Origin: Monocercomonoides exilis PA203
Lineage: Eukaryota; Protista; Preaxostyla
Direction: 5' to 3'
DNA length: 64,000 nt
Assembly: GCA_001643675.2 (NCBI GenBank)
Contig: LSRY02000032.1
Coordinates: forward strand, 124,001 to 188,000
Below are positions 1-64,000 of this stretch, piece after piece (within the stretch, counting starts at the first letter, position 1; every line of letters starts with the position of its first letter). The notes beneath the pieces were generated by a model. The model was not told the DNA's origin and searched no databases. It was given only the letters and a program-made list of their open reading frames with translations. Made by a program: the position numbers and the translations under genes.

Positions 1-1013
1 ATATAATACTCTTCCAAACTCTCCTCCTTCACTTCATATTCGCCTTGTGCTTCTCCTTCGACTTCTGGTTTTTTGTCGTCTTTTGGTTGTCCTTCTTCTT
101 CTTTATGATTCTCGATTTTCACAGAACGCTTGAATTTGTATGTTTTGGGGGTCATGTTTAAAATCATATCCAGCACGATGTACGGGAAGCAACGTTGACC
201 ATATTTTGTGACAATGCACATCCCTTTTACTTGATTTCTCAGCATTTCTGCTTCTGGTGAATCCAGACGGCATCGTGCTTGCTTCCATTGTTCCAATAAT
301 GTGTCTGTACGCATGATTGCGTGGGCTTTATCAGCACATAATGTTGGTCCACTTATAGATCTATAAATTACAAATCTCGTTCCATTCCATATTTCCAAGC
401 GTGTGCCTGCAATAGTTGTTTTATCATTTGGATCCAACATGTCACGCCTTATTTGAACAAATCCTTTTGTTTGCTGAATGTTTCTAATAAATACATTCAA
501 CCATTGGTATGGGAAATCTGGCATAGATGGCACGTAAACATTAGCAGATTTCACTGTCAATTTATAAACATGAGTTTCATCTTTTCTTTTCCTTGACAAT
601 TCAACTGTTTTTTCTTCAATAGATTGGCCATAGCTATACAATGCAGTTCCATCAAATACTTAATGCAAATATATATTATCAATCATGAATCGTTTATTAA
701 CTAAAATTGCAAACCGCATTGAACTCCTTCGTAATTCTTTTGAATCATTTCATTCATTAAACCTACAAATCAAGTAAATTGTCAAACAAAACATACGTTA
801 CATTATTTCAAAGGCATTTAAATGCACGTTATTATGCAGACCTTCACGAATTCTTCTTTCTCTTGCGCCATCAAGAGGGGGCTCAAATTGCACAGAATAC
901 TGATACATTGACATATTCAGATCCAATCTATATGAGTTCGCAATAACGCCAACAGTTCTTGATCCTGGTGTAGGTACATTCTCCAATGGTCTTTTTGCTA
1001 ATTCAGTGGTCAT
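1..1013 (-). CDS. Piwi/Argonaute family protein, 5' part (N domain, L1, start of PAZ); continues past the left window edge
   Basis: Manual splice: exons 1013-842, 762-715, 658-1; introns 841-763 and 714-659 are GT..AG. Translation: ANSYRL..MYQYSVQFEP..R.R..; VFDGTALY; LNVFIRNIQQTKGFVQIRRDMLDP..TIAGTRLEIWNG..SISGPTLCADKAHAIMRTDT; GMCIVTKYGQRCFPYIVLDMILNMTPKTYKF. These match the Piwi N, L1 (LEIWPG..LCADVSHKVxRxET) and PAZ-start motifs in order. Confidence 0.88.
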
Positions 1014-1178
1014 TTAGAAAGGAAAATCTAAACAGATCCAATTTATGAGCGTATAATGGTTTGATTTGACAGATAAATGTTTAATATTGTTTAAAAACAA
1101 ATTTTAAGTATCAAACAATATATACACATATAAGTTTCTCTTCTCTTTAAACCATAATACAAATAACAACAAAATTTC

Positions 1179-1727
1179 ATGTGTTTAAGCCAGACGACCT
1201 ACGATGAAATTTTTATTTATTTCTTGAAAAAGATAGGATTTGAATTATTTTCGTTCGCTTTGATAATTCCTGGTTTATTTTTTTTATGGTTTCAAATAAT
1301 TCTGCAAGAAGCGCCTTTCTGTCTTCAAACAACGCATTACTTTTTTTGCAAATTATAGAATGTGATGGAGGAATTGCAGAAAAGCACACCAGAAGAATCG
1401 CATTCAATAGTTTGAAACAAATATTTCTTTTAGAAAATATGTAAAGTGCGACTTACTTCGTTTCAATAAAGTATCTAATATTTGTTTTATTCTTTGCTTT
1501 TTGTGTTTTACTTTTGTGTTTGATCTGTGTTTGGAAAAAAATTGGATACTATGTTGAGGAATTTAATAAAATATGCGAAGATGGTTTGAACGCTTCTTGA
1601 ATTCAAATTTAAAAAAAACATAAATTTTCGTTTAACAGAAGAACTGCAAAATGCTTCACCTCTAAATACGCCTGAACTTCAAAAGTTTGCGGATGCAATC
1701 AAAGATCTTCCTGTTGTTCGAAGATGA
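1179..1727 (+). CDS. Small multi-exon hypothetical protein; start uncertain
   Basis: Putative exons bounded by AG and GTTTG: NVMEELQKSTPEESHSI (~1359-1409), IGYYVEEFNKICED (~1541-1583), EELQNASPLNTPELQKFADAIKDLPVVRR* (1639-1727). No family recognised. Confidence 0.35.
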
Positions 1728-1811
1728 CTTTCATTTTTTGGAAAACTACCTATAGTTCACTTGATGAAAATATTCAAATAATAATTCAGAATCAAATCTC
1801 AGTTTCCGCGA

Positions 1812-2551
1812 TCAGCCTCCTGTTATTAATTGGACATCATCTTGAGATTCTTTCATATTTTCATCTGTTACATTTTGCGACTGTTGCCTCATTGATGCAA
1901 GAACCTCTGCTCTTTCTTTTTCAAATAACTCTTTGAAAAGATCTTCCTCTTTTTTCCCAGAAATATTCACTAACAACATTTCAAAACGAACATTAAAGAT
2001 TCATGGAAAAATATGAAAAAATAATTCACATGTTTTTTTAAAAATTAACAAATTAAAATAATTGTTCAACAAACCAATTCCTGAAGTCAGCTTCGATATA
2101 TCTGGGAAAGTTTTACTATGCAAAAGATCCAATACTTTTGAACGGGAAAATAATAACTCCATTGTGCGTCTTCGCGCATCTGCAGAGGAAAACTGAACGA
2201 AAATAAATTTTGTTTTAAAAAGTTTGGAAAATTGGAAATGATAATTAATCGATAAGAGTTGTAATTTCTGATCAAACCTCAACGATTTGTGTCTTTGTGA
2301 GCTCCTTTTGGACATCTCTTATGCATTCATTGAGATAATCCTGAAGTTCAGTTCGCTCGGCAAGTGTTTTAAGGTGTGCCGTTCGGACATTCCGTGTGTT
2401 TTTCTTTTCCTGCTCCAAAAGTTGCTTCAACCTTTGAATATGCTGCTGGAGATGAACAACAGTATTGATTGCGGCTGATAATAAGAAAGTTCATCAAATA
2501 AATGAAAAGAGAAAGAGACAGATAGACAATAAAAGAAAAAAAGAAAGAGAA

Positions 2552-2587
<36 letters not shown>

Positions 2588-2633
2588 AAAGAGAGAGAGT
2601 GAGAGAGAGAGGGGGATGGAGGGAGGGAGAGAG

Positions 2634-2689
<56 letters not shown>

Positions 2690-4570
2690 AGAGAGAGAGT
2701 GAGAGAGAGAAAGAGAGAGAGAGAGAAAGAGAAAGGAAAGATTCTTATATTGAATGTTAATGTTTTGTCAAACTATCTTTGTCCATTGACGCAATGAACG
2801 TTGGGTCAAATGATTCTGAATTTGTACTTCTCAAATTTGCCATTTCGCGAAATGCCGTCTTTCGAACACCTTTAGGAAAATGACAAAGAATATAAATTTT
2901 GTTTACAGATTGAAATTCGTATTGCCGATCCAAAATGCAATGGAAAGAAAGTCATTTCATTGCGAACAGTCAATAAAGGAAAAAATATTAGCAGAATAAA
3001 AGAGAAAGAAAAGAAATCAAACCAAAGTCGTCTTTATTTGACAATCGCGGAAGAACAACCCCTGATCGCCTAGAAGACACAGACCCAGCCGTTTGAGATC
3101 TGCTTGCTCTCATTGAAGATGGTCCAGGCGCCAGGTCTTTCTTTGACATGTAGAATGTGCTGACGCTGCGTTTTTGCACCAAGTCTCTGCTGGACTCGCG
3201 CATCGAAGCTCGTGGAGACTCAACTTTCCGTGTTGGCATACGAAGAGCCGGGACGTGCACTTCATTTATGCCAAATAATGAAGTCGATGAAGAAGAGGAT
3301 GGAGAGAGAGTACGTGATGAGTAAACATCTGTCTTTGAATCGGAAAAGACCATGCTCCCCCTCTCAAATGGCTGAGGTTCGCTTTGCTGTGAAATTTGTA
3401 ATTGTTGTTGTGTGGCTGCTAGTTGCTCAGTAAGGTAAGTTATCTCCTTTTCCGACTGAAAGATCAAATTTTAACAAGTATTTATTTACAATTACACTTG
3501 CAAACCCCAAATAGTTTACGTGCTAAACTTTCGGATTCTGCTTGGCTTTGTTGTAGTTCCGTTCTCACCATTTTCAGTTCTTTTTCCATCTGAATCAATT
3601 CAAAAAATTTTAATATTTTTTATGTTGCTACATTTTCTTTTAAATTTTCGCAAACCATATCATTCAGACGATCAAGTCGTATTGCCTCCAATCTCATTAA
3701 TTCTAATACTTTTGTGGATTGCTTATATTTCTGCATCCAATAAGCTGCGTTAAACTCTGGTTCCTGCGAATAATAGAAATATGAATGAATAATTGTTTTC
3801 AAATGTCAAAAGAAAAGATAAACCTTTTTCTTTAATTCTTCTATTTCACGTTCAGCATCTGTTAATTTTTCTTTAAAATCTCTAATGATTTGTTTCTCTG
3901 ATTCTGTTTTTAGTGTAAATAAGTTGCAAATTTTTCAACATTTTGCTTCAAAATCACACCTTTCGCAATTCCAATGCACTGTTCTTCAACAAGTCCAATT
4001 GAATTTTGAATGAGTTGATTGAGGTGTGACAATTCATCCAATTTTTCCTGAAAAAATATTTATGTGTGAATTTGTGTTTCAAATATAGAAATAGCAAACT
4101 CTTTCTCTTGAATCTGGCGTTTTTCTTCCTGGAATTTGAGCTGCAGGGTCTATAGGATCGCGGATCTGAATTTTTGTTTCTCCTTTTGCTTTTTCTTGTT
4201 GTGTTGTCAAAGTACGAGAAGGATGAGGACGAGATAGGGCCTGATTAAATAATTATTTAGCTGCTCAATGATGAAAATTAAAATAATCTGATACTTTTGT
4301 TCTTGTAAAATCCATCGCTTTTTGATCCATTTTATGTTTTTCTATTGCGTTATCATTTGCAGGAAGAGGTGTGCTACAAATACAAAAAATATTCAATTTT
4401 TCAATAAGCAAATATTTTCAAACAATTGCGTGAAGCTGCTTGCGTTCTAAATAAAATGTTGAAATGTTTTAATGTTTCAAATAAATATAATTATCAATGT
4501 TAATAAATAAAAAATTCAACTTTTGGACTGGTCATCATTATTCTTATGGGCTTTGGTAATTCTGTTTGCA
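1812..4570 (-). CDS. Multi-exon coiled-coil protein, possibly flagellar or basal-body associated; 5' end uncertain
   Basis: Exons read EKEITYLTEQLAATQQQLQ..., HLQQHIQRLKQLLEQEKKNTRNVRTAHLKTLAERTELQDYLNECIRDVQKEL, FSSADARRRTMELLFSRSKVLDLLHSKTFP and GKKEEDLFKELFEKERAEVL...QLITGG* (stop 1812-1814). The ERTELxxYLxxCIxxV segment weakly resembles BBOF1/CCDC176 ERTEVExFFLxALxxV. Confidence 0.6.
2507..2740. repeat. Imperfect (GA)n microsatellite / purine tract, intronic
   Basis: About 230 bp of mostly GAGAGA with GAAA and GGGA interruptions, between exons of the coiled-coil gene. Confidence 0.95.
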
Positions 4571-5451
4571 AAAAATATTTTTAAAGTTTGTCTCATAAAA
4601 AAATCAAGAATTGTTTTTTCTAAAAAAAATAATTCATATAGAACGGTCTGAATGAACACAACTTTCGTTCAAAAAGCAAAAATAATTGAAATAATATTTA
4701 TATTTTGAAAATAAAGAATTGATTTTTCAAAAAAAGACAATGAACATATCCTGTACGAATAATAAATCATTTATATATATATCGACATAAAGAAAAACGG
4801 ACCTTTGGGGAAATTCTCAATTCTTTATTTGAGATTTGAAAAAACAAAAATCACAATTTTATTTCTTTTTCATTGCAGAGACAGAAAAGGATTTTTGTAT
4901 ATTTTCAAAAAAAATAAATTGAAAATGATATCATGTCCATTTTTCTATTTTGACTTTTATAATTTGAATGCTTCTTTTTTTAATTTATTTGACTATTTTT
5001 TTTTTTTTTGGCAAACATTTATTGTTTTGAACTAATTTTCTTTCAAATAAATTTCTAAATAATGAAAGATCTTTTGATTATCCAATTTTTTATTTTTGAA
5101 TGATGTGATTTGAAAAATTGAATTAAACATGATAATGAAAACAAAAAAGAAACAAAAATGAATTTTTTTATGTAATATTTCAGATTTTCAAGATTTTCGA
5201 TGGAAAACATAAATTTTTGTTTGAAGAAACACTTCAGATTTTTTCTTCCTTTTCTCGTCAACCTCGAAATTCAATAGTTGTTTGTTGATATTTTTAATAT
5301 TCTTTATAAGAAAATTCACTTTATTGACGCGTTTGATAATAATTTTTGAAATCATATTTACCAATTAAAAAATTCGGAATAAGAATTCACATTGAGTATT
5401 GATAAATGAACACTGAAAAGAAACAACTCCTTTTAAAGATATTTTTTAAAC

Positions 5452-5710
5452 ATGGATGGTTATTTTTGAAATCAAATCTTTTTTCGGAGTGTTGATTCTT
5501 CAAAAGTTTTATTTCTTTGGAAGGAATTAATTAATTAAAAGATAAATTCATTATTATTGTTAAAAATGACGGTGAACAGATATTTGTCATGAAAATATCA
5601 TTTTTGTGATGAGAAATAACTTCACAATGCGAATTTTTCAATATTCAAAGTTTATTCTTCAACTGAAATTTTGAAAAAAAAGATTTGAATTCAAAAATTA
5701 TTTCCAACAT
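5452..5710 (-). mobile_element. ~259-bp MITE-like unit, reverse orientation
   Basis: Reverse complement ends ...ttttgaagaatcaacactccgaaaaaagatttgatttcaaaaataaccatccat, matching the right end of the 49199-49457 unit. The other end resembles the left end and the length is the same. Confidence 0.65.
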
Positions 5711-5977
5711 AAATATTATCTTAATCATCATCATACAAAACAATTGTCATGCATTGTTTCTTTTAAAAGAAAAATACCTCTAAAAAGAAATAAAAACATC
5801 AAAAAGTCTGCACTGTGAAAAAAGTTATGATTTCGATGATTATTGATAAATGTTACAAATTGTTATAGATCTTTTTCACCTTTTTTGTTCAATTTTGATG
5901 TTGGATTGATACTTGAAATCCTGACAGGAAAGTGAAAAAGTTGCTTTTCTGATCCGAATACAAGAAAAAAAATATTA

Positions 5978-6236
5978 ATGGGTAATTGTTTTCGAAATCA
6001 TTTTTTTCATTCAAAAATTTCGGTGCGAAATTATTTCTTGAATATCAAAAAAAAAAATTGAAAAGTGATAAGGCATAATATGAACATTTTATGATTTTAT
6101 TATACTAAAACGTTTGCATATTAAAACAATTATTATGCTTTTTCTCTTTTGTATTAATATTTTCTTTCAAAAAATCAACAATCTTTGAAAAATCAACACC
6201 CCTAAAAAACGTATGATTTCAAAAATAATCACCCTT
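5978..6236 (+). mobile_element. ~259-bp MITE-like unit
   Basis: Ends ATGGGTAATTGTTTTCGAAATCA and TGATTTCAAAAATAATCACCCTT are inverted repeats. Colinear internal matches to 49199-49457 include AAAATTTCGGT.CGAAA, GAAAAGTGA, AAACAATT and TTTGAAAAATCAACA.C. Confidence 0.75.
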
Positions 6237-6249
6237 ATAAAAATTTGAA

Positions 6250-6499
6250 ATGGGTGATTGCATTTGATACAAACTTTTTCAATCAAAATGAACGGGAAAT
6301 AATGTTTGAAAAAAGAAAATAATTTTTCTTGACAAAGAAAACTTTTCAAGATAGTGTTCCGTTTTTTATTTCAAATGTTAGGCATTGCAAATATTGCAGT
6401 GCAAAGATGTTATGATCCCTACATATCCAAATGAACAATAAAAATAATGAAAATTTCCACACGCCGAAAAAATGTTCGATTTCAAAAAGGATCACCCAG
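6250..6499 (+). mobile_element. Diverged MITE-like unit, tandem with the previous copy
   Basis: Begins ATGGGTGATTG 13 bp after the previous unit and ends ..CACACGCCGAAAAAATGTTCGATTTCAAAAAGGATCACCC. Confidence 0.55.
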
Positions 6500-7292
6500 A
6501 TTGAAAAATGAAACAAACATTTTGAATTGATGATTTGGGGCAAAATTTTTTAATTATAGAAAAAAACAACGATTTGTTCCAAACATTTTCTCCAACCTAA
6601 TCATTATTGTTCTTTCATTCCCATGTCAAAAAAATACAGAAAAAATCTCAAATTAGAGTAAAATGCTTGTTTGAGTAGAATGGAAAAAAATTCATAAAGC
6701 AAAATATTTCGTTTCATTTTCATCACAAACTTCACAAGCTTTACGATAAACAAAAAAGTCAAGTTTTATTTTCATATTTTCATTCCGAATTTTGACATGG
6801 AAATGATAAGATTTCATCGACATTCGCGATTCACAACATTAACCCAATTGTTAAACACAAAAAGTATTTTCATAATCAACACCACGGAGAAAGAAATGAT
6901 TTCAATTATAATTTCATATTTCAAATAATAATGATGACATTTTTTTTTTAATTTTTGAAAGCTCATCCACAGGGCAAAAGATTTCTTTGAAAACATCTGA
7001 AGTTTCACATTTTCCCCTATTTAATAATTGAAAAGAAATTATCAGAAATTGCAACAAGATACGCTTCTATTGAATTTAAATTTTATCTTACATAAAGAAA
7101 TATTCCATTCTTGCTTTATTATTCAAGCATTTTTGAATTTTTTCTAAAACAAAAACATAAAAACTATTTTTTTTCCCAACAAAAATACTTGCATCAATCA
7201 AATACTTTTCAGAATTTCTGGAATATACACATTTGAATATCTTCCAAACGTTTTAAACTTAAAAAAAATTATCAAAAACAAAGATAATCATT

Positions 7293-10200
7293 CTACAACA
7301 AGAGGGTCTCATTTTCTTTTTCCCTTTCCTGTTCACTATCATCCTCAAAAATGATTTCAGCATCAATTCCTCCTGTTTGATCCTCAAAAGCCAGCTCTTC
7401 TCCAGGCGTTCCTTCATCGTGCTCCTCAGTTCCATTTTCAATAATTGTTTGCCTTTCATCAAACAAGTACGATGATCCATTTCCAAAAATATTCTGCCTT
7501 TCAAACGAATCAGCTGCTTGAGAAGCAATTTCTTTATCAATTGTTCCAGTTTTATGTAATTCATCTTCTGAAGGATGTAGTTCATTACTTTCTCTTTCAA
7601 CGTCCATTTGCATATCTTTGAATGACGTTTCTTCGCTTCTTCTTTGCGTTAAAATTGTAGCATCGCCCAAGTCATCAGTATCATCACTCGTCTGGTTATC
7701 ACTCAACAACTGCTTCTGACTCAGGTTTTCAGAATCGCTCCGATCTTCATACTGTTCTTCAGTTTCACTTGTAGCTTTCCAATTCTCATCTTCCCTTTCC
7801 CTTGAAGTGTCATCTTCATCTCCATCTGCATCCATTTCAGCATCCGATACACGCACCGTTTTTGAACGCCGTCTAAGTGAGTGTCGCGTTGTTTGATGCT
7901 GTTGGTGGCTGTGCTGAAGGAACAGTGACTTATCACTTGAACTCTCAGACAATTGCATAAAATTGGAGGAACTTTGTGTTGGTTGCTTTGCTTCCATATC
8001 GATTGCATTTGGATCCCAAGCCGAAGATCTTGATCCTGATTGCATTAGTAATTTTTGCGATTCGGATAAATTGCTCATATCACGTAAATTAATTGCACTT
8101 TCACTTTGAGCAATTTTGGAGTTATTGAAAGCACTTCCAGAAATTGTCTCATTCATAGAAGTGATTGCACCATCTCCAATTTGCTCATCCTCCATGTTGT
8201 CTATCATTGCGATCTGTTCTAATTGTTTGCATATCTCCTTCAATTTAATCCTCAACTCATTCTCTGCTTCTTTTTCGCTTTTCATCTTCATTTCCTGCAA
8301 AATATCAAGACGGATTTCATTTAGTCTCTCTGATAATTCTTTAAGCCAGTCTGAACCGTAATACCTTGTCAGCTCACGAATTGCATCTTTCATCAGTTTT
8401 TCAATTTCCACAAGCTCTTTTTGGCGCAATTTTCTCTCATTCTCATCAATTTCTCTTTCTCGCTCCATATTCGCTCCTTCAGATGCTTCGCCCATTTCTT
8501 GATGTTGATCTGCACCTTTGCTTGTCGCTTGGTCAAACTGTCCATTCATTATAAATGTTTCAGGCTGCTTCAGTGAAATAACTGATTGAGGAGGTGTTTC
8601 AACTGTTGATAGTAATAGATTTGCGTTTACTCCTGGCTTTTGATAATTCAATACTCGAGGTACAGAACTGGTTTGAGATGCTCCATCAGTCGTTGGAGAT
8701 AACGAAGATGTTTGAAGCAAACCCGAATTTGAATCTGGAGCACTCCGAGAACAAGATGGTTGACACATTTGAGACATGGGATCAAGAAACAGGTCAGAAG
8801 TCGAAGCTACACTCACTTTGATTTTTCGCTTTTTATCTGTTTCCAACTTGCGCAATGGCTCTTTGCTCAGTTCTACAATATTTCTTTCTTTACCTTTTTC
8901 TTTCTGCTTTTTCCTTAACTTCTCAATTTTCTGCATAGCTTCATCAATCGAACAAGCTTTCATTCTCATCATAACCTCCAAAATAAGTTGGGAATCTTTG
9001 AGTCTCATCTTTTCCAGCGCTTCTTCTTCCTCTTTTATCTGCTTTTCTTCTTCCTCCATCTGTCCTTCCACATCCGGATCATCAATCATCTCATCAATCC
9101 CAAACTCAAACCTCCTCCATGGCTTTTCCTTAAGCAGCCTTTTCTTTATTTCCTGCCTCTTTTGTGTCTCCTGCTCGCCTCTCAGCTCAATCACTTGCTC
9201 TGCCTCATACATCATGTTCTCTATGTTTCCCACCATCAGCGTCTCCATGTTGCGCAGAGGTCCATATTGGATGATGTCCACAGACAGCACAGGCGCCAAA
9301 TGAACATAATTTTCTGTGGTTTTCGGAAGAGAAAGAAAAGACAGAAGCGCTCGACGCAGTGCGAGTGTTGTATAATGCGTAAGAAAAGGTGAAAGTGAAA
9401 TCTGGCTTCCGGTTGATTGCAGTGACTTTCCTTGCAATTGAGGTGTGGACGAAGCAGAAGTATCTGCTTTTTGTATGTGCATCGATGGAGACATTAAAGT
9501 TGATTGTGTGATTGACATTGAAGTTGGAGAGAAACAGCAAGAGGAAGAAGAAGTGCCCAGAGAAGAAGCAGACATCGTCTGGCTCATGGGAGAAGGAGAC
9601 ACCGAATGAGACGGATAAGCCGACGATTGCTTTGACATTTTTGGAGATGAAACAGAAATCAAGCTTGCCTTGGACTTCACTTTTGTATCGTCCATCCGCT
9701 TTAGCGGTGAGAAATTCGCACTTGACAGCGATTTTTGCTGTTCTGCCTTTCTTCCTGCGATTTGAGCACCCTTCAAAGAAAGTCGTTTTTGCTGCATCTG
9801 CCCACGGCTGTTCTGTCCTTTGCGTTTTGAATCGCCTTCATTCGAATCGTTTTGAGTGCCTGTCACACAAACAAGTTTGTCTAAGCGGGGGAGAATGATT
9901 GGATAGTTAATTTGCTGGAGGCCCACTGCATTCATCATCGATGCTGAAGATGCCGGAACAACAGAAGGCAAAGAAAGCGCAGCGAAAAAGAAAGAAGAAA
10001 GAGAATATTTCATCGAATATGTCGCTGAAAGATGACGAGAAAGTTGTGAATGCACAGAAACAGTGTTCAATGTAGCAAGCGCTTCTTGTATGTCCCTTTG
10101 AGTGATGTTTTGTCCAGAAGCGATGGATGCCAGCAAAGAAGGCGCAAAGCACAGCTGAGATATGACAGAAGCAGTTGCCGAGGGAATAAAAGGAATAATT

Positions 10201-13200
10201 GAAGAAGAAGAAGGAGAAGGAGAAGAAATAGCTGTGGATGATGAAGCTGGCCCGGTTGAAAGAGAGGCAGATGGATGTGCAAGGAGAACTGGTACACAAG
10301 AAAATGCACCGAGGTGTTTGCTTGATGGAGATAGATTGAATGGAAGAGAAGCCAAAGAAGAAGAAGAAGTTGGAGTTTGACGTAGAGATGGATGGTGGAG
10401 TGCATTTGGAGTCATCAAAAACGGAGTTTGTGCTTGTGGGAAGGTGCTGCGCATGGCAGGTGAGAAAGTGAAAGAGAAAGAAGAAAGATAAGGAAAAGCG
10501 ATCTCAGGGAAAGGAGGAGATTGAGGCGAAGGGATAGGAGTTGGAGTGGAAGAAGGTGAAGAAGGAGAAACAGGAGAGGAGGTTAGAGAAGAGCTGAGAG
10601 GAGAAAGTGGTCGATGAGTGGATGGAGACGTGGTTAAAGAAGCAGGTGACAAAGAAGGTTTGAGCATTGAATTGGGAGTATCGGGGGGAGTGAGGAACAA
10701 AGGCGAAGAAGAGGAGCAAATGCCTGGCTGATGCTGCTGCGTAAGAGGATGAGATTCAAAAGAAACAGTTGGGAAAGTGGATTGCGAGTCGCTTTGATAC
10801 AAAGAAGACGGCGAGCATGCGATTGTTGAGGAGGACTGCCTTGATCCAGGAATCTGCTGTTGCAATTGAAACTGAGGCAAAGATGCCAACGAAGCCAAAG
10901 ACTGAGCAGGCTGCGGGATCGATTCGCTGAATGTGAGTGTGCTCAGAGGAGAGTAGTGAGAGAATGAGAGGACGCTTGACGCTTGCTGCTTGGATGAAGA
11001 AGTGACCAGATCTGGCGGAGGAGATGGTGGAGATGCGGGTGGAGAGATTGCTGAATTGAGGCTTCGTTCTTTGCTGCTGTCCTTTTCATCCAAATCAAAT
11101 GCTTGTTTGTTGGCTAAGTTGTTAACTGTATTATTTTGATTGGTGTTGTTGATTCCTTCTTCCTTGAGATTGCACATTGGCAGCTGAACATTGCCTGCAC
11201 TGCCAACACCGTCCTCGCTTTGTGGAGCAGAAGCAGTTGAAGAGAGTGCTGTGCTTTGTGCATCGTTGCCAAACCGTGTCGGAACTGAGTTAATTGTCAA
11301 TGGAACAGGAAGAGAAGACCGAGAAAATGGCTGCGTGGTTGATGAAGCAGGGATTGATGGGCTGAATGCAACACCCACCGTGCCATTTGAAGGGGAAGAA
11401 GTGGTTGAAGATGATCGAAGCAGCTGCTGTGTCTGAAGCTGGTCAAGTTGAATCTGCTGTTTTTGTGTTGGAGACTGCTCAATATTCGCATTCTGCATAT
11501 TCTCTGCATCTTTCCTCAGAGCTGAATGAGTTGATACTTGTGGGGTTGAAAACACTTTTGATCTCATAGCGTTCCTCTGATCTCGCTCTCTTTTCCTCTC
11601 AATCAGCTCTTCTCTTCTCTTCTCTCTTCTCCTCGCCCTCTCCGCTGCTGCTGCCTCTCTGTCCTTCAGCAGCTTTCTGAGCGTCGCATATATCTGGCCT
11701 GCTTTCTCCGCCCTGTTCAGCTTCGTCTCTGCCACTTTGATTTCTCTCTTCACCCTCTCTCCACGAATGAGCCGCTCAGCCAACAGCTTCGCCTCGCTCA
11801 TCCCAGCCACCGCAGCGTGTGTTGGCGGCGTCAGCTTCAGCAGCAGCACACTCGCCTGGTTCGGGCCGCAGTAGTCGTAGCAGGAAAAGACTGTGACCAC
11901 TCTATTTTCGTGTGCAGCAGCAAACCCTCTCGGGAAGAACTGATGTGCCCTGATGAGCATGTCAATGTTGTTAGATGCCATGAATCTACGGCACGTGTCG
12001 AGTGAATATGGTGTGCGGTTGCCGTTTGGCAGATCCACATCCCCTGGGTCAGCCCACAAAGTGGTGTGCTGAATGTCCTGGTAGCGCTGCCTGTCGTGGC
12101 CGAAGTTGTAGAGTCGGGTGAGTGGGTCTTCGCACTCGCGGAAGTAGTCGAAGCGGGGCATCTGTGGCATTTCTTCCTCCACATTCAAACAAGGGATCAT
12201 TGCTGAGAATCCCCCGTGGCAGATGAGAATGCGCCGCTCTTCGATGATTGGGGGCAAGGGTGCTGTTGGCAGAAGAGAGGCAGGTGGATTCGGGGGTGGA
12301 CGAGGAGGAGGTGGTGGAGGTGGGATAAGCGCAAAGGGAAATGGATGCTCAGGGAATGTGTCATTGTTTGGTTGAAGCATATTTGAAGTTGGTGAAGTCG
12401 ATTCTGTTGACGAAGAAGATGAGCTTTGAGGCAAAGAAGAAGAAATAGAAGAAGTCGATGGAGATGATAAAGTTGCATTTTGATTCATCAGTTGTGGCAA
12501 GGATGTTGCTGAGGGCAGTTGGGCTGCTGAGAATGGTGATAATGCGGATTGCGTGGCTGAAGATGCAGAAGCAGACGATGAGGCTTGAGACGAAGAAGAT
12601 GCGTCGATAGCAGAGGGATTCGGGAAAAGGAAAGTTTGTTTGAAAGACGACGAATTAACCGAAGCAGAAGCAGAAACAGCATCAGAAGAAGAAGAAGAAG
12701 CCAAAGTTGAGATAGAAACATCTTGACAACAGATGTTGCTGTCTTTGAACGAATTGATTTGAGTCTGTCTCAGCGTCGCTGCATTGACTTGAGGTGTTTC
12801 TGTTGCAATGCCATCAAACAAAGCAATAGACCGCTTCCCACAAATGCAGCAAGCAGAAGTTATGCGCCTTGACAATGGAGGGCACGAAACAGAACGCCGA
12901 TGTTTGGAATATGAAGAAGTAGCAGGATTTGGATGTATTGAATGGCACAGTGGAGGAGAGGCAGAGGGACTGGGTGTGGGTGTTGCGACAGATGAGGCAG
13001 CGCTGTATTTCGCCTTGAGTGAAGCAGAAGGAGCAGAAGATTGGCGCAGCTGGTTGAACGATAAGAACTTGCGATCATTGACAAATGCGCTGTGCATCAA
13101 AAGAGAAGGAGATTTGCGTAATGCAGAGAGAATGCAATGGCCAGTGAGGAGAGGATGGAATGGCATGTGTGTGGCAGACGGGTGGAAAGTCCAGGACTCC

Positions 13201-16200
13201 ATTCGAGACAGAAAAGACTTTGGAGAGCAAGAGGAAAAAAGAGAAGGAGATTTTGTGTGAAGCCAATTTTTGCTGAAGGAAACTGATTTTTTGTTTAAAA
13301 CTTCGCGTTTTGGTTGAGACAGCAAAGGAGGCTGATGAAGCAAGCCAGGAATGCACGGATTGGATAGCGAACGAGATGACTTTTTCTGCAGAAGATTGTC
13401 AGACGGTGAACGAGAATGCGAGGAAACTGCCTCTGCTGCTGCTGCTAAAGCTGAAGAAGAAGAAGAAGAACAAGAAGTGGAAGGCGAACGCGACTTGAGA
13501 TGTGTCCGAACGCCTAGTGGAGAAGCCGACTGATGTCTGGAATGTGCAAATTGGTATCTCCGCTGTAGAGAATGGCGGAAGTGCTGTTCGTCTCTCAGTC
13601 TTTCCCTCATCTTCTGATGTTGCAGAATTCTCTGTTTCTCCTCGTGTGAATGCTTTCTGTGCGGGTGCTGGTGCTCTGGTGTTGAGAATGAGTACATTCT
13701 TTCTTCGTTGAAATTTGACAGATCGATTTGCGGATCGGAAAATGACATGCCATACGAATTGTCTCCGGGACTTCGAGCTGTGCTGAGATAGGCTTTGCGT
13801 GAAGAGTGATGATGTGCATTGCTTGTCTGCTCACTTTCTTCACTTTCATCAAAATCTTCTTCCTCCTCTTCTTCATCTTCATCAACTTCTTCCTCATCGT
13901 CTTCATCGTCTTTGTCTTCTTGCTTCCCTTTTGTGTTGTTATAACTATTGTCTTCATTCTGTTCAGCTTCCAGACTTCTTGCTTTTTCATCAACAGGTCC
14001 CAATTTCATCATCTTCTTTCTCTCAAAGAAAGTATCTGCATCTCTCAAAGAATCCCTCATTTTCTGTCTTTCCATTTCTGATGTTTGCTCTTTGTGCACT
14101 TCTAATTCTGATTCTGCTACTCTTTCTGTCTCCAGCGAAACTGAAGATGACATTTCAGGAGGAGATGCAGTAGAATCAACAGAAAGCTCGAACAGAGAAC
14201 AAGGTGTGGGAGGCATGGTGGACGAAGGGAGTGTGAGAGAAGTGGAGGAGATGGAGAAGGATGTTGAATGAGAAGAGCCACATTCAGATGTTGCAGTCGA
14301 GTTTGACAGAACAGAGGAAGAAGTGATGGAGCCATCTGACGCTGAATCACGCCTTTCTGTTTTGGCTGACTTTCTCATCAACCGATTGCTGAACTTTTTT
14401 TTCTTTTCCTTTTGATTGTGTGATTGTGATTCTTTGTCTGAATTTTGCCGATTTGCTTTTGAGCTGAGTTGTTCTTCCTTTGCAAACACTGTTTTTGTGT
14501 TAATTTCTTCAACTTTTGCATTTTTGCTGCCAAACTCCGCATCCATCTTTCGAACAGAGCACAGTTCAGGAGAATTATATGACACAGTTTTGTATTCCAC
14601 GCTCCATCTGCCTCTTCTATGCACTTTTGATCTGAATATCTTCTGAGTAGTATCTTCATCACCTTTCAACGATGAATTGTCAGTGCGATTGAGATTGTTC
14701 AATGACTTGTTTCCTTCCGATACGTGGAATGCTTTGCCAGCAGATGATTTAGAGCAAATGAGAGAATTAGACCATCTGCGCTTGAGACTGTTGTATGCGT
14801 CAATATCCATTTCATCATCATTGGTGAATGAACCAAACACATCATCATCATTGTCATCATTGTCATCATCACCTTCTTCACTGGAAGAATTACAGCCATT
14901 ATCGTTGATAGTAACATCCTTCAACAAAGCACTTTCTGCAGTTGAATTGGACATTGAGCATGCAAATGGAGAATGAGGTGCTGAATGTGAACCCACAACA
15001 CGAAAACGACGTGAACAGTGCGTTTTGCGCTTTCTCCTCATCTTCAGCTGCGAAACAGATGAAAAAAGATGTTGGATGCAACTTGTGCAGATGAGAAATG
15101 AATCATTTCCTGAGAACTGCTTGCTGCTCTTAAATGAAGCGATTTCGCAAGAATTGGTAAGCAAAGGCAAAGAATGGTATGGACAAGAAGGCAATTTTGA
15201 AGTTGAGGTTTGAAATTGCTTTTGAACAGAAGGAGATTCCTGGTAATCAGTTAGCTTTTGCGGAACATCCGGATTTCTGTTAAGAGAAGGTGAATGCGAT
15301 GTCACATCTGTGGAAATGTTATTGGTTGATGATAATGCTAATGCTGATGCTGATGATGCAACAGTTGATGGATACAGAATTGAACCACCTGAAGATGCAT
15401 TCAATGTCAAAGGAACCGAATTATGCCCTCCTTTCATAGGAGAAGTTGGAGGTGTCATTGCCAAGCTGTTGTGTGATTGGAACGAGAAATTGTGGAGGTA
15501 TTGATTGTAGAAGTTGGGCTTTTGCATGGACTGATTTTGGTACAAGCGCAAAGGAGCAGCAGGAGATGCTTGGAACACTGGAGATGACTGAAGCAGCAGA
15601 GACGAGTTTGAAGCAGGAGAGGAAAAGGAAGATGAGCCTGAGTCTGGTGTTGGTAGAGATTCAAGGAGATCATGTGCGAATGTGGCTAATGGAAGAGAAG
15701 GCTGAGAGAGAGAAGCATGCAAACTGGGCCGGGAAATGCTAAGCAGTGATTGTGAAGCAGGCTGTTGAGATTTGCTAAGCAACGAAGGAGATTGTACCGA
15801 GAGTGAGGCGTATGGAACTTGTATCGTTCTGGTTGGGTCAAGCGGAGGTGCCAACGGGTTGTATGCTTCATTGTAAGAGTTTGACAATGAAGAGCGAGAT
15901 TGCATGTTCATATTCTTCAGAGGATAAATACTGTTCCCAAAGTCAGCTGGAGATTTTCCATTGAATGTCCTGGCAGAATCAGCAGAATCAACAGCAGTGG
16001 CAATGCCACATAATGTACAAACAGACAAGAATGATGGGATTGAGCAATTGATAAAGCTGGCATTCATCGTTTTCCCATTCACCGACGCTGGCGATGCTAC
16101 AATACCAGGAAAGATCGAAGGTGAAAAAGAAGAGCCAATCTTTGCTGATGTGACCTCAGATGACGCTACAACAGGCGTTGCATCGACTGAATCAACACCT

Positions 16201-19200
16201 TGTGTGAGTGAGATCGAAGACAGTGTGTCCGAACGAGAGGGCGTAATATCGGATGGCAGAAGTGACTGTCTGTCAGACAGAAGAGGAGTAACAGCAGCAG
16301 ATGATGGATTGTTCCCAGCTGCTAGTGACAGCTGGCTTCCACTCAGATGCTTCGAAAGACTCTGCAGCTGCTGTTGCTTCAGCTTCATTTCTGAGTCCTG
16401 AGGATGAATGCGATTGAGAATCCCCGAGCTTTTCGATGCCCCCTGAATTTCCTGGTTAAATGGCTCCTTTACTGAAAGTGGCGCAGAAGCTGATTGTGTG
16501 GGAGAAAGAGACTGATTGTGAACCAGCGACACATACGTAGTTGGAGAAAGCAGCGACTGTGCTTTGGAACGCTGGAGCTGTGCTGTGTCTCTTCCTGATA
16601 TATCTTGACGCGCCTGATGAAGAGGCGTGTGCGTCAGTGAGGGAGACAGGCTCTGTGTCATCGGTGTGTGCTGCTCTGAAGATGAGCCAGCTGTTTTGAT
16701 TGATGAGGAATACTTGATTGACTGCAGAAATGAGTCAGATGATGGAGATGAGATTGTTGAAAGCTGCTGCTGTTGCTGCGAATTCGTGCTGTACAAGTTG
16801 TTTGCAGAGGAATGCAACGAAAACTGTCCATTTTGCGCTTCAAAATGGGCAGAAAACGGAGTTGTCTGCAAAGATTCTCTTTGTTGTTTGCTCATCTGCT
16901 GCTTTTTTTGCATATTTTCTTTGTATTCTTTGAGAAACTTCTGCTGCTCGTTGTATTTCTCCACCCACTGGTTGTAGATTGCCATCTGTTCTTTGTACAC
17001 TTTCTCAGCAAGCGTCCTCGCATCAACATCATCTTTACTCAGAATAGCACCAAAATCCAATTTATTGCCATCATTTGATAACATATTGTTCTTCTTCTCT
17101 TTCTTCTTTCTCATCTTTCTTTCTTCTTCTTCAACTTTTTCAAACAAGGACTTCAGCTTATCTGGCTGCGGAACCACTGGTAAAGGAGGATGGTACTTCA
17201 GTGTGATGATCATTGCCATGGGCATGTTGTTGAACAAGTCCAGAAACTGCAGATAAAGCGGATGTGGCAGCTTCGGCTTCGACCTGCTGTCCTGCCCCAG
17301 TTTCCCCATCCCGTCTTCCTTCCTGTAGCCAAAGCACTCCTTCTCATCCACTTTGATCTTCGAGTGCAGCTCGTCGTTGAATCCCCAGTCGAACGAGCGG
17401 AAGGACTCGTGATTTCCTCTCAATAGAAACACTTTGTTTGGAAGCGCCAGGCGATACAGCAGCAACAGCAAGATAACCTCGAGTGAGTTTTTCCCTCTGT
17501 CCACGTAGTCGCCCAGAAACACCACAGCAGACCGTCCTGCAGGCGCCTTTATGACAGCATCCATCACACTCAGTGCGGAACGCAGGGAGTTCAAAGAGCC
17601 ATGAATGTCACCCACAACAAGCAGGCCATTGATGTTCTCTTCTTCTGTTGTTGTACCTGGGTCAGGCGCGGTTGAGGCGCTGTACGCAATTTCTGAGTTG
17701 TGGCTGCTGATAGCAGATTTTGCTGAAGAAGAGAGCGGAGGAATAGCAGAGGTGTCTTTGAATTTGAAAGAAGATGGCTTTGATTGATTGCCATTGGAAC
17801 TGTTAGATTCATCGCTTTCAAAGAGATCTTCTTCATCCCATTCTTCAACATAGTCTTCTTCGTCCTCGTCTTCTTCTCCTTCTTCCAAAATGTCAATCAA
17901 TTTGCCTGCTTCATTCTCTCTATTATCATCCTCCATTCTTCCTTTGCTCTGTTTTGCCTTCTCTTTCTCAATTCTTTTCTCCTCCCTCAACCTCCTCCTC
18001 TTCCTCCTCTTCTTCATCGTCTCTGCATTGATATACGTCACCCCTTTCCCCTTTCTATACCCAGGCCCAAAATGAACATCCAGCTTCACCAGCATCGACG
18101 TCCCGTGCTTCGAATAGTGCTGTTTGGCAAGCGACAGAATAGACACAATCATATCCGACGAGAAATGGAGTGCAAGCTGCATCGTGATAGGGTCATACCG
18201 GCAGAAGATGACCCTCCGCACATTCTCCACAAACGACAGCGTGATCCCTTCCTCACTCACCGGAAAGCCCAAACGAGGCGGCGGGTAAGGCTGCCGCAGA
18301 ATGTGCATTTCAGTTGGCGAGCGGTGCCATCCGAACCGGAAAGCAGCTTGGCGTGGATCAAACAGAGTTGAGGGGAAAAGAACAGCAGCTGAATGAGAAG
18401 AACAGCGGAAGGTTGTGCGGCTGATGCGTTTGAGTGCGCGGGAGGGGGCGATGGTGAATTGGGAAGAGGAGCCTTCTCGGAGAGGGTGGGAGTGGTGGTG
18501 GGTGCAGCAGCAGAGCGGGCAGCAGATGGAGGTGTGGGTGATGGCATCAAGAGATGATGATGAGGAGGAGGAGGAAGTAACAGGAAGATTTGATGATGAG
18601 CCTAATGCAAAGATACTTGAAGAAGAAGAAGGAGGTTGCGTTACATGTCCAGTCGCTGGTGAGTACAGAACAGCACCTCCATTCCTCATCTGTGTGGTTT
18701 GGCTCATTCGATGCTGATTAACCAATGCATTTGGACCAGCCCGTGAGATTGAAGGAGTCAGTACAGCTGAAGAGAGCATCGCAGCAGTCACAGTGGCTGT
18801 CTCAGAAGGAGCGGAAAGGGCAGAAGTGTTGGAAGGAGGAGGAGGGTGGAAGGGGCTTTTCTGCAGAGCGGCGGTGGGAGAAGAAGCAAAAGCAGAGAAG
18901 GAATGGCTGGAGATGGAGGAATTCACTGGGGAGAATGGGAAAGCGTTGAGGTTTGTATTTGAAGAAGAAGGAGAGGAGGAGGAGGAGGAAGAAGAGGAAG
19001 AAGATAAAGGAGCAGGGCCAGCTGATGTGAGGGTGGAAAAAGTGAGTGATGATGCTGACATGCGAGGTGATTGTGCTCCGTATTTTCTTGAATTCAACCG
19101 ACAAGATGAAGAAGAAGAAGAGGAAGTGGATGATGAACCAGCAGCAGAAGATGAAGAAGAAGAAGAAGGTTTTGGTGTCATCTGTGAAGGCGAAGCAATC

Positions 19201-22200
19201 TGATTCGCACTCATAAATATCTTCTCATCCTGCTCTCTTTCTCTGATTCTTGCTTTGTGCTTTGCTTCTGCAAACTTGAACCTTCTTGTTTCCTTCGCAC
19301 ACGCCCTGCTTATCTTCGCCAGCTTGTCTTTCTTCCCTTTCAGCCGAAGCGCCCTCTTCTTCGTCTCAAACAGTGCCAGCCGCCTTTTCATCCGCTCAGT
19401 CAGTGTGGTTGAATAAAACGTGTGCAATTTCTTGCCGGCAGCATCTTCTCCTGTCCCATCGCCATCCACTCCATTTCCTCCTCCTCCGCCTCCTCCATTG
19501 CCCCCTCCTCCTCCCTTCGCATATCTGTTCTTACTCTTCGTCTTTCTCTCTCTCGCTCTTCTCCCCTTTTCTCCTTTCTCCGCCACAGTTTCTCCGACGT
19601 CTCTTGTGAGTGCGTTCTGCAGAATGTCCTGCGGCGGGCGGTGTGTGACTGGCAAATAGCGATGGTGGAAAGGATGGTAGATGACTTGGTAGCTCATCCG
19701 CCACGACTCAAAGAAGCCGACAATGCGGCAGGTGTGGTTGCAAGGAACAAGAGGCGCATGGGAAGTGACAAATGGCTGGAACATACGGGGTGGGAGCTCG
19801 CCATCAGAGGGGCTGATGGGGAAGAGAGGGGAAGAGGAAGAAGAAGGAGAAGGAGAAGGAGAAGAAGAATAAGATGAGGAAGAAGAAAAAGAGGATGAAG
19901 AAGATAGCATTGTAGAAGACTGCATAGAGAACTGGTTGAATGAATGATGCAAACAGGTGGGCATTGAAAAGGGATCAGGAAACAAAAAGCTCTGTCCAAT
20001 TGGAGTTGGCAAAGAATCGCTCAAGTAATATTGCTCTGATGGTGACTGGACAGCCAATGGATCAGATTGAGACATTGAAGAAGAAGGGAGATTAGGAGAG
20101 GAAGGAAAAGCTGAAGAAGAAGAAGAAGAAGAAGGAATATGAGAAGAGAAAGGTGATGATGATTGCATAGAAAGCTGAAGTTGTGGATCAGATGTGTTTT
20201 GAGTGTTGTGTGGAACAAGCTGATAATTTGGAAGAGGAGGCGGAGGACGAGGCGCAACTTGTCCTCGCTTGCTGACAGGAGAAGGAAATGATTGAGAAGA
20301 AGAAGAAGAAGAAGAAGAAGAAGATATGGCAGGAGAAGAAGATGATGAATATGTTGAAGTGGAAGAAGATGAAGTGGAAGAAAACGATGAAGACGATGAA
20401 GTGAAAGCAGAAGAAGCGTGTTGTGAAAATGAAGAGAAAGAAGAAGAAGAAGAAGATGATAAAGTAGGTGGTGTGGGTGAAGGATGTCTTGAAGTGAAGA
20501 GGGAAGAGAATTGAGGAAGCTGAGGGGAAGACTCATTGAATGCAGGCGTGGCATGATGGACAACTGGAGTGAGCATAAACGACGAAGGACAAGAATTCGA
20601 ATTGAACGAAGAAGAAGAAGAAAGAGAAGAAGGAGACGGAAAAGAAGGAGAAGGAGAAGGAGAAGACAATGAAGAATAACCCTGCCTCATCCCCATCTGC
20701 ACTTGATCCCACGCCATCCAATTTTTTCTTCCTCCTCCTCCGTTCCTGACTGCCTCAAACACCCAGCTGCTTCTTGTCAAGTCAACCGCGGGCATCTGGT
20801 GCGAGGAGGCAATTCTGAGTGGCAGGCGCATGGACGCTCTTTCTCTCAGCTGCGAGGCAAACTCCAACGCTGCAAAGGAGTCCATCACTTCCTCTGCGTG
20901 TTCAATGGCCAGGCCGATGCGGTTGCGCTGCTGAGACAGAAACAGACGCTGTGCACGACGCTGGATGAAAGTGGAGCGCTTGGAGGAGGAGGAGGGATGA
21001 GAGGAAGAGGAAGAGGAAGAGGAAGAGGAAGAGGAAGAGGAAGAAGCCTTTTGCGTCATCGAGGGAACAGACATAAGAGAAGAGGCAGTGTCTGCAGGTG
21101 TGAGAGGGGTAACAGCAGAAACAGCAGAAGTAGCAGCAGACAAGCCATATTTGAGTGAAGTTGTGGGCGTCAGTGAAGAAGAGGCAGACATCAACGAAGG
21201 TGTCTTTTGAGTAAGCGAATTCACCTCAAATTCACTCAATTGCTGCGAAGAAGGCACACAAACTGTGTCAGAAGGCGTAATTTCTGGTTTGTTTTCGCAG
21301 ATTTCGCTGTTTTTCAGGCTTTGCAGCTTATCTTCTTGCAGAATCTTGTGCTTCTGCTGTGCTTCTTCCAAAGCCTGCTGCAGCTTCTCCTTTTTCATCT
21401 TATCTTTCTCTTTCCTTCTTCCCATACATTCTCTTCTTTCCCTCTTCGCCTCCATCTCTTTCTTCTTCTCCACATCGTGCATCCAGCTAACATCTTCCTC
21501 ATCCAGCACACGATTGCACCACGACCCTTCGCTCTCTTCCTCTTCCTCAGCAGCCGTATACCATCTGTCTCCTGGAAGCGCTTTATTGCTCTTAACAGCT
21601 GATCGGTCTGTCAGAAACAAAGGCTTTTTTTTCTCCTTCTTTTCTCGCTTCTTCCCTTTGGCAGGAAGAATGCTGCGTGTGCTTTGAGGAGTGAGTGTGA
21701 GTGTGGATGACAGGACTTCTGGAAGTACATTTGAAGAGGAAGAAGAAGAAGAAGAAGAAGAAGAAGAAGATGATGATGATGATGAAGATGAACTTGCATT
21801 TGACACATTTCCCAATGGTTGAGCAGAAGCAGAAGATGCTGAAGCAGAAGCAGCAGAAATAATCTGAGGAGTCGGGGAAGTTGCCTTTGGCGTCTGTGAA
21901 AGCGGCTCAGTTTCGGTCATTTGTGTGCTTTCTCGAATGATCGTGTTCTCTTCCACATCCATCTGGTTATTCAGTACAATTGGAGCATTCATGTTGGAAT
22001 CGTCTTTGTCTTCATTCATTGAATTTGAGGATAAATTCATGTTTTGATTGTTTTGTTTACTTCCCCCTTGTTCATTTACTGTCATCTTCACATCAGCTGC
22101 AGTTCCATTCAAGTAATTATTTGCTTTGTTCTGTGAATCTTTTTCGTTTTCTTCCTCGTTCATTTCTTCTTCTCCTTCATCTTCATCTTCGTCTGCACTC

Positions 22201-25200
22201 ACCACAACAAACAGATCATCCCCCGCACACCTTCCAGATGTGCTCTTCATTGGACGATTATTTACCATGCCATTGGTGAAAGGCTGTGGAATATGAATAT
22301 TGTCATCAGCATTCTGAATGGAAAGCAATGGATTGTCAATAACATGGCTATCAACACTTGGAGTCGCTATAACTCGGCTCTGCATATCTTCTGTTCTGCC
22401 TTGCTCTGCTGATTTTATCCCAATCACGCCACTTTCAATGACATTTCCACATCCATCAACCTCTTTCAGCATATTCCCATTGTCCACATATATCGAATTC
22501 CCAATCTCCATCTCTTCAAACAGCACCCCTTCATCGCATTCTTCATCGTCCTCTGCGTTTTCCTCGCTCGACGACGAAAATTCGTCCAGAAAGAAGCCAC
22601 TTTTGGAGAGCGAATCCTTCACACGCAGCCAAACATACTCAGCTGCATCTTCATCACGGCATTCGTCTTCAAACGCATCCTGCTCTTCGTCCCATTCCTT
22701 CAGAACATCACTTCTTCTCCTTCTCCTTCTCTGTTTTCTTCTTCTCATTGTTGCTGTCATTTTCATTTGATTTCTATTTCCTGTCGCTGTTGCTGTTCCT
22801 GCTATTCCTGCTTCTGTTATTCCTCTTCTAGTTTTTCTTGTTCCTTGTAATGTTTGACTTTCATTTAGTTTTTTGTGTGTTTTCATTGAAGAGCCATTTG
22901 CCTGCTGTTGTCTATCAAGAAGAGGCAGCTGAGAAAGACTGTGATAAGATTGGGCAGAGGGGCTTTGGAGAGATGGGGTGGAAGGAGGAGTAAGCATACT
23001 GACAGAAGAAGGCGAGGTTTTGGAAGAAGAAGAAGAAGAGGAGGAGGAGGAAGAAGATGAAGGATGTAATCCAACAGATTGAGTGGAAAACGAGCTTCCT
23101 TCTTTCACTGCATTCACATCTGCTCTACCAATTGGTGAATCAAACTCATTCGAAGGCAACAAAGAAGAGTCCGAATTCGCAATTTGTCGCTGTTTCGATG
23201 AGTCAGAAACAGAAGCAGAAGAAGAAACAGAGCCGATTTCCTGTTTCAGCTGCATTTCCTGTGACTTCACCATCACCTGAGCAGATGTTGGAATCTGCTG
23301 TGTCACTTGAACTGTCTGTATTGTCTGTATTCCTTGTGAACTTTGTGAACTTTGTGCATTTTGTGTATTTTGTGCCATTTGTGCTGTTTGACTATGTGGA
23401 AGAGGATGCGTTTGAGAGCGTAAGCGGTGTTGTGGAGTGAATACAGTTTGATTACTTTGCTTAATTGCCTGTTTTGTGGGACTTTCTGGTTCTTGTGGCA
23501 ATGTTTGTGTGGAAGAAACAAAAGAACCACCACCACCACCAGCAGCAGCAGCAGCAGAAGAAGAAGAAGAGGCAGCTGAAAGCGAAGCACTGTAGATCGA
23601 GTCAGCAGAAGATGAAACAGAATAAACTTCTGTTTTTGAAGGGAGAAGAGGAGTGGAATATTTCCCTGTTGAAACTGTCATTGATCGGTGCAGTTTGGTT
23701 AGTGTTGGTGAAGGTTGTGGAGATAACTCTGAAGAATGTCTTGAGAGCGTATTTGTGTGTGTTAAAGACGATGATGAAGGCGAAGAAGAGGAAGAAGAAG
23801 ATGAAGCAGAAGGAGAAGAGGAAGAAGAGGAAGAAAAAGAAGGCGAAAACGAAGAAGAGCCAGATGGGATCAGATCTTTCCACAGAATGTGTGCTGAGGC
23901 TGGCGTTGGTGCTACAGATCGTGATGCAACATCGTCATTGTAGTCTTCTCCATATCCATTGTTGTTCTGCTCATCCACCTCTTCTCCTCCTCTTTCTCTT
24001 TCTCTTCTGCCACAAGCAGATGCAGCAGCGGAAGCAGAAGCAGAATGACAAGCACAATTAGAAGAAGCCAAATTACACATCTCTTCCATTGCCTCTTCCT
24101 CATCGTCTTCAATTCCTGATGACGTCGACAGCTCATCTTCAATCTTCTCATCAAATAAGTTGCAGTCCAACAAAAGCGGCCTTGGCTCAAACACAGGCGA
24201 ATGTGACGTTCCCCTTTGTCTTCTGATAAATTCTCTTTTGTTTCTCCTTTCCCACTTCCGTTTTTTGCTTTCAAACAGACGCTGTTCATACTGAAGCCTG
24301 ATTGCTTCTTCGTCTTGTTCTTGTTCATTCTCTTGTTCATGCTCTTGTTCTTGTTCTTGTGCAAGTCTCATTTCTCGCTCCATTTCTTCGATTTCTTCTT
24401 CTGTCATTCCTGTTGAATCAATGCCTGATGAAAGGAAAATGCCTCCATTTGCACCAGGAACCTGATGAATTGAATGTGATGTTGATACAGAATTCACTCG
24501 AGATGCAAAGGAAGGAGCAGGAGAAGGAGAGGAAGAAGAAGGCGATGGGGAAGGAGAAGGAGAAGGAGCAGGAGAAGGAGAAGACGTCAGAACAGGGGAA
24601 GGGGATTTAGAGTCAAATGAATTGAGAGGGGCAGGGGAAGAAGGAGAGGCACGATGAGCATATGAATGAGAATGCGTATGTGAATGTGTATGTGAGTGTG
24701 TGTGTGATTGTGTATTTGAATGAGAATTGGCATTAGAATGTGAATAATGACACTGATAACCTCGGCGCTGTGGCGAAGATAGCATTCCGTTTTTGGCTCT
24801 TCCATTGACAGAAGGTGTGGAGGATCTGAAGGAAGAAGCAGAAGAAGACATCGAATTACGGCCTGCCCATTTCGACGGGATCACAATTGGTTTTAGCACC
24901 CCTCCTCCTGTTGCTGAGCCAGCAAGTCCCAGTGAAGTTTCTCCGATGTACCGTCGCCAGCACAAGTAGAGCGCGGTCTGCGGAAGCGACGCAATTTTCT
25001 TGCGTATGATGCGCTGTTTAATTCTCCGGCTGCGCTTCTTCTCTTTCAGAACAGCCGTCCGCTTCCACTGCCGCCGCTGCCTTCGGATGATGCTGTCGAT
25101 CATGTCAGAGACGAGAGCAGTTGGGGAAGGATGGCGGGATGATGAAGAAGGAGAAGGAGAGGAAGGAGAAGATGAAGGGCAAGGTGATAAAGCAGATTGG

Positions 25201-28200
25201 ACTGAAGAAGCGGGGCTTTGAGGAGATGAAAGGAAAGAAGAAGACTGAGAGGGAGACAAATGTGGTGTGGAAGCATTGCGCTGCCGAGCAAATTCAGCTT
25301 CAGATTGACTCAAAAATCTGTTTGACTCACTTCCCAATGAAGATCCATCAAAGTGTCTTTGAGGTGTTGTGCTCAATGCAGACGCAGCAGAAATAGCAGA
25401 CGCAGCGGCAGCCACTGCTGAAGAAGAAGAGCCAGAATTAGCCAGAAATGCCTGGTTTTGCTGACTCCCCACATAAGTTGCTACACCCAGCACGCCTTCC
25501 CGCTGCCTGCCCCGCTCGCTCAGGAAGCGCTGGGTGGACGGAGAAATACTCTCGTTCTCGGAGAAATAGCCGCGGCGCAGTGGAAGCTTGCCTCCGGAGG
25601 CGCTGACGCTGCGAGAGCGAATGAGAAGGGCGGGTGAGGTGGAGCCAGAGGTTGAAATGGAAGATGGCACGTTAAAAGAGAACGAAGGAGAAGATGATGA
25701 TGAGGAAGAGGAAGAGGAAGAAGAAGTTGAAGTGAAAGAAGGAAGTGTGGTGTCATTTGTCTGAGGAAGTGATGTGTGTTGTGGGGATTTGAAAGCAGGC
25801 GAAAAAGCGTTGCTTCTCTTTGAAAGAGAGGGAGATAGGGACATTGAATGAGCAGACTGATTACGAAGATACGAAGGCGACTTCAGAAGAGAAGATGTGC
25901 GAGATTTAGATTGAGTGGGCTGGGTGACTTGCTTGCCGGTTGGGGGGAGTTGAAGCTGGGAGTGTGTGTGGTTGGTGGTGCTCTGCTGGTCAGAAGATGA
26001 TGATCCAGTTGGAGAGTTAGAACCTGTTCCTATTCCTGTTCCATTCCCCATTCCATTTGCTGTTCCATTTGTTGTTCCACTGCCTATTGGTCGCTGCAGC
26101 ACAGGAGTCATCGTGCGTGAACGAGAAGGTGTGGGTGATGAAGGCAGCGCTTTCGTTTTGCTCCTCTGAAAATATTCTGTCCGGATGTCGCGAGAAAGGG
26201 GAGAACCTGGTGTCTTCTGTGAAAAAGAGGCGATGGATGAAGAAATGGACAGGCCAGAAGGTGTTGATGCAATAGTCATGCGTCGAGAGCGCATATAAGG
26301 TGAGGGAGAAGAAGAAGAAGAAGAAGAAGAAGAATTTTGTTTGGAGTTAAGCGGCATAATTGCATTCTTGGTATCCTTTTGCTCTCCTATTTCATTTTCT
26401 CCTCCGTTTGTGCTAGTTTTCCCCCTCTGGCTGTTGTTAGACGTTCTCGATGAGTTTGTGCTTCTTCTGCTTGCATCAGAAGCTGCATTGTTCGCACTTT
26501 GCATGCCTTTCCTCTTCATCCTCCGTCTGTTTGCTTCATCGTCATAATATTCTTCCTCTTCCTCTTCTTCTTCTTCTGTTGCTGCCACGTTCTTCACCCT
26601 CAGCCTTCCTCTTTCCTCTTCTCTTCTCCTGACCGCCAGCACAATCCTCGCCAGCCTCTCTTCTCTCGCCACTTTCTTCACCATTCTCTTGATCGCCCTC
26701 CCAAACTCCCCTCTATGTGCTGCTGAGGTGTGGATCGAAAACTGCGGAATGATTCGATTGTTCACTGCCTGAAGAAGCAGACGAGCGAATCTCAGTTGTT
26801 CTATGGGAGTTAAACCAGACGATGATGCAACTGGGTTGTTGCTGCTGGACTGCTCAGAATTGGCGGGTTGAATTCGATTTTTGCCTGTTTTGCTGTTTTG
26901 CTGCTGCAATTGTTGTGATTGTGATTGTGTTTGTGATAGTTCTTTATATGCCTGCTGTTTGTTCTGTGAAGTTGTCATTGAATTAGAATTAGAATTAGGA
27001 TTAGGATTAGCAGCAGCAGCAACAGCAGAGGGAAGTGCATCTGGCAACACAGGCGGTGCCCATATCTCTTCCAGAAGGATGGTGCTGGGATCTCTGTCCT
27101 CTATGCCATCGTCATTATCATTGCCATCATTGACATCATTATCATTATCAGATAATAATTCTGATGGGGAAGATGATTTACTTAGCTCATCAGCATTGGC
27201 TTCTTGTTTCACTTTGCTCTTTTGTGAATATTCGCGTTCTGTTTTGTCGGTTTTGTAGGTCTTGGGTTTTTTGCTTCTGATTCGAACTGTCTTTTGTAGT
27301 TTCTTTTCACTTTTTTTTTCTTCGTCTTCTTCCTCATCTTCTTCTTCCTCCTCTTCCTCTTCATCATCATCATCCTCCTCCTCCTCCTCTTCTTCCTCTT
27401 CCTCTTCCTCTTCCTCCTCATCTTCATCATCAACTTTTGCTTTGCCCTCTTTCTTTTTGTTCAAAGCATCTTTCACTCCTTTTCCTGCTTCAACCTTTCC
27501 TTCTTCTGCCTTCTCATCTTCACTCATTTCTTCTTCTTCCTCCTCCTCCTCATCGTCCTCTTCTTTGCTTTCTCTTTGTTTTTTACCTATTTTTTGTTGA
27601 GAACCTTGATTTTTCAGCATTTCTTGTCTTTTTAATGAATTTTGATTGTCAATTTTCTGTTTTATTGTTTGTGATTTTTGAGAAGTTTCCTTCATTTTCC
27701 CTCCATTTGAACTTCCCTTTTGATTTTCTGCTTTTCTTTTATCTGAACTTGACGAATCCTTCAAAGCAGAATTTTCTTTTTCCTTTTCTTTCTCCTTCTC
27801 CTTCTCTTTCGCCTTCAACCTCTCCTTCTCTTTCTCTTTCTCCCTCAGCACAATCGCATGCTTCCTCATTCTATTTCTCTCTCTCCTCTCCTTCCCTTCC
27901 TTCGCCACAATCTTCTGCTCGTCCGTCATCTGGTCATTTCCCGGCTGATACGCCTTCTCACAGGGCATCTCCGTGTGATTCGGAATGACGCACACCAGCT
28001 TCCCTTCTTCATCATAGCCAGCAATTCTTCCATTGATATCATCCAGCTCTGCAGGACCCGGAGGAGTCTTTGAGGAAGGCCTGGTGAAAACAGCCATGTT
28101 GCGTAATACAGTGACAAATGGCATGTCTGATGGGAATATGCACTGGCCGATGATTCTTCGCCCTTGCGTAATGATGGCGACGAGGGTGGAGGTTGGGTGA

Positions 28201-31200
28201 AGGAGAGGGGTGGGCAGAATCTGCTCAGAGGGAGTGCGGGAGAGGGAAGCGGGGATAGATAATGAGTCAGTGGATGAGGTTGTGGATAATTGTGTGATTG
28301 AAGTTGAAGATGAGGAAGACAAGGAAGAAGAAGAAGTTGAAGAGGAAGAAGAAGAAGGTGTTTGTGTGCCTGCCAATTGTGTTGGCTCAGTCTGTGTCAT
28401 ACAAAGCGACAGTTCATCGTCGTTTTCGCGTTGTGTCTGCTGGCTGTCTGGCTGGTTGGCTTCAGCTGTTTCACCTGCTTCGTCCATCTTATTCCCTTCA
28501 TTCCCTTCTTTTTCACTCAAATTCATAGTTTTGTCATTCACCTCTGCTCCTAAATTCTTCTTCATTTTCCCATTCCTTTCCGTTTTCCCTTCCTTTGTCC
28601 CATATTTCGCCTCTAATTCCGTTTCCTCGCTGTGGCTGTTAATCCCCTGATAAATGTGTACTTTCCCTGGAACACAGAACGCAGCCACAAAATGCGGCGT
28701 CTGGTGCCAATTCGCATGTGGATCTACAACACGCTGTGGTTCTTGTCTGAAGAATGAAGAGGAAGAGGAAGAAGATGATGATGAAGACAGCTGTCCAACT
28801 GCATTCAGCATACGAGGGGTTGAAGCAGGACTTCCCATCACACTTCTTCCAGGATAGCCAGCTGATGACGAGTAATAAGGATAAGCACCAGAAACTCCAC
28901 CAAGTGGCGAAGACAGCACAGAATTCCCAAACAGACTCGAATAACTCCCATACACTCCTCCAACATATTCTCCTCCACCAACACCCGCAGTGCCATACGG
29001 AAACCCATCGCCATACAGCAAGCTCCCCACTGAGCCATTTCCTGAATGCGCGCCATCGCTACCTCCTTGTCCATACGCCGAGTAAGGCGATACTCCCATC
29101 GTCGGGTGCAGATGCTTGCGGAGTGGGTTGATCTGCCTCACACCAGCAGATGCGCCGTCAAATTTGGAAGAGAAAGGGCGGGATCCGACAGAAGCTGAAC
29201 GGGAACTGCCAGAAGAAGAAGAAGAAGATGTGGAAGCAATGGATGACTTCTTTGAGACACCTGATGGAGACGAAGAGCGTGCTCTTTCATTGGCAGCAAA
29301 CTGTTTTTTGGCAGAGGAAGGCGGGTGGTGCAAGTTGTCATAGGAAGTTTCATCATTTCCGTTCTCGTTCTGCTCAAGTGAATACAGAAAGGAGCCTGGA
29401 AAGCCAGGTGCGGATGAACCTGAGCCTGAGCCTGAACCAGAAGCAGAAACAGAAGCAGAAGCAGCAGCAGCTGTGATGGATGAAGGGAAGAGCAGTGCGG
29501 AAGGATGATCGATTGAAGCAGTAGCTGCAGCTGCAGCTGCAGAGGCAGAAGCAGAAGAAGAAGAAGAAGGCAGCATTGCAACATCAGAAGTGGTTCTTTC
29601 ATTCTGCAAGTCAAAATAGAAATCACTCATTTCGTCTTGTCCGTTTCTTCTTCTTTTTCCCCACATTCTTTCTCTCTCCATCTTCTCCTTCTCCTTCTTC
29701 TCCTGCTCCATCTTCTGCCTTCTCATCCTCTCGTTCTCTGCATCCAGCACCCTGTTCTTCACCTCCTGCGTCGAATTCGCCAGGAAAAACGACAGAAGCA
29801 CCGTCGAGTCTTCGCAAAGTGCCAACGTGGAGCCATCGTTTGGAGGCATTGGCGGGAACTGCATGTTCTCCAGCTGGCAGAAGTCCCCTAAGTCGTTGAT
29901 GGAGATTGGCCAACCGTGGGCAGTTGGGATGGTGTGAATGGGGAAAGGGGGGAGGGTGATACGGGTTGGGTAGAGACGGGAGATGACTGAAGAAGAAGAA
30001 GAAGATGATGATGAAGAAACGGCAGCTAGTGATGTTGGTGATGATGGGATTGAGTGTGCAGTTGATGTGCCATTAGCTGCATCTCCCTGTGGACTGTTTG
30101 CTGAAGCAACTGAAGAAGAAGGCAATTGTGGAGCAATATCTGGATGTTTGATGTCTCCCAGTACAAACTGCGAAAACGAGCGGGGCAGCACGTATTCCAC
30201 AGCGCGCGTGAGTGGGAAATGGCCCGGGTAGTACATAGCAAGCGCGGAAGGGTCGATTTTCTGTCTCTTCACAGCTGGGTCAAAGGGGCTGTGCTGCTGC
30301 AGGAGCTCTTCGACGGTGTATCCGTGTGTCTCGATGGTCGGGTGGTCGATGAGGTGCGGGCGGGGAAGCTGGCGAGGAGAGGATGGAAGGGCAGGATGGG
30401 ATGATTGGGTAGATTGGGCTGATTGAGTAGATGAAGGGTCTGTGGAGGAAGAGGAGAATTCTGACTCGGTGGAAAAAGAAGAAGAAGATGATGATGATGA
30501 TGAGAAGGAAGAAGAGGAAGAAGTAGAAGTAGAAAAAGACCCGGAATTTGTAGCAGGGCCACTCCAATTAGAAGCATTTCCCACTCCAAATCCACCCTGC
30601 CCTGCCAGCCCTGCCAGCCCAGCCACTCCTGCCCCCTTTTCGCTTCCTCCAACAGGCACATTGGCAGCAAGCTCTGTGCCTTTGATTCCCATCAGCGTTC
30701 TTCTAATCCCTTCGTCGTATCGCTCAAACAGCGTCCCGTTCAGCAGCTTCACCACCTGGTTTTTTTCTGTCTCCCCCAAGTTCTCAGACTCAAAGAAGGA
30801 CAGCTGATTCTCATTGATCACTGTTGATGGCTGCGGAGGTGCGAATTTGAAGAGAAGCAGCGAAAAATCGTCGGGAACGAGCTGCAGTGTGGAGCGGTTC
30901 TCGTTCGCTTCTCGCATAATACGAGGCGCCTTTTGGGTTGTTTGACTGGGAATATCAGATAGAGAGAGATCCGAAGAAGAAGGAGAAATAGAAGATGATG
31001 ATGATAAAGATCCAGCTGAAGAAGCATTCGTGCTCTTCTGTTGCGAAGGCGACCAGAGATCGAACAGAGGGGGCTCAGGTGGGCGAGGGATCAAAATCGT
31101 CGGGCGCAGCCTCGGTGGTGAATCAGAAGTCGATTGGCGGCTTGCCTGGCGATGGCTGTGATCACACTGAGAGTTGGCAATGGAGTGCGTGCGGGAGCGG

Positions 31201-32153
31201 CCTGCGGTGCGCGATGGAGTGTTGTGTGCTGAGGAATCCTTCTGCACTCGCCGTGTCTGTGCACTCATCGTTGGAGATGCAGCGATTGCGGTCAGTGAAA
31301 TGGGCTGTGTTCCGAGTATTGCTGGGACGGGAGAGATTGGAGGGGATGTTCCAAAGGGAAGATTTGAATTGTACCTTCTTGATAGAAACGAGGTCGGGGA
31401 CGATTGCTGCGAAGGCGAATATTGAGAAATACTGAGTGAGCGAGACGTTGCAGAAAAACTTTGTTTGAGCGAACTTCCATAGGAAGACCCCAGACGATGA
31501 ATATCTGGGGATTGAGGAGGAAGAGAATCGCTTTGAACTCTATTATCTTGCAGGATCATTTCAGTATCCCTGCGCTTTAATGATGATAAAGTCGGAGATG
31601 CAACATTTTCACGTGACGATGAATACGAAGGAGTTGGAGAAGAAGATAATAAATGTTGGGATGTTGGTCTAACCTGCTGCCTGTTTTTATTTGCTGAAGA
31701 AGATATAATTCTCTCTATTTCGGTCATATCTGGAATAGAATTTGCGTCAAGTGGAATTGGACAATCAGTATGCCTTCTCCAAAATCTTCGAAATTTTGGA
31801 CTTTCACAACAAAGCCTTAAGATCCGTTCTTTAAATTCATAAGCAGTTTCCCCAGGTTTAACAGTAAAAAATCCTCGTGGTGGTATTATTTTTGGAGGTG
31901 GTTGATCCGTTAAGTTTGTTTGAGAATTAAGCAAGGAAGCATCTGATAGACTTTGTTGGAGGTCGGGATCATATAAAGGTATAACAGATGATTGCTCTAT
32001 TATACGTTGTTTGACAGGAAAGGGCGCTTCACTGAATAAAATGTCAGGCTCATCGAAGACAAACACAACATAGAACCCTGGAATGGTAGATAAATCAGGA
32101 CCTTGTTGAAATTGATGGTTCGCTTGTTGTGGAGTCATTGGATAAGCAGTCAT
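7293..32153 (-). CDS. Giant 8286-aa uninterrupted ORF: PPP-family Ser/Thr phosphatase (PP5/PPEF/PP7-like) with a split catalytic domain in Ser-rich low-complexity sequence
   Basis: 24.9-kb open frame. All PPP motifs occur in order: GDIHG (17598-17612), GDYVDRG (17493-17513), LRGNHE (~17406-17423), FNNMP, ICHGG (~12210-12224), LWADP (~12046-12060), LIRAHQ (~11941-11958), TVFSCYDYCG (~11864-11893). Confidence 0.9.
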   Translation of the reverse strand: MTAYPMTPQQANHQFQQGPDLSTIPGFYVVFVFDEPDILFSEAPFPVKQRIIEQSSVIPLYDPDLQQSLSDASLLNSQTNLTDQPPPKIIPPRGFFTVKPGETAYEFKERILRLCCESPKFRRFWRRHTDCPIPLDANSIPDMTEIERIISSSANKNRQQVRPTSQHLLSSSPTPSYSSSRENVASPTLSSLKRRDTEMILQDNRVQSDSLPPQSPDIHRLGSSYGSSLKQSFSATSRSLSISQYSPSQQSSPTSFLSRRYNSNLPFGTSPPISPVPAILGTQPISLTAIAASPTMSAQTRRVQKDSSAHNTPSRTAGRSRTHSIANSQCDHSHRQASRQSTSDSPPRLRPTILIPRPPEPPLFDLWSPSQQKSTNASSAGSLSSSSSISPSSSDLSLSDIPSQTTQKAPRIMREANENRSTLQLVPDDFSLLLFKFAPPQPSTVINENQLSFFESENLGETEKNQVVKLLNGTLFERYDEGIRRTLMGIKGTELAANVPVGGSEKGAGVAGLAGLAGQGGFGVGNASNWSGPATNSGSFSTSTSSSSSFSSSSSSSSSFSTESEFSSSSTDPSSTQSAQSTQSSHPALPSSPRQLPRPHLIDHPTIETHGYTVEELLQQHSPFDPAVKRQKIDPSALAMYYPGHFPLTRAVEYVLPRSFSQFVLGDIKHPDIAPQLPSSSVASANSPQGDAANGTSTAHSIPSSPTSLAAVSSSSSSSSSSVISRLYPTRITLPPFPIHTIPTAHGWPISINDLGDFCQLENMQFPPMPPNDGSTLALCEDSTVLLSFFLANSTQEVKNRVLDAENERMRRQKMEQEKKEKEKMERERMWGKRRRNGQDEMSDFYFDLQNERTTSDVAMLPSSSSSASASAAAAAATASIDHPSALLFPSSITAAAASASVSASGSGSGSGSSAPGFPGSFLYSLEQNENGNDETSYDNLHHPPSSAKKQFAANERARSSSPSGVSKKSSIASTSSSSSSGSSRSASVGSRPFSSKFDGASAGVRQINPLRKHLHPTMGVSPYSAYGQGGSDGAHSGNGSVGSLLYGDGFPYGTAGVGGGEYVGGVYGSYSSLFGNSVLSSPLGGVSGAYPYYSSSAGYPGRSVMGSPASTPRMLNAVGQLSSSSSSSSSSSFFRQEPQRVVDPHANWHQTPHFVAAFCVPGKVHIYQGINSHSEETELEAKYGTKEGKTERNGKMKKNLGAEVNDKTMNLSEKEGNEGNKMDEAGETAEANQPDSQQTQRENDDELSLCMTQTEPTQLAGTQTPSSSSSSTSSSSLSSSSSTSITQLSTTSSTDSLSIPASLSRTPSEQILPTPLLHPTSTLVAIITQGRRIIGQCIFPSDMPFVTVLRNMAVFTRPSSKTPPGPAELDDINGRIAGYDEEGKLVCVIPNHTEMPCEKAYQPGNDQMTDEQKIVAKEGKERRERNRMRKHAIVLREKEKEKERLKAKEKEKEKEKEKENSALKDSSSSDKRKAENQKGSSNGGKMKETSQKSQTIKQKIDNQNSLKRQEMLKNQGSQQKIGKKQRESKEEDDEEEEEEEEMSEDEKAEEGKVEAGKGVKDALNKKKEGKAKVDDEDEEEEEEEEEEEEEEEDDDDEEEEEEEEDEEEDEEKKSEKKLQKTVRIRSKKPKTYKTDKTEREYSQKSKVKQEANADELSKSSSPSELLSDNDNDVNDGNDNDDGIEDRDPSTILLEEIWAPPVLPDALPSAVAAAANPNPNSNSNSMTTSQNKQQAYKELSQTQSQSQQLQQQNSKTGKNRIQPANSEQSSSNNPVASSSGLTPIEQLRFARLLLQAVNNRIIPQFSIHTSAAHRGEFGRAIKRMVKKVAREERLARIVLAVRRREEERGRLRVKNVAATEEEEEEEEEYYDDEANRRRMKRKGMQSANNAASDASRRSTNSSRTSNNSQRGKTSTNGGENEIGEQKDTKNAIMPLNSKQNSSSSSSSSSPSPYMRSRRMTIASTPSGLSISSSIASFSQKTPGSPLSRDIRTEYFQRSKTKALPSSPTPSRSRTMTPVLQRPIGSGTTNGTANGMGNGTGIGTGSNSPTGSSSSDQQSTTNHTHSQLQLPPTGKQVTQPTQSKSRTSSLLKSPSYLRNQSAHSMSLSPSLSKRSNAFSPAFKSPQHTSLPQTNDTTLPSFTSTSSSSSSSSSSSSPSFSFNVPSSISTSGSTSPALLIRSRSVSASGGKLPLRRGYFSENESISPSTQRFLSERGRQREGVLGVATYVGSQQNQAFLANSGSSSSAVAAAASAISAASALSTTPQRHFDGSSLGSESNRFLSQSEAEFARQRNASTPHLSPSQSSSFLSSPQSPASSVQSALSPCPSSSPSSPSPSSSSRHPSPTALVSDMIDSIIRRQRRQWKRTAVLKEKKRSRRIKQRIIRKKIASLPQTALYLCWRRYIGETSLGLAGSATGGGVLKPIVIPSKWAGRNSMSSSASSFRSSTPSVNGRAKNGMLSSPQRRGYQCHYSHSNANSHSNTQSHTHSHTHSHTHSHSYAHRASPSSPAPLNSFDSKSPSPVLTSSPSPAPSPSPSPSPSSSSPSPAPSFASRVNSVSTSHSIHQVPGANGGIFLSSGIDSTGMTEEEIEEMEREMRLAQEQEQEHEQENEQEQDEEAIRLQYEQRLFESKKRKWERRNKREFIRRQRGTSHSPVFEPRPLLLDCNLFDEKIEDELSTSSGIEDDEEEAMEEMCNLASSNCACHSASASAAASACGRRERERGGEEVDEQNNNGYGEDYNDDVASRSVAPTPASAHILWKDLIPSGSSSFSPSFSSSSSSSPSASSSSSSSSPSSSSLTHTNTLSRHSSELSPQPSPTLTKLHRSMTVSTGKYSTPLLPSKTEVYSVSSSADSIYSASLSAASSSSSAAAAAGGGGGSFVSSTQTLPQEPESPTKQAIKQSNQTVFTPQHRLRSQTHPLPHSQTAQMAQNTQNAQSSQSSQGIQTIQTVQVTQQIPTSAQVMVKSQEMQLKQEIGSVSSSASVSDSSKQRQIANSDSSLLPSNEFDSPIGRADVNAVKEGSSFSTQSVGLHPSSSSSSSSSSSSSKTSPSSVSMLTPPSTPSLQSPSAQSYHSLSQLPLLDRQQQANGSSMKTHKKLNESQTLQGTRKTRRGITEAGIAGTATATGNRNQMKMTATMRRRKQRRRRRRSDVLKEWDEEQDAFEDECRDEDAAEYVWLRVKDSLSKSGFFLDEFSSSSEENAEDDEECDEGVLFEEMEIGNSIYVDNGNMLKEVDGCGNVIESGVIGIKSAEQGRTEDMQSRVIATPSVDSHVIDNPLLSIQNADDNIHIPQPFTNGMVNNRPMKSTSGRCAGDDLFVVVSADEDEDEGEEEMNEEENEKDSQNKANNYLNGTAADVKMTVNEQGGSKQNNQNMNLSSNSMNEDKDDSNMNAPIVLNNQMDVEENTIIRESTQMTETEPLSQTPKATSPTPQIISAASASASSASAQPLGNVSNASSSSSSSSSSSSSSSSSSSSSNVLPEVLSSTLTLTPQSTRSILPAKGKKREKKEKKKPLFLTDRSAVKSNKALPGDRWYTAAEEEEESEGSWCNRVLDEEDVSWMHDVEKKKEMEAKRERRECMGRRKEKDKMKKEKLQQALEEAQQKHKILQEDKLQSLKNSEICENKPEITPSDTVCVPSSQQLSEFEVNSLTQKTPSLMSASSSLTPTTSLKYGLSAATSAVSAVTPLTPADTASSLMSVPSMTQKASSSSSSSSSSSSSSSHPSSSSKRSTFIQRRAQRLFLSQQRNRIGLAIEHAEEVMDSFAALEFASQLRERASMRLPLRIASSHQMPAVDLTRSSWVFEAVRNGGGGRKNWMAWDQVQMGMRQGYSSLSSPSPSPSFPSPSSLSSSSSFNSNSCPSSFMLTPVVHHATPAFNESSPQLPQFSSLFTSRHPSPTPPTLSSSSSSSFSSFSQHASSAFTSSSSSFSSTSSSSTSTYSSSSSPAISSSSSSSSSSQSFPSPVSKRGQVAPRPPPPLPNYQLVPHNTQNTSDPQLQLSMQSSSPFSSHIPSSSSSSSAFPSSPNLPSSSMSQSDPLAVQSPSEQYYLSDSLPTPIGQSFLFPDPFSMPTCLHHSFNQFSMQSSTMLSSSSSFSSSSSYSSSPSPSPSSSSSPLFPISPSDGELPPRMFQPFVTSHAPLVPCNHTCRIVGFFESWRMSYQVIYHPFHHRYLPVTHRPPQDILQNALTRDVGETVAEKGEKGRRARERKTKSKNRYAKGGGGGNGGGGGGGNGVDGDGTGEDAAGKKLHTFYSTTLTERMKRRLALFETKKRALRLKGKKDKLAKISRACAKETRRFKFAEAKHKARIREREQDEKIFMSANQIASPSQMTPKPSSSSSSSAAGSSSTSSSSSSSCRLNSRKYGAQSPRMSASSLTFSTLTSAGPAPLSSSSSSSSSSSPSSSNTNLNAFPFSPVNSSISSHSFSAFASSPTAALQKSPFHPPPPSNTSALSAPSETATVTAAMLSSAVLTPSISRAGPNALVNQHRMSQTTQMRNGGAVLYSPATGHVTQPPSSSSSIFALGSSSNLPVTSSSSSSSSLDAITHTSICCPLCCCTHHHSHPLREGSSSQFTIAPSRALKRISRTTFRCSSHSAAVLFPSTLFDPRQAAFRFGWHRSPTEMHILRQPYPPPRLGFPVSEEGITLSFVENVRRVIFCRYDPITMQLALHFSSDMIVSILSLAKQHYSKHGTSMLVKLDVHFGPGYRKGKGVTYINAETMKKRRKRRRLREEKRIEKEKAKQSKGRMEDDNRENEAGKLIDILEEGEEDEDEEDYVEEWDEEDLFESDESNSSNGNQSKPSSFKFKDTSAIPPLSSSAKSAISSHNSEIAYSASTAPDPGTTTEEENINGLLVVGDIHGSLNSLRSALSVMDAVIKAPAGRSAVVFLGDYVDRGKNSLEVILLLLLYRLALPNKVFLLRGNHESFRSFDWGFNDELHSKIKVDEKECFGYRKEDGMGKLGQDSRSKPKLPHPLYLQFLDLFNNMPMAMIITLKYHPPLPVVPQPDKLKSLFEKVEEEERKMRKKKEKKNNMLSNDGNKLDFGAILSKDDVDARTLAEKVYKEQMAIYNQWVEKYNEQQKFLKEYKENMQKKQQMSKQQRESLQTTPFSAHFEAQNGQFSLHSSANNLYSTNSQQQQQLSTISSPSSDSFLQSIKYSSSIKTAGSSSEQHTPMTQSLSPSLTHTPLHQARQDISGRDTAQLQRSKAQSLLSPTTYVSLVHNQSLSPTQSASAPLSVKEPFNQEIQGASKSSGILNRIHPQDSEMKLKQQQLQSLSKHLSGSQLSLAAGNNPSSAAVTPLLSDRQSLLPSDITPSRSDTLSSISLTQGVDSVDATPVVASSEVTSAKIGSSFSPSIFPGIVASPASVNGKTMNASFINCSIPSFLSVCTLCGIATAVDSADSARTFNGKSPADFGNSIYPLKNMNMQSRSSLSNSYNEAYNPLAPPLDPTRTIQVPYASLSVQSPSLLSKSQQPASQSLLSISRPSLHASLSQPSLPLATFAHDLLESLPTPDSGSSSFSSPASNSSLLLQSSPVFQASPAAPLRLYQNQSMQKPNFYNQYLHNFSFQSHNSLAMTPPTSPMKGGHNSVPLTLNASSGGSILYPSTVASSASALALSSTNNISTDVTSHSPSLNRNPDVPQKLTDYQESPSVQKQFQTSTSKLPSCPYHSLPLLTNSCEIASFKSSKQFSGNDSFLICTSCIQHLFSSVSQLKMRRKRKTHCSRRFRVVGSHSAPHSPFACSMSNSTAESALLKDVTINDNGCNSSSEEGDDDNDDNDDDVFGSFTNDDEMDIDAYNSLKRRWSNSLICSKSSAGKAFHVSEGNKSLNNLNRTDNSSLKGDEDTTQKIFRSKVHRRGRWSVEYKTVSYNSPELCSVRKMDAEFGSKNAKVEEINTKTVFAKEEQLSSKANRQNSDKESQSHNQKEKKKKFSNRLMRKSAKTERRDSASDGSITSSSVLSNSTATSECGSSHSTSFSISSTSLTLPSSTMPPTPCSLFELSVDSTASPPEMSSSVSLETERVAESELEVHKEQTSEMERQKMRDSLRDADTFFERKKMMKLGPVDEKARSLEAEQNEDNSYNNTKGKQEDKDDEDDEEEVDEDEEEEEEDFDESEESEQTSNAHHHSSRKAYLSTARSPGDNSYGMSFSDPQIDLSNFNEERMYSFSTPEHQHPHRKHSHEEKQRILQHQKMRERLRDEQHFRHSLQRRYQFAHSRHQSASPLGVRTHLKSRSPSTSCSSSSSSALAAAAEAVSSHSRSPSDNLLQKKSSRSLSNPCIPGLLHQPPLLSQPKREVLNKKSVSFSKNWLHTKSPSLFSSCSPKSFLSRMESWTFHPSATHMPFHPLLTGHCILSALRKSPSLLMHSAFVNDRKFLSFNQLRQSSAPSASLKAKYSAASSVATPTPSPSASPPLCHSIHPNPATSSYSKHRRSVSCPPLSRRITSACCICGKRSIALFDGIATETPQVNAATLRQTQINSFKDSNICCQDVSISTLASSSSSDAVSASASVNSSSFKQTFLFPNPSAIDASSSSQASSSASASSATQSALSPFSAAQLPSATSLPQLMNQNATLSSPSTSSISSSLPQSSSSSSTESTSPTSNMLQPNNDTFPEHPFPFALIPPPPPPPRPPPNPPASLLPTAPLPPIIEERRILICHGGFSAMIPCLNVEEEMPQMPRFDYFRECEDPLTRLYNFGHDRQRYQDIQHTTLWADPGDVDLPNGNRTPYSLDTCRRFMASNNIDMLIRAHQFFPRGFAAAHENRVVTVFSCYDYCGPNQASVLLLKLTPPTHAAVAGMSEAKLLAERLIRGERVKREIKVAETKLNRAEKAGQIYATLRKLLKDREAAAAERARRREKRREELIERKRERDQRNAMRSKVFSTPQVSTHSALRKDAENMQNANIEQSPTQKQQIQLDQLQTQQLLRSSSTTSSPSNGTVGVAFSPSIPASSTTQPFSRSSLPVPLTINSVPTRFGNDAQSTALSSTASAPQSEDGVGSAGNVQLPMCNLKEEGINNTNQNNTVNNLANKQAFDLDEKDSSKERSLNSAISPPASPPSPPPDLVTSSSKQQASSVLSFSHYSPLSTLTFSESIPQPAQSLASLASLPQFQLQQQIPGSRQSSSTIACSPSSLYQSDSQSTFPTVSFESHPLTQQHQPGICSSSSPLFLTPPDTPNSMLKPSLSPASLTTSPSTHRPLSPLSSSLTSSPVSPSSPSSTPTPIPSPQSPPFPEIAFPYLSSFSFTFSPAMRSTFPQAQTPFLMTPNALHHPSLRQTPTSSSSLASLPFNLSPSSKHLGAFSCVPVLLAHPSASLSTGPASSSTAISSPSPSSSSIIPFIPSATASVISQLCFAPSLLASIASGQNITQRDIQEALATLNTVSVHSQLSRHLSATYSMKYSLSSFFFAALSLPSVVPASSASMMNAVGLQQINYPIILPRLDKLVCVTGTQNDSNEGDSKRKGQNSRGQMQQKRLSLKGAQIAGRKAEQQKSLSSANFSPLKRMDDTKVKSKASLISVSSPKMSKQSSAYPSHSVSPSPMSQTMSASSLGTSSSSCCFSPTSMSITQSTLMSPSMHIQKADTSASSTPQLQGKSLQSTGSQISLSPFLTHYTTLALRRALLSFLSLPKTTENYVHLAPVLSVDIIQYGPLRNMETLMVGNIENMMYEAEQVIELRGEQETQKRQEIKKRLLKEKPWRRFEFGIDEMIDDPDVEGQMEEEEKQIKEEEEALEKMRLKDSQLILEVMMRMKACSIDEAMQKIEKLRKKQKEKGKERNIVELSKEPLRKLETDKKRKIKVSVASTSDLFLDPMSQMCQPSCSRSAPDSNSGLLQTSSLSPTTDGASQTSSVPRVLNYQKPGVNANLLLSTVETPPQSVISLKQPETFIMNGQFDQATSKGADQHQEMGEASEGANMEREREIDENERKLRQKELVEIEKLMKDAIRELTRYYGSDWLKELSERLNEIRLDILQEMKMKSEKEAENELRIKLKEICKQLEQIAMIDNMEDEQIGDGAITSMNETISGSAFNNSKIAQSESAINLRDMSNLSESQKLLMQSGSRSSAWDPNAIDMEAKQPTQSSSNFMQLSESSSDKSLFLQHSHQQHQTTRHSLRRRSKTVRVSDAEMDADGDEDDTSREREDENWKATSETEEQYEDRSDSENLSQKQLLSDNQTSDDTDDLGDATILTQRRSEETSFKDMQMDVERESNELHPSEDELHKTGTIDKEIASQAADSFERQNIFGNGSSYLFDERQTIIENGTEEHDEGTPGEELAFEDQTGGIDAEIIFEDDSEQEREKENETLLL

Positions 32154-32476
32154 GCCTTTGAAATTTTCAACTCAATGTTCTTTTCAAGGCGCGGGTTTTT
32201 TGGTTTTTTTAAGTGAAGCGAAAGTCATGCCCATAATGATATGTGTTGTTTTCTTTTTTTAGATTATTTCATCTGAAGATCTAATGCAAATTGAGAAAAA
32301 GAGTACGAATTGCATTGACAATGACATTGAAGAAATACATGATATTAAAACTCAATAAAATACTTTTCACTTATTTTTCTAAGGATTTTTAAGAACGAAA
32401 ATAAAGTCTATTTAAAAAATAAACATTCCATAAGACATATTATACTATCAATTTTTTTGCAAGAACATGAATTCAA

Positions 32477-32477
32477 T

Positions 32478-32509
<32 letters not shown>
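32477..32509. repeat. Poly(A) tract in the ~400-bp divergent intergenic region between the giant phosphatase and AMMECR1
   Basis: About 31 consecutive A residues. Confidence 0.85.
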
Positions 32510-32511
<2 letters not shown>

Positions 32512-32564
32512 CAAAAATCATTCGCCTTAAAAGAAAAAAAAAAGGGTGCAGTAAATAAAATGAA

Positions 32565-33419
32565 ATGTTGATTTTTTTGTCTCTGTATTTTCTAAATGAT
32601 ATTTTTGCGTTTAGCGGGTCTCAAGATCTTTGCGGATATTGCTTTGATACCCTTGTAAACTCATTTGACAAAAGAAATTCCATTTTATCTCCTTCCTTTA
32701 AGAATGAGCAACAGTTTGTGTATTGTTTCTTTGTGTGGTTGAATTTTATTATTTATAACTATAGTCCAATTTTTGTCACTTGGAAGAAAAAAGGGCAACT
32801 TAGAGGATGTATTGGTTTGCGGATTTAATTCACAAAAACATTTTTATTTTTAACTATAAAATGTTAAGGAACATTTTCTCCTCTTCCTCTTCATTCGGGC
32901 CTTCAAGAATATGCACTAATAAGTGCAAAAAGAGACGATCGCTTCCGGCCAATTTCTGTTTCAGAAGTTCCAGATTTAGATGTTACTGTTTCAATAATGC
33001 ATTCTTTTGAGCAAGCATCAAGATGGGATGATTGGAAAGTATTCCATTTTTTTTTCCAAAAAATATAACATTAGCATTCTTGTTTTAGGTTGGGGTACAT
33101 GGAATACGAGTTTCTTTGAATGATGGAACATCTATTTATTCTGCAACCTATCTTCCAGAAGTCATGTCCGAACTAGGTTGGAATCAAGAACAAGCTATTG
33201 AATCTTGCCTCCAAAAAGGTGGCTATAGAGGGAAATTAAACGATCGCATAAAAGCTCAAGTTCAAGTTACTCGATATCAAACATCCATATCAAAAATGGA
33301 CTATCAAGAATACATTCAATGGAGAAGTTTGAATTTTTATTTTTTTATCAATAATTTTGTGTTGCTTAATTTTTTTTAAAAAAGAAGCAAAGCTTACATC
33401 TATTCGAGGAGATCTTTGA
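32565..33419 (+). CDS. AMMECR1: AMMECR1-family protein; at least 4 introns, first codon uncertain
   Basis: Spliced: CGYCFDTL..PIFVTWKKKGQLRGCIG|TFSPLPLHSGLQEYALISAKRDDRFRPIS..DVTVSIMHSFE..WDDWK|VGVHGI..SATYLPEV..GW..AIESCLQKGGY..VTRYQT. The LRGCIG, DxRFxPI and ATYLPEV signatures are present. Introns 32714-32764, 32815-32868, 33039-33088, 33327-33384. Confidence 0.93.
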
Positions 33420-33481
33420 TCATAATCTTGATTGATTTTATAAAAAATAGTTTTGGGTCGATAATAAAAGTTTTTTTCTTA

Positions 33482-34733
33482 ATGGAAGTTCTCGGGCTCC
33501 GCGACTTTTATAACACTATTATTTCAAAATATTTTGTTGTTAAAATAATCGATTTGAGATCAAGAGAGTCATTTCTTCAATGTCACGTTTCTGGTGCACT
33601 GAATATTGATATTCAGAATATTGTAAAAAATATTAGGAATGAAAATTTTAAAATTACTGAAGAAACAATATGGAATGAACTGTCAAAAGTTGGATGTATT
33701 GTTAACACTCTCTCAAAAGTTACAGCACAATTTTGCTTTATTGGAGATAAACAAACAAGTCTGAACTTTTTTACATTTTTTGAGTAAATAAACTCTTTAA
33801 GATGACTTAAGTGAAATAATTGAACTTTCATTTTCAGAGATAATAAAGACAAAGCGTGGATTTATGTGCTGTCAAACATTTGAAGAGTTTAAAGAGCATT
33901 ATCCTTTTATGTGTGTTTTTGAAGAAGATTCGACTTCTTCGAATACAGAACGAATTCCTTTCCGGTCCTCTATTATGCCTAATGAAATATTTGATAATTT
34001 GTTTCTTGGGCAATGCCCAATGGGCAACACACTCTTTTTTATAAAGGAACTTAAAATTACTCACATTTTGAATTGTGCTCTGGAATGTAATTATGAAACA
34101 CCACCAAATGTAGTGATGAAGAAGATTAGAATAAATGATGAAACAACGGAAACAATTCCTTTTGATGAAGTCATCAGTTTCATAGACAATGCACTCAATG
34201 AAAAAGAAAGTGGAAAGCATGTGCGAGTGTTTGTTCACTGCCAAATGGGAATTTCAAGATCTGCATCTGTAGTCGCAGCTTGGCTGATGTCGCATTTTGG
34301 GATCGATGTTGATACTGCTCTTTCTGTTGTGAAAAAGCAACGCATTATAGTTAGACCCAATGATGGATTTTTAAGACAGCTCATCCTATATGACAGAAAA
34401 CTTGAGAAAGAAAGAAAGCATCAAAAGGAAACTTCTTTAAAAGAGGAAGATTTCGTTCAACGTGTTGATTGCAGCGCCGATGCTGATGTGACAGAAGTCA
34501 TATTGAAGCATGAAGGAAAAGATGACGAACAGTCTCCTGCCTCATCTTCTGCTCAGCCTAGTAACATTGAAAGTGAGGGGAAAAGTGAAGTGACAAAGTT
34601 TACTTCGTTAGAACTGCCGAAATTTTCAGCTCCATTATTTGACGCCTTGAAAAGGATTAAAGCTGAAATAGACAGAGAAGAAAAGCAAAAAGCACTAGTG
34701 AAAGCATCGGATGAACTTGAACAGAAAAGCTAA
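33482..34733 (+). CDS. Dual-specificity protein phosphatase with N-terminal rhodanese-like domain (MAPK-phosphatase architecture)
   Basis: Exon 1 has IIDLRSRESFLQCHVSGALNI (rhodanese/CH2). After an intron at ~33758-33837, exon 2 has FEEFKEHYPFMC, PNEIFDNLFLG, ITHILNC, the active site VFVHCQMGISRSAS and RPNDGFLRQL. Confidence 0.92.
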
Positions 34734-35083
34734 AACAAAACCATAAGATCATTTCGTTAATCTGTAATCTTAACTATTTTTTTTCGTTGTGAAAATGTTA
34801 ATTTTGAGTTTATTTTATTTCAGTTTGTAACTTTTTAATTTAGAGTAGAAACTTGCGGAAAAATAAAGCTACTTTCATTGTAATCAACGTTTTTATTTTT
34901 TTTAATTTCTTAAAAACAAAATAAAAATAAACCTGAACATAAAATCCAATAAATTCAAAATAAGAGTAATAAATACATAATGAGCAATGAAAGAAACGCT
35001 TTCTTAAAAAAAAAAATGTGAATAATTCTCAAAACGAAGACAGTTTCAGAATTCTCAAAATAAAAACACTGAAGTGCAAATGT

Positions 35084-36816
35084 TCATGCACTCTGATTAT
35101 GTTGGAGTGTGGTATCGAATTTATCAGCATCATCAACACCAGACTGAACAACAGCATGGTGTGACTGCTGCACAGGCGGAAATAGCGAAGATGTTGAAGC
35201 AGAAGAAGATGATTCAGAAGGGGAATAATTTGAAGTTTCACCAATCCCGCGGTTCCCAGTTGTTTGCACTTCTGATTTTTGAGAAGATTTGAGAGAAATC
35301 GGTGAATACGTGGAGTTTGCATCCACACTGACTGTATTTCCAGTGGCCATGCTTGATTCATAAGTAGAATGGTTCGCCATCGAGGAAGAGGAAGAAGAGG
35401 ATGAAGAAGATGGAAATGTGGATGGAGAAATTGACGATTCGCTGTTCAAAGAAGAAGGATTAGACGAAGTGAAATGATCATCAGGCAAATCTAGTGAAAC
35501 AATCGATTGAGGTGATTCAGAAGATGACAGTGGTTGATTCAAACCGTCTGAATGCTCATGGTCGTGACGCAGTCCAGCGGTTGATGAGAGAAGCTGCTCC
35601 AGCCCATCAAACGGGACAGTGGGATGTGCAAAGGGATTCCACCAACTGAATATAAGTTATCAAAACAAATAAAGAAAGAAATAAAAGACGAATGGCATTT
35701 TGCATTTTGATAAAAAAAAGTTCAAATAAAACATTTCGCATGCCATAGAATATTCTTTCCCATCACTATTTTCGCATTTTCAATCATCGACGGCTGTTTG
35801 TAAATGTTTTCTTCGCCTTCTTCAAAACTCTCCAATGTGGTCTCATTTCTTGCTATCATATGGCAGTGAGAGCAACATAGACATGATCCTGACATGCCCA
35901 GGGCAAAGATTAGAACAGCAGTCAGTAACACAAGAATAAGATACAGAGGATTAGACTCCATGAAGATCTATAATATGCAAAAACGGATCAATCAAAAGAA
36001 AACAATGAAATGAAAATTTTATCATAATTATGTGCTTTTTGAAAAAGATATCTATACCTGTGAAATAGACATACAAAATCCAGCTATATAAAGAAGAACA
36101 GAAAATGTTGTGTAAATTAAAAACAAAAGAAAGAATTTGTGATTATATGCTCCAACGCAATTCCCAACCCATGGGCCTATTGATGTTTCAAATAATGAAT
36201 ATGTGATCATTGCTATTAATTGAATAACTTCATACAATGATGATCCATTCTTAGGACGCATTTATTGCAGGATGAACAATGATGGGCTCGAGCAGGACGA
36301 AAATGCTTACATTTTTTGCAATAAGTTGGCATTCCAGGCGCTGGATTCGGAGGCTGTGGACGAGGGTACGCCTGCATTTCACTTTGAGGTATCATATTTG
36401 CCATTTCTCGATCAGTCTTATCAATCCACCATTGAGGCGCATTTCCAGGATTTGTCCAACTACAAGCGAATAAGATAAAGCGAAAATATACATAAGTTGA
36501 AGCATACAAAACATTCTGGTACGACGCAATATCAAGAATTATAAAAACACCAAATATGCAAAGAAGAACAACAGCAGAGGGAAAGTTAACTTTCATCATT
36601 TTTGGAAATAATATCCCGCAAAATGTGCCAATTGAAAGCAGTTGAAGAATTCTAAAATTTCATTAAAATATAAGTTTTTTTGAAATCGTGTTTGTTTTCT
36701 CTCATTCAAAAAAATATTAGTCCACACATTATGAAAACGTACATGCACCATGCATCCGGTCTTGAACAGCAAAGATGCGTTCTACATTTTCCAGTTTTTG
36801 AACCACAACATTCCAT
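35084..36816 (-). CDS. DHHC (zDHHC) protein S-palmitoyltransferase, multi-exon
   Basis: [30 protein letters not shown]|[23 protein letters not shown] motif, TTxE motif (NETTLE), four hydrophobic segments and a Ser-rich C-tail. ATG at 36816 (MECCGSK). Confidence 0.95.
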
Positions 36817-36958
36817 TTTTTATTTTGAAATGGAAAATTGTGGGAAATACTAAACTCAAAGGTTAGTTGAAAAGACTAATACAACTCAAATATATTTTCA
36901 AATTAAATATTAATGATTAGACATAAAAATAAATCAGAAAGAAATAAAAAGAACTTGT

Positions 36959-39900
36959 TCATTGTTCTTTTTTCTTTCGTTTCAGAATATTTCTTGACTC
37001 AACTCTTGATTCAATTTTTTGTTTAGCACTTATAAATTCGAGTATTTGTTCGGATGTTTGTAGATTTGGTAAAATAGGCCCGTTTAGCCCTTCCCAAAGT
37101 CTGATGTCCTTACTAATCTGCTCCGGAAAATATGCTGAGAGGCTTGAATCATTTAATCCAGCCATGGATGCCAAAAGTGGAACAGCATTTCGAGGGAATT
37201 GACATGTAGGAGCTACAAGCTCAAGGAAAAGCCCATTTCTAACCTTGTCAACAGCATACACAATTCCCAAGCATTTTTTCAGAAAGTTATGAAAAACATC
37301 AATCGATGCAATCCCATCATCTAGAATTGAAGTGACAGATGCAAATTCAGCTGATAGAAAAAGAAACTCTTTGTAAACATCACTTATAGTCTGAGTAATC
37401 ACTTCATAATTGTTCATATCCTTTTGCAGTCGTGCATGCTTCAGTGGTAGATTCCAAGCGAATCTTAAAAAATAAATCGAAGAATCTGCCATTGGTTCAG
37501 TCGAACTGATGATATTGCTCTTTTCAGTAAAATTGCTTGAAATTGAAGTTGAATCAGTGCTATCGCTTGGCTCTTTTGCCTCTTGTGCGTAGTCATCGTC
37601 GTAAATGACAGTCGGCTTATGTTTCGTTGAATTCCCAGTGGCTTTCTTTGTTTCATTTTCCATTTCTTCTTTTTCATCGTTTTGATTTAATTCATTACTA
37701 ATTTCTGGATGCAAAATTCTATTGAGTTTTTGTGTTGCGTTTGATTTCATTGCATCTAACTTGCTTTCGACTTCAATCGAAAAATCCTTTTCATTCGAAT
37801 ATGAGTTCACCCAGCTGCGAACATGAAAGTGCCAATCGTTTTTCACCAGTATTTCCCTTTCCTCCTTTACGACTCTTCTAAGTTCGCTCAATTTATTTGG
37901 CTGAATCAACAAACGGTGCGCAACCAAATCTTTCCACTGAGCAAATGCTCCTTTCGCAGAAAATGTTTCAGAAAAAAAAGAACATTTCTGTTTATCCTCA
38001 CCTGCTTTTGCTCGTTGATTTGTTGGTTTTCTCAGAATTGACAGTACAACAGACAGAGCAAAAAGTGCATTTGAAAGGATAAATCTTCCGCACACTGGGC
38101 GGCAGAAAGGAAATGAAAACAGCGAGCGAGAACCTAATCGAACTGATTTATCGAGAAGATCATAGAGAGTGTTCAGTGTGAAGAAATACAGAACAACCAG
38201 AAGAGAAGCTGATGCTTGCAGTGAAAGATAGGCAATTGTGCACGATAGCTTAAAGACAGAGTCTTCAGAGCAAAATGTGGGATAAATGCTTAGATCTTTG
38301 ACAAGCGCAGCAAGAAAGGCAAGCGGGTCGCTTCTTCCTGTTCCTGATGAAAGAGTGTTTGCAAAGTACGGAGTCGAAAGTTGTAAAAGCAATGACAGAG
38401 GAATTGGTAGTGCGTATTTCGGATGAGTCGGATAGTTTGCTGATGAATGAAGAGGCACGTCAGCCAGCATCCAGCTCCAAGAAAATGATGTCAGTATTCG
38501 AAGAGGTAAATATTGCAGATGAGCGCTTGATCTCTGAGGAAATTGAATAAACATTTGAATAGATGACATTTTCAATGGAAGAAGACAGCTTGAAGAAACA
38601 TCTGTTGAACAGCATTGAGCATTCTCCTTTTGAATGGAAGATGTAATTTTTGGAGAGTTGACTGGAGAACTCATTTGAAAATGAGAACGAATGAACTGTT
38701 GCAATTCTTGTTTAAACGGATTTGATGGTGCAACGACTGATGAAGGTGTTAGTTCTTCTGCAAATGTGAGCTGCTGACCGCAAAATAAAAGCAAGAAGTC
38801 TAAAATGTCACACAAATGTTCTTGTTTACTGGAAATATTAGTAGTTACATATGAAAATGCATTAGATTGATTTTTTCCTTGCTCTTCGAGAGAAGCTGTT
38901 ATTAAAGAATTTGAAGGCAAAATGATTTGTTTTGTTTGCGCAAAAGCGAACGGAGATGAAAAGTTAATTAGATTCAGGAACTTGTTGATTATAATTGACA
39001 CAACTTCTGTTGACGAAATGATGCACAATGAAATGCATCGAGAAAACTGCTCTTGCACATGAAATTGAGAATTCATAGATATCATTTCATCAAGTGGGAA
39101 AAACGCTTCATGATCGCTTGAATTTTCTTTTATTTTGTTCGAATCAAATGGCAATTTTGAAGTTTTGGAAGAAGGCAGAGACAAGTGCTCCATCGAATTA
39201 TTTGTTGAAGAAGGGTTGATCGAAATGTGCGAAAGTTGGCTTATGTTCCGCTCTTGTATTATTGAAACTGGTGAGCTTTTTTGCTCCATTTTTTTGTTCA
39301 CTTCTGATGTTGCTGTTTGCAGCGCAAGCTTCATCGTGCTCTCTTGAATGTGGATAGCGTCTATACCAGAAACAGATCCGAGACAAATGGCTGAACACTC
39401 CTGCTCTGAATGGAGAAGTCGCATCCGATGAATTGTTTGTGCATTAAACGGAACAGCAAATGCCGCATATATCCACCACAGTGACAGAAGAGGAAGACGC
39501 AGCGAGAGTAGCGCTGAAGATAGTGCAACAATTGGCCGCAAGTCAGTCGGGGCATGATGATGCAGAGATTCAACAACAATTAGAGTGTTCAGGTATTCCA
39601 GTAACAGCTTCCATTTTCTTCTAAAATCTTGCTCAGATAATTGTCCCTTGTTCAAAGCAATCCCTTCAAATGGACTCAAAAGTTTGATGTTATCATCTTC
39701 CATTCCAATGTCATCAACAAAATAGCTGTTTTGACTTTCGTGTCCAAAATGTTGCCATCCAATTTCTGATGACTGCAACTCAGACTCAGCAAAAATGTTT
39801 GTATTTTGACAAAATGCAATTGAAATGTTGAAGCTACACTTTCGAATCACTTTCAGACGAAGTGTATATAAATGCAGCAGAGGCTCAAATGCAGAAGCAG

Positions 39901-42900
39901 ATTTCAGTGCAAAAATATTCAGTCTGTCAGATGATCCGCCTTTCACATCAAATGGAATTAGAAAACTTGTTCGTAAGTTTATAAGCGCAGGCTTCACTTT
40001 TTCTAATTTCTGGATCAAATCTTGTTCTTTTATTCTTTGATTAAGTGCTTCTTTTATAGAACTGTATGTTTCGTGCAAAACAAACGAAGGAATTTGTACG
40101 ATATTTTTCCCGTTGTCTTCAACCATAATTATGGAATCATCTTCTTCATCTTCACTTTTGATAGCAGCCAAAGCACATTCAATACACAGCAAAGACTGAA
40201 CAAGAAATGAATCCAAAGACACTTTTGTGAGTGTCTGAGACAAAAGAAGGAGTGTTTGAGGCAAATGAGTGCAATACGAGGAGCACCATATGAAGTCGTG
40301 TCTTTTGGGCCTCTGTTCGCTGTCTGTTAAGTCAATTGTCTCAATTCCAGAAGATGTGTGGGATGTGTTTGAGACTTCGTTTGCTTTTGAGGGGAGGCAT
40401 CGATTTTCAATGGAATGTGACAGCGCTTTGCATAAATTCGATGAGAAAATTATCCTGAGTGTTTGGATTCTTGTTTGAAAGAGCAGATATGCAGCATATT
40501 GATGATATGAAAATAGGTGAAATAGACAATGTTCGTATAATTTATTCTCCATTACACTTTTTCGTCTCTGAATCTTCAGATTTCTGAGAGTTGAATGCGC
40601 TATCAATGCATCTGACACGATTTTTGTTGATGAAAATGCAGATGATGACGATGCTGTTTGGGCAGATTGAGAGAAAGGTGTTTGACTTACTGGGAAAAAA
40701 TCGGTAGATGGACCATTTTCAGTAAATGATATTTGAATAGAAGCTGGAGATGTTGGTGAAGTTACGGATGCTGATTGTACAGAAGCTATTCCAAAGGGAG
40801 ATGTAAGAGCAGATGGAGATGAAGCTGAAAGCAATCTGTGAGGAGCACTTAAAGAATTCAAATCTTCAGACAGAAAAGCATTCTCATTATTGGCACAACT
40901 TGAAAAGACTCTATCTGGGAAGAGCCATTGTTTCACTCCCTCTTTCTTAATGTATTGAAGCGTCTCTTTGATTTGGCTTAATTTTTGCTTTAGTCTCTGA
41001 AGAGCATCCATATCAGATATTCCCTTTAATGAGTTTTGACCAAACTCCTCCTTAAATTGACAGGTGTGGTAAGTCCTATTCACATGAAGCTTCTTCATCT
41101 GCCTTCGCGTGTAGCTGATAAGCATTTGGTGCGTTTCCCCTTCGATCGAATAAGCAAGCTGACGAAAAGAAGGATTTGAACTGCATTCAAAAGCATTATG
41201 AAGGCTTTTTAATGAAAGGGCTTTGTAATCTTCGATTGAAAGCGCTGCTTCATTTTCTGTTTTGTGAGATTTCTGAGGCTTTTCAAGCGAAAGCGAGTTT
41301 CTAATTGATTTGAAAAACTCATCAATAAAATATTCCTTTTTTTGATGTTTTGATTTGAGGAAGCAAAAGGCAAAATCTCTTTGCATATCTATTTGATTGC
41401 AAACTTTGTTATCACCTTTCTCTTCACCCATTGAATCTCCGCTATCACATTCTATTTCATTGTTTTCTTCATCTATGCAATCGTCCAACTCTTTCTTTGG
41501 ATCAAAATATGAATGATCCTGCATTTCAGCCAAAACAACGTCAGATGCAAATTTTGAAGATAGAATTTGAGAACGCAATTTTTGCATGAGCAGATAATTG
41601 AGCACATACGAAAGAAACAGCCAAGTTTTCACGCGCTTCGGATTCAGAATAAGGTCGCATTGAATGGCAGAGATACTCACAGGAGACAAAGGGAAGTAGG
41701 AAAATGTCAGTGAAAAGAGCGGGTGAGAAAAGCGATCTTTAAGAAGCGGTTCATTTTTCAAATGAGAAAGAGGAAGCGAAACAGAAGGTATCATTGATGA
41801 AGAAGATGCTGATAATAAAGAAGAAGAAGAAGAAGAATTATCATCAGAGCTAATTGAATCTAACATGTTTGCTGAATCTTGTATCATGCGAGTTGGCTTT
41901 AGCGCTATTCCTTCGCAGTTCATATATGAGCATAAACAAGAAAAGGTAGCTTGTGGAATAAACAGTTTTGATTCAAATCTGATAAAAAGATTGTTCAAAA
42001 TGTATCTTGCTTCATTTTGCCTCATTCGGAACAGAATAAAGTAAGGATGAAGCTGTGCATATGTGTCTATCAGATGCAGCGTGCTCATTTGATAAACTGA
42101 GTCTGATTGATGTGATGTCTGAAATACATCTGGCGCGAATACTAATTTTGGCGGAAGTTCAAATACATTTCTTGGATTAGAATCAGAAGATTCGGAATAC
42201 AAAGAAGCCAAAGAGTTGACAGAATTTGAGTCAGATAAGATAACATGAACCAAAGCAAGCTGAGAATAACGTGGAAATGTCAAAAAACCTGTTGCTTTGT
42301 CATGCTCATTTGAGTTCGAAGCGTGTTCTTCAAAATTCTGCACATTGTTCACTGAAAGAAGGAAGGGTGCACTAATCTTATTTAAACAAGCGACACACTG
42401 CACAAAGAGAGATTCCAGTGTGAACAGTGAACATTCAATAAAAGGGATATTGTTATAAGGAAATTCAACAGCATTGAGAAGCAGAATCGAATTGTTTCTC
42501 AAAGTGGCACTTGATGTTGATTGAGGATAACTCACTGAAGAACTTGAAGAGAATTCCTGTGAACTGAATGAAGAATGGTGCTCAGTAGAATGAGGAAAGT
42601 GGGTTGGCGAAATACGATTTGATGGTGTTGAAATAATAACATCATCATCCTCTTCTACAACAACATCGCTGCTGTCTTCGTCATCCCCATCATCAATGAA
42701 ATTACTATTGAAATATTGTTCTTCAACGACTTCTTCACCTTTTTCTTCGCCGTCTTCGTTGTCATCATCATCTTCATCATCAATTATGAGTTCAGGTGCA
42801 TAATATGAAAAGTCGTCCAGCTCGTCTACGACAATCTCCGCTGTGGTGTCTGCATCGTCTCCCAAAACGATCACTGGATTCTTCTCCAAATCAACTGTAT

Positions 42901-45900
42901 TTGACTGGTTTTTATGTTTGTTCTGCTTTCTGTTTGACATTGTTGCAGTTTGGCTTGAATGAAGAGGAGGAGGAAGAGGAGGAGGATGAAGAGTCAGTTG
43001 AGGTTGCATTTCGGCTTTGCGAAGAGATGCAATAGCTGACGCTGAAAAATGACTTTTATTACGGTAAACAAAGAAAAATGGATCGAGAAAAGGGATGAGG
43101 AGGAAGACAACTGTCCGCAAGAATATTGAATTGCATGATGAGCAGCTAGAAACAGACGAGAGAAGAGTGTGACATTCAGAACAGAATGAAAAAAGAGAAG
43201 ATGAAGAAGAAGAAAAATCGTGCTCATTTGAAGGATGTGTTGGAGGAGACGTGTTTGATCGCATGGCTTGTGCTGAAAAATAGTTGTGCAATTTCTCGTG
43301 AAAGTTGTATGTTGCAGGCAACGTTTTTGACGCAGGCAATGAAAATGCCTGTGATTCGAGTTCAACAAAAGTTTGTTGTTTCTCTTTGTGTTGTCTCGAA
43401 GTGGCTGCAGATAAAGATATATTTGTTCTTCGATTTGAGGTTGATTTTGAAGAAGAATTTGTAAAAGTTTGAAGATAATGCATCGTCCCGCGTGGGTCAA
43501 GAGACTTCAGCAGATGTATCATTTTGACATCTTGTAATGAAAGAACATTTATCAGACAAGAAAGATAAGGTGCCTGAAGAGAAGTTGAAAGAGACGCAAT
43601 CAAAGGGGTAAGTGAAAACAGCTCGAATTGAATGCATTGAATCAGCCTGGTGGTCTGTATTGGTATTGCTGGCTGGAATTCTTGTTTTTGATTGGCATTG
43701 TTTCCTGGTGTGTGTGAAATGTACTGTACAAATATTCCAGCATAGCTGAAGTTCAGCAGAATGACAGCACAGAATGTACTGATTGAAAGGTTTTCCTTGT
43801 TTGCTTCGAGAAATGAACGGCTCTGATTCAATGAAGAAAGGAAGAGAAACGTCGATTTTGTAACAAAAGAGACAATCGCATTCAGTTCAACTCTGATCTG
43901 CTGACTGATCACATCCATGTTTCCTCCCTCGGAAGCAGCGTTTATCAAATCTGAACGAAAAGAGCCGAACTGCGATGGGACAAGCGAAAGCAATGAAATC
44001 CCTATCTTCTCCAAATTGGGCAGTAAAGCAATGTTTATTTGAAGAAGGAGACTTAACATTGATGGAGAGAAAAGATCGACTTTTCTGTCATAATCTGAGG
44101 CTGTGTCAATAAGTGGCTGAAATATCTCGTTGGATTTCTCACAACAAGTGGAGACAGCACACAAATGATAAACAAGTGACTGGAAGGAGTATTCAGATTG
44201 GGATATGATCGATTGTTTTTGAGGCACAGATGGTTTGGCAGATTCATTAGCAGCCGAAGATGATGAAGCAGAAGCAGAAGCAGAAGCAACAGAACTTGAA
44301 GAGTCTTTAAGGATTGGCTGTGAATGCTGAGTTTTACTTTCTTCTATGGATGAATTGGAATACAAGCTTCGTTGTTCAAATGTGTGAATTCTTAAAAGCT
44401 GAGATGAAAATAAATGTGCGTTTGTGTCTTTGTTGCAAGCTTCTTCCGGTTTCTCTACTGATAAAAATGTTTCTAATGAAATTGGCTGAGAATTATGCAT
44501 TTCTGTGTTTAAACAATATTTTTCAGCAGAAATTTCGTTTTGTTGAGTCGCATTTTGAGGAAATGAAGATAAAGATGATGTCGATGATGAGGAGGAGGAG
44601 GAAGAAGAGGAAGAGGAAGAGGAAAAAGAGGAGGAAAAAGAGGAGGAAAAAGAGGAGGAAAAAGAGGAAGAAAAAGAAAAAGCAGTTGAAGGAGAATGTA
44701 CAATTTTAAGCGGAATCAGTGATAAAAGAAGCGATGTAACTTGTTCGTAATCAGCTGCTCTGTCAACATATTCCGAAATACGCGAAAGAAGTTCAAGGTT
44801 TAATTCGCTTGGCTCAAAATGCAGCATATGTGGAAGGAATATTTCTTGTGATTCTTGAGATTCTTGAGAAGCTGTATCGCTGTCTATTGAATAGTTCTTA
44901 TTACTTTCTTTCCCCTTCAATGGGAAATGGGTCTTGCACTGTTGTATTTGCGAATGAATCTTCAATTTATTTGCTTCTTTCACAAAAGCTGGCAAGCAAG
45001 CTACTTCTTCAAGTAAATGGACAAAATCCAGTCGAGATTTAAATGATTGCAGATTCAATTGCTTCAACTTTGGCAATTTTCCAAGTGTCAGCAAATCGTC
45101 TAGTCTTGTAATGTATTGAAACAGCATTTGCTCAAGCTGCCGCTTCACAAGGTAAGCAGTCAACGAGCGAATGTGCGATAAAGTGTCCGATTCAATCAAA
45201 AACGAATTCTTCAGGAACATTGTGAACATCGAAGCATTTTTTGGCAGGTTGTTTGCTTTTTCCGATGGAGAACCAAACAGCTCCTTCCACTTATTCGCCA
45301 CTTCGCCTGACTTCAGAGAAAAAAACAGACTGAGCACTTCATATGCTTCCTGGTCGTGCTGAAGATTCTTCATCCAATCTGCAGTTGGTGATTCCTTCCC
45401 TATGCATCCACGTATCATGCCAGCAACAGACTCAGAATTCATTTTGGATGCCAACATAAGCAGAAGATCAGCAGCTATTTCAGCCCCAACCAAAAGCAGC
45501 TCCGGCTCCAAAACTGCAAATTTGTCCACGTGTGCGATGCTGATGAATACAAGCAGTTGCGCGGCGCGCGTCCATTTTGTGCTGAATATGGCAGTCTCAG
45601 GCAGCAATTCCGTCAGATCGTAGAAGTCAACAAACGTTGACTGAGAATGGCTGTGTTCTGAATCAGAACTTTGCGATGGTGATTCTTTTTGCTCATTCGA
45701 TTTTCCTCTTGTCGCACGCCCTCTTTGTCTGTTGCACTCAAAACAGATGATTCGAAGGAGATTGTGCAGTGTCGAGCTGGTGTGCAGCACAACAACAGAT
45801 TTCTTCTCTTCAGACGGTGTTCCGACGGATCGAACAAAGTTGCTCACGAATTCGTGCTTCATCATTTGTGCTTGAAGTTCGGGTGATTGAAAAGAAGCAG

Positions 45901-47296
45901 ATGAGGAAGACAAAGATGAGGAGGATGGAGAAAAAGATGATGGCTGAGAAGACAAATTTTCTAAAGAGTGATCGGACGATGAATTTTTGCGAGAAATGAA
46001 TAGGACCTGCTCTTCATTGCCAATCGCGTCGCGGCTTTCGTCTTCAAAAAATGCATCATCAGATGTTGGCAATGTGTCTTCGCGCAAATCAATGGCATGT
46101 TCTTTTCCTGTGTCAATGTTTTCTTCAATATTTTCGCACTCTTCGGTTTGCTCTCTGGTAGAAATAATACCTTTCTCTTCTTTAAGAATTTTGTTAGCCT
46201 TGTTGTCCGTCTCAGAATCCTTAAAGTGCCTTTGGAGAAAAGGAAAGAATTTTATCATCAGTTTTTCGAAGTTATGACTCTGAAATGATGATGAATTTGA
46301 ATTTGAAGCGTTTAAAGAAGAAACGTTTGCCGCATGTAAAATGTCTATTTTTTTTTCAGATTTAAATATACAAAAATTATTGGCATTTTTTGGAGAAAGA
46401 GAATGATCCTGAACTGAAGAATGTGCATCTGTGTGAAATATCGAAATTTTTTCTGTATTATCTTTACAAGATGGATAATGGACATCTGCATTGAGTAACT
46501 CAACGGATATATAATCTGTATTTGCCAATAGTGATGACAGCAATATTAATAGTAACGAAATTGAATCTGACGATACGTTAAAAAGTTTAGTAGTTGTCTT
46601 GATCATGAAGTCTTTCTTGAAATTTTGATGCAGCCCTATTTTCTTTGCTAAAAACATATGAAATTGAGCAATAAATTCTTTTGCATTTGGATAAGAATTT
46701 TTAAGACAAATGTTTTCAGTTTTACCTTCAAAAAATTCATTTTTAAAGAAATGAATTGCTTCATTCCAAAGTTTCAATTGTGAACGAATAGAAAATTTCT
46801 TGCAATAATTTTTTAAATCAACTAAAGTTGAAATGTCACCTGAATAAGCTGCTGAAGTTCCAATTCCTTCGATGCAATGCGAACAAAATGGAGACAATGA
46901 TAATCCTTTAACAAAAGCAATTTTTGCCGTATATGTCGCATAGCATAAAAGAGAGACATCTCCCATTCTTTCCCAGTATTTGTGGTCATACTTTGCTTTG
47001 GGTAAATTTCGAGCATTTAGCAAAAAACCAAGAGATATATTGTAATTTTTCATTTTAAAAGAAATTTCTGAAAGCATATCAAGAACTTTCCAATATAAAG
47101 TTTGTTGCTTATGTCTCAAATGTTTGCGCAAATAAATTTCTTGTAATTTTTCTTCAGCTAAATCGAGTTGTCCGGATTTGAAATATTCGTTTGCAAGTTG
47201 GAAGATATTCTCGATAGAATCTAACTCTTCGCTTTCGTCATTGCATTCACGTAATTTTTTAACTCCATTTTGCATTAAAATATGCAAAGCAAGCAC
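36959..47296 (-). CDS. 3445-aa TPR-containing protein, Cabin1/Hir3-like (HIRA histone chaperone complex subunit)
   Basis: N-terminal TPR block ..YWERMGDVSLLCYATYTAKIAFVKGLSLSPFCSHCIEGI parallels Cabin1 [33 protein letters not shown]. Internal CDLILNPKRVKTWLFLS parallels DICICPNRFDSW, and EPLLHLYTLRLK parallels EPHYKL. The true start may be the ATG at 47275 or an upstream exon. Confidence 0.65.
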   Translation of the reverse strand: MLALHILMQNGVKKLRECNDESEELDSIENIFQLANEYFKSGQLDLAEEKLQEIYLRKHLRHKQQTLYWKVLDMLSEISFKMKNYNISLGFLLNARNLPKAKYDHKYWERMGDVSLLCYATYTAKIAFVKGLSLSPFCSHCIEGIGTSAAYSGDISTLVDLKNYCKKFSIRSQLKLWNEAIHFFKNEFFEGKTENICLKNSYPNAKEFIAQFHMFLAKKIGLHQNFKKDFMIKTTTKLFNVSSDSISLLLILLSSLLANTDYISVELLNADVHYPSCKDNTEKISIFHTDAHSSVQDHSLSPKNANNFCIFKSEKKIDILHAANVSSLNASNSNSSSFQSHNFEKLMIKFFPFLQRHFKDSETDNKANKILKEEKGIISTREQTEECENIEENIDTGKEHAIDLREDTLPTSDDAFFEDESRDAIGNEEQVLFISRKNSSSDHSLENLSSQPSSFSPSSSSLSSSSASFQSPELQAQMMKHEFVSNFVRSVGTPSEEKKSVVVLHTSSTLHNLLRIICFECNRQRGRATRGKSNEQKESPSQSSDSEHSHSQSTFVDFYDLTELLPETAIFSTKWTRAAQLLVFISIAHVDKFAVLEPELLLVGAEIAADLLLMLASKMNSESVAGMIRGCIGKESPTADWMKNLQHDQEAYEVLSLFFSLKSGEVANKWKELFGSPSEKANNLPKNASMFTMFLKNSFLIESDTLSHIRSLTAYLVKRQLEQMLFQYITRLDDLLTLGKLPKLKQLNLQSFKSRLDFVHLLEEVACLPAFVKEANKLKIHSQIQQCKTHFPLKGKESNKNYSIDSDTASQESQESQEIFLPHMLHFEPSELNLELLSRISEYVDRAADYEQVTSLLLSLIPLKIVHSPSTAFSFSSSFSSSFSSSFSSSFSSSSSSSSSSSSSSTSSLSSFPQNATQQNEISAEKYCLNTEMHNSQPISLETFLSVEKPEEACNKDTNAHLFSSQLLRIHTFEQRSLYSNSSIEESKTQHSQPILKDSSSSVASASASASSSSAANESAKPSVPQKQSIISQSEYSFQSLVYHLCAVSTCCEKSNEIFQPLIDTASDYDRKVDLFSPSMLSLLLQINIALLPNLEKIGISLLSLVPSQFGSFRSDLINAASEGGNMDVISQQIRVELNAIVSFVTKSTFLFLSSLNQSRSFLEANKENLSISTFCAVILLNFSYAGIFVQYISHTPGNNANQKQEFQPAIPIQTTRLIQCIQFELFSLTPLIASLSTSLQAPYLSCLINVLSLQDVKMIHLLKSLDPRGTMHYLQTFTNSSSKSTSNRRTNISLSAATSRQHKEKQQTFVELESQAFSLPASKTLPATYNFHEKLHNYFSAQAMRSNTSPPTHPSNEHDFSSSSSSLFSFCSECHTLLSSVSSCSSCNSIFLRTVVFLLIPFLDPFFFVYRNKSHFSASAIASLRKAEMQPQLTLHPPPLPPPLHSSQTATMSNRKQNKHKNQSNTVDLEKNPVIVLGDDADTTAEIVVDELDDFSYYAPELIIDDEDDDDNEDGEEKGEEVVEEQYFNSNFIDDGDDEDSSDVVVEEDDDVIISTPSNRISPTHFPHSTEHHSSFSSQEFSSSSSVSYPQSTSSATLRNNSILLLNAVEFPYNNIPFIECSLFTLESLFVQCVACLNKISAPFLLSVNNVQNFEEHASNSNEHDKATGFLTFPRYSQLALVHVILSDSNSVNSLASLYSESSDSNPRNVFELPPKLVFAPDVFQTSHQSDSVYQMSTLHLIDTYAQLHPYFILFRMRQNEARYILNNLFIRFESKLFIPQATFSCLCSYMNCEGIALKPTRMIQDSANMLDSISSDDNSSSSSSLLSASSSSMIPSVSLPLSHLKNEPLLKDRFSHPLFSLTFSYFPLSPVSISAIQCDLILNPKRVKTWLFLSYVLNYLLMQKLRSQILSSKFASDVVLAEMQDHSYFDPKKELDDCIDEENNEIECDSGDSMGEEKGDNKVCNQIDMQRDFAFCFLKSKHQKKEYFIDEFFKSIRNSLSLEKPQKSHKTENEAALSIEDYKALSLKSLHNAFECSSNPSFRQLAYSIEGETHQMLISYTRRQMKKLHVNRTYHTCQFKEEFGQNSLKGISDMDALQRLKQKLSQIKETLQYIKKEGVKQWLFPDRVFSSCANNENAFLSEDLNSLSAPHRLLSASSPSALTSPFGIASVQSASVTSPTSPASIQISFTENGPSTDFFPVSQTPFSQSAQTASSSSAFSSTKIVSDALIAHSTLRNLKIQRRKSVMENKLYEHCLFHLFSYHQYAAYLLFQTRIQTLRIIFSSNLCKALSHSIENRCLPSKANEVSNTSHTSSGIETIDLTDSEQRPKRHDFIWCSSYCTHLPQTLLLLSQTLTKVSLDSFLVQSLLCIECALAAIKSEDEEDDSIIMVEDNGKNIVQIPSFVLHETYSSIKEALNQRIKEQDLIQKLEKVKPALINLRTSFLIPFDVKGGSSDRLNIFALKSASAFEPLLHLYTLRLKVIRKCSFNISIAFCQNTNIFAESELQSSEIGWQHFGHESQNSYFVDDIGMEDDNIKLLSPFEGIALNKGQLSEQDFRRKWKLLLEYLNTLIVVESLHHHAPTDLRPIVALSSALLSLRLPLLSLWWIYAAFAVPFNAQTIHRMRLLHSEQECSAICLGSVSGIDAIHIQESTMKLALQTATSEVNKKMEQKSSPVSIIQERNISQLSHISINPSSTNNSMEHLSLPSSKTSKLPFDSNKIKENSSDHEAFFPLDEMISMNSQFHVQEQFSRCISLCIISSTEVVSIIINKFLNLINFSSPFAFAQTKQIILPSNSLITASLEEQGKNQSNAFSYVTTNISSKQEHLCDILDFLLLFCGQQLTFAEELTPSSVVAPSNPFKQELQQFIRSHFQMSSPVNSPKITSSIQKENAQCCSTDVSSSCLLPLKMSSIQMFIQFPQRSSAHLQYLPLRILTSFSWSWMLADVPLHSSANYPTHPKYALPIPLSLLLQLSTPYFANTLSSGTGRSDPLAFLAALVKDLSIYPTFCSEDSVFKLSCTIAYLSLQASASLLVVLYFFTLNTLYDLLDKSVRLGSRSLFSFPFCRPVCGRFILSNALFALSVVLSILRKPTNQRAKAGEDKQKCSFFSETFSAKGAFAQWKDLVAHRLLIQPNKLSELRRVVKEEREILVKNDWHFHVRSWVNSYSNEKDFSIEVESKLDAMKSNATQKLNRILHPEISNELNQNDEKEEMENETKKATGNSTKHKPTVIYDDDYAQEAKEPSDSTDSTSISSNFTEKSNIISSTEPMADSSIYFLRFAWNLPLKHARLQKDMNNYEVITQTISDVYKEFLFLSAEFASVTSILDDGIASIDVFHNFLKKCLGIVYAVDKVRNGLFLELVAPTCQFPRNAVPLLASMAGLNDSSLSAYFPEQISKDIRLWEGLNGPILPNLQTSEQILEFISAKQKIESRVESRNILKRKKKEQ

Positions 47297-47819
47297 AACT
47301 GCAACTGAAAAGAAAGAATAAACAATTTAATTGATCATTATAACCTTCACAAATTTTTCAAAAGATAAAAATTTTTCGTAACTGTATAAAAGAAACATCA
47401 TCGTTTTGAAGAAACATAATCTTTAGAAATAAACGATATTCTCTATTCTATTATTTTTATATTTAATTTTTTTTATTTTTTTTATTTTTTTTTTTTATTT
47501 TTTTTTTTTTGTTTTTTTGAAAAGAAATTTTTTTTTATCAAAAACTGGAAAAACAAGATTTTTAAAAAAAAATTATATTTTTTTGAAACGAACAAATTAT
47601 TAATCCGAGGAATAGAAAATTCTTGTAACATACATTTACAATTTAAATTCACAAATATTGTGTCATATTTAATTTCTGTTTTCATTTCGATTCAGCCTCC
47701 AATTTTTATGTCCAAAATTTTCAAAGAAATAATAAAACAGTTCATGAATACTGAATTTTCAAATTTCTTCATAAAATACAGTTATAACATGCACAGTTCA
47801 ATCGAATTTCAAATATGGC

Positions 47820-48079
47820 GTGTGTGATTATTTTTGAAAGTGTATTTTTTCTTTCAAAATATTTCAGTTCGAAAATATTGCTTGAATTTCAACAAATAAA
47901 CACTGAAAAATGAATCGGCTTGTTGAAGAAATCTTCATCTTTATTTGAGTGGATACATTTATTTTTTATACGATTGTTATGAATTAAGCATTTGGATGTT
48001 AATTTTTTTCCGAAAACAAATAATTTTTCGAAAAAACAACACCCCGAAAAAAGAAATGACTTCAAAAAAAAAACCACAT
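47820..48079 (+). mobile_element. ~260-bp MITE-like unit of the same family
   Basis: GTGTGTGATTATTTTTGAAAG..TTTCAGTTCGAAAAT..AAATAAACACTGAAAA..; right end AAAAAACAACACCCCGAAAAAAGAAATGACTTCAAAA..CCACAT. A further left end (GATGATTATTTTTGAAAC) begins at ~48101. Confidence 0.65.
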
Positions 48080-49053
48080 TATGTTGAAAATAAGTCAAGA
48101 GTTGATGATTATTTTTGAAACAATCTCAATTTTTTTCCCAAAAATTTTGATCACAAAAAATCAATAATATTGATTTTTTCGAAAAGTTCCTTTTATTAGA
48201 TTTTCAAAAAAAGAAAAAATATCACATTACAATCAAGTTTTTGTTCTCACTCACCAAATTTTGCTGTTATAAAAACAAATGCTTCACGATGTTATTATTT
48301 CCAGTTTAGTGAAATTTCGTTCGTTGTAACAGAAAATTGATAAAAATATGAATTTTTTATTTTATTGGAAAATTTAACAAAAGGGACTTTTCAAATAATT
48401 AAGACATATAAAGTTCGGAAATTTATTTTGAAAAAGTTTGAAAAAAACATGTGTCACAGATTAAAATTTTTTATATCATGTCCAACTGTGATTAAAAATC
48501 CACGTCAGTATTTGTTTTTTAATAAAAAACTTTATTTTCACTGATTTTTAGGTTTTTCTTAATACAAATCGAATTTTTTATTTAATTCGTTTTATAGAAT
48601 TCTTCATCCTTCCCCTTGTTTCATAGAAAAACCAAAAATTTCACCTTCCAGATACAAATTCCATTGACAGCCACCGACTTCACTGTCGGTCCGATGTGCA
48701 AAAAATTCCAAATTTGACTTTTTGTCAATTTCCTTTTTGAAAAATGTATTTTTATTCTTTGCCTGTTTGGATTAAAATTTATCGATATTTGCATTAAAAA
48801 CTTCTTTTTCACAAGTTGAAGTTCTGACGTGAAATTAATCTCTCAATCCATCAGGAACCCAAATTTATCTGTCAAAAGTTTCAAAGTTACACATGTTTTA
48901 CTGAAGTTGTATATTTTTCCTTATTTTGAGTTTAATTTAATAAATTATCAAAAAAATTAACTATTTATCAAAAAAACAATAAAAAAAACATCAAGAAAGA
49001 AAGAAAGAAAGAAAGAAAAAGTGAAAGAAAAAAGGAAAAAGAAAAAAGAAATA

Positions 49054-49718
49054 TAGTTGGTGTTTATAATGGTGGACACTTTCTATAACTGTGGACAGCA
49101 GACTTTTCACAACAACCGTTGAAAGTTACATTGAGATTATAAACCCAACTATTCCCTAATTTAATACAAACTAATTAGTCACACAAAAATGAAACAACAT
49201 GGGTGATTATTTTTGAAATCACATTTTTTCTTTCGAAAATTTCGGTTCGAAAATTTCTTTCAAATGTCAACCAATGAACACCGAAAAGTGAACAAACATT
49301 TTCATGACCTCTTAATTTTAATTTCAGATTATGCATTAGCTTTTGAAACAATTGTGATAATTTCAGCATTTGAATACAAAATCTCTTCCCAAAGGAAAAC
49401 AATTTTTGAAAAATCAACATCCGTAAAAAAGATTTGATTTCAATAATAATCACCCATATGCTCCCAAGAATCAAAAACTTAACAGATTCAATTTTCGGAG
49501 TAACTCGAAGAATCTTATTTCTCCGAATTTCTCCGAAAATAAAAAGTAAGATTTAAGTGATTCCATTGTGATGTGTGAATGAAAATAACGATTCGTATTA
49601 GTTCATATTCAATAAGGGAATAGTTGGGTCTATTATGGAAATGCAACTATAAATGGTTATTGAGTTAATGCGACTGTCCACAGTTATTGAAAGTGTCCAC
49701 CATTATTAACACTAACTA
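49054..49718. mobile_element. Non-autonomous DNA transposon (Tc1/mariner-like MITE) with ~125-bp imperfect TIRs, TA on both sides
   Basis: Left: TA|TAGTTGGTGTTTATAATGGTGGACACTTTCTATAACTGTGGACAG...AAACCCAACTATTCCCTAATT. Right, reverse complement: TA|TAGTTAGTGTTAATAATGGTGGACACTTTCAATAACTGTGGACAG...AGACCCAACTATTCCCTTATT. No transposase ORF inside. Confidence 0.85.
49199..49457 (+). mobile_element. 259-bp MITE-like unit nested inside the TA-flanked element
   Basis: 23-bp inverted ends ATGGGTGATTATTTTTGAAATCA / TGATTTCAATAATAATCACCCAT with 1 mismatch. Confidence 0.8.
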
Positions 49719-50359
49719 TATATACTGTTGTTGAAAGAAAAATATTGATATTTTGACAATTATATTCCTTTTGTTTATTTTATATGTTGATTAATGTCAA
49801 TACATATTATTTTCCTCAGACAAATCAAAATTGAACACAATGATTTGTTTAATCATGAATGAAAGTTATAAAAAATACCCATAAAAATATTTTGATAATC
49901 TTCACGAAATGGAAAATAAGAAATTTGAAGGATATTTGAAGAAGATACAATAAGAAATCGGAAACCATATAGTAATTTGGATTTTTAAGCATTTCATAAG
50001 AAAAGCATAGATTTTAGCATGCTATGAATTATGAATTTGAATTCTTCGTTTTTTTTTTTCATATTTAAAAAAATAAAGATAATATTTCTTTTGCATACGT
50101 TTTATAACAAAGAAATGTCAAGAATACACTTTTTTGCGCTCCGTTCGATCTTGGAAGGCAGAGCTCTACAGCTTTCTGGCAGTCTTTGCACATGCACTTC
50201 ATTTCGTAGAATAGGGGAGAATACGAGGAATTGAAAATTATTTCCCTTTTGTAAAAAAACCAATGAAATAGTAGGAAAATAATCAGAGAGAATCTCAAAG
50301 CAAAACGAAGAAAGCCATTATCAAGCCATCACATTTTTCTATCAGCCGCCACACTACAT

Positions 50360-51600
50360 CTCAATCTTCACAATTCAGTTAAACATCATCACCGCCCGCA
50401 TCATTATTTTCAACTGTATGGGAATGCCATCCAGCGCATCCAATTGACTTCGAGAACAGGCTTCCAAACATCATTTGGGGCGAAAATAACTTCTCATCAA
50501 ACAGGCAAAGACATCTGATAAGGAGTATCAGCACACCTGGAATGAGATAGTCTGCTCTATTCTCTCTATTTGATTGCAACAGAAAGAGAAATAAGCAAAT
50601 AGATCTGAATGAGATTCCTTCTTCTGATTCGAATTGGGCATCGAAGCTACAAAGAAGCAGCATCCATCGATTTCAGCGGATGCGAGTGCATTTTTTTGGA
50701 AGAGTTTGCAAAGAGTGCGAGAAGGAGCCGAGCGATCTGCTGGAGAATGCTGGAAAATGGAGACAAGGAACCTCTCTGTCTCCTTCTTCGTGCACTCCAT
50801 CTGGATCTTAATCAGCCGCACAACCTCTCACATTCGATACAACAAGTGATCTACAAAAAGAAATAGCAAAAGACAGGGAAGAATGGAACAGCAAATTTAT
50901 TGATGATGCATTTGATGTTTTTACTCAATCAACAATTCTGCGAGCACAAGCAGAGTCAGGAAACAAAGGGGATGCAAAACGAGATTCTCGAGAGATAGCT
51001 GCAAAACAAGTCATAATGATACCATTATCTTTGAATTCATTATGAGAATTGAAAGATAAATCAGCGGTGAACCGACAAGAAAAAGGACCACAGGAAGATT
51101 TCACACAATTTCATTTGAGCAGCAGATCAAATGATTTTGTGATAGAATGCAAGTGCGATGAAAAGAAATCAGGCCAATAAAGTTCGTGAATTACAACATG
51201 CTGAAGGACAGTCACAATCTTTTTGGAAGTCCAAGGCAGACTTGAAATTAGTTCTTTTCGATGGTTTCGCAGCTTCCAACAAGTAAAAGTTTTTCTGACC
51301 AAAGCAAAAAAGCAGCGAAGAAAAGCCAAATATTTTGCAAAGTTATTAATAAGACTGGTGCCATGAAGATAAACGGAATTCGAAACAGAAAAGGGAAGAA
51401 ACTTGAATGACTTCTCTGTTTGACAAGGAGTTCTCAATTTTTTGGAGCAGCAAACAGAAAAGAAGCAATGAAAAGCAGAGTGAGAATTTTTTTTGAAAAT
51501 TGTACAAAACTTCTGGAGAGGGCATTTTGCATTGGTGAAGAAGATTTGGGTGTTCCTGCATTTCAAAAGGCTACGAATTAACAAAGTATCTGATTCATTG
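50360..51600 (+). pseudogene. Probable decayed coding sequence, family not identified
   Basis: Coding-like GC in an AT-rich background. One + frame reads protein-like (TSDLQKEIAKDREEWNSKFIDDAFDVFTQSTILRAQAES..) with many scattered stops. Confidence 0.3.
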
Positions 51601-51944
51601 CTTCTTTTAATCATTACTTAAATGTATGATTGTTTGTTGCTTTTTTTATAATAATACTTAATTGACAGCTTTTTTATAGCTTCGTTTTGATTTTGTAATT
51701 TCGCTATGAAGAGCTTTGAAACCGAAAAAATAAAAAGATGAAGGATTATTGCAAACACAGGTCTTTCAGGAAAGGTTTCACTTGCACACGAGTTGATAGT
51801 TACAAAGCTTCTTTTTTCAATGATGAAACACAAAAACAACATAATAGTCGTCAAGCGGGAATATATGTCTTACTTTCACTTGAAAATGTTGATCAAACCC
51901 ATTTCAATTTTTATTGCAGGAAAATCTTGATTTTGAGAGTTCAC

Positions 51945-54900
51945 ATGAGATGGCTATGTGTTGTTCTGTTTTTTGGACAATTTTATTGCATCGCACAGCA
52001 ACATCCCATTCAGTTGAATGAACAGTCGAATGTGCCAGGATTATTGGAACAAGCCAAGCTCCACAAATTAACATATTCAGATGAAAGCTTTTTGGATGGA
52101 AAGAGCAACTCATTATCATTATTTTCCATGAACTCTATCTGGTGCACAATAAATACAAGCATTAAATTGATGAATGCATCACTGGAAATCAGAAAAGGGG
52201 GTTTTATAACAAAAGAGCAAGAACACATTGTGCATCTGGAAGGAGAGTCATTGCTTGTGCTGAATGATTGCAAGATAACTTCTTCTGGGCACTCGCAAAA
52301 AAGCCCAATTTGCCACCTTGGCGGGAACATCCATTTGCGCAATATGTCGTTTTGCACCACCGATTACAAAGCATTTTCAAGACCTCCAGTTGTATGGTCG
52401 CCAAGGAATCATTCATCAGCTATGGGTAATGGGAATCTGATTGCGGAAAATTCTGCATTTTCGTGCTTTGAACTGAAACAAGGATCATTTTTGTACTCAG
52501 AAAGCATCTCTTCTGTTTTGCTCACACAATCGCTCTTCTTCAACATCTCGACTTCCTCAACAAACAGACATCCTATTTTTTGCACAGAAAGTGCCTCTTC
52601 ATCGAAACTAAGCGGCTGTGTGTTTGACAATGTGGATGATGCGATCTATGGGGGAATTGTTGCTTCGATGAACAGCCAACAAACACAGCTTTTCACAACC
52701 AATTGCTCATTTGTGCAATGTTCACATTCTTCGAATGCTCGCAATGCATCAATTCATGCTGACATTTCAACTTCAACCTCTTTCATCTCAACAGATTTTG
52801 AGAGCTGCTCAGGAGAAAATGGTGGTGCAATAACAGCAGATAACAAGCCATCGCTTGCTCTTTGTATTGTTGATTGCACATTCAAGAATTGTTCTGGTTC
52901 ATCCGAAGCTGGAGCAATATTTGCCAACAACATTATGTGCGTGAACATCAAGCAATCAAACTTCTCTGGTAATTCGGCTGGAGATAGAGGCACAACTGAA
53001 TTTTTAAATGTCTCGACTGAATTCTATATTGGAGATTGCCAATTTAAATCAGGAAGAGCAACAAAGGTTAACCTAGCCTTTATTGTTACAACATATGTTG
53101 GAGCAACAAGCCGTGAATGCATCTGTCCCAATGAACACTCTGAAAATTGTGCAAATTCTTCAAGTTTTTTTTCAACAAATTTTGGAGGTTCATTATCAAA
53201 GCGAAAAGAAACATGGCATTCAAGGAATCAGAAAAGAAATGACGAAGAGGGAAGTTTGGTTGAGAGATGTTCATTTCAATATGGCTCGGTAGCAGGAGTT
53301 GGAGGCGTCGGATCGATTTAGCATTGTAAGAGCCCTTTTTTAATGAGAGAATGCGACTTCCAGCACAACAGAGCAAATGGTAGTTATGCTGGAGGAATCG
53401 AATTATATCTTTCGAAAGGTTTTTTCCTTCCAAGAATATGGTTGTCTTATTGCTATTTTAACAACAATTCTGTTGTTGGGGGAGTAGGAATTGACATTTT
53501 TTTTCATTGTTCTTCAGATTATGATGTTACTTCAGAATTGCTTTTCAATTGTTTCACATCAGAAAAATCTTCAATGAGCGTGAGCGATAGTACGAATAGT
53601 TTTTCTGATTGGATTGGTGAAACACTGATTGAAAGGTTTGTGAGCACATCTGGCTCAGACAATGAGAGTATGTGCGGAAAAAGTGAATCTGATGCCTGCC
53701 TGACAATTGGATATGCAACAAGCCAATTTGTGAACGGGATTGATTGCAGCATTTTGCTTATGGGAGAGAGATTTGAACAAGAGGATACAACAATTGAGGT
53801 GGGAGATAGGAGGGTTGAAATCAGAGGCAAGGGAAGGACAGCCACAACAATCAGCTCTCAACTTTTGGAGAATGGAAAAGAAGCGCTGTGCTTGGTGAGA
53901 GAAGGACGAATGTCAATGAAAAGTCTGGCTTTGGTGAGGGTGTGCGAAGAGGAGCACCATCAGATGCAAAGCATGATTGTGCTGAAAACAGAAACAGGAG
54001 TTGGGAGAATAGATTTGAGTGATGTGAGGATTAAGGGGAAAAAAGCAACAGAATTGTTGAGTTTCAGTGCTCCTCTTCTGAAGGCAGAAGGAGGAGAGAT
54101 GAGTCTAAATAATGTGGAATGCACGTCGATTCGCTCTTCCGTTCCTCTTTTGTCTCTTTCAGGTGGAGGGTTGCTGGAGATGAAGCTGTGCAACATCAAC
54201 AGCATCGAGTCAATCGGTGACTGTCCGAGTGTTGTTGATGGATTATCATCAAAGGGGATATTATCGTGTTCAGAGTGTGGTTTTGAAGGGTGTGCAGCAA
54301 GTGTTAGCAAATGGGGCGGATGCATGAAATTCGCTGTGGATGCAAATATTGAAGCGATTTTGCTGAATGGCACTTTGTTTGATGGATGCGAAGCATCGGC
54401 AGAGGCGGATGATGAAACAAAAAGTGGAAGAGGAGGTGGGATATATTTGGAAGTCACACTTGGATCAGGGATAAAAATGACAGAACTTCAGTTTTCTGGA
54501 AACAAGGCAACATATGGGCGAGATATCTATTTTGTGTGTGAGGATCTTCGGGTGAGTGCTACTCAAGTGTTGTTTCCGTTTTGGAGCTCGATTGAGAACA
54601 AAGAGAATTCGCTGTTCGGGAGCGATCACCAGGTGGCAAGGGGATGTGATGTTGATCTGTTTGTGTTTCTTTCAGGATTTTTGGGGAAAGAGGTGTATGT
54701 TGGGCAGAGCGGAGAGGATGCAGCATATTGTGGACATGCGCTGTATCCGTGCAAAACACTGAGTGAGAGCATGAAGCATTTGGACTCTGTTGAGGGAGAC
54801 GGAAGAATTCTTGTGAATGAAAATCTGGAATGTGGGAAGCAGTTGAATGTCTCTGGCGTGATTGTGAAAGGGATTGAGTCTTCGGAAGCAGTTGGAATGG

Positions 54901-57900
54901 AGTTGAGCGAATCACTGGGTGGGAGTGAACTGGACGTACTGGTGAATGAAGTAGATGCAACATGGGAAAGCGTGGATTTGTTGTTTCCGAGCTCGTTCAT
55001 TTCCCCAGAAGGAGTGGAGTCGCTGCTGAATTCACGAGATGGAGTGCTGAAGATGGATTCCTTATCATTTCTGAGCTTAGCACCTCAACAGAAAGTTGAG
55101 TTTTGTCTGATCAAGGCAGACGGTGGCAGTGTTGAAATGATGAGTGTGAAAGTGATTGGAAAGCAGGGAGTTTAATCATTTGCGAGCTCTCCGTTTGTGT
55201 GTTCATCGAGTGATGGAGGATGGAAAATGATTGGATGTATTGTGGAAAACGTGAAAGTTGAAGGAGGGAGCGTGCTGTGCATCTCTTATTCATCTTTGCA
55301 AGGAGAATGCAAGGTCTTGATGCAGAACTGCACGATCACTTCTGTTGAAAACACGAATGGTGAAGCATGTGTGCTGAGTGCAATGTCGAATGTCCAGACA
55401 ACAATGACTATTGATCTGAATTCCGTGGTGTTTGAAGGATGCAAGTCCACAAAGTCGGAAAGGGGAGGGGGGCTGGGATTGAGCATGGGGAGTGGCAGCA
55501 GTCTGAACGTGGTGAATAATTCACAATGTGGAGGATGTGAATGCAGTTCAGAGAGTGGGAAAGGAGGGGGGGTGTATGTTGAATGCAAAAGCTATGGTGA
55601 GGATTACTTCTTTTCATCAGTTGGATTTGGAAACACAAACAAAGCGAAACAAGGGAAGAATGTGTTTGTGATGAGCGACAAGCTGAATTCGAGTGTAAGC
55701 ATGCTGCACTTTGGAGAATGGATCTGTTCATGGAAGGATGAACAAAATGTGTTTGTTGGAAGTGATGAGCATTTTGGTGAGGGAGTGGATTTGACTCTGT
55801 TTTTGTTTGAGCATTTTGCACAAGTGATATGGGTATCATCAGAAAACGGATATGATGTGATTGGCTGTGGAGACAGCTTGGCTATGTGTGGAACAGTTGG
55901 GTTTGGGCTGGGAAGGCTATCAAGAGGTGAAGGCGAAGAGAGCCAGAAGTCGCTCACTCTGATGGATGAGAACTGGATGAAGGAAGAAATGGAGCTTGAT
56001 GGTCATTTGATTGAATCGGGGTTGGAAAACACGAAGACGACACTTGTTGTGGGAGGTGAGATGAGTGGGAGCAGAGTTGAAGCTATACTTGTGAGTGGGA
56101 AAGCGAGGTTGAAGGTGCTGAGCATATCACTTGGAAGTGCTCTTTCCGAGAAGAAGAGTGTGCTATTTGCAGTGAATCAGCAGAAAAGTGAGTTGTGTGT
56201 TGAAGGATGTGATTTTGTGAAGCAGGATGGGGCATTGGGGATGAATTACAATCTGATTCGGCAGAGCTCAGGCAAAGTTGATATTATCGAATGTGTGATT
56301 GATGAATTAATGATGGGAGCTTCTGCTTTTGTGGTTTGTGATGGTTCGTCTAATTTTGGAATGAACAGGACAAAAGTGATGAGAGTGGAGTTTGAGGAAG
56401 GATGTGTTTTGGAGATTGTAGACGGAAGCGAACAGAATGGAGCAGACATGCTTGGAGTTGCAATCGAAGGGTGCACTTTCTCTTCTATTCAGCAGACAGG
56501 AGTGGAAGAAAAGAGAAAACCTTGCATTGTTGAGTCGCATGTGTTGAGGAGTGGGTATTCTTTCGTTGTGCTGAACAGCTCGTTTGAAGGATGTAGCTCT
56601 GCAGAAGAGAGAGAAGGAGGAGTGCTGCATTGTGGGTATGAGAGTGGGATGAAGTTTGAGATCAAAGACTCGAATGCAACATCGTGCAGCGCAGTGAAAG
56701 GAAAAGGAGGGTTTTTGTTCTTGGACTGTCGTGGGGAGGGAGAGCTTGGGTTTTTGCTGAACAACACGCTGTTCAGGAACAACATGGCTGTGAAGGGGAG
56801 AGATGTGTTTGTTGTGTGCCACTTGATAAGTGCACAGATCAATGAGCGGCAGTTTGAGTTCGGGATGGAGGAAGGGGTGTACAACAGGACGGATGCGCTG
56901 TATGGGAGAGACTCGACGCTGGGGGAGGAGGACGAGGATATCAACCTGATTGGATATGTGCTGTTTTACCGATCAGACACAGTTTATGTGTCATCCACAA
57001 AGTTTGATGAAACAAGGATGTGTGGGTCTGTGTCTGCACCGTGCCGAACAGTGGATGCTGGGAATGGGCATGTTCAGGGAGAGTATGACAGGAGGATATT
57101 TATTGAGGGATGCGTGCCGATTGAAGGGAGCATGCGAGCAGAGAATGTTGTGCTTCAGAGAAAAGGAAAAGGAGAAGGGATGATGCTGCTGAGGATAGGA
57201 GCAGAAGACGAGACAGAAAGTGTGATCAGTTGCAACGGAGATGTGACACTTCAAGGGTTGGGCGTTGTGTTTTCTGAGGAATCACTGATTGGCAAGCAGT
57301 CGAGCTTCCTGTTGTGCGAAGAGAATGGTGAATTATCTGTTGCCTCGTGTTCATTTGAGCGAACGAAAGTGAGTGAAGAGGGAAGTGGCAACAGATTGAG
57401 CATTCCATTTTCTCTTGTGAAATGTGTTGGTGGAAGTGTTTCAATGAGTTCTGTGACTGTTGAAGGATTGGCATTTGAGAAGTCTGTTCTTGTGTTTTCA
57501 GAGGGAACTGTTTTGAAAGTGCAGGGTTTGAGTTGCATTGGTGCTGCGCTTTGTGGGGGTTTTCTTGCATCAAGGGAATGCAAGATAGCTCTTGATAGCA
57601 TCAATCTTTCGGGGATCGTTGCTGAAGCATCCATTTTTGAGATCCAAAGAATGAAAAGTGAGTTGGTATTTGAGAAAATAGTTATCAAAGATGTTGAGCT
57701 GAGGAACGGAAGTGTTGTTGACATGAATGAAGCAAAACACGAAAGAGAGCAAGAAGAGAAGAATGATGACCCAGTTTTTGTGATAAGCGTTTCTGAATTT
57801 GCGAACATCACATCGAGTCACTCAGAATCGGCAGTCATCAGGTGTGATGGATTCAGCGGAGCAATCAGATTTGCAAACTGCTCTGTGAAGGATAACAGAA

Positions 57901-60065
57901 TGAGGAAGGAGAAGGGCGATGAGCTTTGTGTGTCATTCTGCAAAATGGTTGATTTGGATTTATGTCTTTTTGAAGGGCAAAAGGAAAATGTTGGGGAAGA
58001 GGAAATCGAACAGGCGACAAAGAGAGAGAAACTGTGCATGTGGAATGGATCACTTGTTGACGCGACAAACAGCACGATTTGCATGAAAAACTCGGATGTT
58101 GCGAATTCAGGGAAGGGGGGAATGTCCATTTGGGGTGGAGAGATTTCCATTGAAAAAAGTGAGTTTCGAAACAACAATGCAGAGGTGCCGGATTATGGGT
58201 CAGCTCGGAGGAACGTGCTGTGCACAGGAGCAGGGGAGCTGTACGTGGTGAGTCTGAAAGGAGGGGATGGAGTGCTGCCGAATGGATCGCTGTGGATTCT
58301 GAACGATGGGTGTGGTGTTGAAGGGATTGCAACAGAGAGAGAATCGCTGTTTTTCATCCCAGCTGTGGAAGAGGCGAGGAATGCAACAACATCCGATGGG
58401 AAGACAAGCATCACGCTGACTGGGAGACTTCTTCTTCCTTGCAATGTTTCGTTGCGGATGAGCTTCAGGAATGGAAGAGAAGAAGTGGTTGAGATTCATG
58501 GGATTGATGAAAGTGAAAGCGTGTCAGAGAATGAAATTATCGCAGTTGTTTCTTCATCTCAGATGGAATCAGTGGGAGAGAAGACAGAAATATCCGTGAG
58601 CATTCTGTTTGGAAATCCATCGTTTCCATCAAAAACCGAATCGTTCATATTGAAGAACAGAAGCGAGCCCAAGCAAAAAGATGATGAAAAATCTGTTGAA
58701 AGTGGAAAAGGAGTCAATTCATTGTGGATTATAATTGTCGTTTCTTGCATTGTATTTATCGTCTTGTTGTTGATAATTGTTGCTGTGACTATTAGGTGGA
58801 GAAAGCAAAAGAGAAGGACTGAAGAGTTGGAAGTGATTGTGAATGACACAGTGAAGAAGGATCCGAAGGCATTCGAGATGGTGACGATGGAGATGTCACC
58901 CGAGGAGCAGTGGCGGAGGGCTGAGAGGGAGGCAGAGAAGAAGAATGAGGAGAGGATCAAGAAGAGGGTGTATGAGACGAATATGGAGCATTCCGAGTCA
59001 TCAGAGCACCTTCTGTCTGAGAGTGGCTCCACTGAATACATCTTGGGAAAAGACTCGGACAAGATCCCCGAATGGGTGCTGGAGAAGGTTGATGATGAGG
59101 AAGAGACAAGAAAGAGATCGCCTTCACCATCCATCTCATCCACTTCAACCACAGACACTTCAGACACTGAATCCACGTTTGTTCGGGGGGAGGATCTGTG
59201 TCCAACCACCTCATCCATGTCGAATCTGGTGGATGCTATGGCATGTTCATCGCCACATGAGAAGCTCATTGTGGACTTGAGGGATTCGCTGTTCATGCTG
59301 CTTCATGGAAGGAATGAGAAGAAAGAGATGGCGATAGGCACTCTGCAAGAGAGGGAGATGACAGCTGCACAGATCCTGTTCTGGGTGGCCAATCTCGCAC
59401 TCCATTCATTTGACGAAATGAACAATCCTCTTTCATCTCTTGCCAACCTCAACCCTCACATTGTTCTCTTCTCAGAACACATGGTTATCTGCATTGCCCT
59501 CCACTCCGACTGCTCCTCAGACTCAGACACTTCATCCATCTCTTCTTCCACCTCGACAATTGTCACCTCTTCCTCTGATGTTTCTGTGAAGAGCGAGAGA
59601 TTCTCAAAATCACCACCACCTTCGTCGGCCTTTGAGGATGAGGATGACTTCAAAAAAGAGTGTCTGCGGTGGAAGGCACCAGAGCTGCTGATCAACAAGA
59701 AGATGGGAGCGACAAAGGAATCAGTGGCATTCTCCATTGGCATGATGCTGTGGGAGTGTCTGACACTGGACATTCCGTTTGGCGAGTATGAGGCAGTAAT
59801 AGCTGGAGACAAAATTACGAAAGGTGAGAGGCCCAGCTGTGATGCAATTCAACGCTCCAAGCATTTGCCAGCAATTGTTTCGTGTACTTCTGGGAATTCT
59901 GGTGATAGGCCCACGTTATTTGATCTGAAGCGTCACTTTATAAAGTGCTTCCCAGCAAATGCAGTGCTGATCACAATTTCAGATGCCATTATTGATGAAG
60001 AAGAATCAGACGATAAACAAATTGCAAGCGGAAACAATGAAAATACTGTACAATCAGATAATTGA
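51945..60065 (+). CDS. Large type-I membrane receptor-like protein (signal peptide, Cys/Gly-rich beta-helix-like ectodomain, TM, degenerate kinase-like C-lobe); two in-frame stops, possibly a pseudogene
   Basis: The three listed ORFs (51738, 53343, 55197) share one frame, separated only by TAG 53319-53321 and TAA 55173-55175. Signal peptide MRWLCVVLFFGQFYCIA; repeated FxxCx..GGAIY/GGGIY; TM LWIIIVVSCIVFIVLLLIIVAVTI followed by RWRKQKRR; kinase remnants RWKAPELL, VAFSIGMMLWECLTLDIPF, RPTL. Confidence 0.85.
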
Positions 60066-61181
60066 AACAGGTTGATTTTGTAATTGCACATTTCTGGAAT
60101 GACACAGTGTTTTCAAAAAGACAAAAGAATAGCATGTGCATTTATTTCAACGATTCAACGAATAATTAATAAGATTAGCCATGGCTGGAAGTTGTTTTTC
60201 AATAAGATTGAAATCATTTTGTTCATATTGAAAGATGGTTTTTCAACAGAGAATAACATCAAAAATCAGAAAGTACTCCATGATTGTTGGCAAAAGTGGT
60301 ATTATTCCCCAATCGTTGAAAAGATGTGATTACTTCTTGTTGAATATGTTCCTTTTTTTGTTTGCTCAGTGAAAATGGCATTTGTTTGCTTTTTGCCAAG
60401 GAAACATCGGATATATCCAGGCTTTGCTCGGGCTAGTGTTTAAAATACAAATTCTCAAAAGTTCTGTTGTTTTCGATACACATTCCAAAACTGCTTATCT
60501 TTATTTCTCAAGAGAGTCAAAATTAAATTTGGCATTTCTTGCTCAGTCACTTCACATTAAACTCAATTCCAACAAAATAATAAGCGAAGTTCTCAATGTT
60601 TTCAAAGCAATGCTTCTTCCGTCTGTTCAACAGTCCAGATTCTTGAATGAAAATTCAATTTGTCGAAGAAAAAATGAGTTTTTGAATAATTGAAAAGAAA
60701 ATGAACTACAAGAACAAGAAAGTGCACCAAAAAGCATATTTGCAAGTGCATAACATCTCAACACCCAAAGCAGGTTGACACAAAACAACAAGAAATTGCA
60801 TTGCCTGTGGTTGTATGCTAACGCTGCTATGGTTATGAGGCATCAGCGTTCAAGCAAGCTGAAAGAAGACATCGTACTTCGAAACCCAGATACTCATAAA
60901 TGTCAAACGGCATCACAAGCACAAAAACATATAAAAGATGAAAAGAAAAAAGGAAAATTTTAATGAAAAATTAAAAAATTAAGAATGCAGGACAGAAATG
61001 AAAGAATGGAAAAATTCGAATAAGAAAGAAAGAAAGAAAGAAACCAAAAATGTGAAACTCACCCATATCCACTTTGACACTTTTTTTCATTTTATTTTTT
61101 TTCATTTTTTCATTTTTCATTTTGGTACATGATTCGATTATATTGTACTGTTATTTGGTTTCTTTTTTTGCCTATTCGCTT

Positions 61182-63789
61182 TTAAAATGTCGACGGCAGC
61201 CTTTTTTTCGAAGAAGAGGATGATGGTAACCGTTTTTTAGAAGAAGATGCTGAAGAAAGCCTGTTATGTGGAGAAGATGACGGAGGAAACCTGTCTGCAG
61301 CAGAAGAAGATCCACGAAAAATCCTTTCAAAAAAAGGAGGGGTTGTAACAACGGTGGTGGAAGTTAATGAGACTAACTCGCAAGAAGATTTCGAAGTTGT
61401 TCCAAAAAATGGCTTAACTAGCATAGGAGGTGAAGACGTAGTGGTAGAAGAAGAATATGCAATAACCTGGTTTTTGTAAGTTGTAGTGTAGCCATGAAAG
61501 AGTTTGGTAATATAAGAAGTAGTCGAACATGAAGATGAAGAAGAAAATGATATCACCTCTTCGTTTGAAATTGAAGTACTTGTTCGAAAAAGCTTAGAAA
61601 GAAAAGAAGGCGGAGGAGTTGAAGTTGAAGAAGAAAATGACAACAACTCAGAAGAGGTGGGAGAAGAAGAAGAAGTAGAAGAAGAATGCATGTTAAAAGG
61701 ATTACAAAGAAAAGAAGAAGAATCAGAAGAATCTGTATACGATGATGTATATATATCAGAAATTTCCGTGGAAGAAGGTGATGTTCCAAATAAAAGCCGA
61801 GAAAGAAAAGACGGAGTATAAACAGTAGAAGAAGAAGAAATTGACAGTAAATCGTAAGTAGTCGTTGAAGTTTCTTGAGGAGGAGCAACTAATGCTGTTG
61901 ACATTGATGGATATTCTGTTTCATCACCATCACCACGAACAAATTTCAAAACGACGCAAGCAAGAATAAAAGAACATTCAAAGGCTAAGAGGATAAAAAA
62001 GCAGCGCTTACAATCAAAACTTGATACAGACTGGAAATCCATCGTGTCATTCGTCTCCTTATAATTGTTCTTCCTGTTCCTGGTATCCTCTTTCATATAG
62101 TAAGAAGAAGAAGATCTATTAGAATTGCGAGATGAAAAGGAATCAAAATATGGAGAATCATAGTATCGAGAAGAAGAAGAAGATGATGACGACGACGACG
62201 ATGGAGAATCATAGTATCGAGAAGAAGAAGATGAAGAAGATGATGATGATGAGTGGGAAGAAGAAGAAGAAGAATAGGGATGAGAAGGATGGCAAGCAGA
62301 GGTAGAAGAAGAAGAGTGGGAAGAAGAAGAAGGATAAGAAGATGGGTTTGAATATGAAGAAGTACAGTGATGAGAAGAAGATGAGGATGATGACGGATAA
62401 GAAGAACGACAAAATGAGGAAGGAGCAGAGGGATTAGAAGACAAGGTAGATGAAGAAGAATCATAAGAGGAGTCAGAATATGAAGAATCATAGCGTCGAG
62501 AAGAAGAAAGAGAAGAAGAGGGATAGGAAGGGCGACAAACAGAAGAAGAAGAGGAGGAGGAGGATGTTGAAGAAGAAGATGAACGCAACATAGTTGGCAC
62601 AGGATACGCAGAGGTTGGTGACGAAATGGAAGTTGATTTTCCAATTTGTGAAGGAACTCTCTCTTCAATCTTAACATGGCGCTTTTTCGTATCCCTTATC
62701 GAATCTTCTGTGTGATCGTCTCTTTGTTTAATTTGTGAATAATCTCTGCATTTCTGCCTGTCTTCATTTGTGTCTTTAAAGCTGTTTTCAGCACTACGAT
62801 GAGTTAGTCTATGAATTTCCTGTTCTGTCTCGTATCGCCTTGGAAGCTTCGATGCCACACTTGGATATGAAAGCACCTTGAGCAAGTCTATTCCGCTGTC
62901 TGTTTCGTGGCGCAGCAGCACCATTGTGAGTAACATAATTTCTTTGTCGATTGAATCATGGAAGTGATTTTTCACTAACCTCAATGCACCATTCTGTAAA
63001 AACTCATTCAGATCAGCTGATGAAAAAGAACGGAGCATGCACAATTCAAAGAGCACTATACCAAGTTGCCTGAGATCGGTCGCTGAGTCTGAAAACGCTT
63101 GAACTGCCGATGGAGATGAACTCGAAGAGGAAGCAGATGCTCGTCTCAATGTCAATGATGGCTTCGTGATTCGAAATTCTCCTGAGTATTTATATAAAAA
63201 AATATTTTTTATTTTCAGATTTTTATGAATCTTAAAAAAATAAAAGCTCAATGGCATGCCAAGTTTCACGTGACCATCAGGTGTCAGAAGAATGTTGTTC
63301 AAGAGAATGTTTCCGTGCTTCAAACCCACCTTGAAATATTCAAAAAGCCCCAGCAAAAGTTCAGTTATGATAGTCCACAATTCCTTTTTTAAAAGAAAAA
63401 ATATATAAAAAATTCATTTTTTTTTTTTTTTTTTGGATATTATCATTCAGTGAAAACAGACTTAATCTTGTTAACGAATACAAAATGCAAACATTGTTAG
63501 AATAATATTTCCAGTGTTTTTTTCTTTTCTCAATATCATCTTTCAGGTTAGTTCCTTCACAGTACTCAAAAAAAATGTGCAAGTCATTATCATTATTGTA
63601 ATTTGCTTCAACAATGGTTTCTGTATACGGACTTTTGATTGCTTTCGCTTTTGAAAGTTTCAAGCCCATATGTTCATTTGTCAAATAAAAGTTGTCTTCA
63701 AAATTGTAACGCTTCAAAATATTCTTTTCTCCATTTCCTTTCGATACCATGTACACTCTGCACTCCTTATTAATATTCAATAACTTCAT
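61182..63789 (-). CDS. NEK-like pseudokinase with a TM helix and a Ser/Thr-rich repeat tail; 2 introns
   Basis: Exon 1 ..NILKRY..SPYTETIVEANY..LHIFFEYCEGTNLKDDIEKRKK..YSNN; intron 63492-63384; exon 2 ELWTIITELLLGL..KHGNILLNNILLTPDGHVKLG; intron ~63258-63183; exon 3 EFRI..SATDLRQLGIVLFELC. TM CFFILLAFECSFILACVVLKFV. Confidence 0.8.
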
Positions 63790-64000
63790 GTGTACATCTT
63801 TTCAAAAAAACAATAAACAAATAAAATTCACAGTTGACCCAAATTTAACAACATCGCGCAAACAAAAACAACAAACATTTATCAAATATACTTTGCTCTT
63901 TTTTCTCTTCAGCTTTCAATTTCGCCATCAAAACTATTTCAAATCCGCAAAAATAATATTCAACAAAAATATGAAGATCAATTTGCATATAAAAAAATTA

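Follow-up and report, generated by a model that had tools for sequence, protein, structure and literature searches.

Here we report a gene of the oxymonad Monocercomonoides exilis PA203 in which the catalytic domain of a PPP phosphatase is encoded as three conserved pieces within one open reading frame; the pieces are probably translated together and form a single catalytic domain from which two insertions are looped out. The gene lies in a window of 64,000 nucleotides (assembly GCA_001643675.2, contig LSRY02000032.1, positions 124,001 to 188,000 of the forward strand), to which all coordinates refer. An initial annotation, made from the letters of the window, had described a PPP domain split into three parts, with a charged insert of ~150 aa after the N-terminal helices and an insertion of ~1650 aa inside the metal-binding fold. 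Translation of the minus strand placed all of the motifs and the three-piece split where they had been claimed.

The minus-strand translation of the window contained a single stop-free open reading frame (ORF) of 8286 codons (7293..32153), with 0 stops in the ORF frame and 274-396 over the same 8,286 codons in the other two same-strand frames. The encoded 8286 aa comprise about 15 conserved islands (~1,390 aa, ~17%), and the remainder consists of Ser-rich spacers that are not alignable. Neither this ORF of islands and spacers nor the membership of the gene in a family had been noticed in the initial annotation. The PPP domain occupies ORF aa 4568-4713, 4818-4996 and 6636-6819, with a spacer of about 105-150 aa after the first piece and one of about 1,640-1,655 aa after the second. 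The features are as follows.

7293..32153, minus strand: whole gene, stop-free ORF of 8286 codons, collinear with the paralogs C22 and C47a, Streblomastix P0195 and Blattamonas P0045
31704..32093, minus strand: N-terminal island (aa 21-150), common to all three oxymonad genera
18015..18452, minus strand: PPP piece 1 (aa 4568-4713), N-terminal helices and strand beta1, ending in MLVKLDV
17703..18014, minus strand: spacer 1 (aa 4714-4817), charged and K/E/D-rich, between beta1 and the GDIHG strand
17166..17702, minus strand: PPP piece 2 (aa 4818-4996), with GDIHG, GDYVDRG, GNHE, FNNMP, a strand and the Pro-rich collar KYHPPLPVVP
17598-17612, minus strand: GDIHG (aa 4848-4852), motif I (GDxHG)
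aa 4881-4887, minus strand: GDYVDRG, motif II (GDxVDRG)
17406-17417, minus strand: GNHE (aa 4913-4916; RGNHE, aa 4912-4916), motif III
aa 4974-4978, minus strand: FNNMP
12249..17165, minus strand: hairpin-loop insert (aa 4997-6635), 1639 aa, 4917 nt
11697..12248, minus strand: PPP piece 3 (aa 6636-6819), with EERRILICHGG, WADP, RAHQ and SCYDYCG, then a long helix
12210-12218, minus strand: HGG (aa 6646-6648)
aa 6700-6703, minus strand: WADP
11940-11951, minus strand: RAHQ (aa 6735-6738), followed by SCYDYCG

The charged insert was recovered as spacer 1, which measures ~150 aa from strand to strand; it is present in all family members, with variable length, and has low pLDDT in a paralog model. 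The larger insertion was likewise borne out, as an in-frame insert of 1639 aa between FNNMP and HGG. The distance from the F of FNxxP to the H of HGG is 1672 aa in this gene, compared with ~17 in typical PPPs.

In PP1 numbering, motifs I and II carry the metal ligands D64, H66 and D92 together with D95 and R96, motif III (GNHE) carries the ligand N124 and the general acid H125, and the C-half ligands are H173 (HGG) and H248 (RxHQ/E). This gene retains the full set of 34 near-invariant PPP columns, with all six metal ligands, and so does each of the other M. exilis members of alignment A1 (C22, C47a and C55). Sequence identity to the M. exilis paralogs is 60-62% for piece 1 and 71-76% for piece 3. 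Two regions depart from the usual pattern. Where typical PPPs have xRGxG with the phosphate-binding Arg (PP1 R221), the family has PNGNR(T/C)PYS, and the Arg of PNGNR falls three columns off the usual position in alignment A1 and opposite a gap against rdgC, so that it has no clean alignment. The SAPNYC toxin-binding and substrate loop reads SCYDYC, with S, Y and C kept and P and N replaced.

The profile search proposed in the initial annotation matched both halves to Pfam Metallophos (PF00149). The N half gave E 3e-18 over positions 4-108 of the 191-position profile and the C half, searched by itself, E 0.002 (18.9 bits) over positions 102-188, so that the two matches abut in the profile. A 2,300-aa stretch scored 67.4 bits, above the Pfam gathering cut-off of 21.5. 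In phmmer searches of PDB, both halves matched rdgC/PPEF, PP1 and PP5 (piece 2 vs rdgC, E 8e-16; piece 3 vs PP5, E 2e-8). Scores by subfamily were 79.7 bits for rdgC, about 70 for PP1 and PP5, and 64 for PP2A; judged by sequence, the domain appears to fit no clear subfamily, with rdgC the best PDB match by a small margin. Membership of PPEF/rdgC was rejected, as Pfam matched no EF-hand, C-terminal or otherwise, and no IQ motif across all 8,286 aa.

For the fold, the paralog C22 was modelled; it has the shortest loop of the sister genes (220 aa), and its three pieces are 60-76% identical to those of this gene. The AF2 model of C22 had a pLDDT of 80-97 in the three pieces and <50 in both spacers, and its residues 60-756 superposed on PP5c with a Z of 34.8 and an rmsd of 2.0 Å over 283 aa (Z 33.1 for PP1). 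The counterpart of piece 1 aligns with the N-terminal helices of PP5 and PP1 in the model, and the three pieces are predicted to pack into one full PPP alpha/beta sandwich. The structure prediction suggested at the outset was thus answered by a single PPP fold, in a paralog and with its 220-aa loop; for the 8286-aa copy we infer the same fold, intramolecular assembly and catalytic activity.

The genome contains six sister genes with an insert at the same hairpin (loops of ~220-1,940 aa), and at all seven loci both halves share a single open frame and are parted at the identical spot by a variable spacer. The search for orthologues in relatives envisaged by the annotation found collinear genes in Streblomastix (KAA6392785.1; same hairpin insert, ~235 aa) and Blattamonas (KAK2954185.1). 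The latter genus has two further family members, and the loops of its three genes are short (13-36 aa); all loops of both genera are shorter than that of the 8286-aa gene. The lengths at this one hairpin are 13, 36, ~220, 235, 470, 1,000, 1,500, 1,650 and 1,940 residues. Phylogenetic analysis grouped the family as a clade (support 100/99), with short-loop Blattamonas members in both subclades. Family proteins measure 1,500-8,286 aa, and this gene is four times as long as its Blattamonas orthologue (2,166 aa). On this comparison it appears to be an extreme member of an oxymonad-specific family of giant PPPs with a loop series from 13 to ~1,940 residues; our literature search found no published description of an oxymonad-only giant PPP clade. 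Both PPP halves are under purifying selection, with dN/dS values against the paralogs of 0.09-0.17 at saturated dS (piece 2, 0.15-0.16). For the C-terminal half, where an absence of such selection had been considered, the values were 0.12-0.17.

The altered motifs would suit a pseudo-phosphatase, that is, a PPP-like fold without catalysis that acts as a phosphoprotein-binding or scaffolding module in a giant disordered protein. Besides the displaced R221-equivalent Arg and the presence of SCYDYC instead of SAPNYC, HGG is replaced by HAG in the Blattamonas orthologue, and the family is very divergent, with 27-29% identity to named PPP subfamilies. However, pseudo-enzymes normally lose some metal-ligand, catalytic or invariant residues, whereas the six metal ligands, the general-acid His, the D95 and R96 equivalents and the 34 columns are retained in the A1 paralogs although dS is saturated. 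We therefore consider a non-catalytic domain unlikely.

The initial annotation had left open whether the insert is a giant loop, is removed by splicing, or is cleaved with subsequent reassembly. The insert has no stop in 1,639 codons, compared with 41-118 in the other five frames, and the chance of such a stop-free frame is ~5e-37. Its G+C content is 44%, and its GC3 of 0.385 (0.61-0.68 in the conserved pieces) was taken as near background. It had been called Ser/Gln-rich, which holds for Ser (20%) and not for Gln (only 6%). Apart from positions 14835-14874, which were left out of the later searches, no Pfam domain, tandem or internal repeat or other genomic copy was found in the insert. It cannot be aligned between paralogs; Pro-rich collars are kept at both loop bases.

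Were the insert a giant in-frame exitron or an alternative intron, spliced out of all or part of the transcripts, the working enzyme would be left with a short hairpin. M. exilis is intron-rich, with 1.95 introns per gene, and these introns have a mean length of 119 bp and 27.6% G+C (PMC8767320), unlike the 4.9 kb and 44% G+C of the insert. Moreover, an intron would not stay open over 1,639 codons here, 200-1,940 in six paralogs, and also in Streblomastix. Of the 31-mers in 11850-17849, a fraction of 0.99-1.00 occurs in four RNA runs, a measure of presence only, as the runs come from a single study labelled 'synthetic metagenome' and are stored as contigs, from which a minor spliced isoform would escape detection. 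In a Logan contig of the paralog C55 (ERR12411571_1232), a canonical 133-nt GT..AG intron with 17% G+C is absent, whereas the 475-aa loop is retained. The insert was accordingly rejected as a spliceosomal intron, and its removal by splicing is very unlikely.

Also very unlikely is an assembly of the halves between molecules (domain swapping) or after proteolysis of the loop, which would yield oligomers or a two-chain enzyme. By a random-coil estimate, a tether of 1,650 residues gives a moderate effective concentration of tens of micromolar, and so long a loop is probably protease-accessible. A protein of 900 kDa should nevertheless be present in the cell at a far lower concentration than this, and the Pro-rich collars at both bases suggest ends held together within one chain. 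Inteins are recognised by a Hint domain, by Cys, Ser or Thr at the N junction and by His-Asn plus Cys, Ser or Thr at the C junction. Pfam found neither a Hint nor any other domain in the insert, no protease or intein motif was detected, and the insert ends in ...APLPPIIEERR, without His-Asn; the reported absence of intein-type termini was thus upheld, the intein was rejected, and cleavage with reassembly gained no support. An assembly artefact, including the chimera raised initially, or a decaying gene with a relic C half is effectively refuted: although the assembly was built from nanopore reads (PMC8767320), seven loci share the architecture, as do two further genera, the C half has a low dN/dS, the ORF is stop-free where its neighbouring frames are not, and 99-100% of the 31-mers are matched in RNA runs.

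The evidence favours folding around a giant loop: this gene, its six paralogs and the Streblomastix orthologue all keep the frame open, the PPP columns and selection are maintained, C22 is predicted to adopt the fold, and the C55 mRNA keeps its loop. The gene would encode one very large cytosolic protein, in which the PPP domain is translated as three pieces that pack as one catalytic domain. Both insertions would be disordered chain looped out of it. One, of ~150 aa, follows beta1 and precedes the GDxHG strand; the other, of ~1,650 aa, sits in the tight hairpin that joins the LPxAxxI and xIxxxHGG strands. Loop sequence would evolve almost freely, with an in-frame, stop-free sequence, the Pro-rich collars and a few short Cys motifs as visible constraints, and the same process would have inflated every linker of the 8,286-aa protein. 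We estimate the entropy cost of closing a 1,650-residue loop at several kcal/mol, and folding may need help, as the long loop postpones synthesis of the C half.

That the giant loops are working parts, a built-in regulator or substrate trap rather than tolerated filler, seems doubtful. Four paralog loops contain the short Cys/His motifs CH[RK]CHxC[GN]xCSxH plus CxCxCH, and two or three CxxC knuckles are found in the loops of this gene, C47a and Streblomastix. In this gene they are as follows.

16008..16019, minus strand: putative CxxC knuckle a (aa 5379-5382), SFLSVCTLCGI, weakly similar to the Streblomastix loop motif
15078..15089, minus strand: putative CxxC knuckle b (aa 5689-5692), SFLICTSCIQ
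12840..12851, minus strand: putative CxxC knuckle c (aa 6435-6438), context SCPPLSRRITSACCICGK, blastp E 0.048 against the Streblomastix loop motif

The Cys/His motifs could be zinc knuckles, and loops with 20% Ser could be heavily phosphorylated. In a working loop, compaction, zinc stapling or phosphorylation might gate the joining of the catalytic-site halves; alternatively, the loop might concentrate the enzyme in a condensate.

The domain shares GDxHG, GDxVDRG, GNHE, HGG, WxDP and RxHQ with PP5, PP1, rdgC/PPEF and PP2A, and the C22 model superposes on PP5c and PP1; it differs from known PPPs in its own oxymonad clade, proteins of 1,500-8,286 aa, two large insertions, and altered SAPNYC and RG motifs. 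Split receptor tyrosine kinases (PDGFR, VEGFR) likewise have a catalytic domain interrupted by a flexible insert. Their kinase insert, of about 70-100 aa between the lobes, is phosphorylatable and has known functions as a docking platform, and the parts form one active site; the enzyme class is different, and the insert reported here is 15-20 times longer. Inteins and spliceosomal introns also interrupt conserved catalytic motifs in DNA, whereas this insert lacks a Hint domain and splice-junction residues, is open in frame and is retained in RNA. Species-specific inserts with no assigned function within otherwise intact PPP catalytic domains are described for RdgC/PPEF and for Plasmodium PPKL with its five inserts (PMC1885993; PMC4256932). 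The PPKL inserts are there called short (PMC4256932), compared with 220-1,940 residues at one defined hairpin, up to five or more domain lengths, in M. exilis. The low-complexity insertions in globular domains of Plasmodium falciparum proteins are hydrophilic, fast-evolving, non-globular and located in surface loops (Pizzi and Frontali, via PMC2705789); they are presumed to be pushed out of the folded core, and the proteins far exceed their homologues in length (PMC2705789). The oxymonad loops resemble them in being fast-evolving surface-loop inserts that lengthen the protein, but are Ser-rich rather than Asn-rich, lack simple repeats, are far larger, and have conserved short Cys motifs as well as Pro-rich collars.

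Homologous domains with 13 to 1,940 residues at one hairpin constitute a natural loop-length series. To our knowledge, loop-insertion experiments have covered a much narrower range. Should the long loops belong to active enzymes, a metallo-enzyme fold of ~300 residues would tolerate an insertion >5 times its own size, and its N half could wait minutes in translation for the C half. The gene also documents general linker inflation in Monocercomonoides proteins. Monocercomonoides exilis is a gut protist without mitochondria, and the finding bears on how a mitochondrion-less cell affords very large, mostly disordered proteins. Outside the phosphatase domain, the N-terminal island (aa 21-150) gave an AF2 model with a pLDDT of 46 and a weak atlas hint of a ubiquitin-like/USP7-type domain.

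The giant PPP gene lies on the minus strand of the window (7293..32153) and consists of a single open reading frame (ORF) of 8,286 codons without interruption; the other two minus-strand frames contain 274 and 396 stops across the same span. The initial annotation had described a PPP phosphatase domain in three pieces with an insertion of about 1650 residues, and translation of the ORF confirmed all of the PPP motifs named there, including their positions. The pieces comprise residues 4568-4713, 4818-4996 and 6636-6819 (pieces 1, 2 and 3; piece 3 is the C half, and the N half carries the motifs from GDIHG to FNNMP). They are separated by a spacer (insertion 1, aa 4714-4817) and by the giant insert or loop (insertion 2, aa 4997-6635, window 12249-17165).

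PPP features of the giant ORF (ORF residues, strand, feature)
aa 4568-4713, minus strand, N-terminal helices and strand beta1 (MLVKLDV)
from aa 4848, minus strand, GDIHG
from aa 4881, minus strand, GDYVDRG
from aa 4913, minus strand, GNHE
from aa 4974, minus strand, FNNMP
from aa 6646, minus strand, HGG
from aa 6700, minus strand, WADP
from aa 6735, minus strand, RAHQ
C-terminal to RAHQ, minus strand, SCYDYCG

The assignment also held in a profile search of the ORF, in which both halves matched Pfam Metallophos with nothing of the fold absent between them (N half, E 3e-18, profile positions 4-108; C half alone, E 0.002, profile positions 102-188). Both halves retrieved rdgC/PPEF, PP1, PP5 and PP2A in PDB sequence searches, and of the 34 columns with at least 90% conservation among 87 PPPs, every one has the consensus residue in this gene. 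The distance from the F of FNxxP to the H of HGG is 1,672 residues, compared with about 17 in typical PPPs. The domain scored 79.7 bits with rdgC, about 70 with PP1 and PP5, and 64 with PP2A; judged by its sequence, it falls outside every named PPP subfamily. Metallophos was the sole Pfam family detected in the 8,286 residues when the whole ORF and eight conserved islands were searched, and the protein has neither EF-hands nor TPR nor any other partner domain.

The fold was modelled with AF2 on the paralog C22, which has the naturally shortest loop (799 aa folded; its three pieces share 60-76% identity with those of this gene), using an alignment of family members and 77 ordinary PPPs. Confidence was high for the three pieces (pLDDT 80-97) and low for both spacers (below 50). 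With low-confidence stretches omitted, residues 60-756 superposed on 4zvz_D, the catalytic domain of PP5 (Z 34.8, rmsd 2.0 A, 283/312 residues, 27% identity), rdgC (Z 34.2) and PP1 residues 6-288 (1jk7; Z 33.1), and the three pieces are therefore predicted to form one complete PPP domain. Strand beta1 is separated from the GDxHG strand by insertion 1, and insertion 2 lies in the hairpin turn joining the LPxAxxI strand to the xIxxxHGG strand. By PP1 topology, the metal-binding His presumably lies one whole strand away from this turn, so the loop should leave the domain facing away from the catalytic groove.

Six-frame searches of the genome with each half identified seven M. exilis loci in which both halves share one open frame and the spacer, always at the same spot, varies in length.

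F-to-H loop and ORF lengths at the seven M. exilis loci
C22, F-to-H loop 237 aa, ORF 5,433 aa
C47a, F-to-H loop 488 aa, ORF 5,038 aa
C55, F-to-H loop 492 aa, ORF 1,501 aa
C47b, F-to-H loop about 1,000 aa, ORF 3,488 aa
C12, F-to-H loop about 1,500 aa, ORF 4,463 aa
this gene, F-to-H loop 1,672 aa, ORF 8,286 aa
C33, F-to-H loop 1,958 aa, ORF 5,476 aa

None of the 1,639 codons of the insert is a stop, compared with 41-118 stops in the other five frames, and the chance of a stop-free insert estimated from base composition is about 5e-37. The loops of the six paralogs and of the Streblomastix protein are likewise stop-free in frame. Composition and open-frame statistics were computed on the unmasked window; window 14835-14874, an acidic Asp/Asn-coding run inside the loop, was masked with X in local BLAST comparisons, TRF was run on both sides of it, and subsequent queries were taken from stretches beside it. 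Sampled 31-mers of window 11850-17849 were present at a fraction of 0.99-1.00 in four RNA-seq runs of one study, a 2024 metatranscriptome labelled 'synthetic metagenome' that probably corresponds to the metatranscriptome of an rRNA-depleted culture in PMC12308965. The C55 paralog is encoded by a 5,943-nt Logan contig (ERR12411571_1232, from run ERR12411571), which lacks, relative to the genome, exactly one 133-nt GT..AG segment of 17% G+C near the 5' end of the gene (contig 55:291595-291727, minus strand). This contig is therefore a spliced mRNA and the run true RNA; the 475-aa loop of C55 is retained in it without a break. A word search for protein fragments across the junction of the insert and the C half of this gene gave no match.

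Removal of the insert as an intron was rejected because it is 4.9 kb long with 44% G+C, is stop-free over 1,639 codons and has its 31-mers in the RNA runs; M. exilis introns have a mean length of 119 bp and 27.6% G+C (PMC8767320). An assembly chimera was rejected because the same arrangement occurs at seven M. exilis loci and the 31-mers recur in RNA. The initial annotation had also considered that the C-terminal half might be free of purifying selection, which the comparison of this gene with C22 and C47a did not bear out: dN/dS was 0.12-0.17 in piece 3 and 0.09-0.16 in piece 2, at saturated synonymous sites (dS 1.2-1.9 or not computable), and piece 1 was 60-75% identical among the three. The constraint on the C half and the lack of stops in the ORF led us to reject a decaying pseudogene. 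An intein was dismissed since Pfam detected no family besides Metallophos and the insert lacks intein-type ends. We conclude that the insert is real and translated.

Searched by HMMER against 1.84 billion representatives, the C22 domain yielded eight proteins in all at E <= 1e-30. The named ones are Blattamonas nauphoetae KAK2954185.1, KAK2960447.1 and KAK2956627.1, with loops of 53, 30 and 30 residues, and the partial Streblomastix strix KAA6392785.1, with a loop of 252 residues; the Blattamonas proteins currently bear automatic labels, hypothetical or 'PP2A catalytic subunit'. In a tree built on both conserved halves, a single clade (support 100/99) united the oxymonad giants against 15 ordinary PPPs. 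One subclade contained Blattamonas KAK2954185.1, then (C22, C47a) and (this gene, Streblomastix; 93/85), and the other (C33, C47b) and (C55, two Blattamonas genes); C12 was a long branch. Because short-loop Blattamonas genes occur in both subclades, the simplest history would be a short ancestral linker that expanded repeatedly, chiefly in Monocercomonoides. Literature searches found no paper describing the oxymonad giant-PPP family.

Beyond the phosphatase domain, related oxymonad proteins proved collinear with this gene: about 15 conserved islands are shared in order among this gene, C22, C47a, the Streblomastix protein and Blattamonas KAK2954185.1.

Conserved islands of the giant ORF (ORF residues, strand)
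aa 21-150, 404-439, 601-662, 747-803, 1144-1170, minus strand
aa 1303-1408, 1781-1831, 3519-3561, 3730-3807, 4120-4190, minus strand
three PPP pieces, then aa 7610-7740 and 7918-8007, minus strand
first of these islands, aa 21-150 (window 31704-32093), minus strand, N-terminal island (GFYCVFVFDEPD...RGFFTV...FRRFWRRHT), common to Monocercomonoides, Streblomastix and Blattamonas

The islands sum to 1,391 residues (17%) of this gene and are separated by Ser-rich (19%) spacers that cannot be aligned; the equivalent architecture occupies 2,166 aa in Blattamonas, >3,022 aa in Streblomastix and 8,286 aa here. Since every inter-island spacer of the protein is likewise enlarged, the PPP hairpin insert reads as one instance of linker inflation throughout the protein. 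Third-position G+C differed between the islands (0.57; PPP pieces, 0.61-0.69), the spacers (0.37) and the insert (0.385), and the spacers appear to be drifting towards lower G+C; introns and 3'UTRs of M. exilis have 26-28% G+C (PMC8767320). The N-terminal island is an exception among the islands (0.23). This island had no match in Pfam, its AF2 model was unusable (pLDDT 46), and an atlas search gave a weak hint of a USP7-type ubiquitin-like domain (score 0.90, 162 shared features).

The loops cannot be aligned between paralogs. Apart from a few trinucleotide runs they lack internal repeats, and no stretch of 60 residues in them is enriched in order-promoting residues; neither an internal duplication nor a tandem array accounts for the insert, and a genome search with its first half detected no other copy in M. 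exilis. Three features are nevertheless conserved. In the family, Pro-rich collars occur at both loop bases, TL(K/R)(Y/H)HPPLPxIP after the first strand and PPAPx(I/V)E(E/R)RR before the second. A Cys/His cluster, C-H-[RK]-C-H-x-C-[GN]-x-C-S-[VIL]-H, occurs exactly once per loop in four distant paralogs (C33, aa 3649; C47b, aa 2499; C55, aa 726; C12, aa 3179) and nowhere else in these proteins, is followed by C-x-C-x-C-H in three of the four, and may represent a small module that binds zinc. Used as a protein query against the genome, the C55 motif region matched, besides itself, only C33 (E 0.02) and, weakly, contig 23 (E 0.43). This gene, C47a and Streblomastix each have two or three hydrophobic-x-x-C-x-x-C knuckles (three here against 0.38 expected), one of which in this gene matches a Streblomastix motif (E 0.048). 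Neither cluster nor knuckles are present in C22 and Blattamonas, and the Cys motifs are thus not essential to the family.

We propose that the gene would yield a single polypeptide whose N-terminal pieces fold or are held during synthesis, until the C half emerges about 1,650 residues later and docks on them, completing the di-metal site. The collars would tie off the loop, which would stay outside the domain as disordered chain. Treated as a random coil, the loop would have an end-to-end distance of roughly 20 nm, giving an effective concentration of the halves of tens of micromolar, which by this rough estimate suffices for intramolecular assembly; closing the loop would cost a few kcal/mol more than closing a tight turn. 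Conservation of all metal ligands and of the general acid makes catalytic activity likely; an altered or lost activity would be compatible with the displaced Arg (PNGNR) and the SCYDYC variant.

Inserts within PPP catalytic domains are known from RdgC/PPEF and Plasmodium PPKL (PMC1885993, PMC4256932), and Plasmodium is the classic case of globular domains whose surface loops extrude low-complexity inserts (PMC2705789). What sets the present insert apart is its scale (at least five times that of the domain), its lineage, its non-repetitive sequence and the graded series of lengths at one site. It is an extreme form of an already known phenomenon and is relevant to protein folding and genome evolution.

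The window contains further genes. A second large ORF of 3,445 aa (36959-47296, minus strand), with no Pfam family at E <= 0.001, may encode another inflated, mostly disordered protein. At 51738-60065 (plus strand), three same-frame ORFs of 527, 610 and 1,622 aa, without Pfam matches, are separated by single in-frame stops (TAG 53319-53321, TAA 55173-55175) and represent either one gene of ~2,775 codons with two stops (pseudogene, read-through or error) or three abutting genes. A dual-specificity phosphatase gene (33864-34733, plus strand; DSPc, E 1.4e-29) and the giant PPP gene are divergently oriented, with 1.7 kb between the former and the start of the latter. An exact look-up of this neighbouring gene's product found no public record; its best named relative is a MAP-kinase-phosphatase-like protein of the oxymonad Streblomastix strix.
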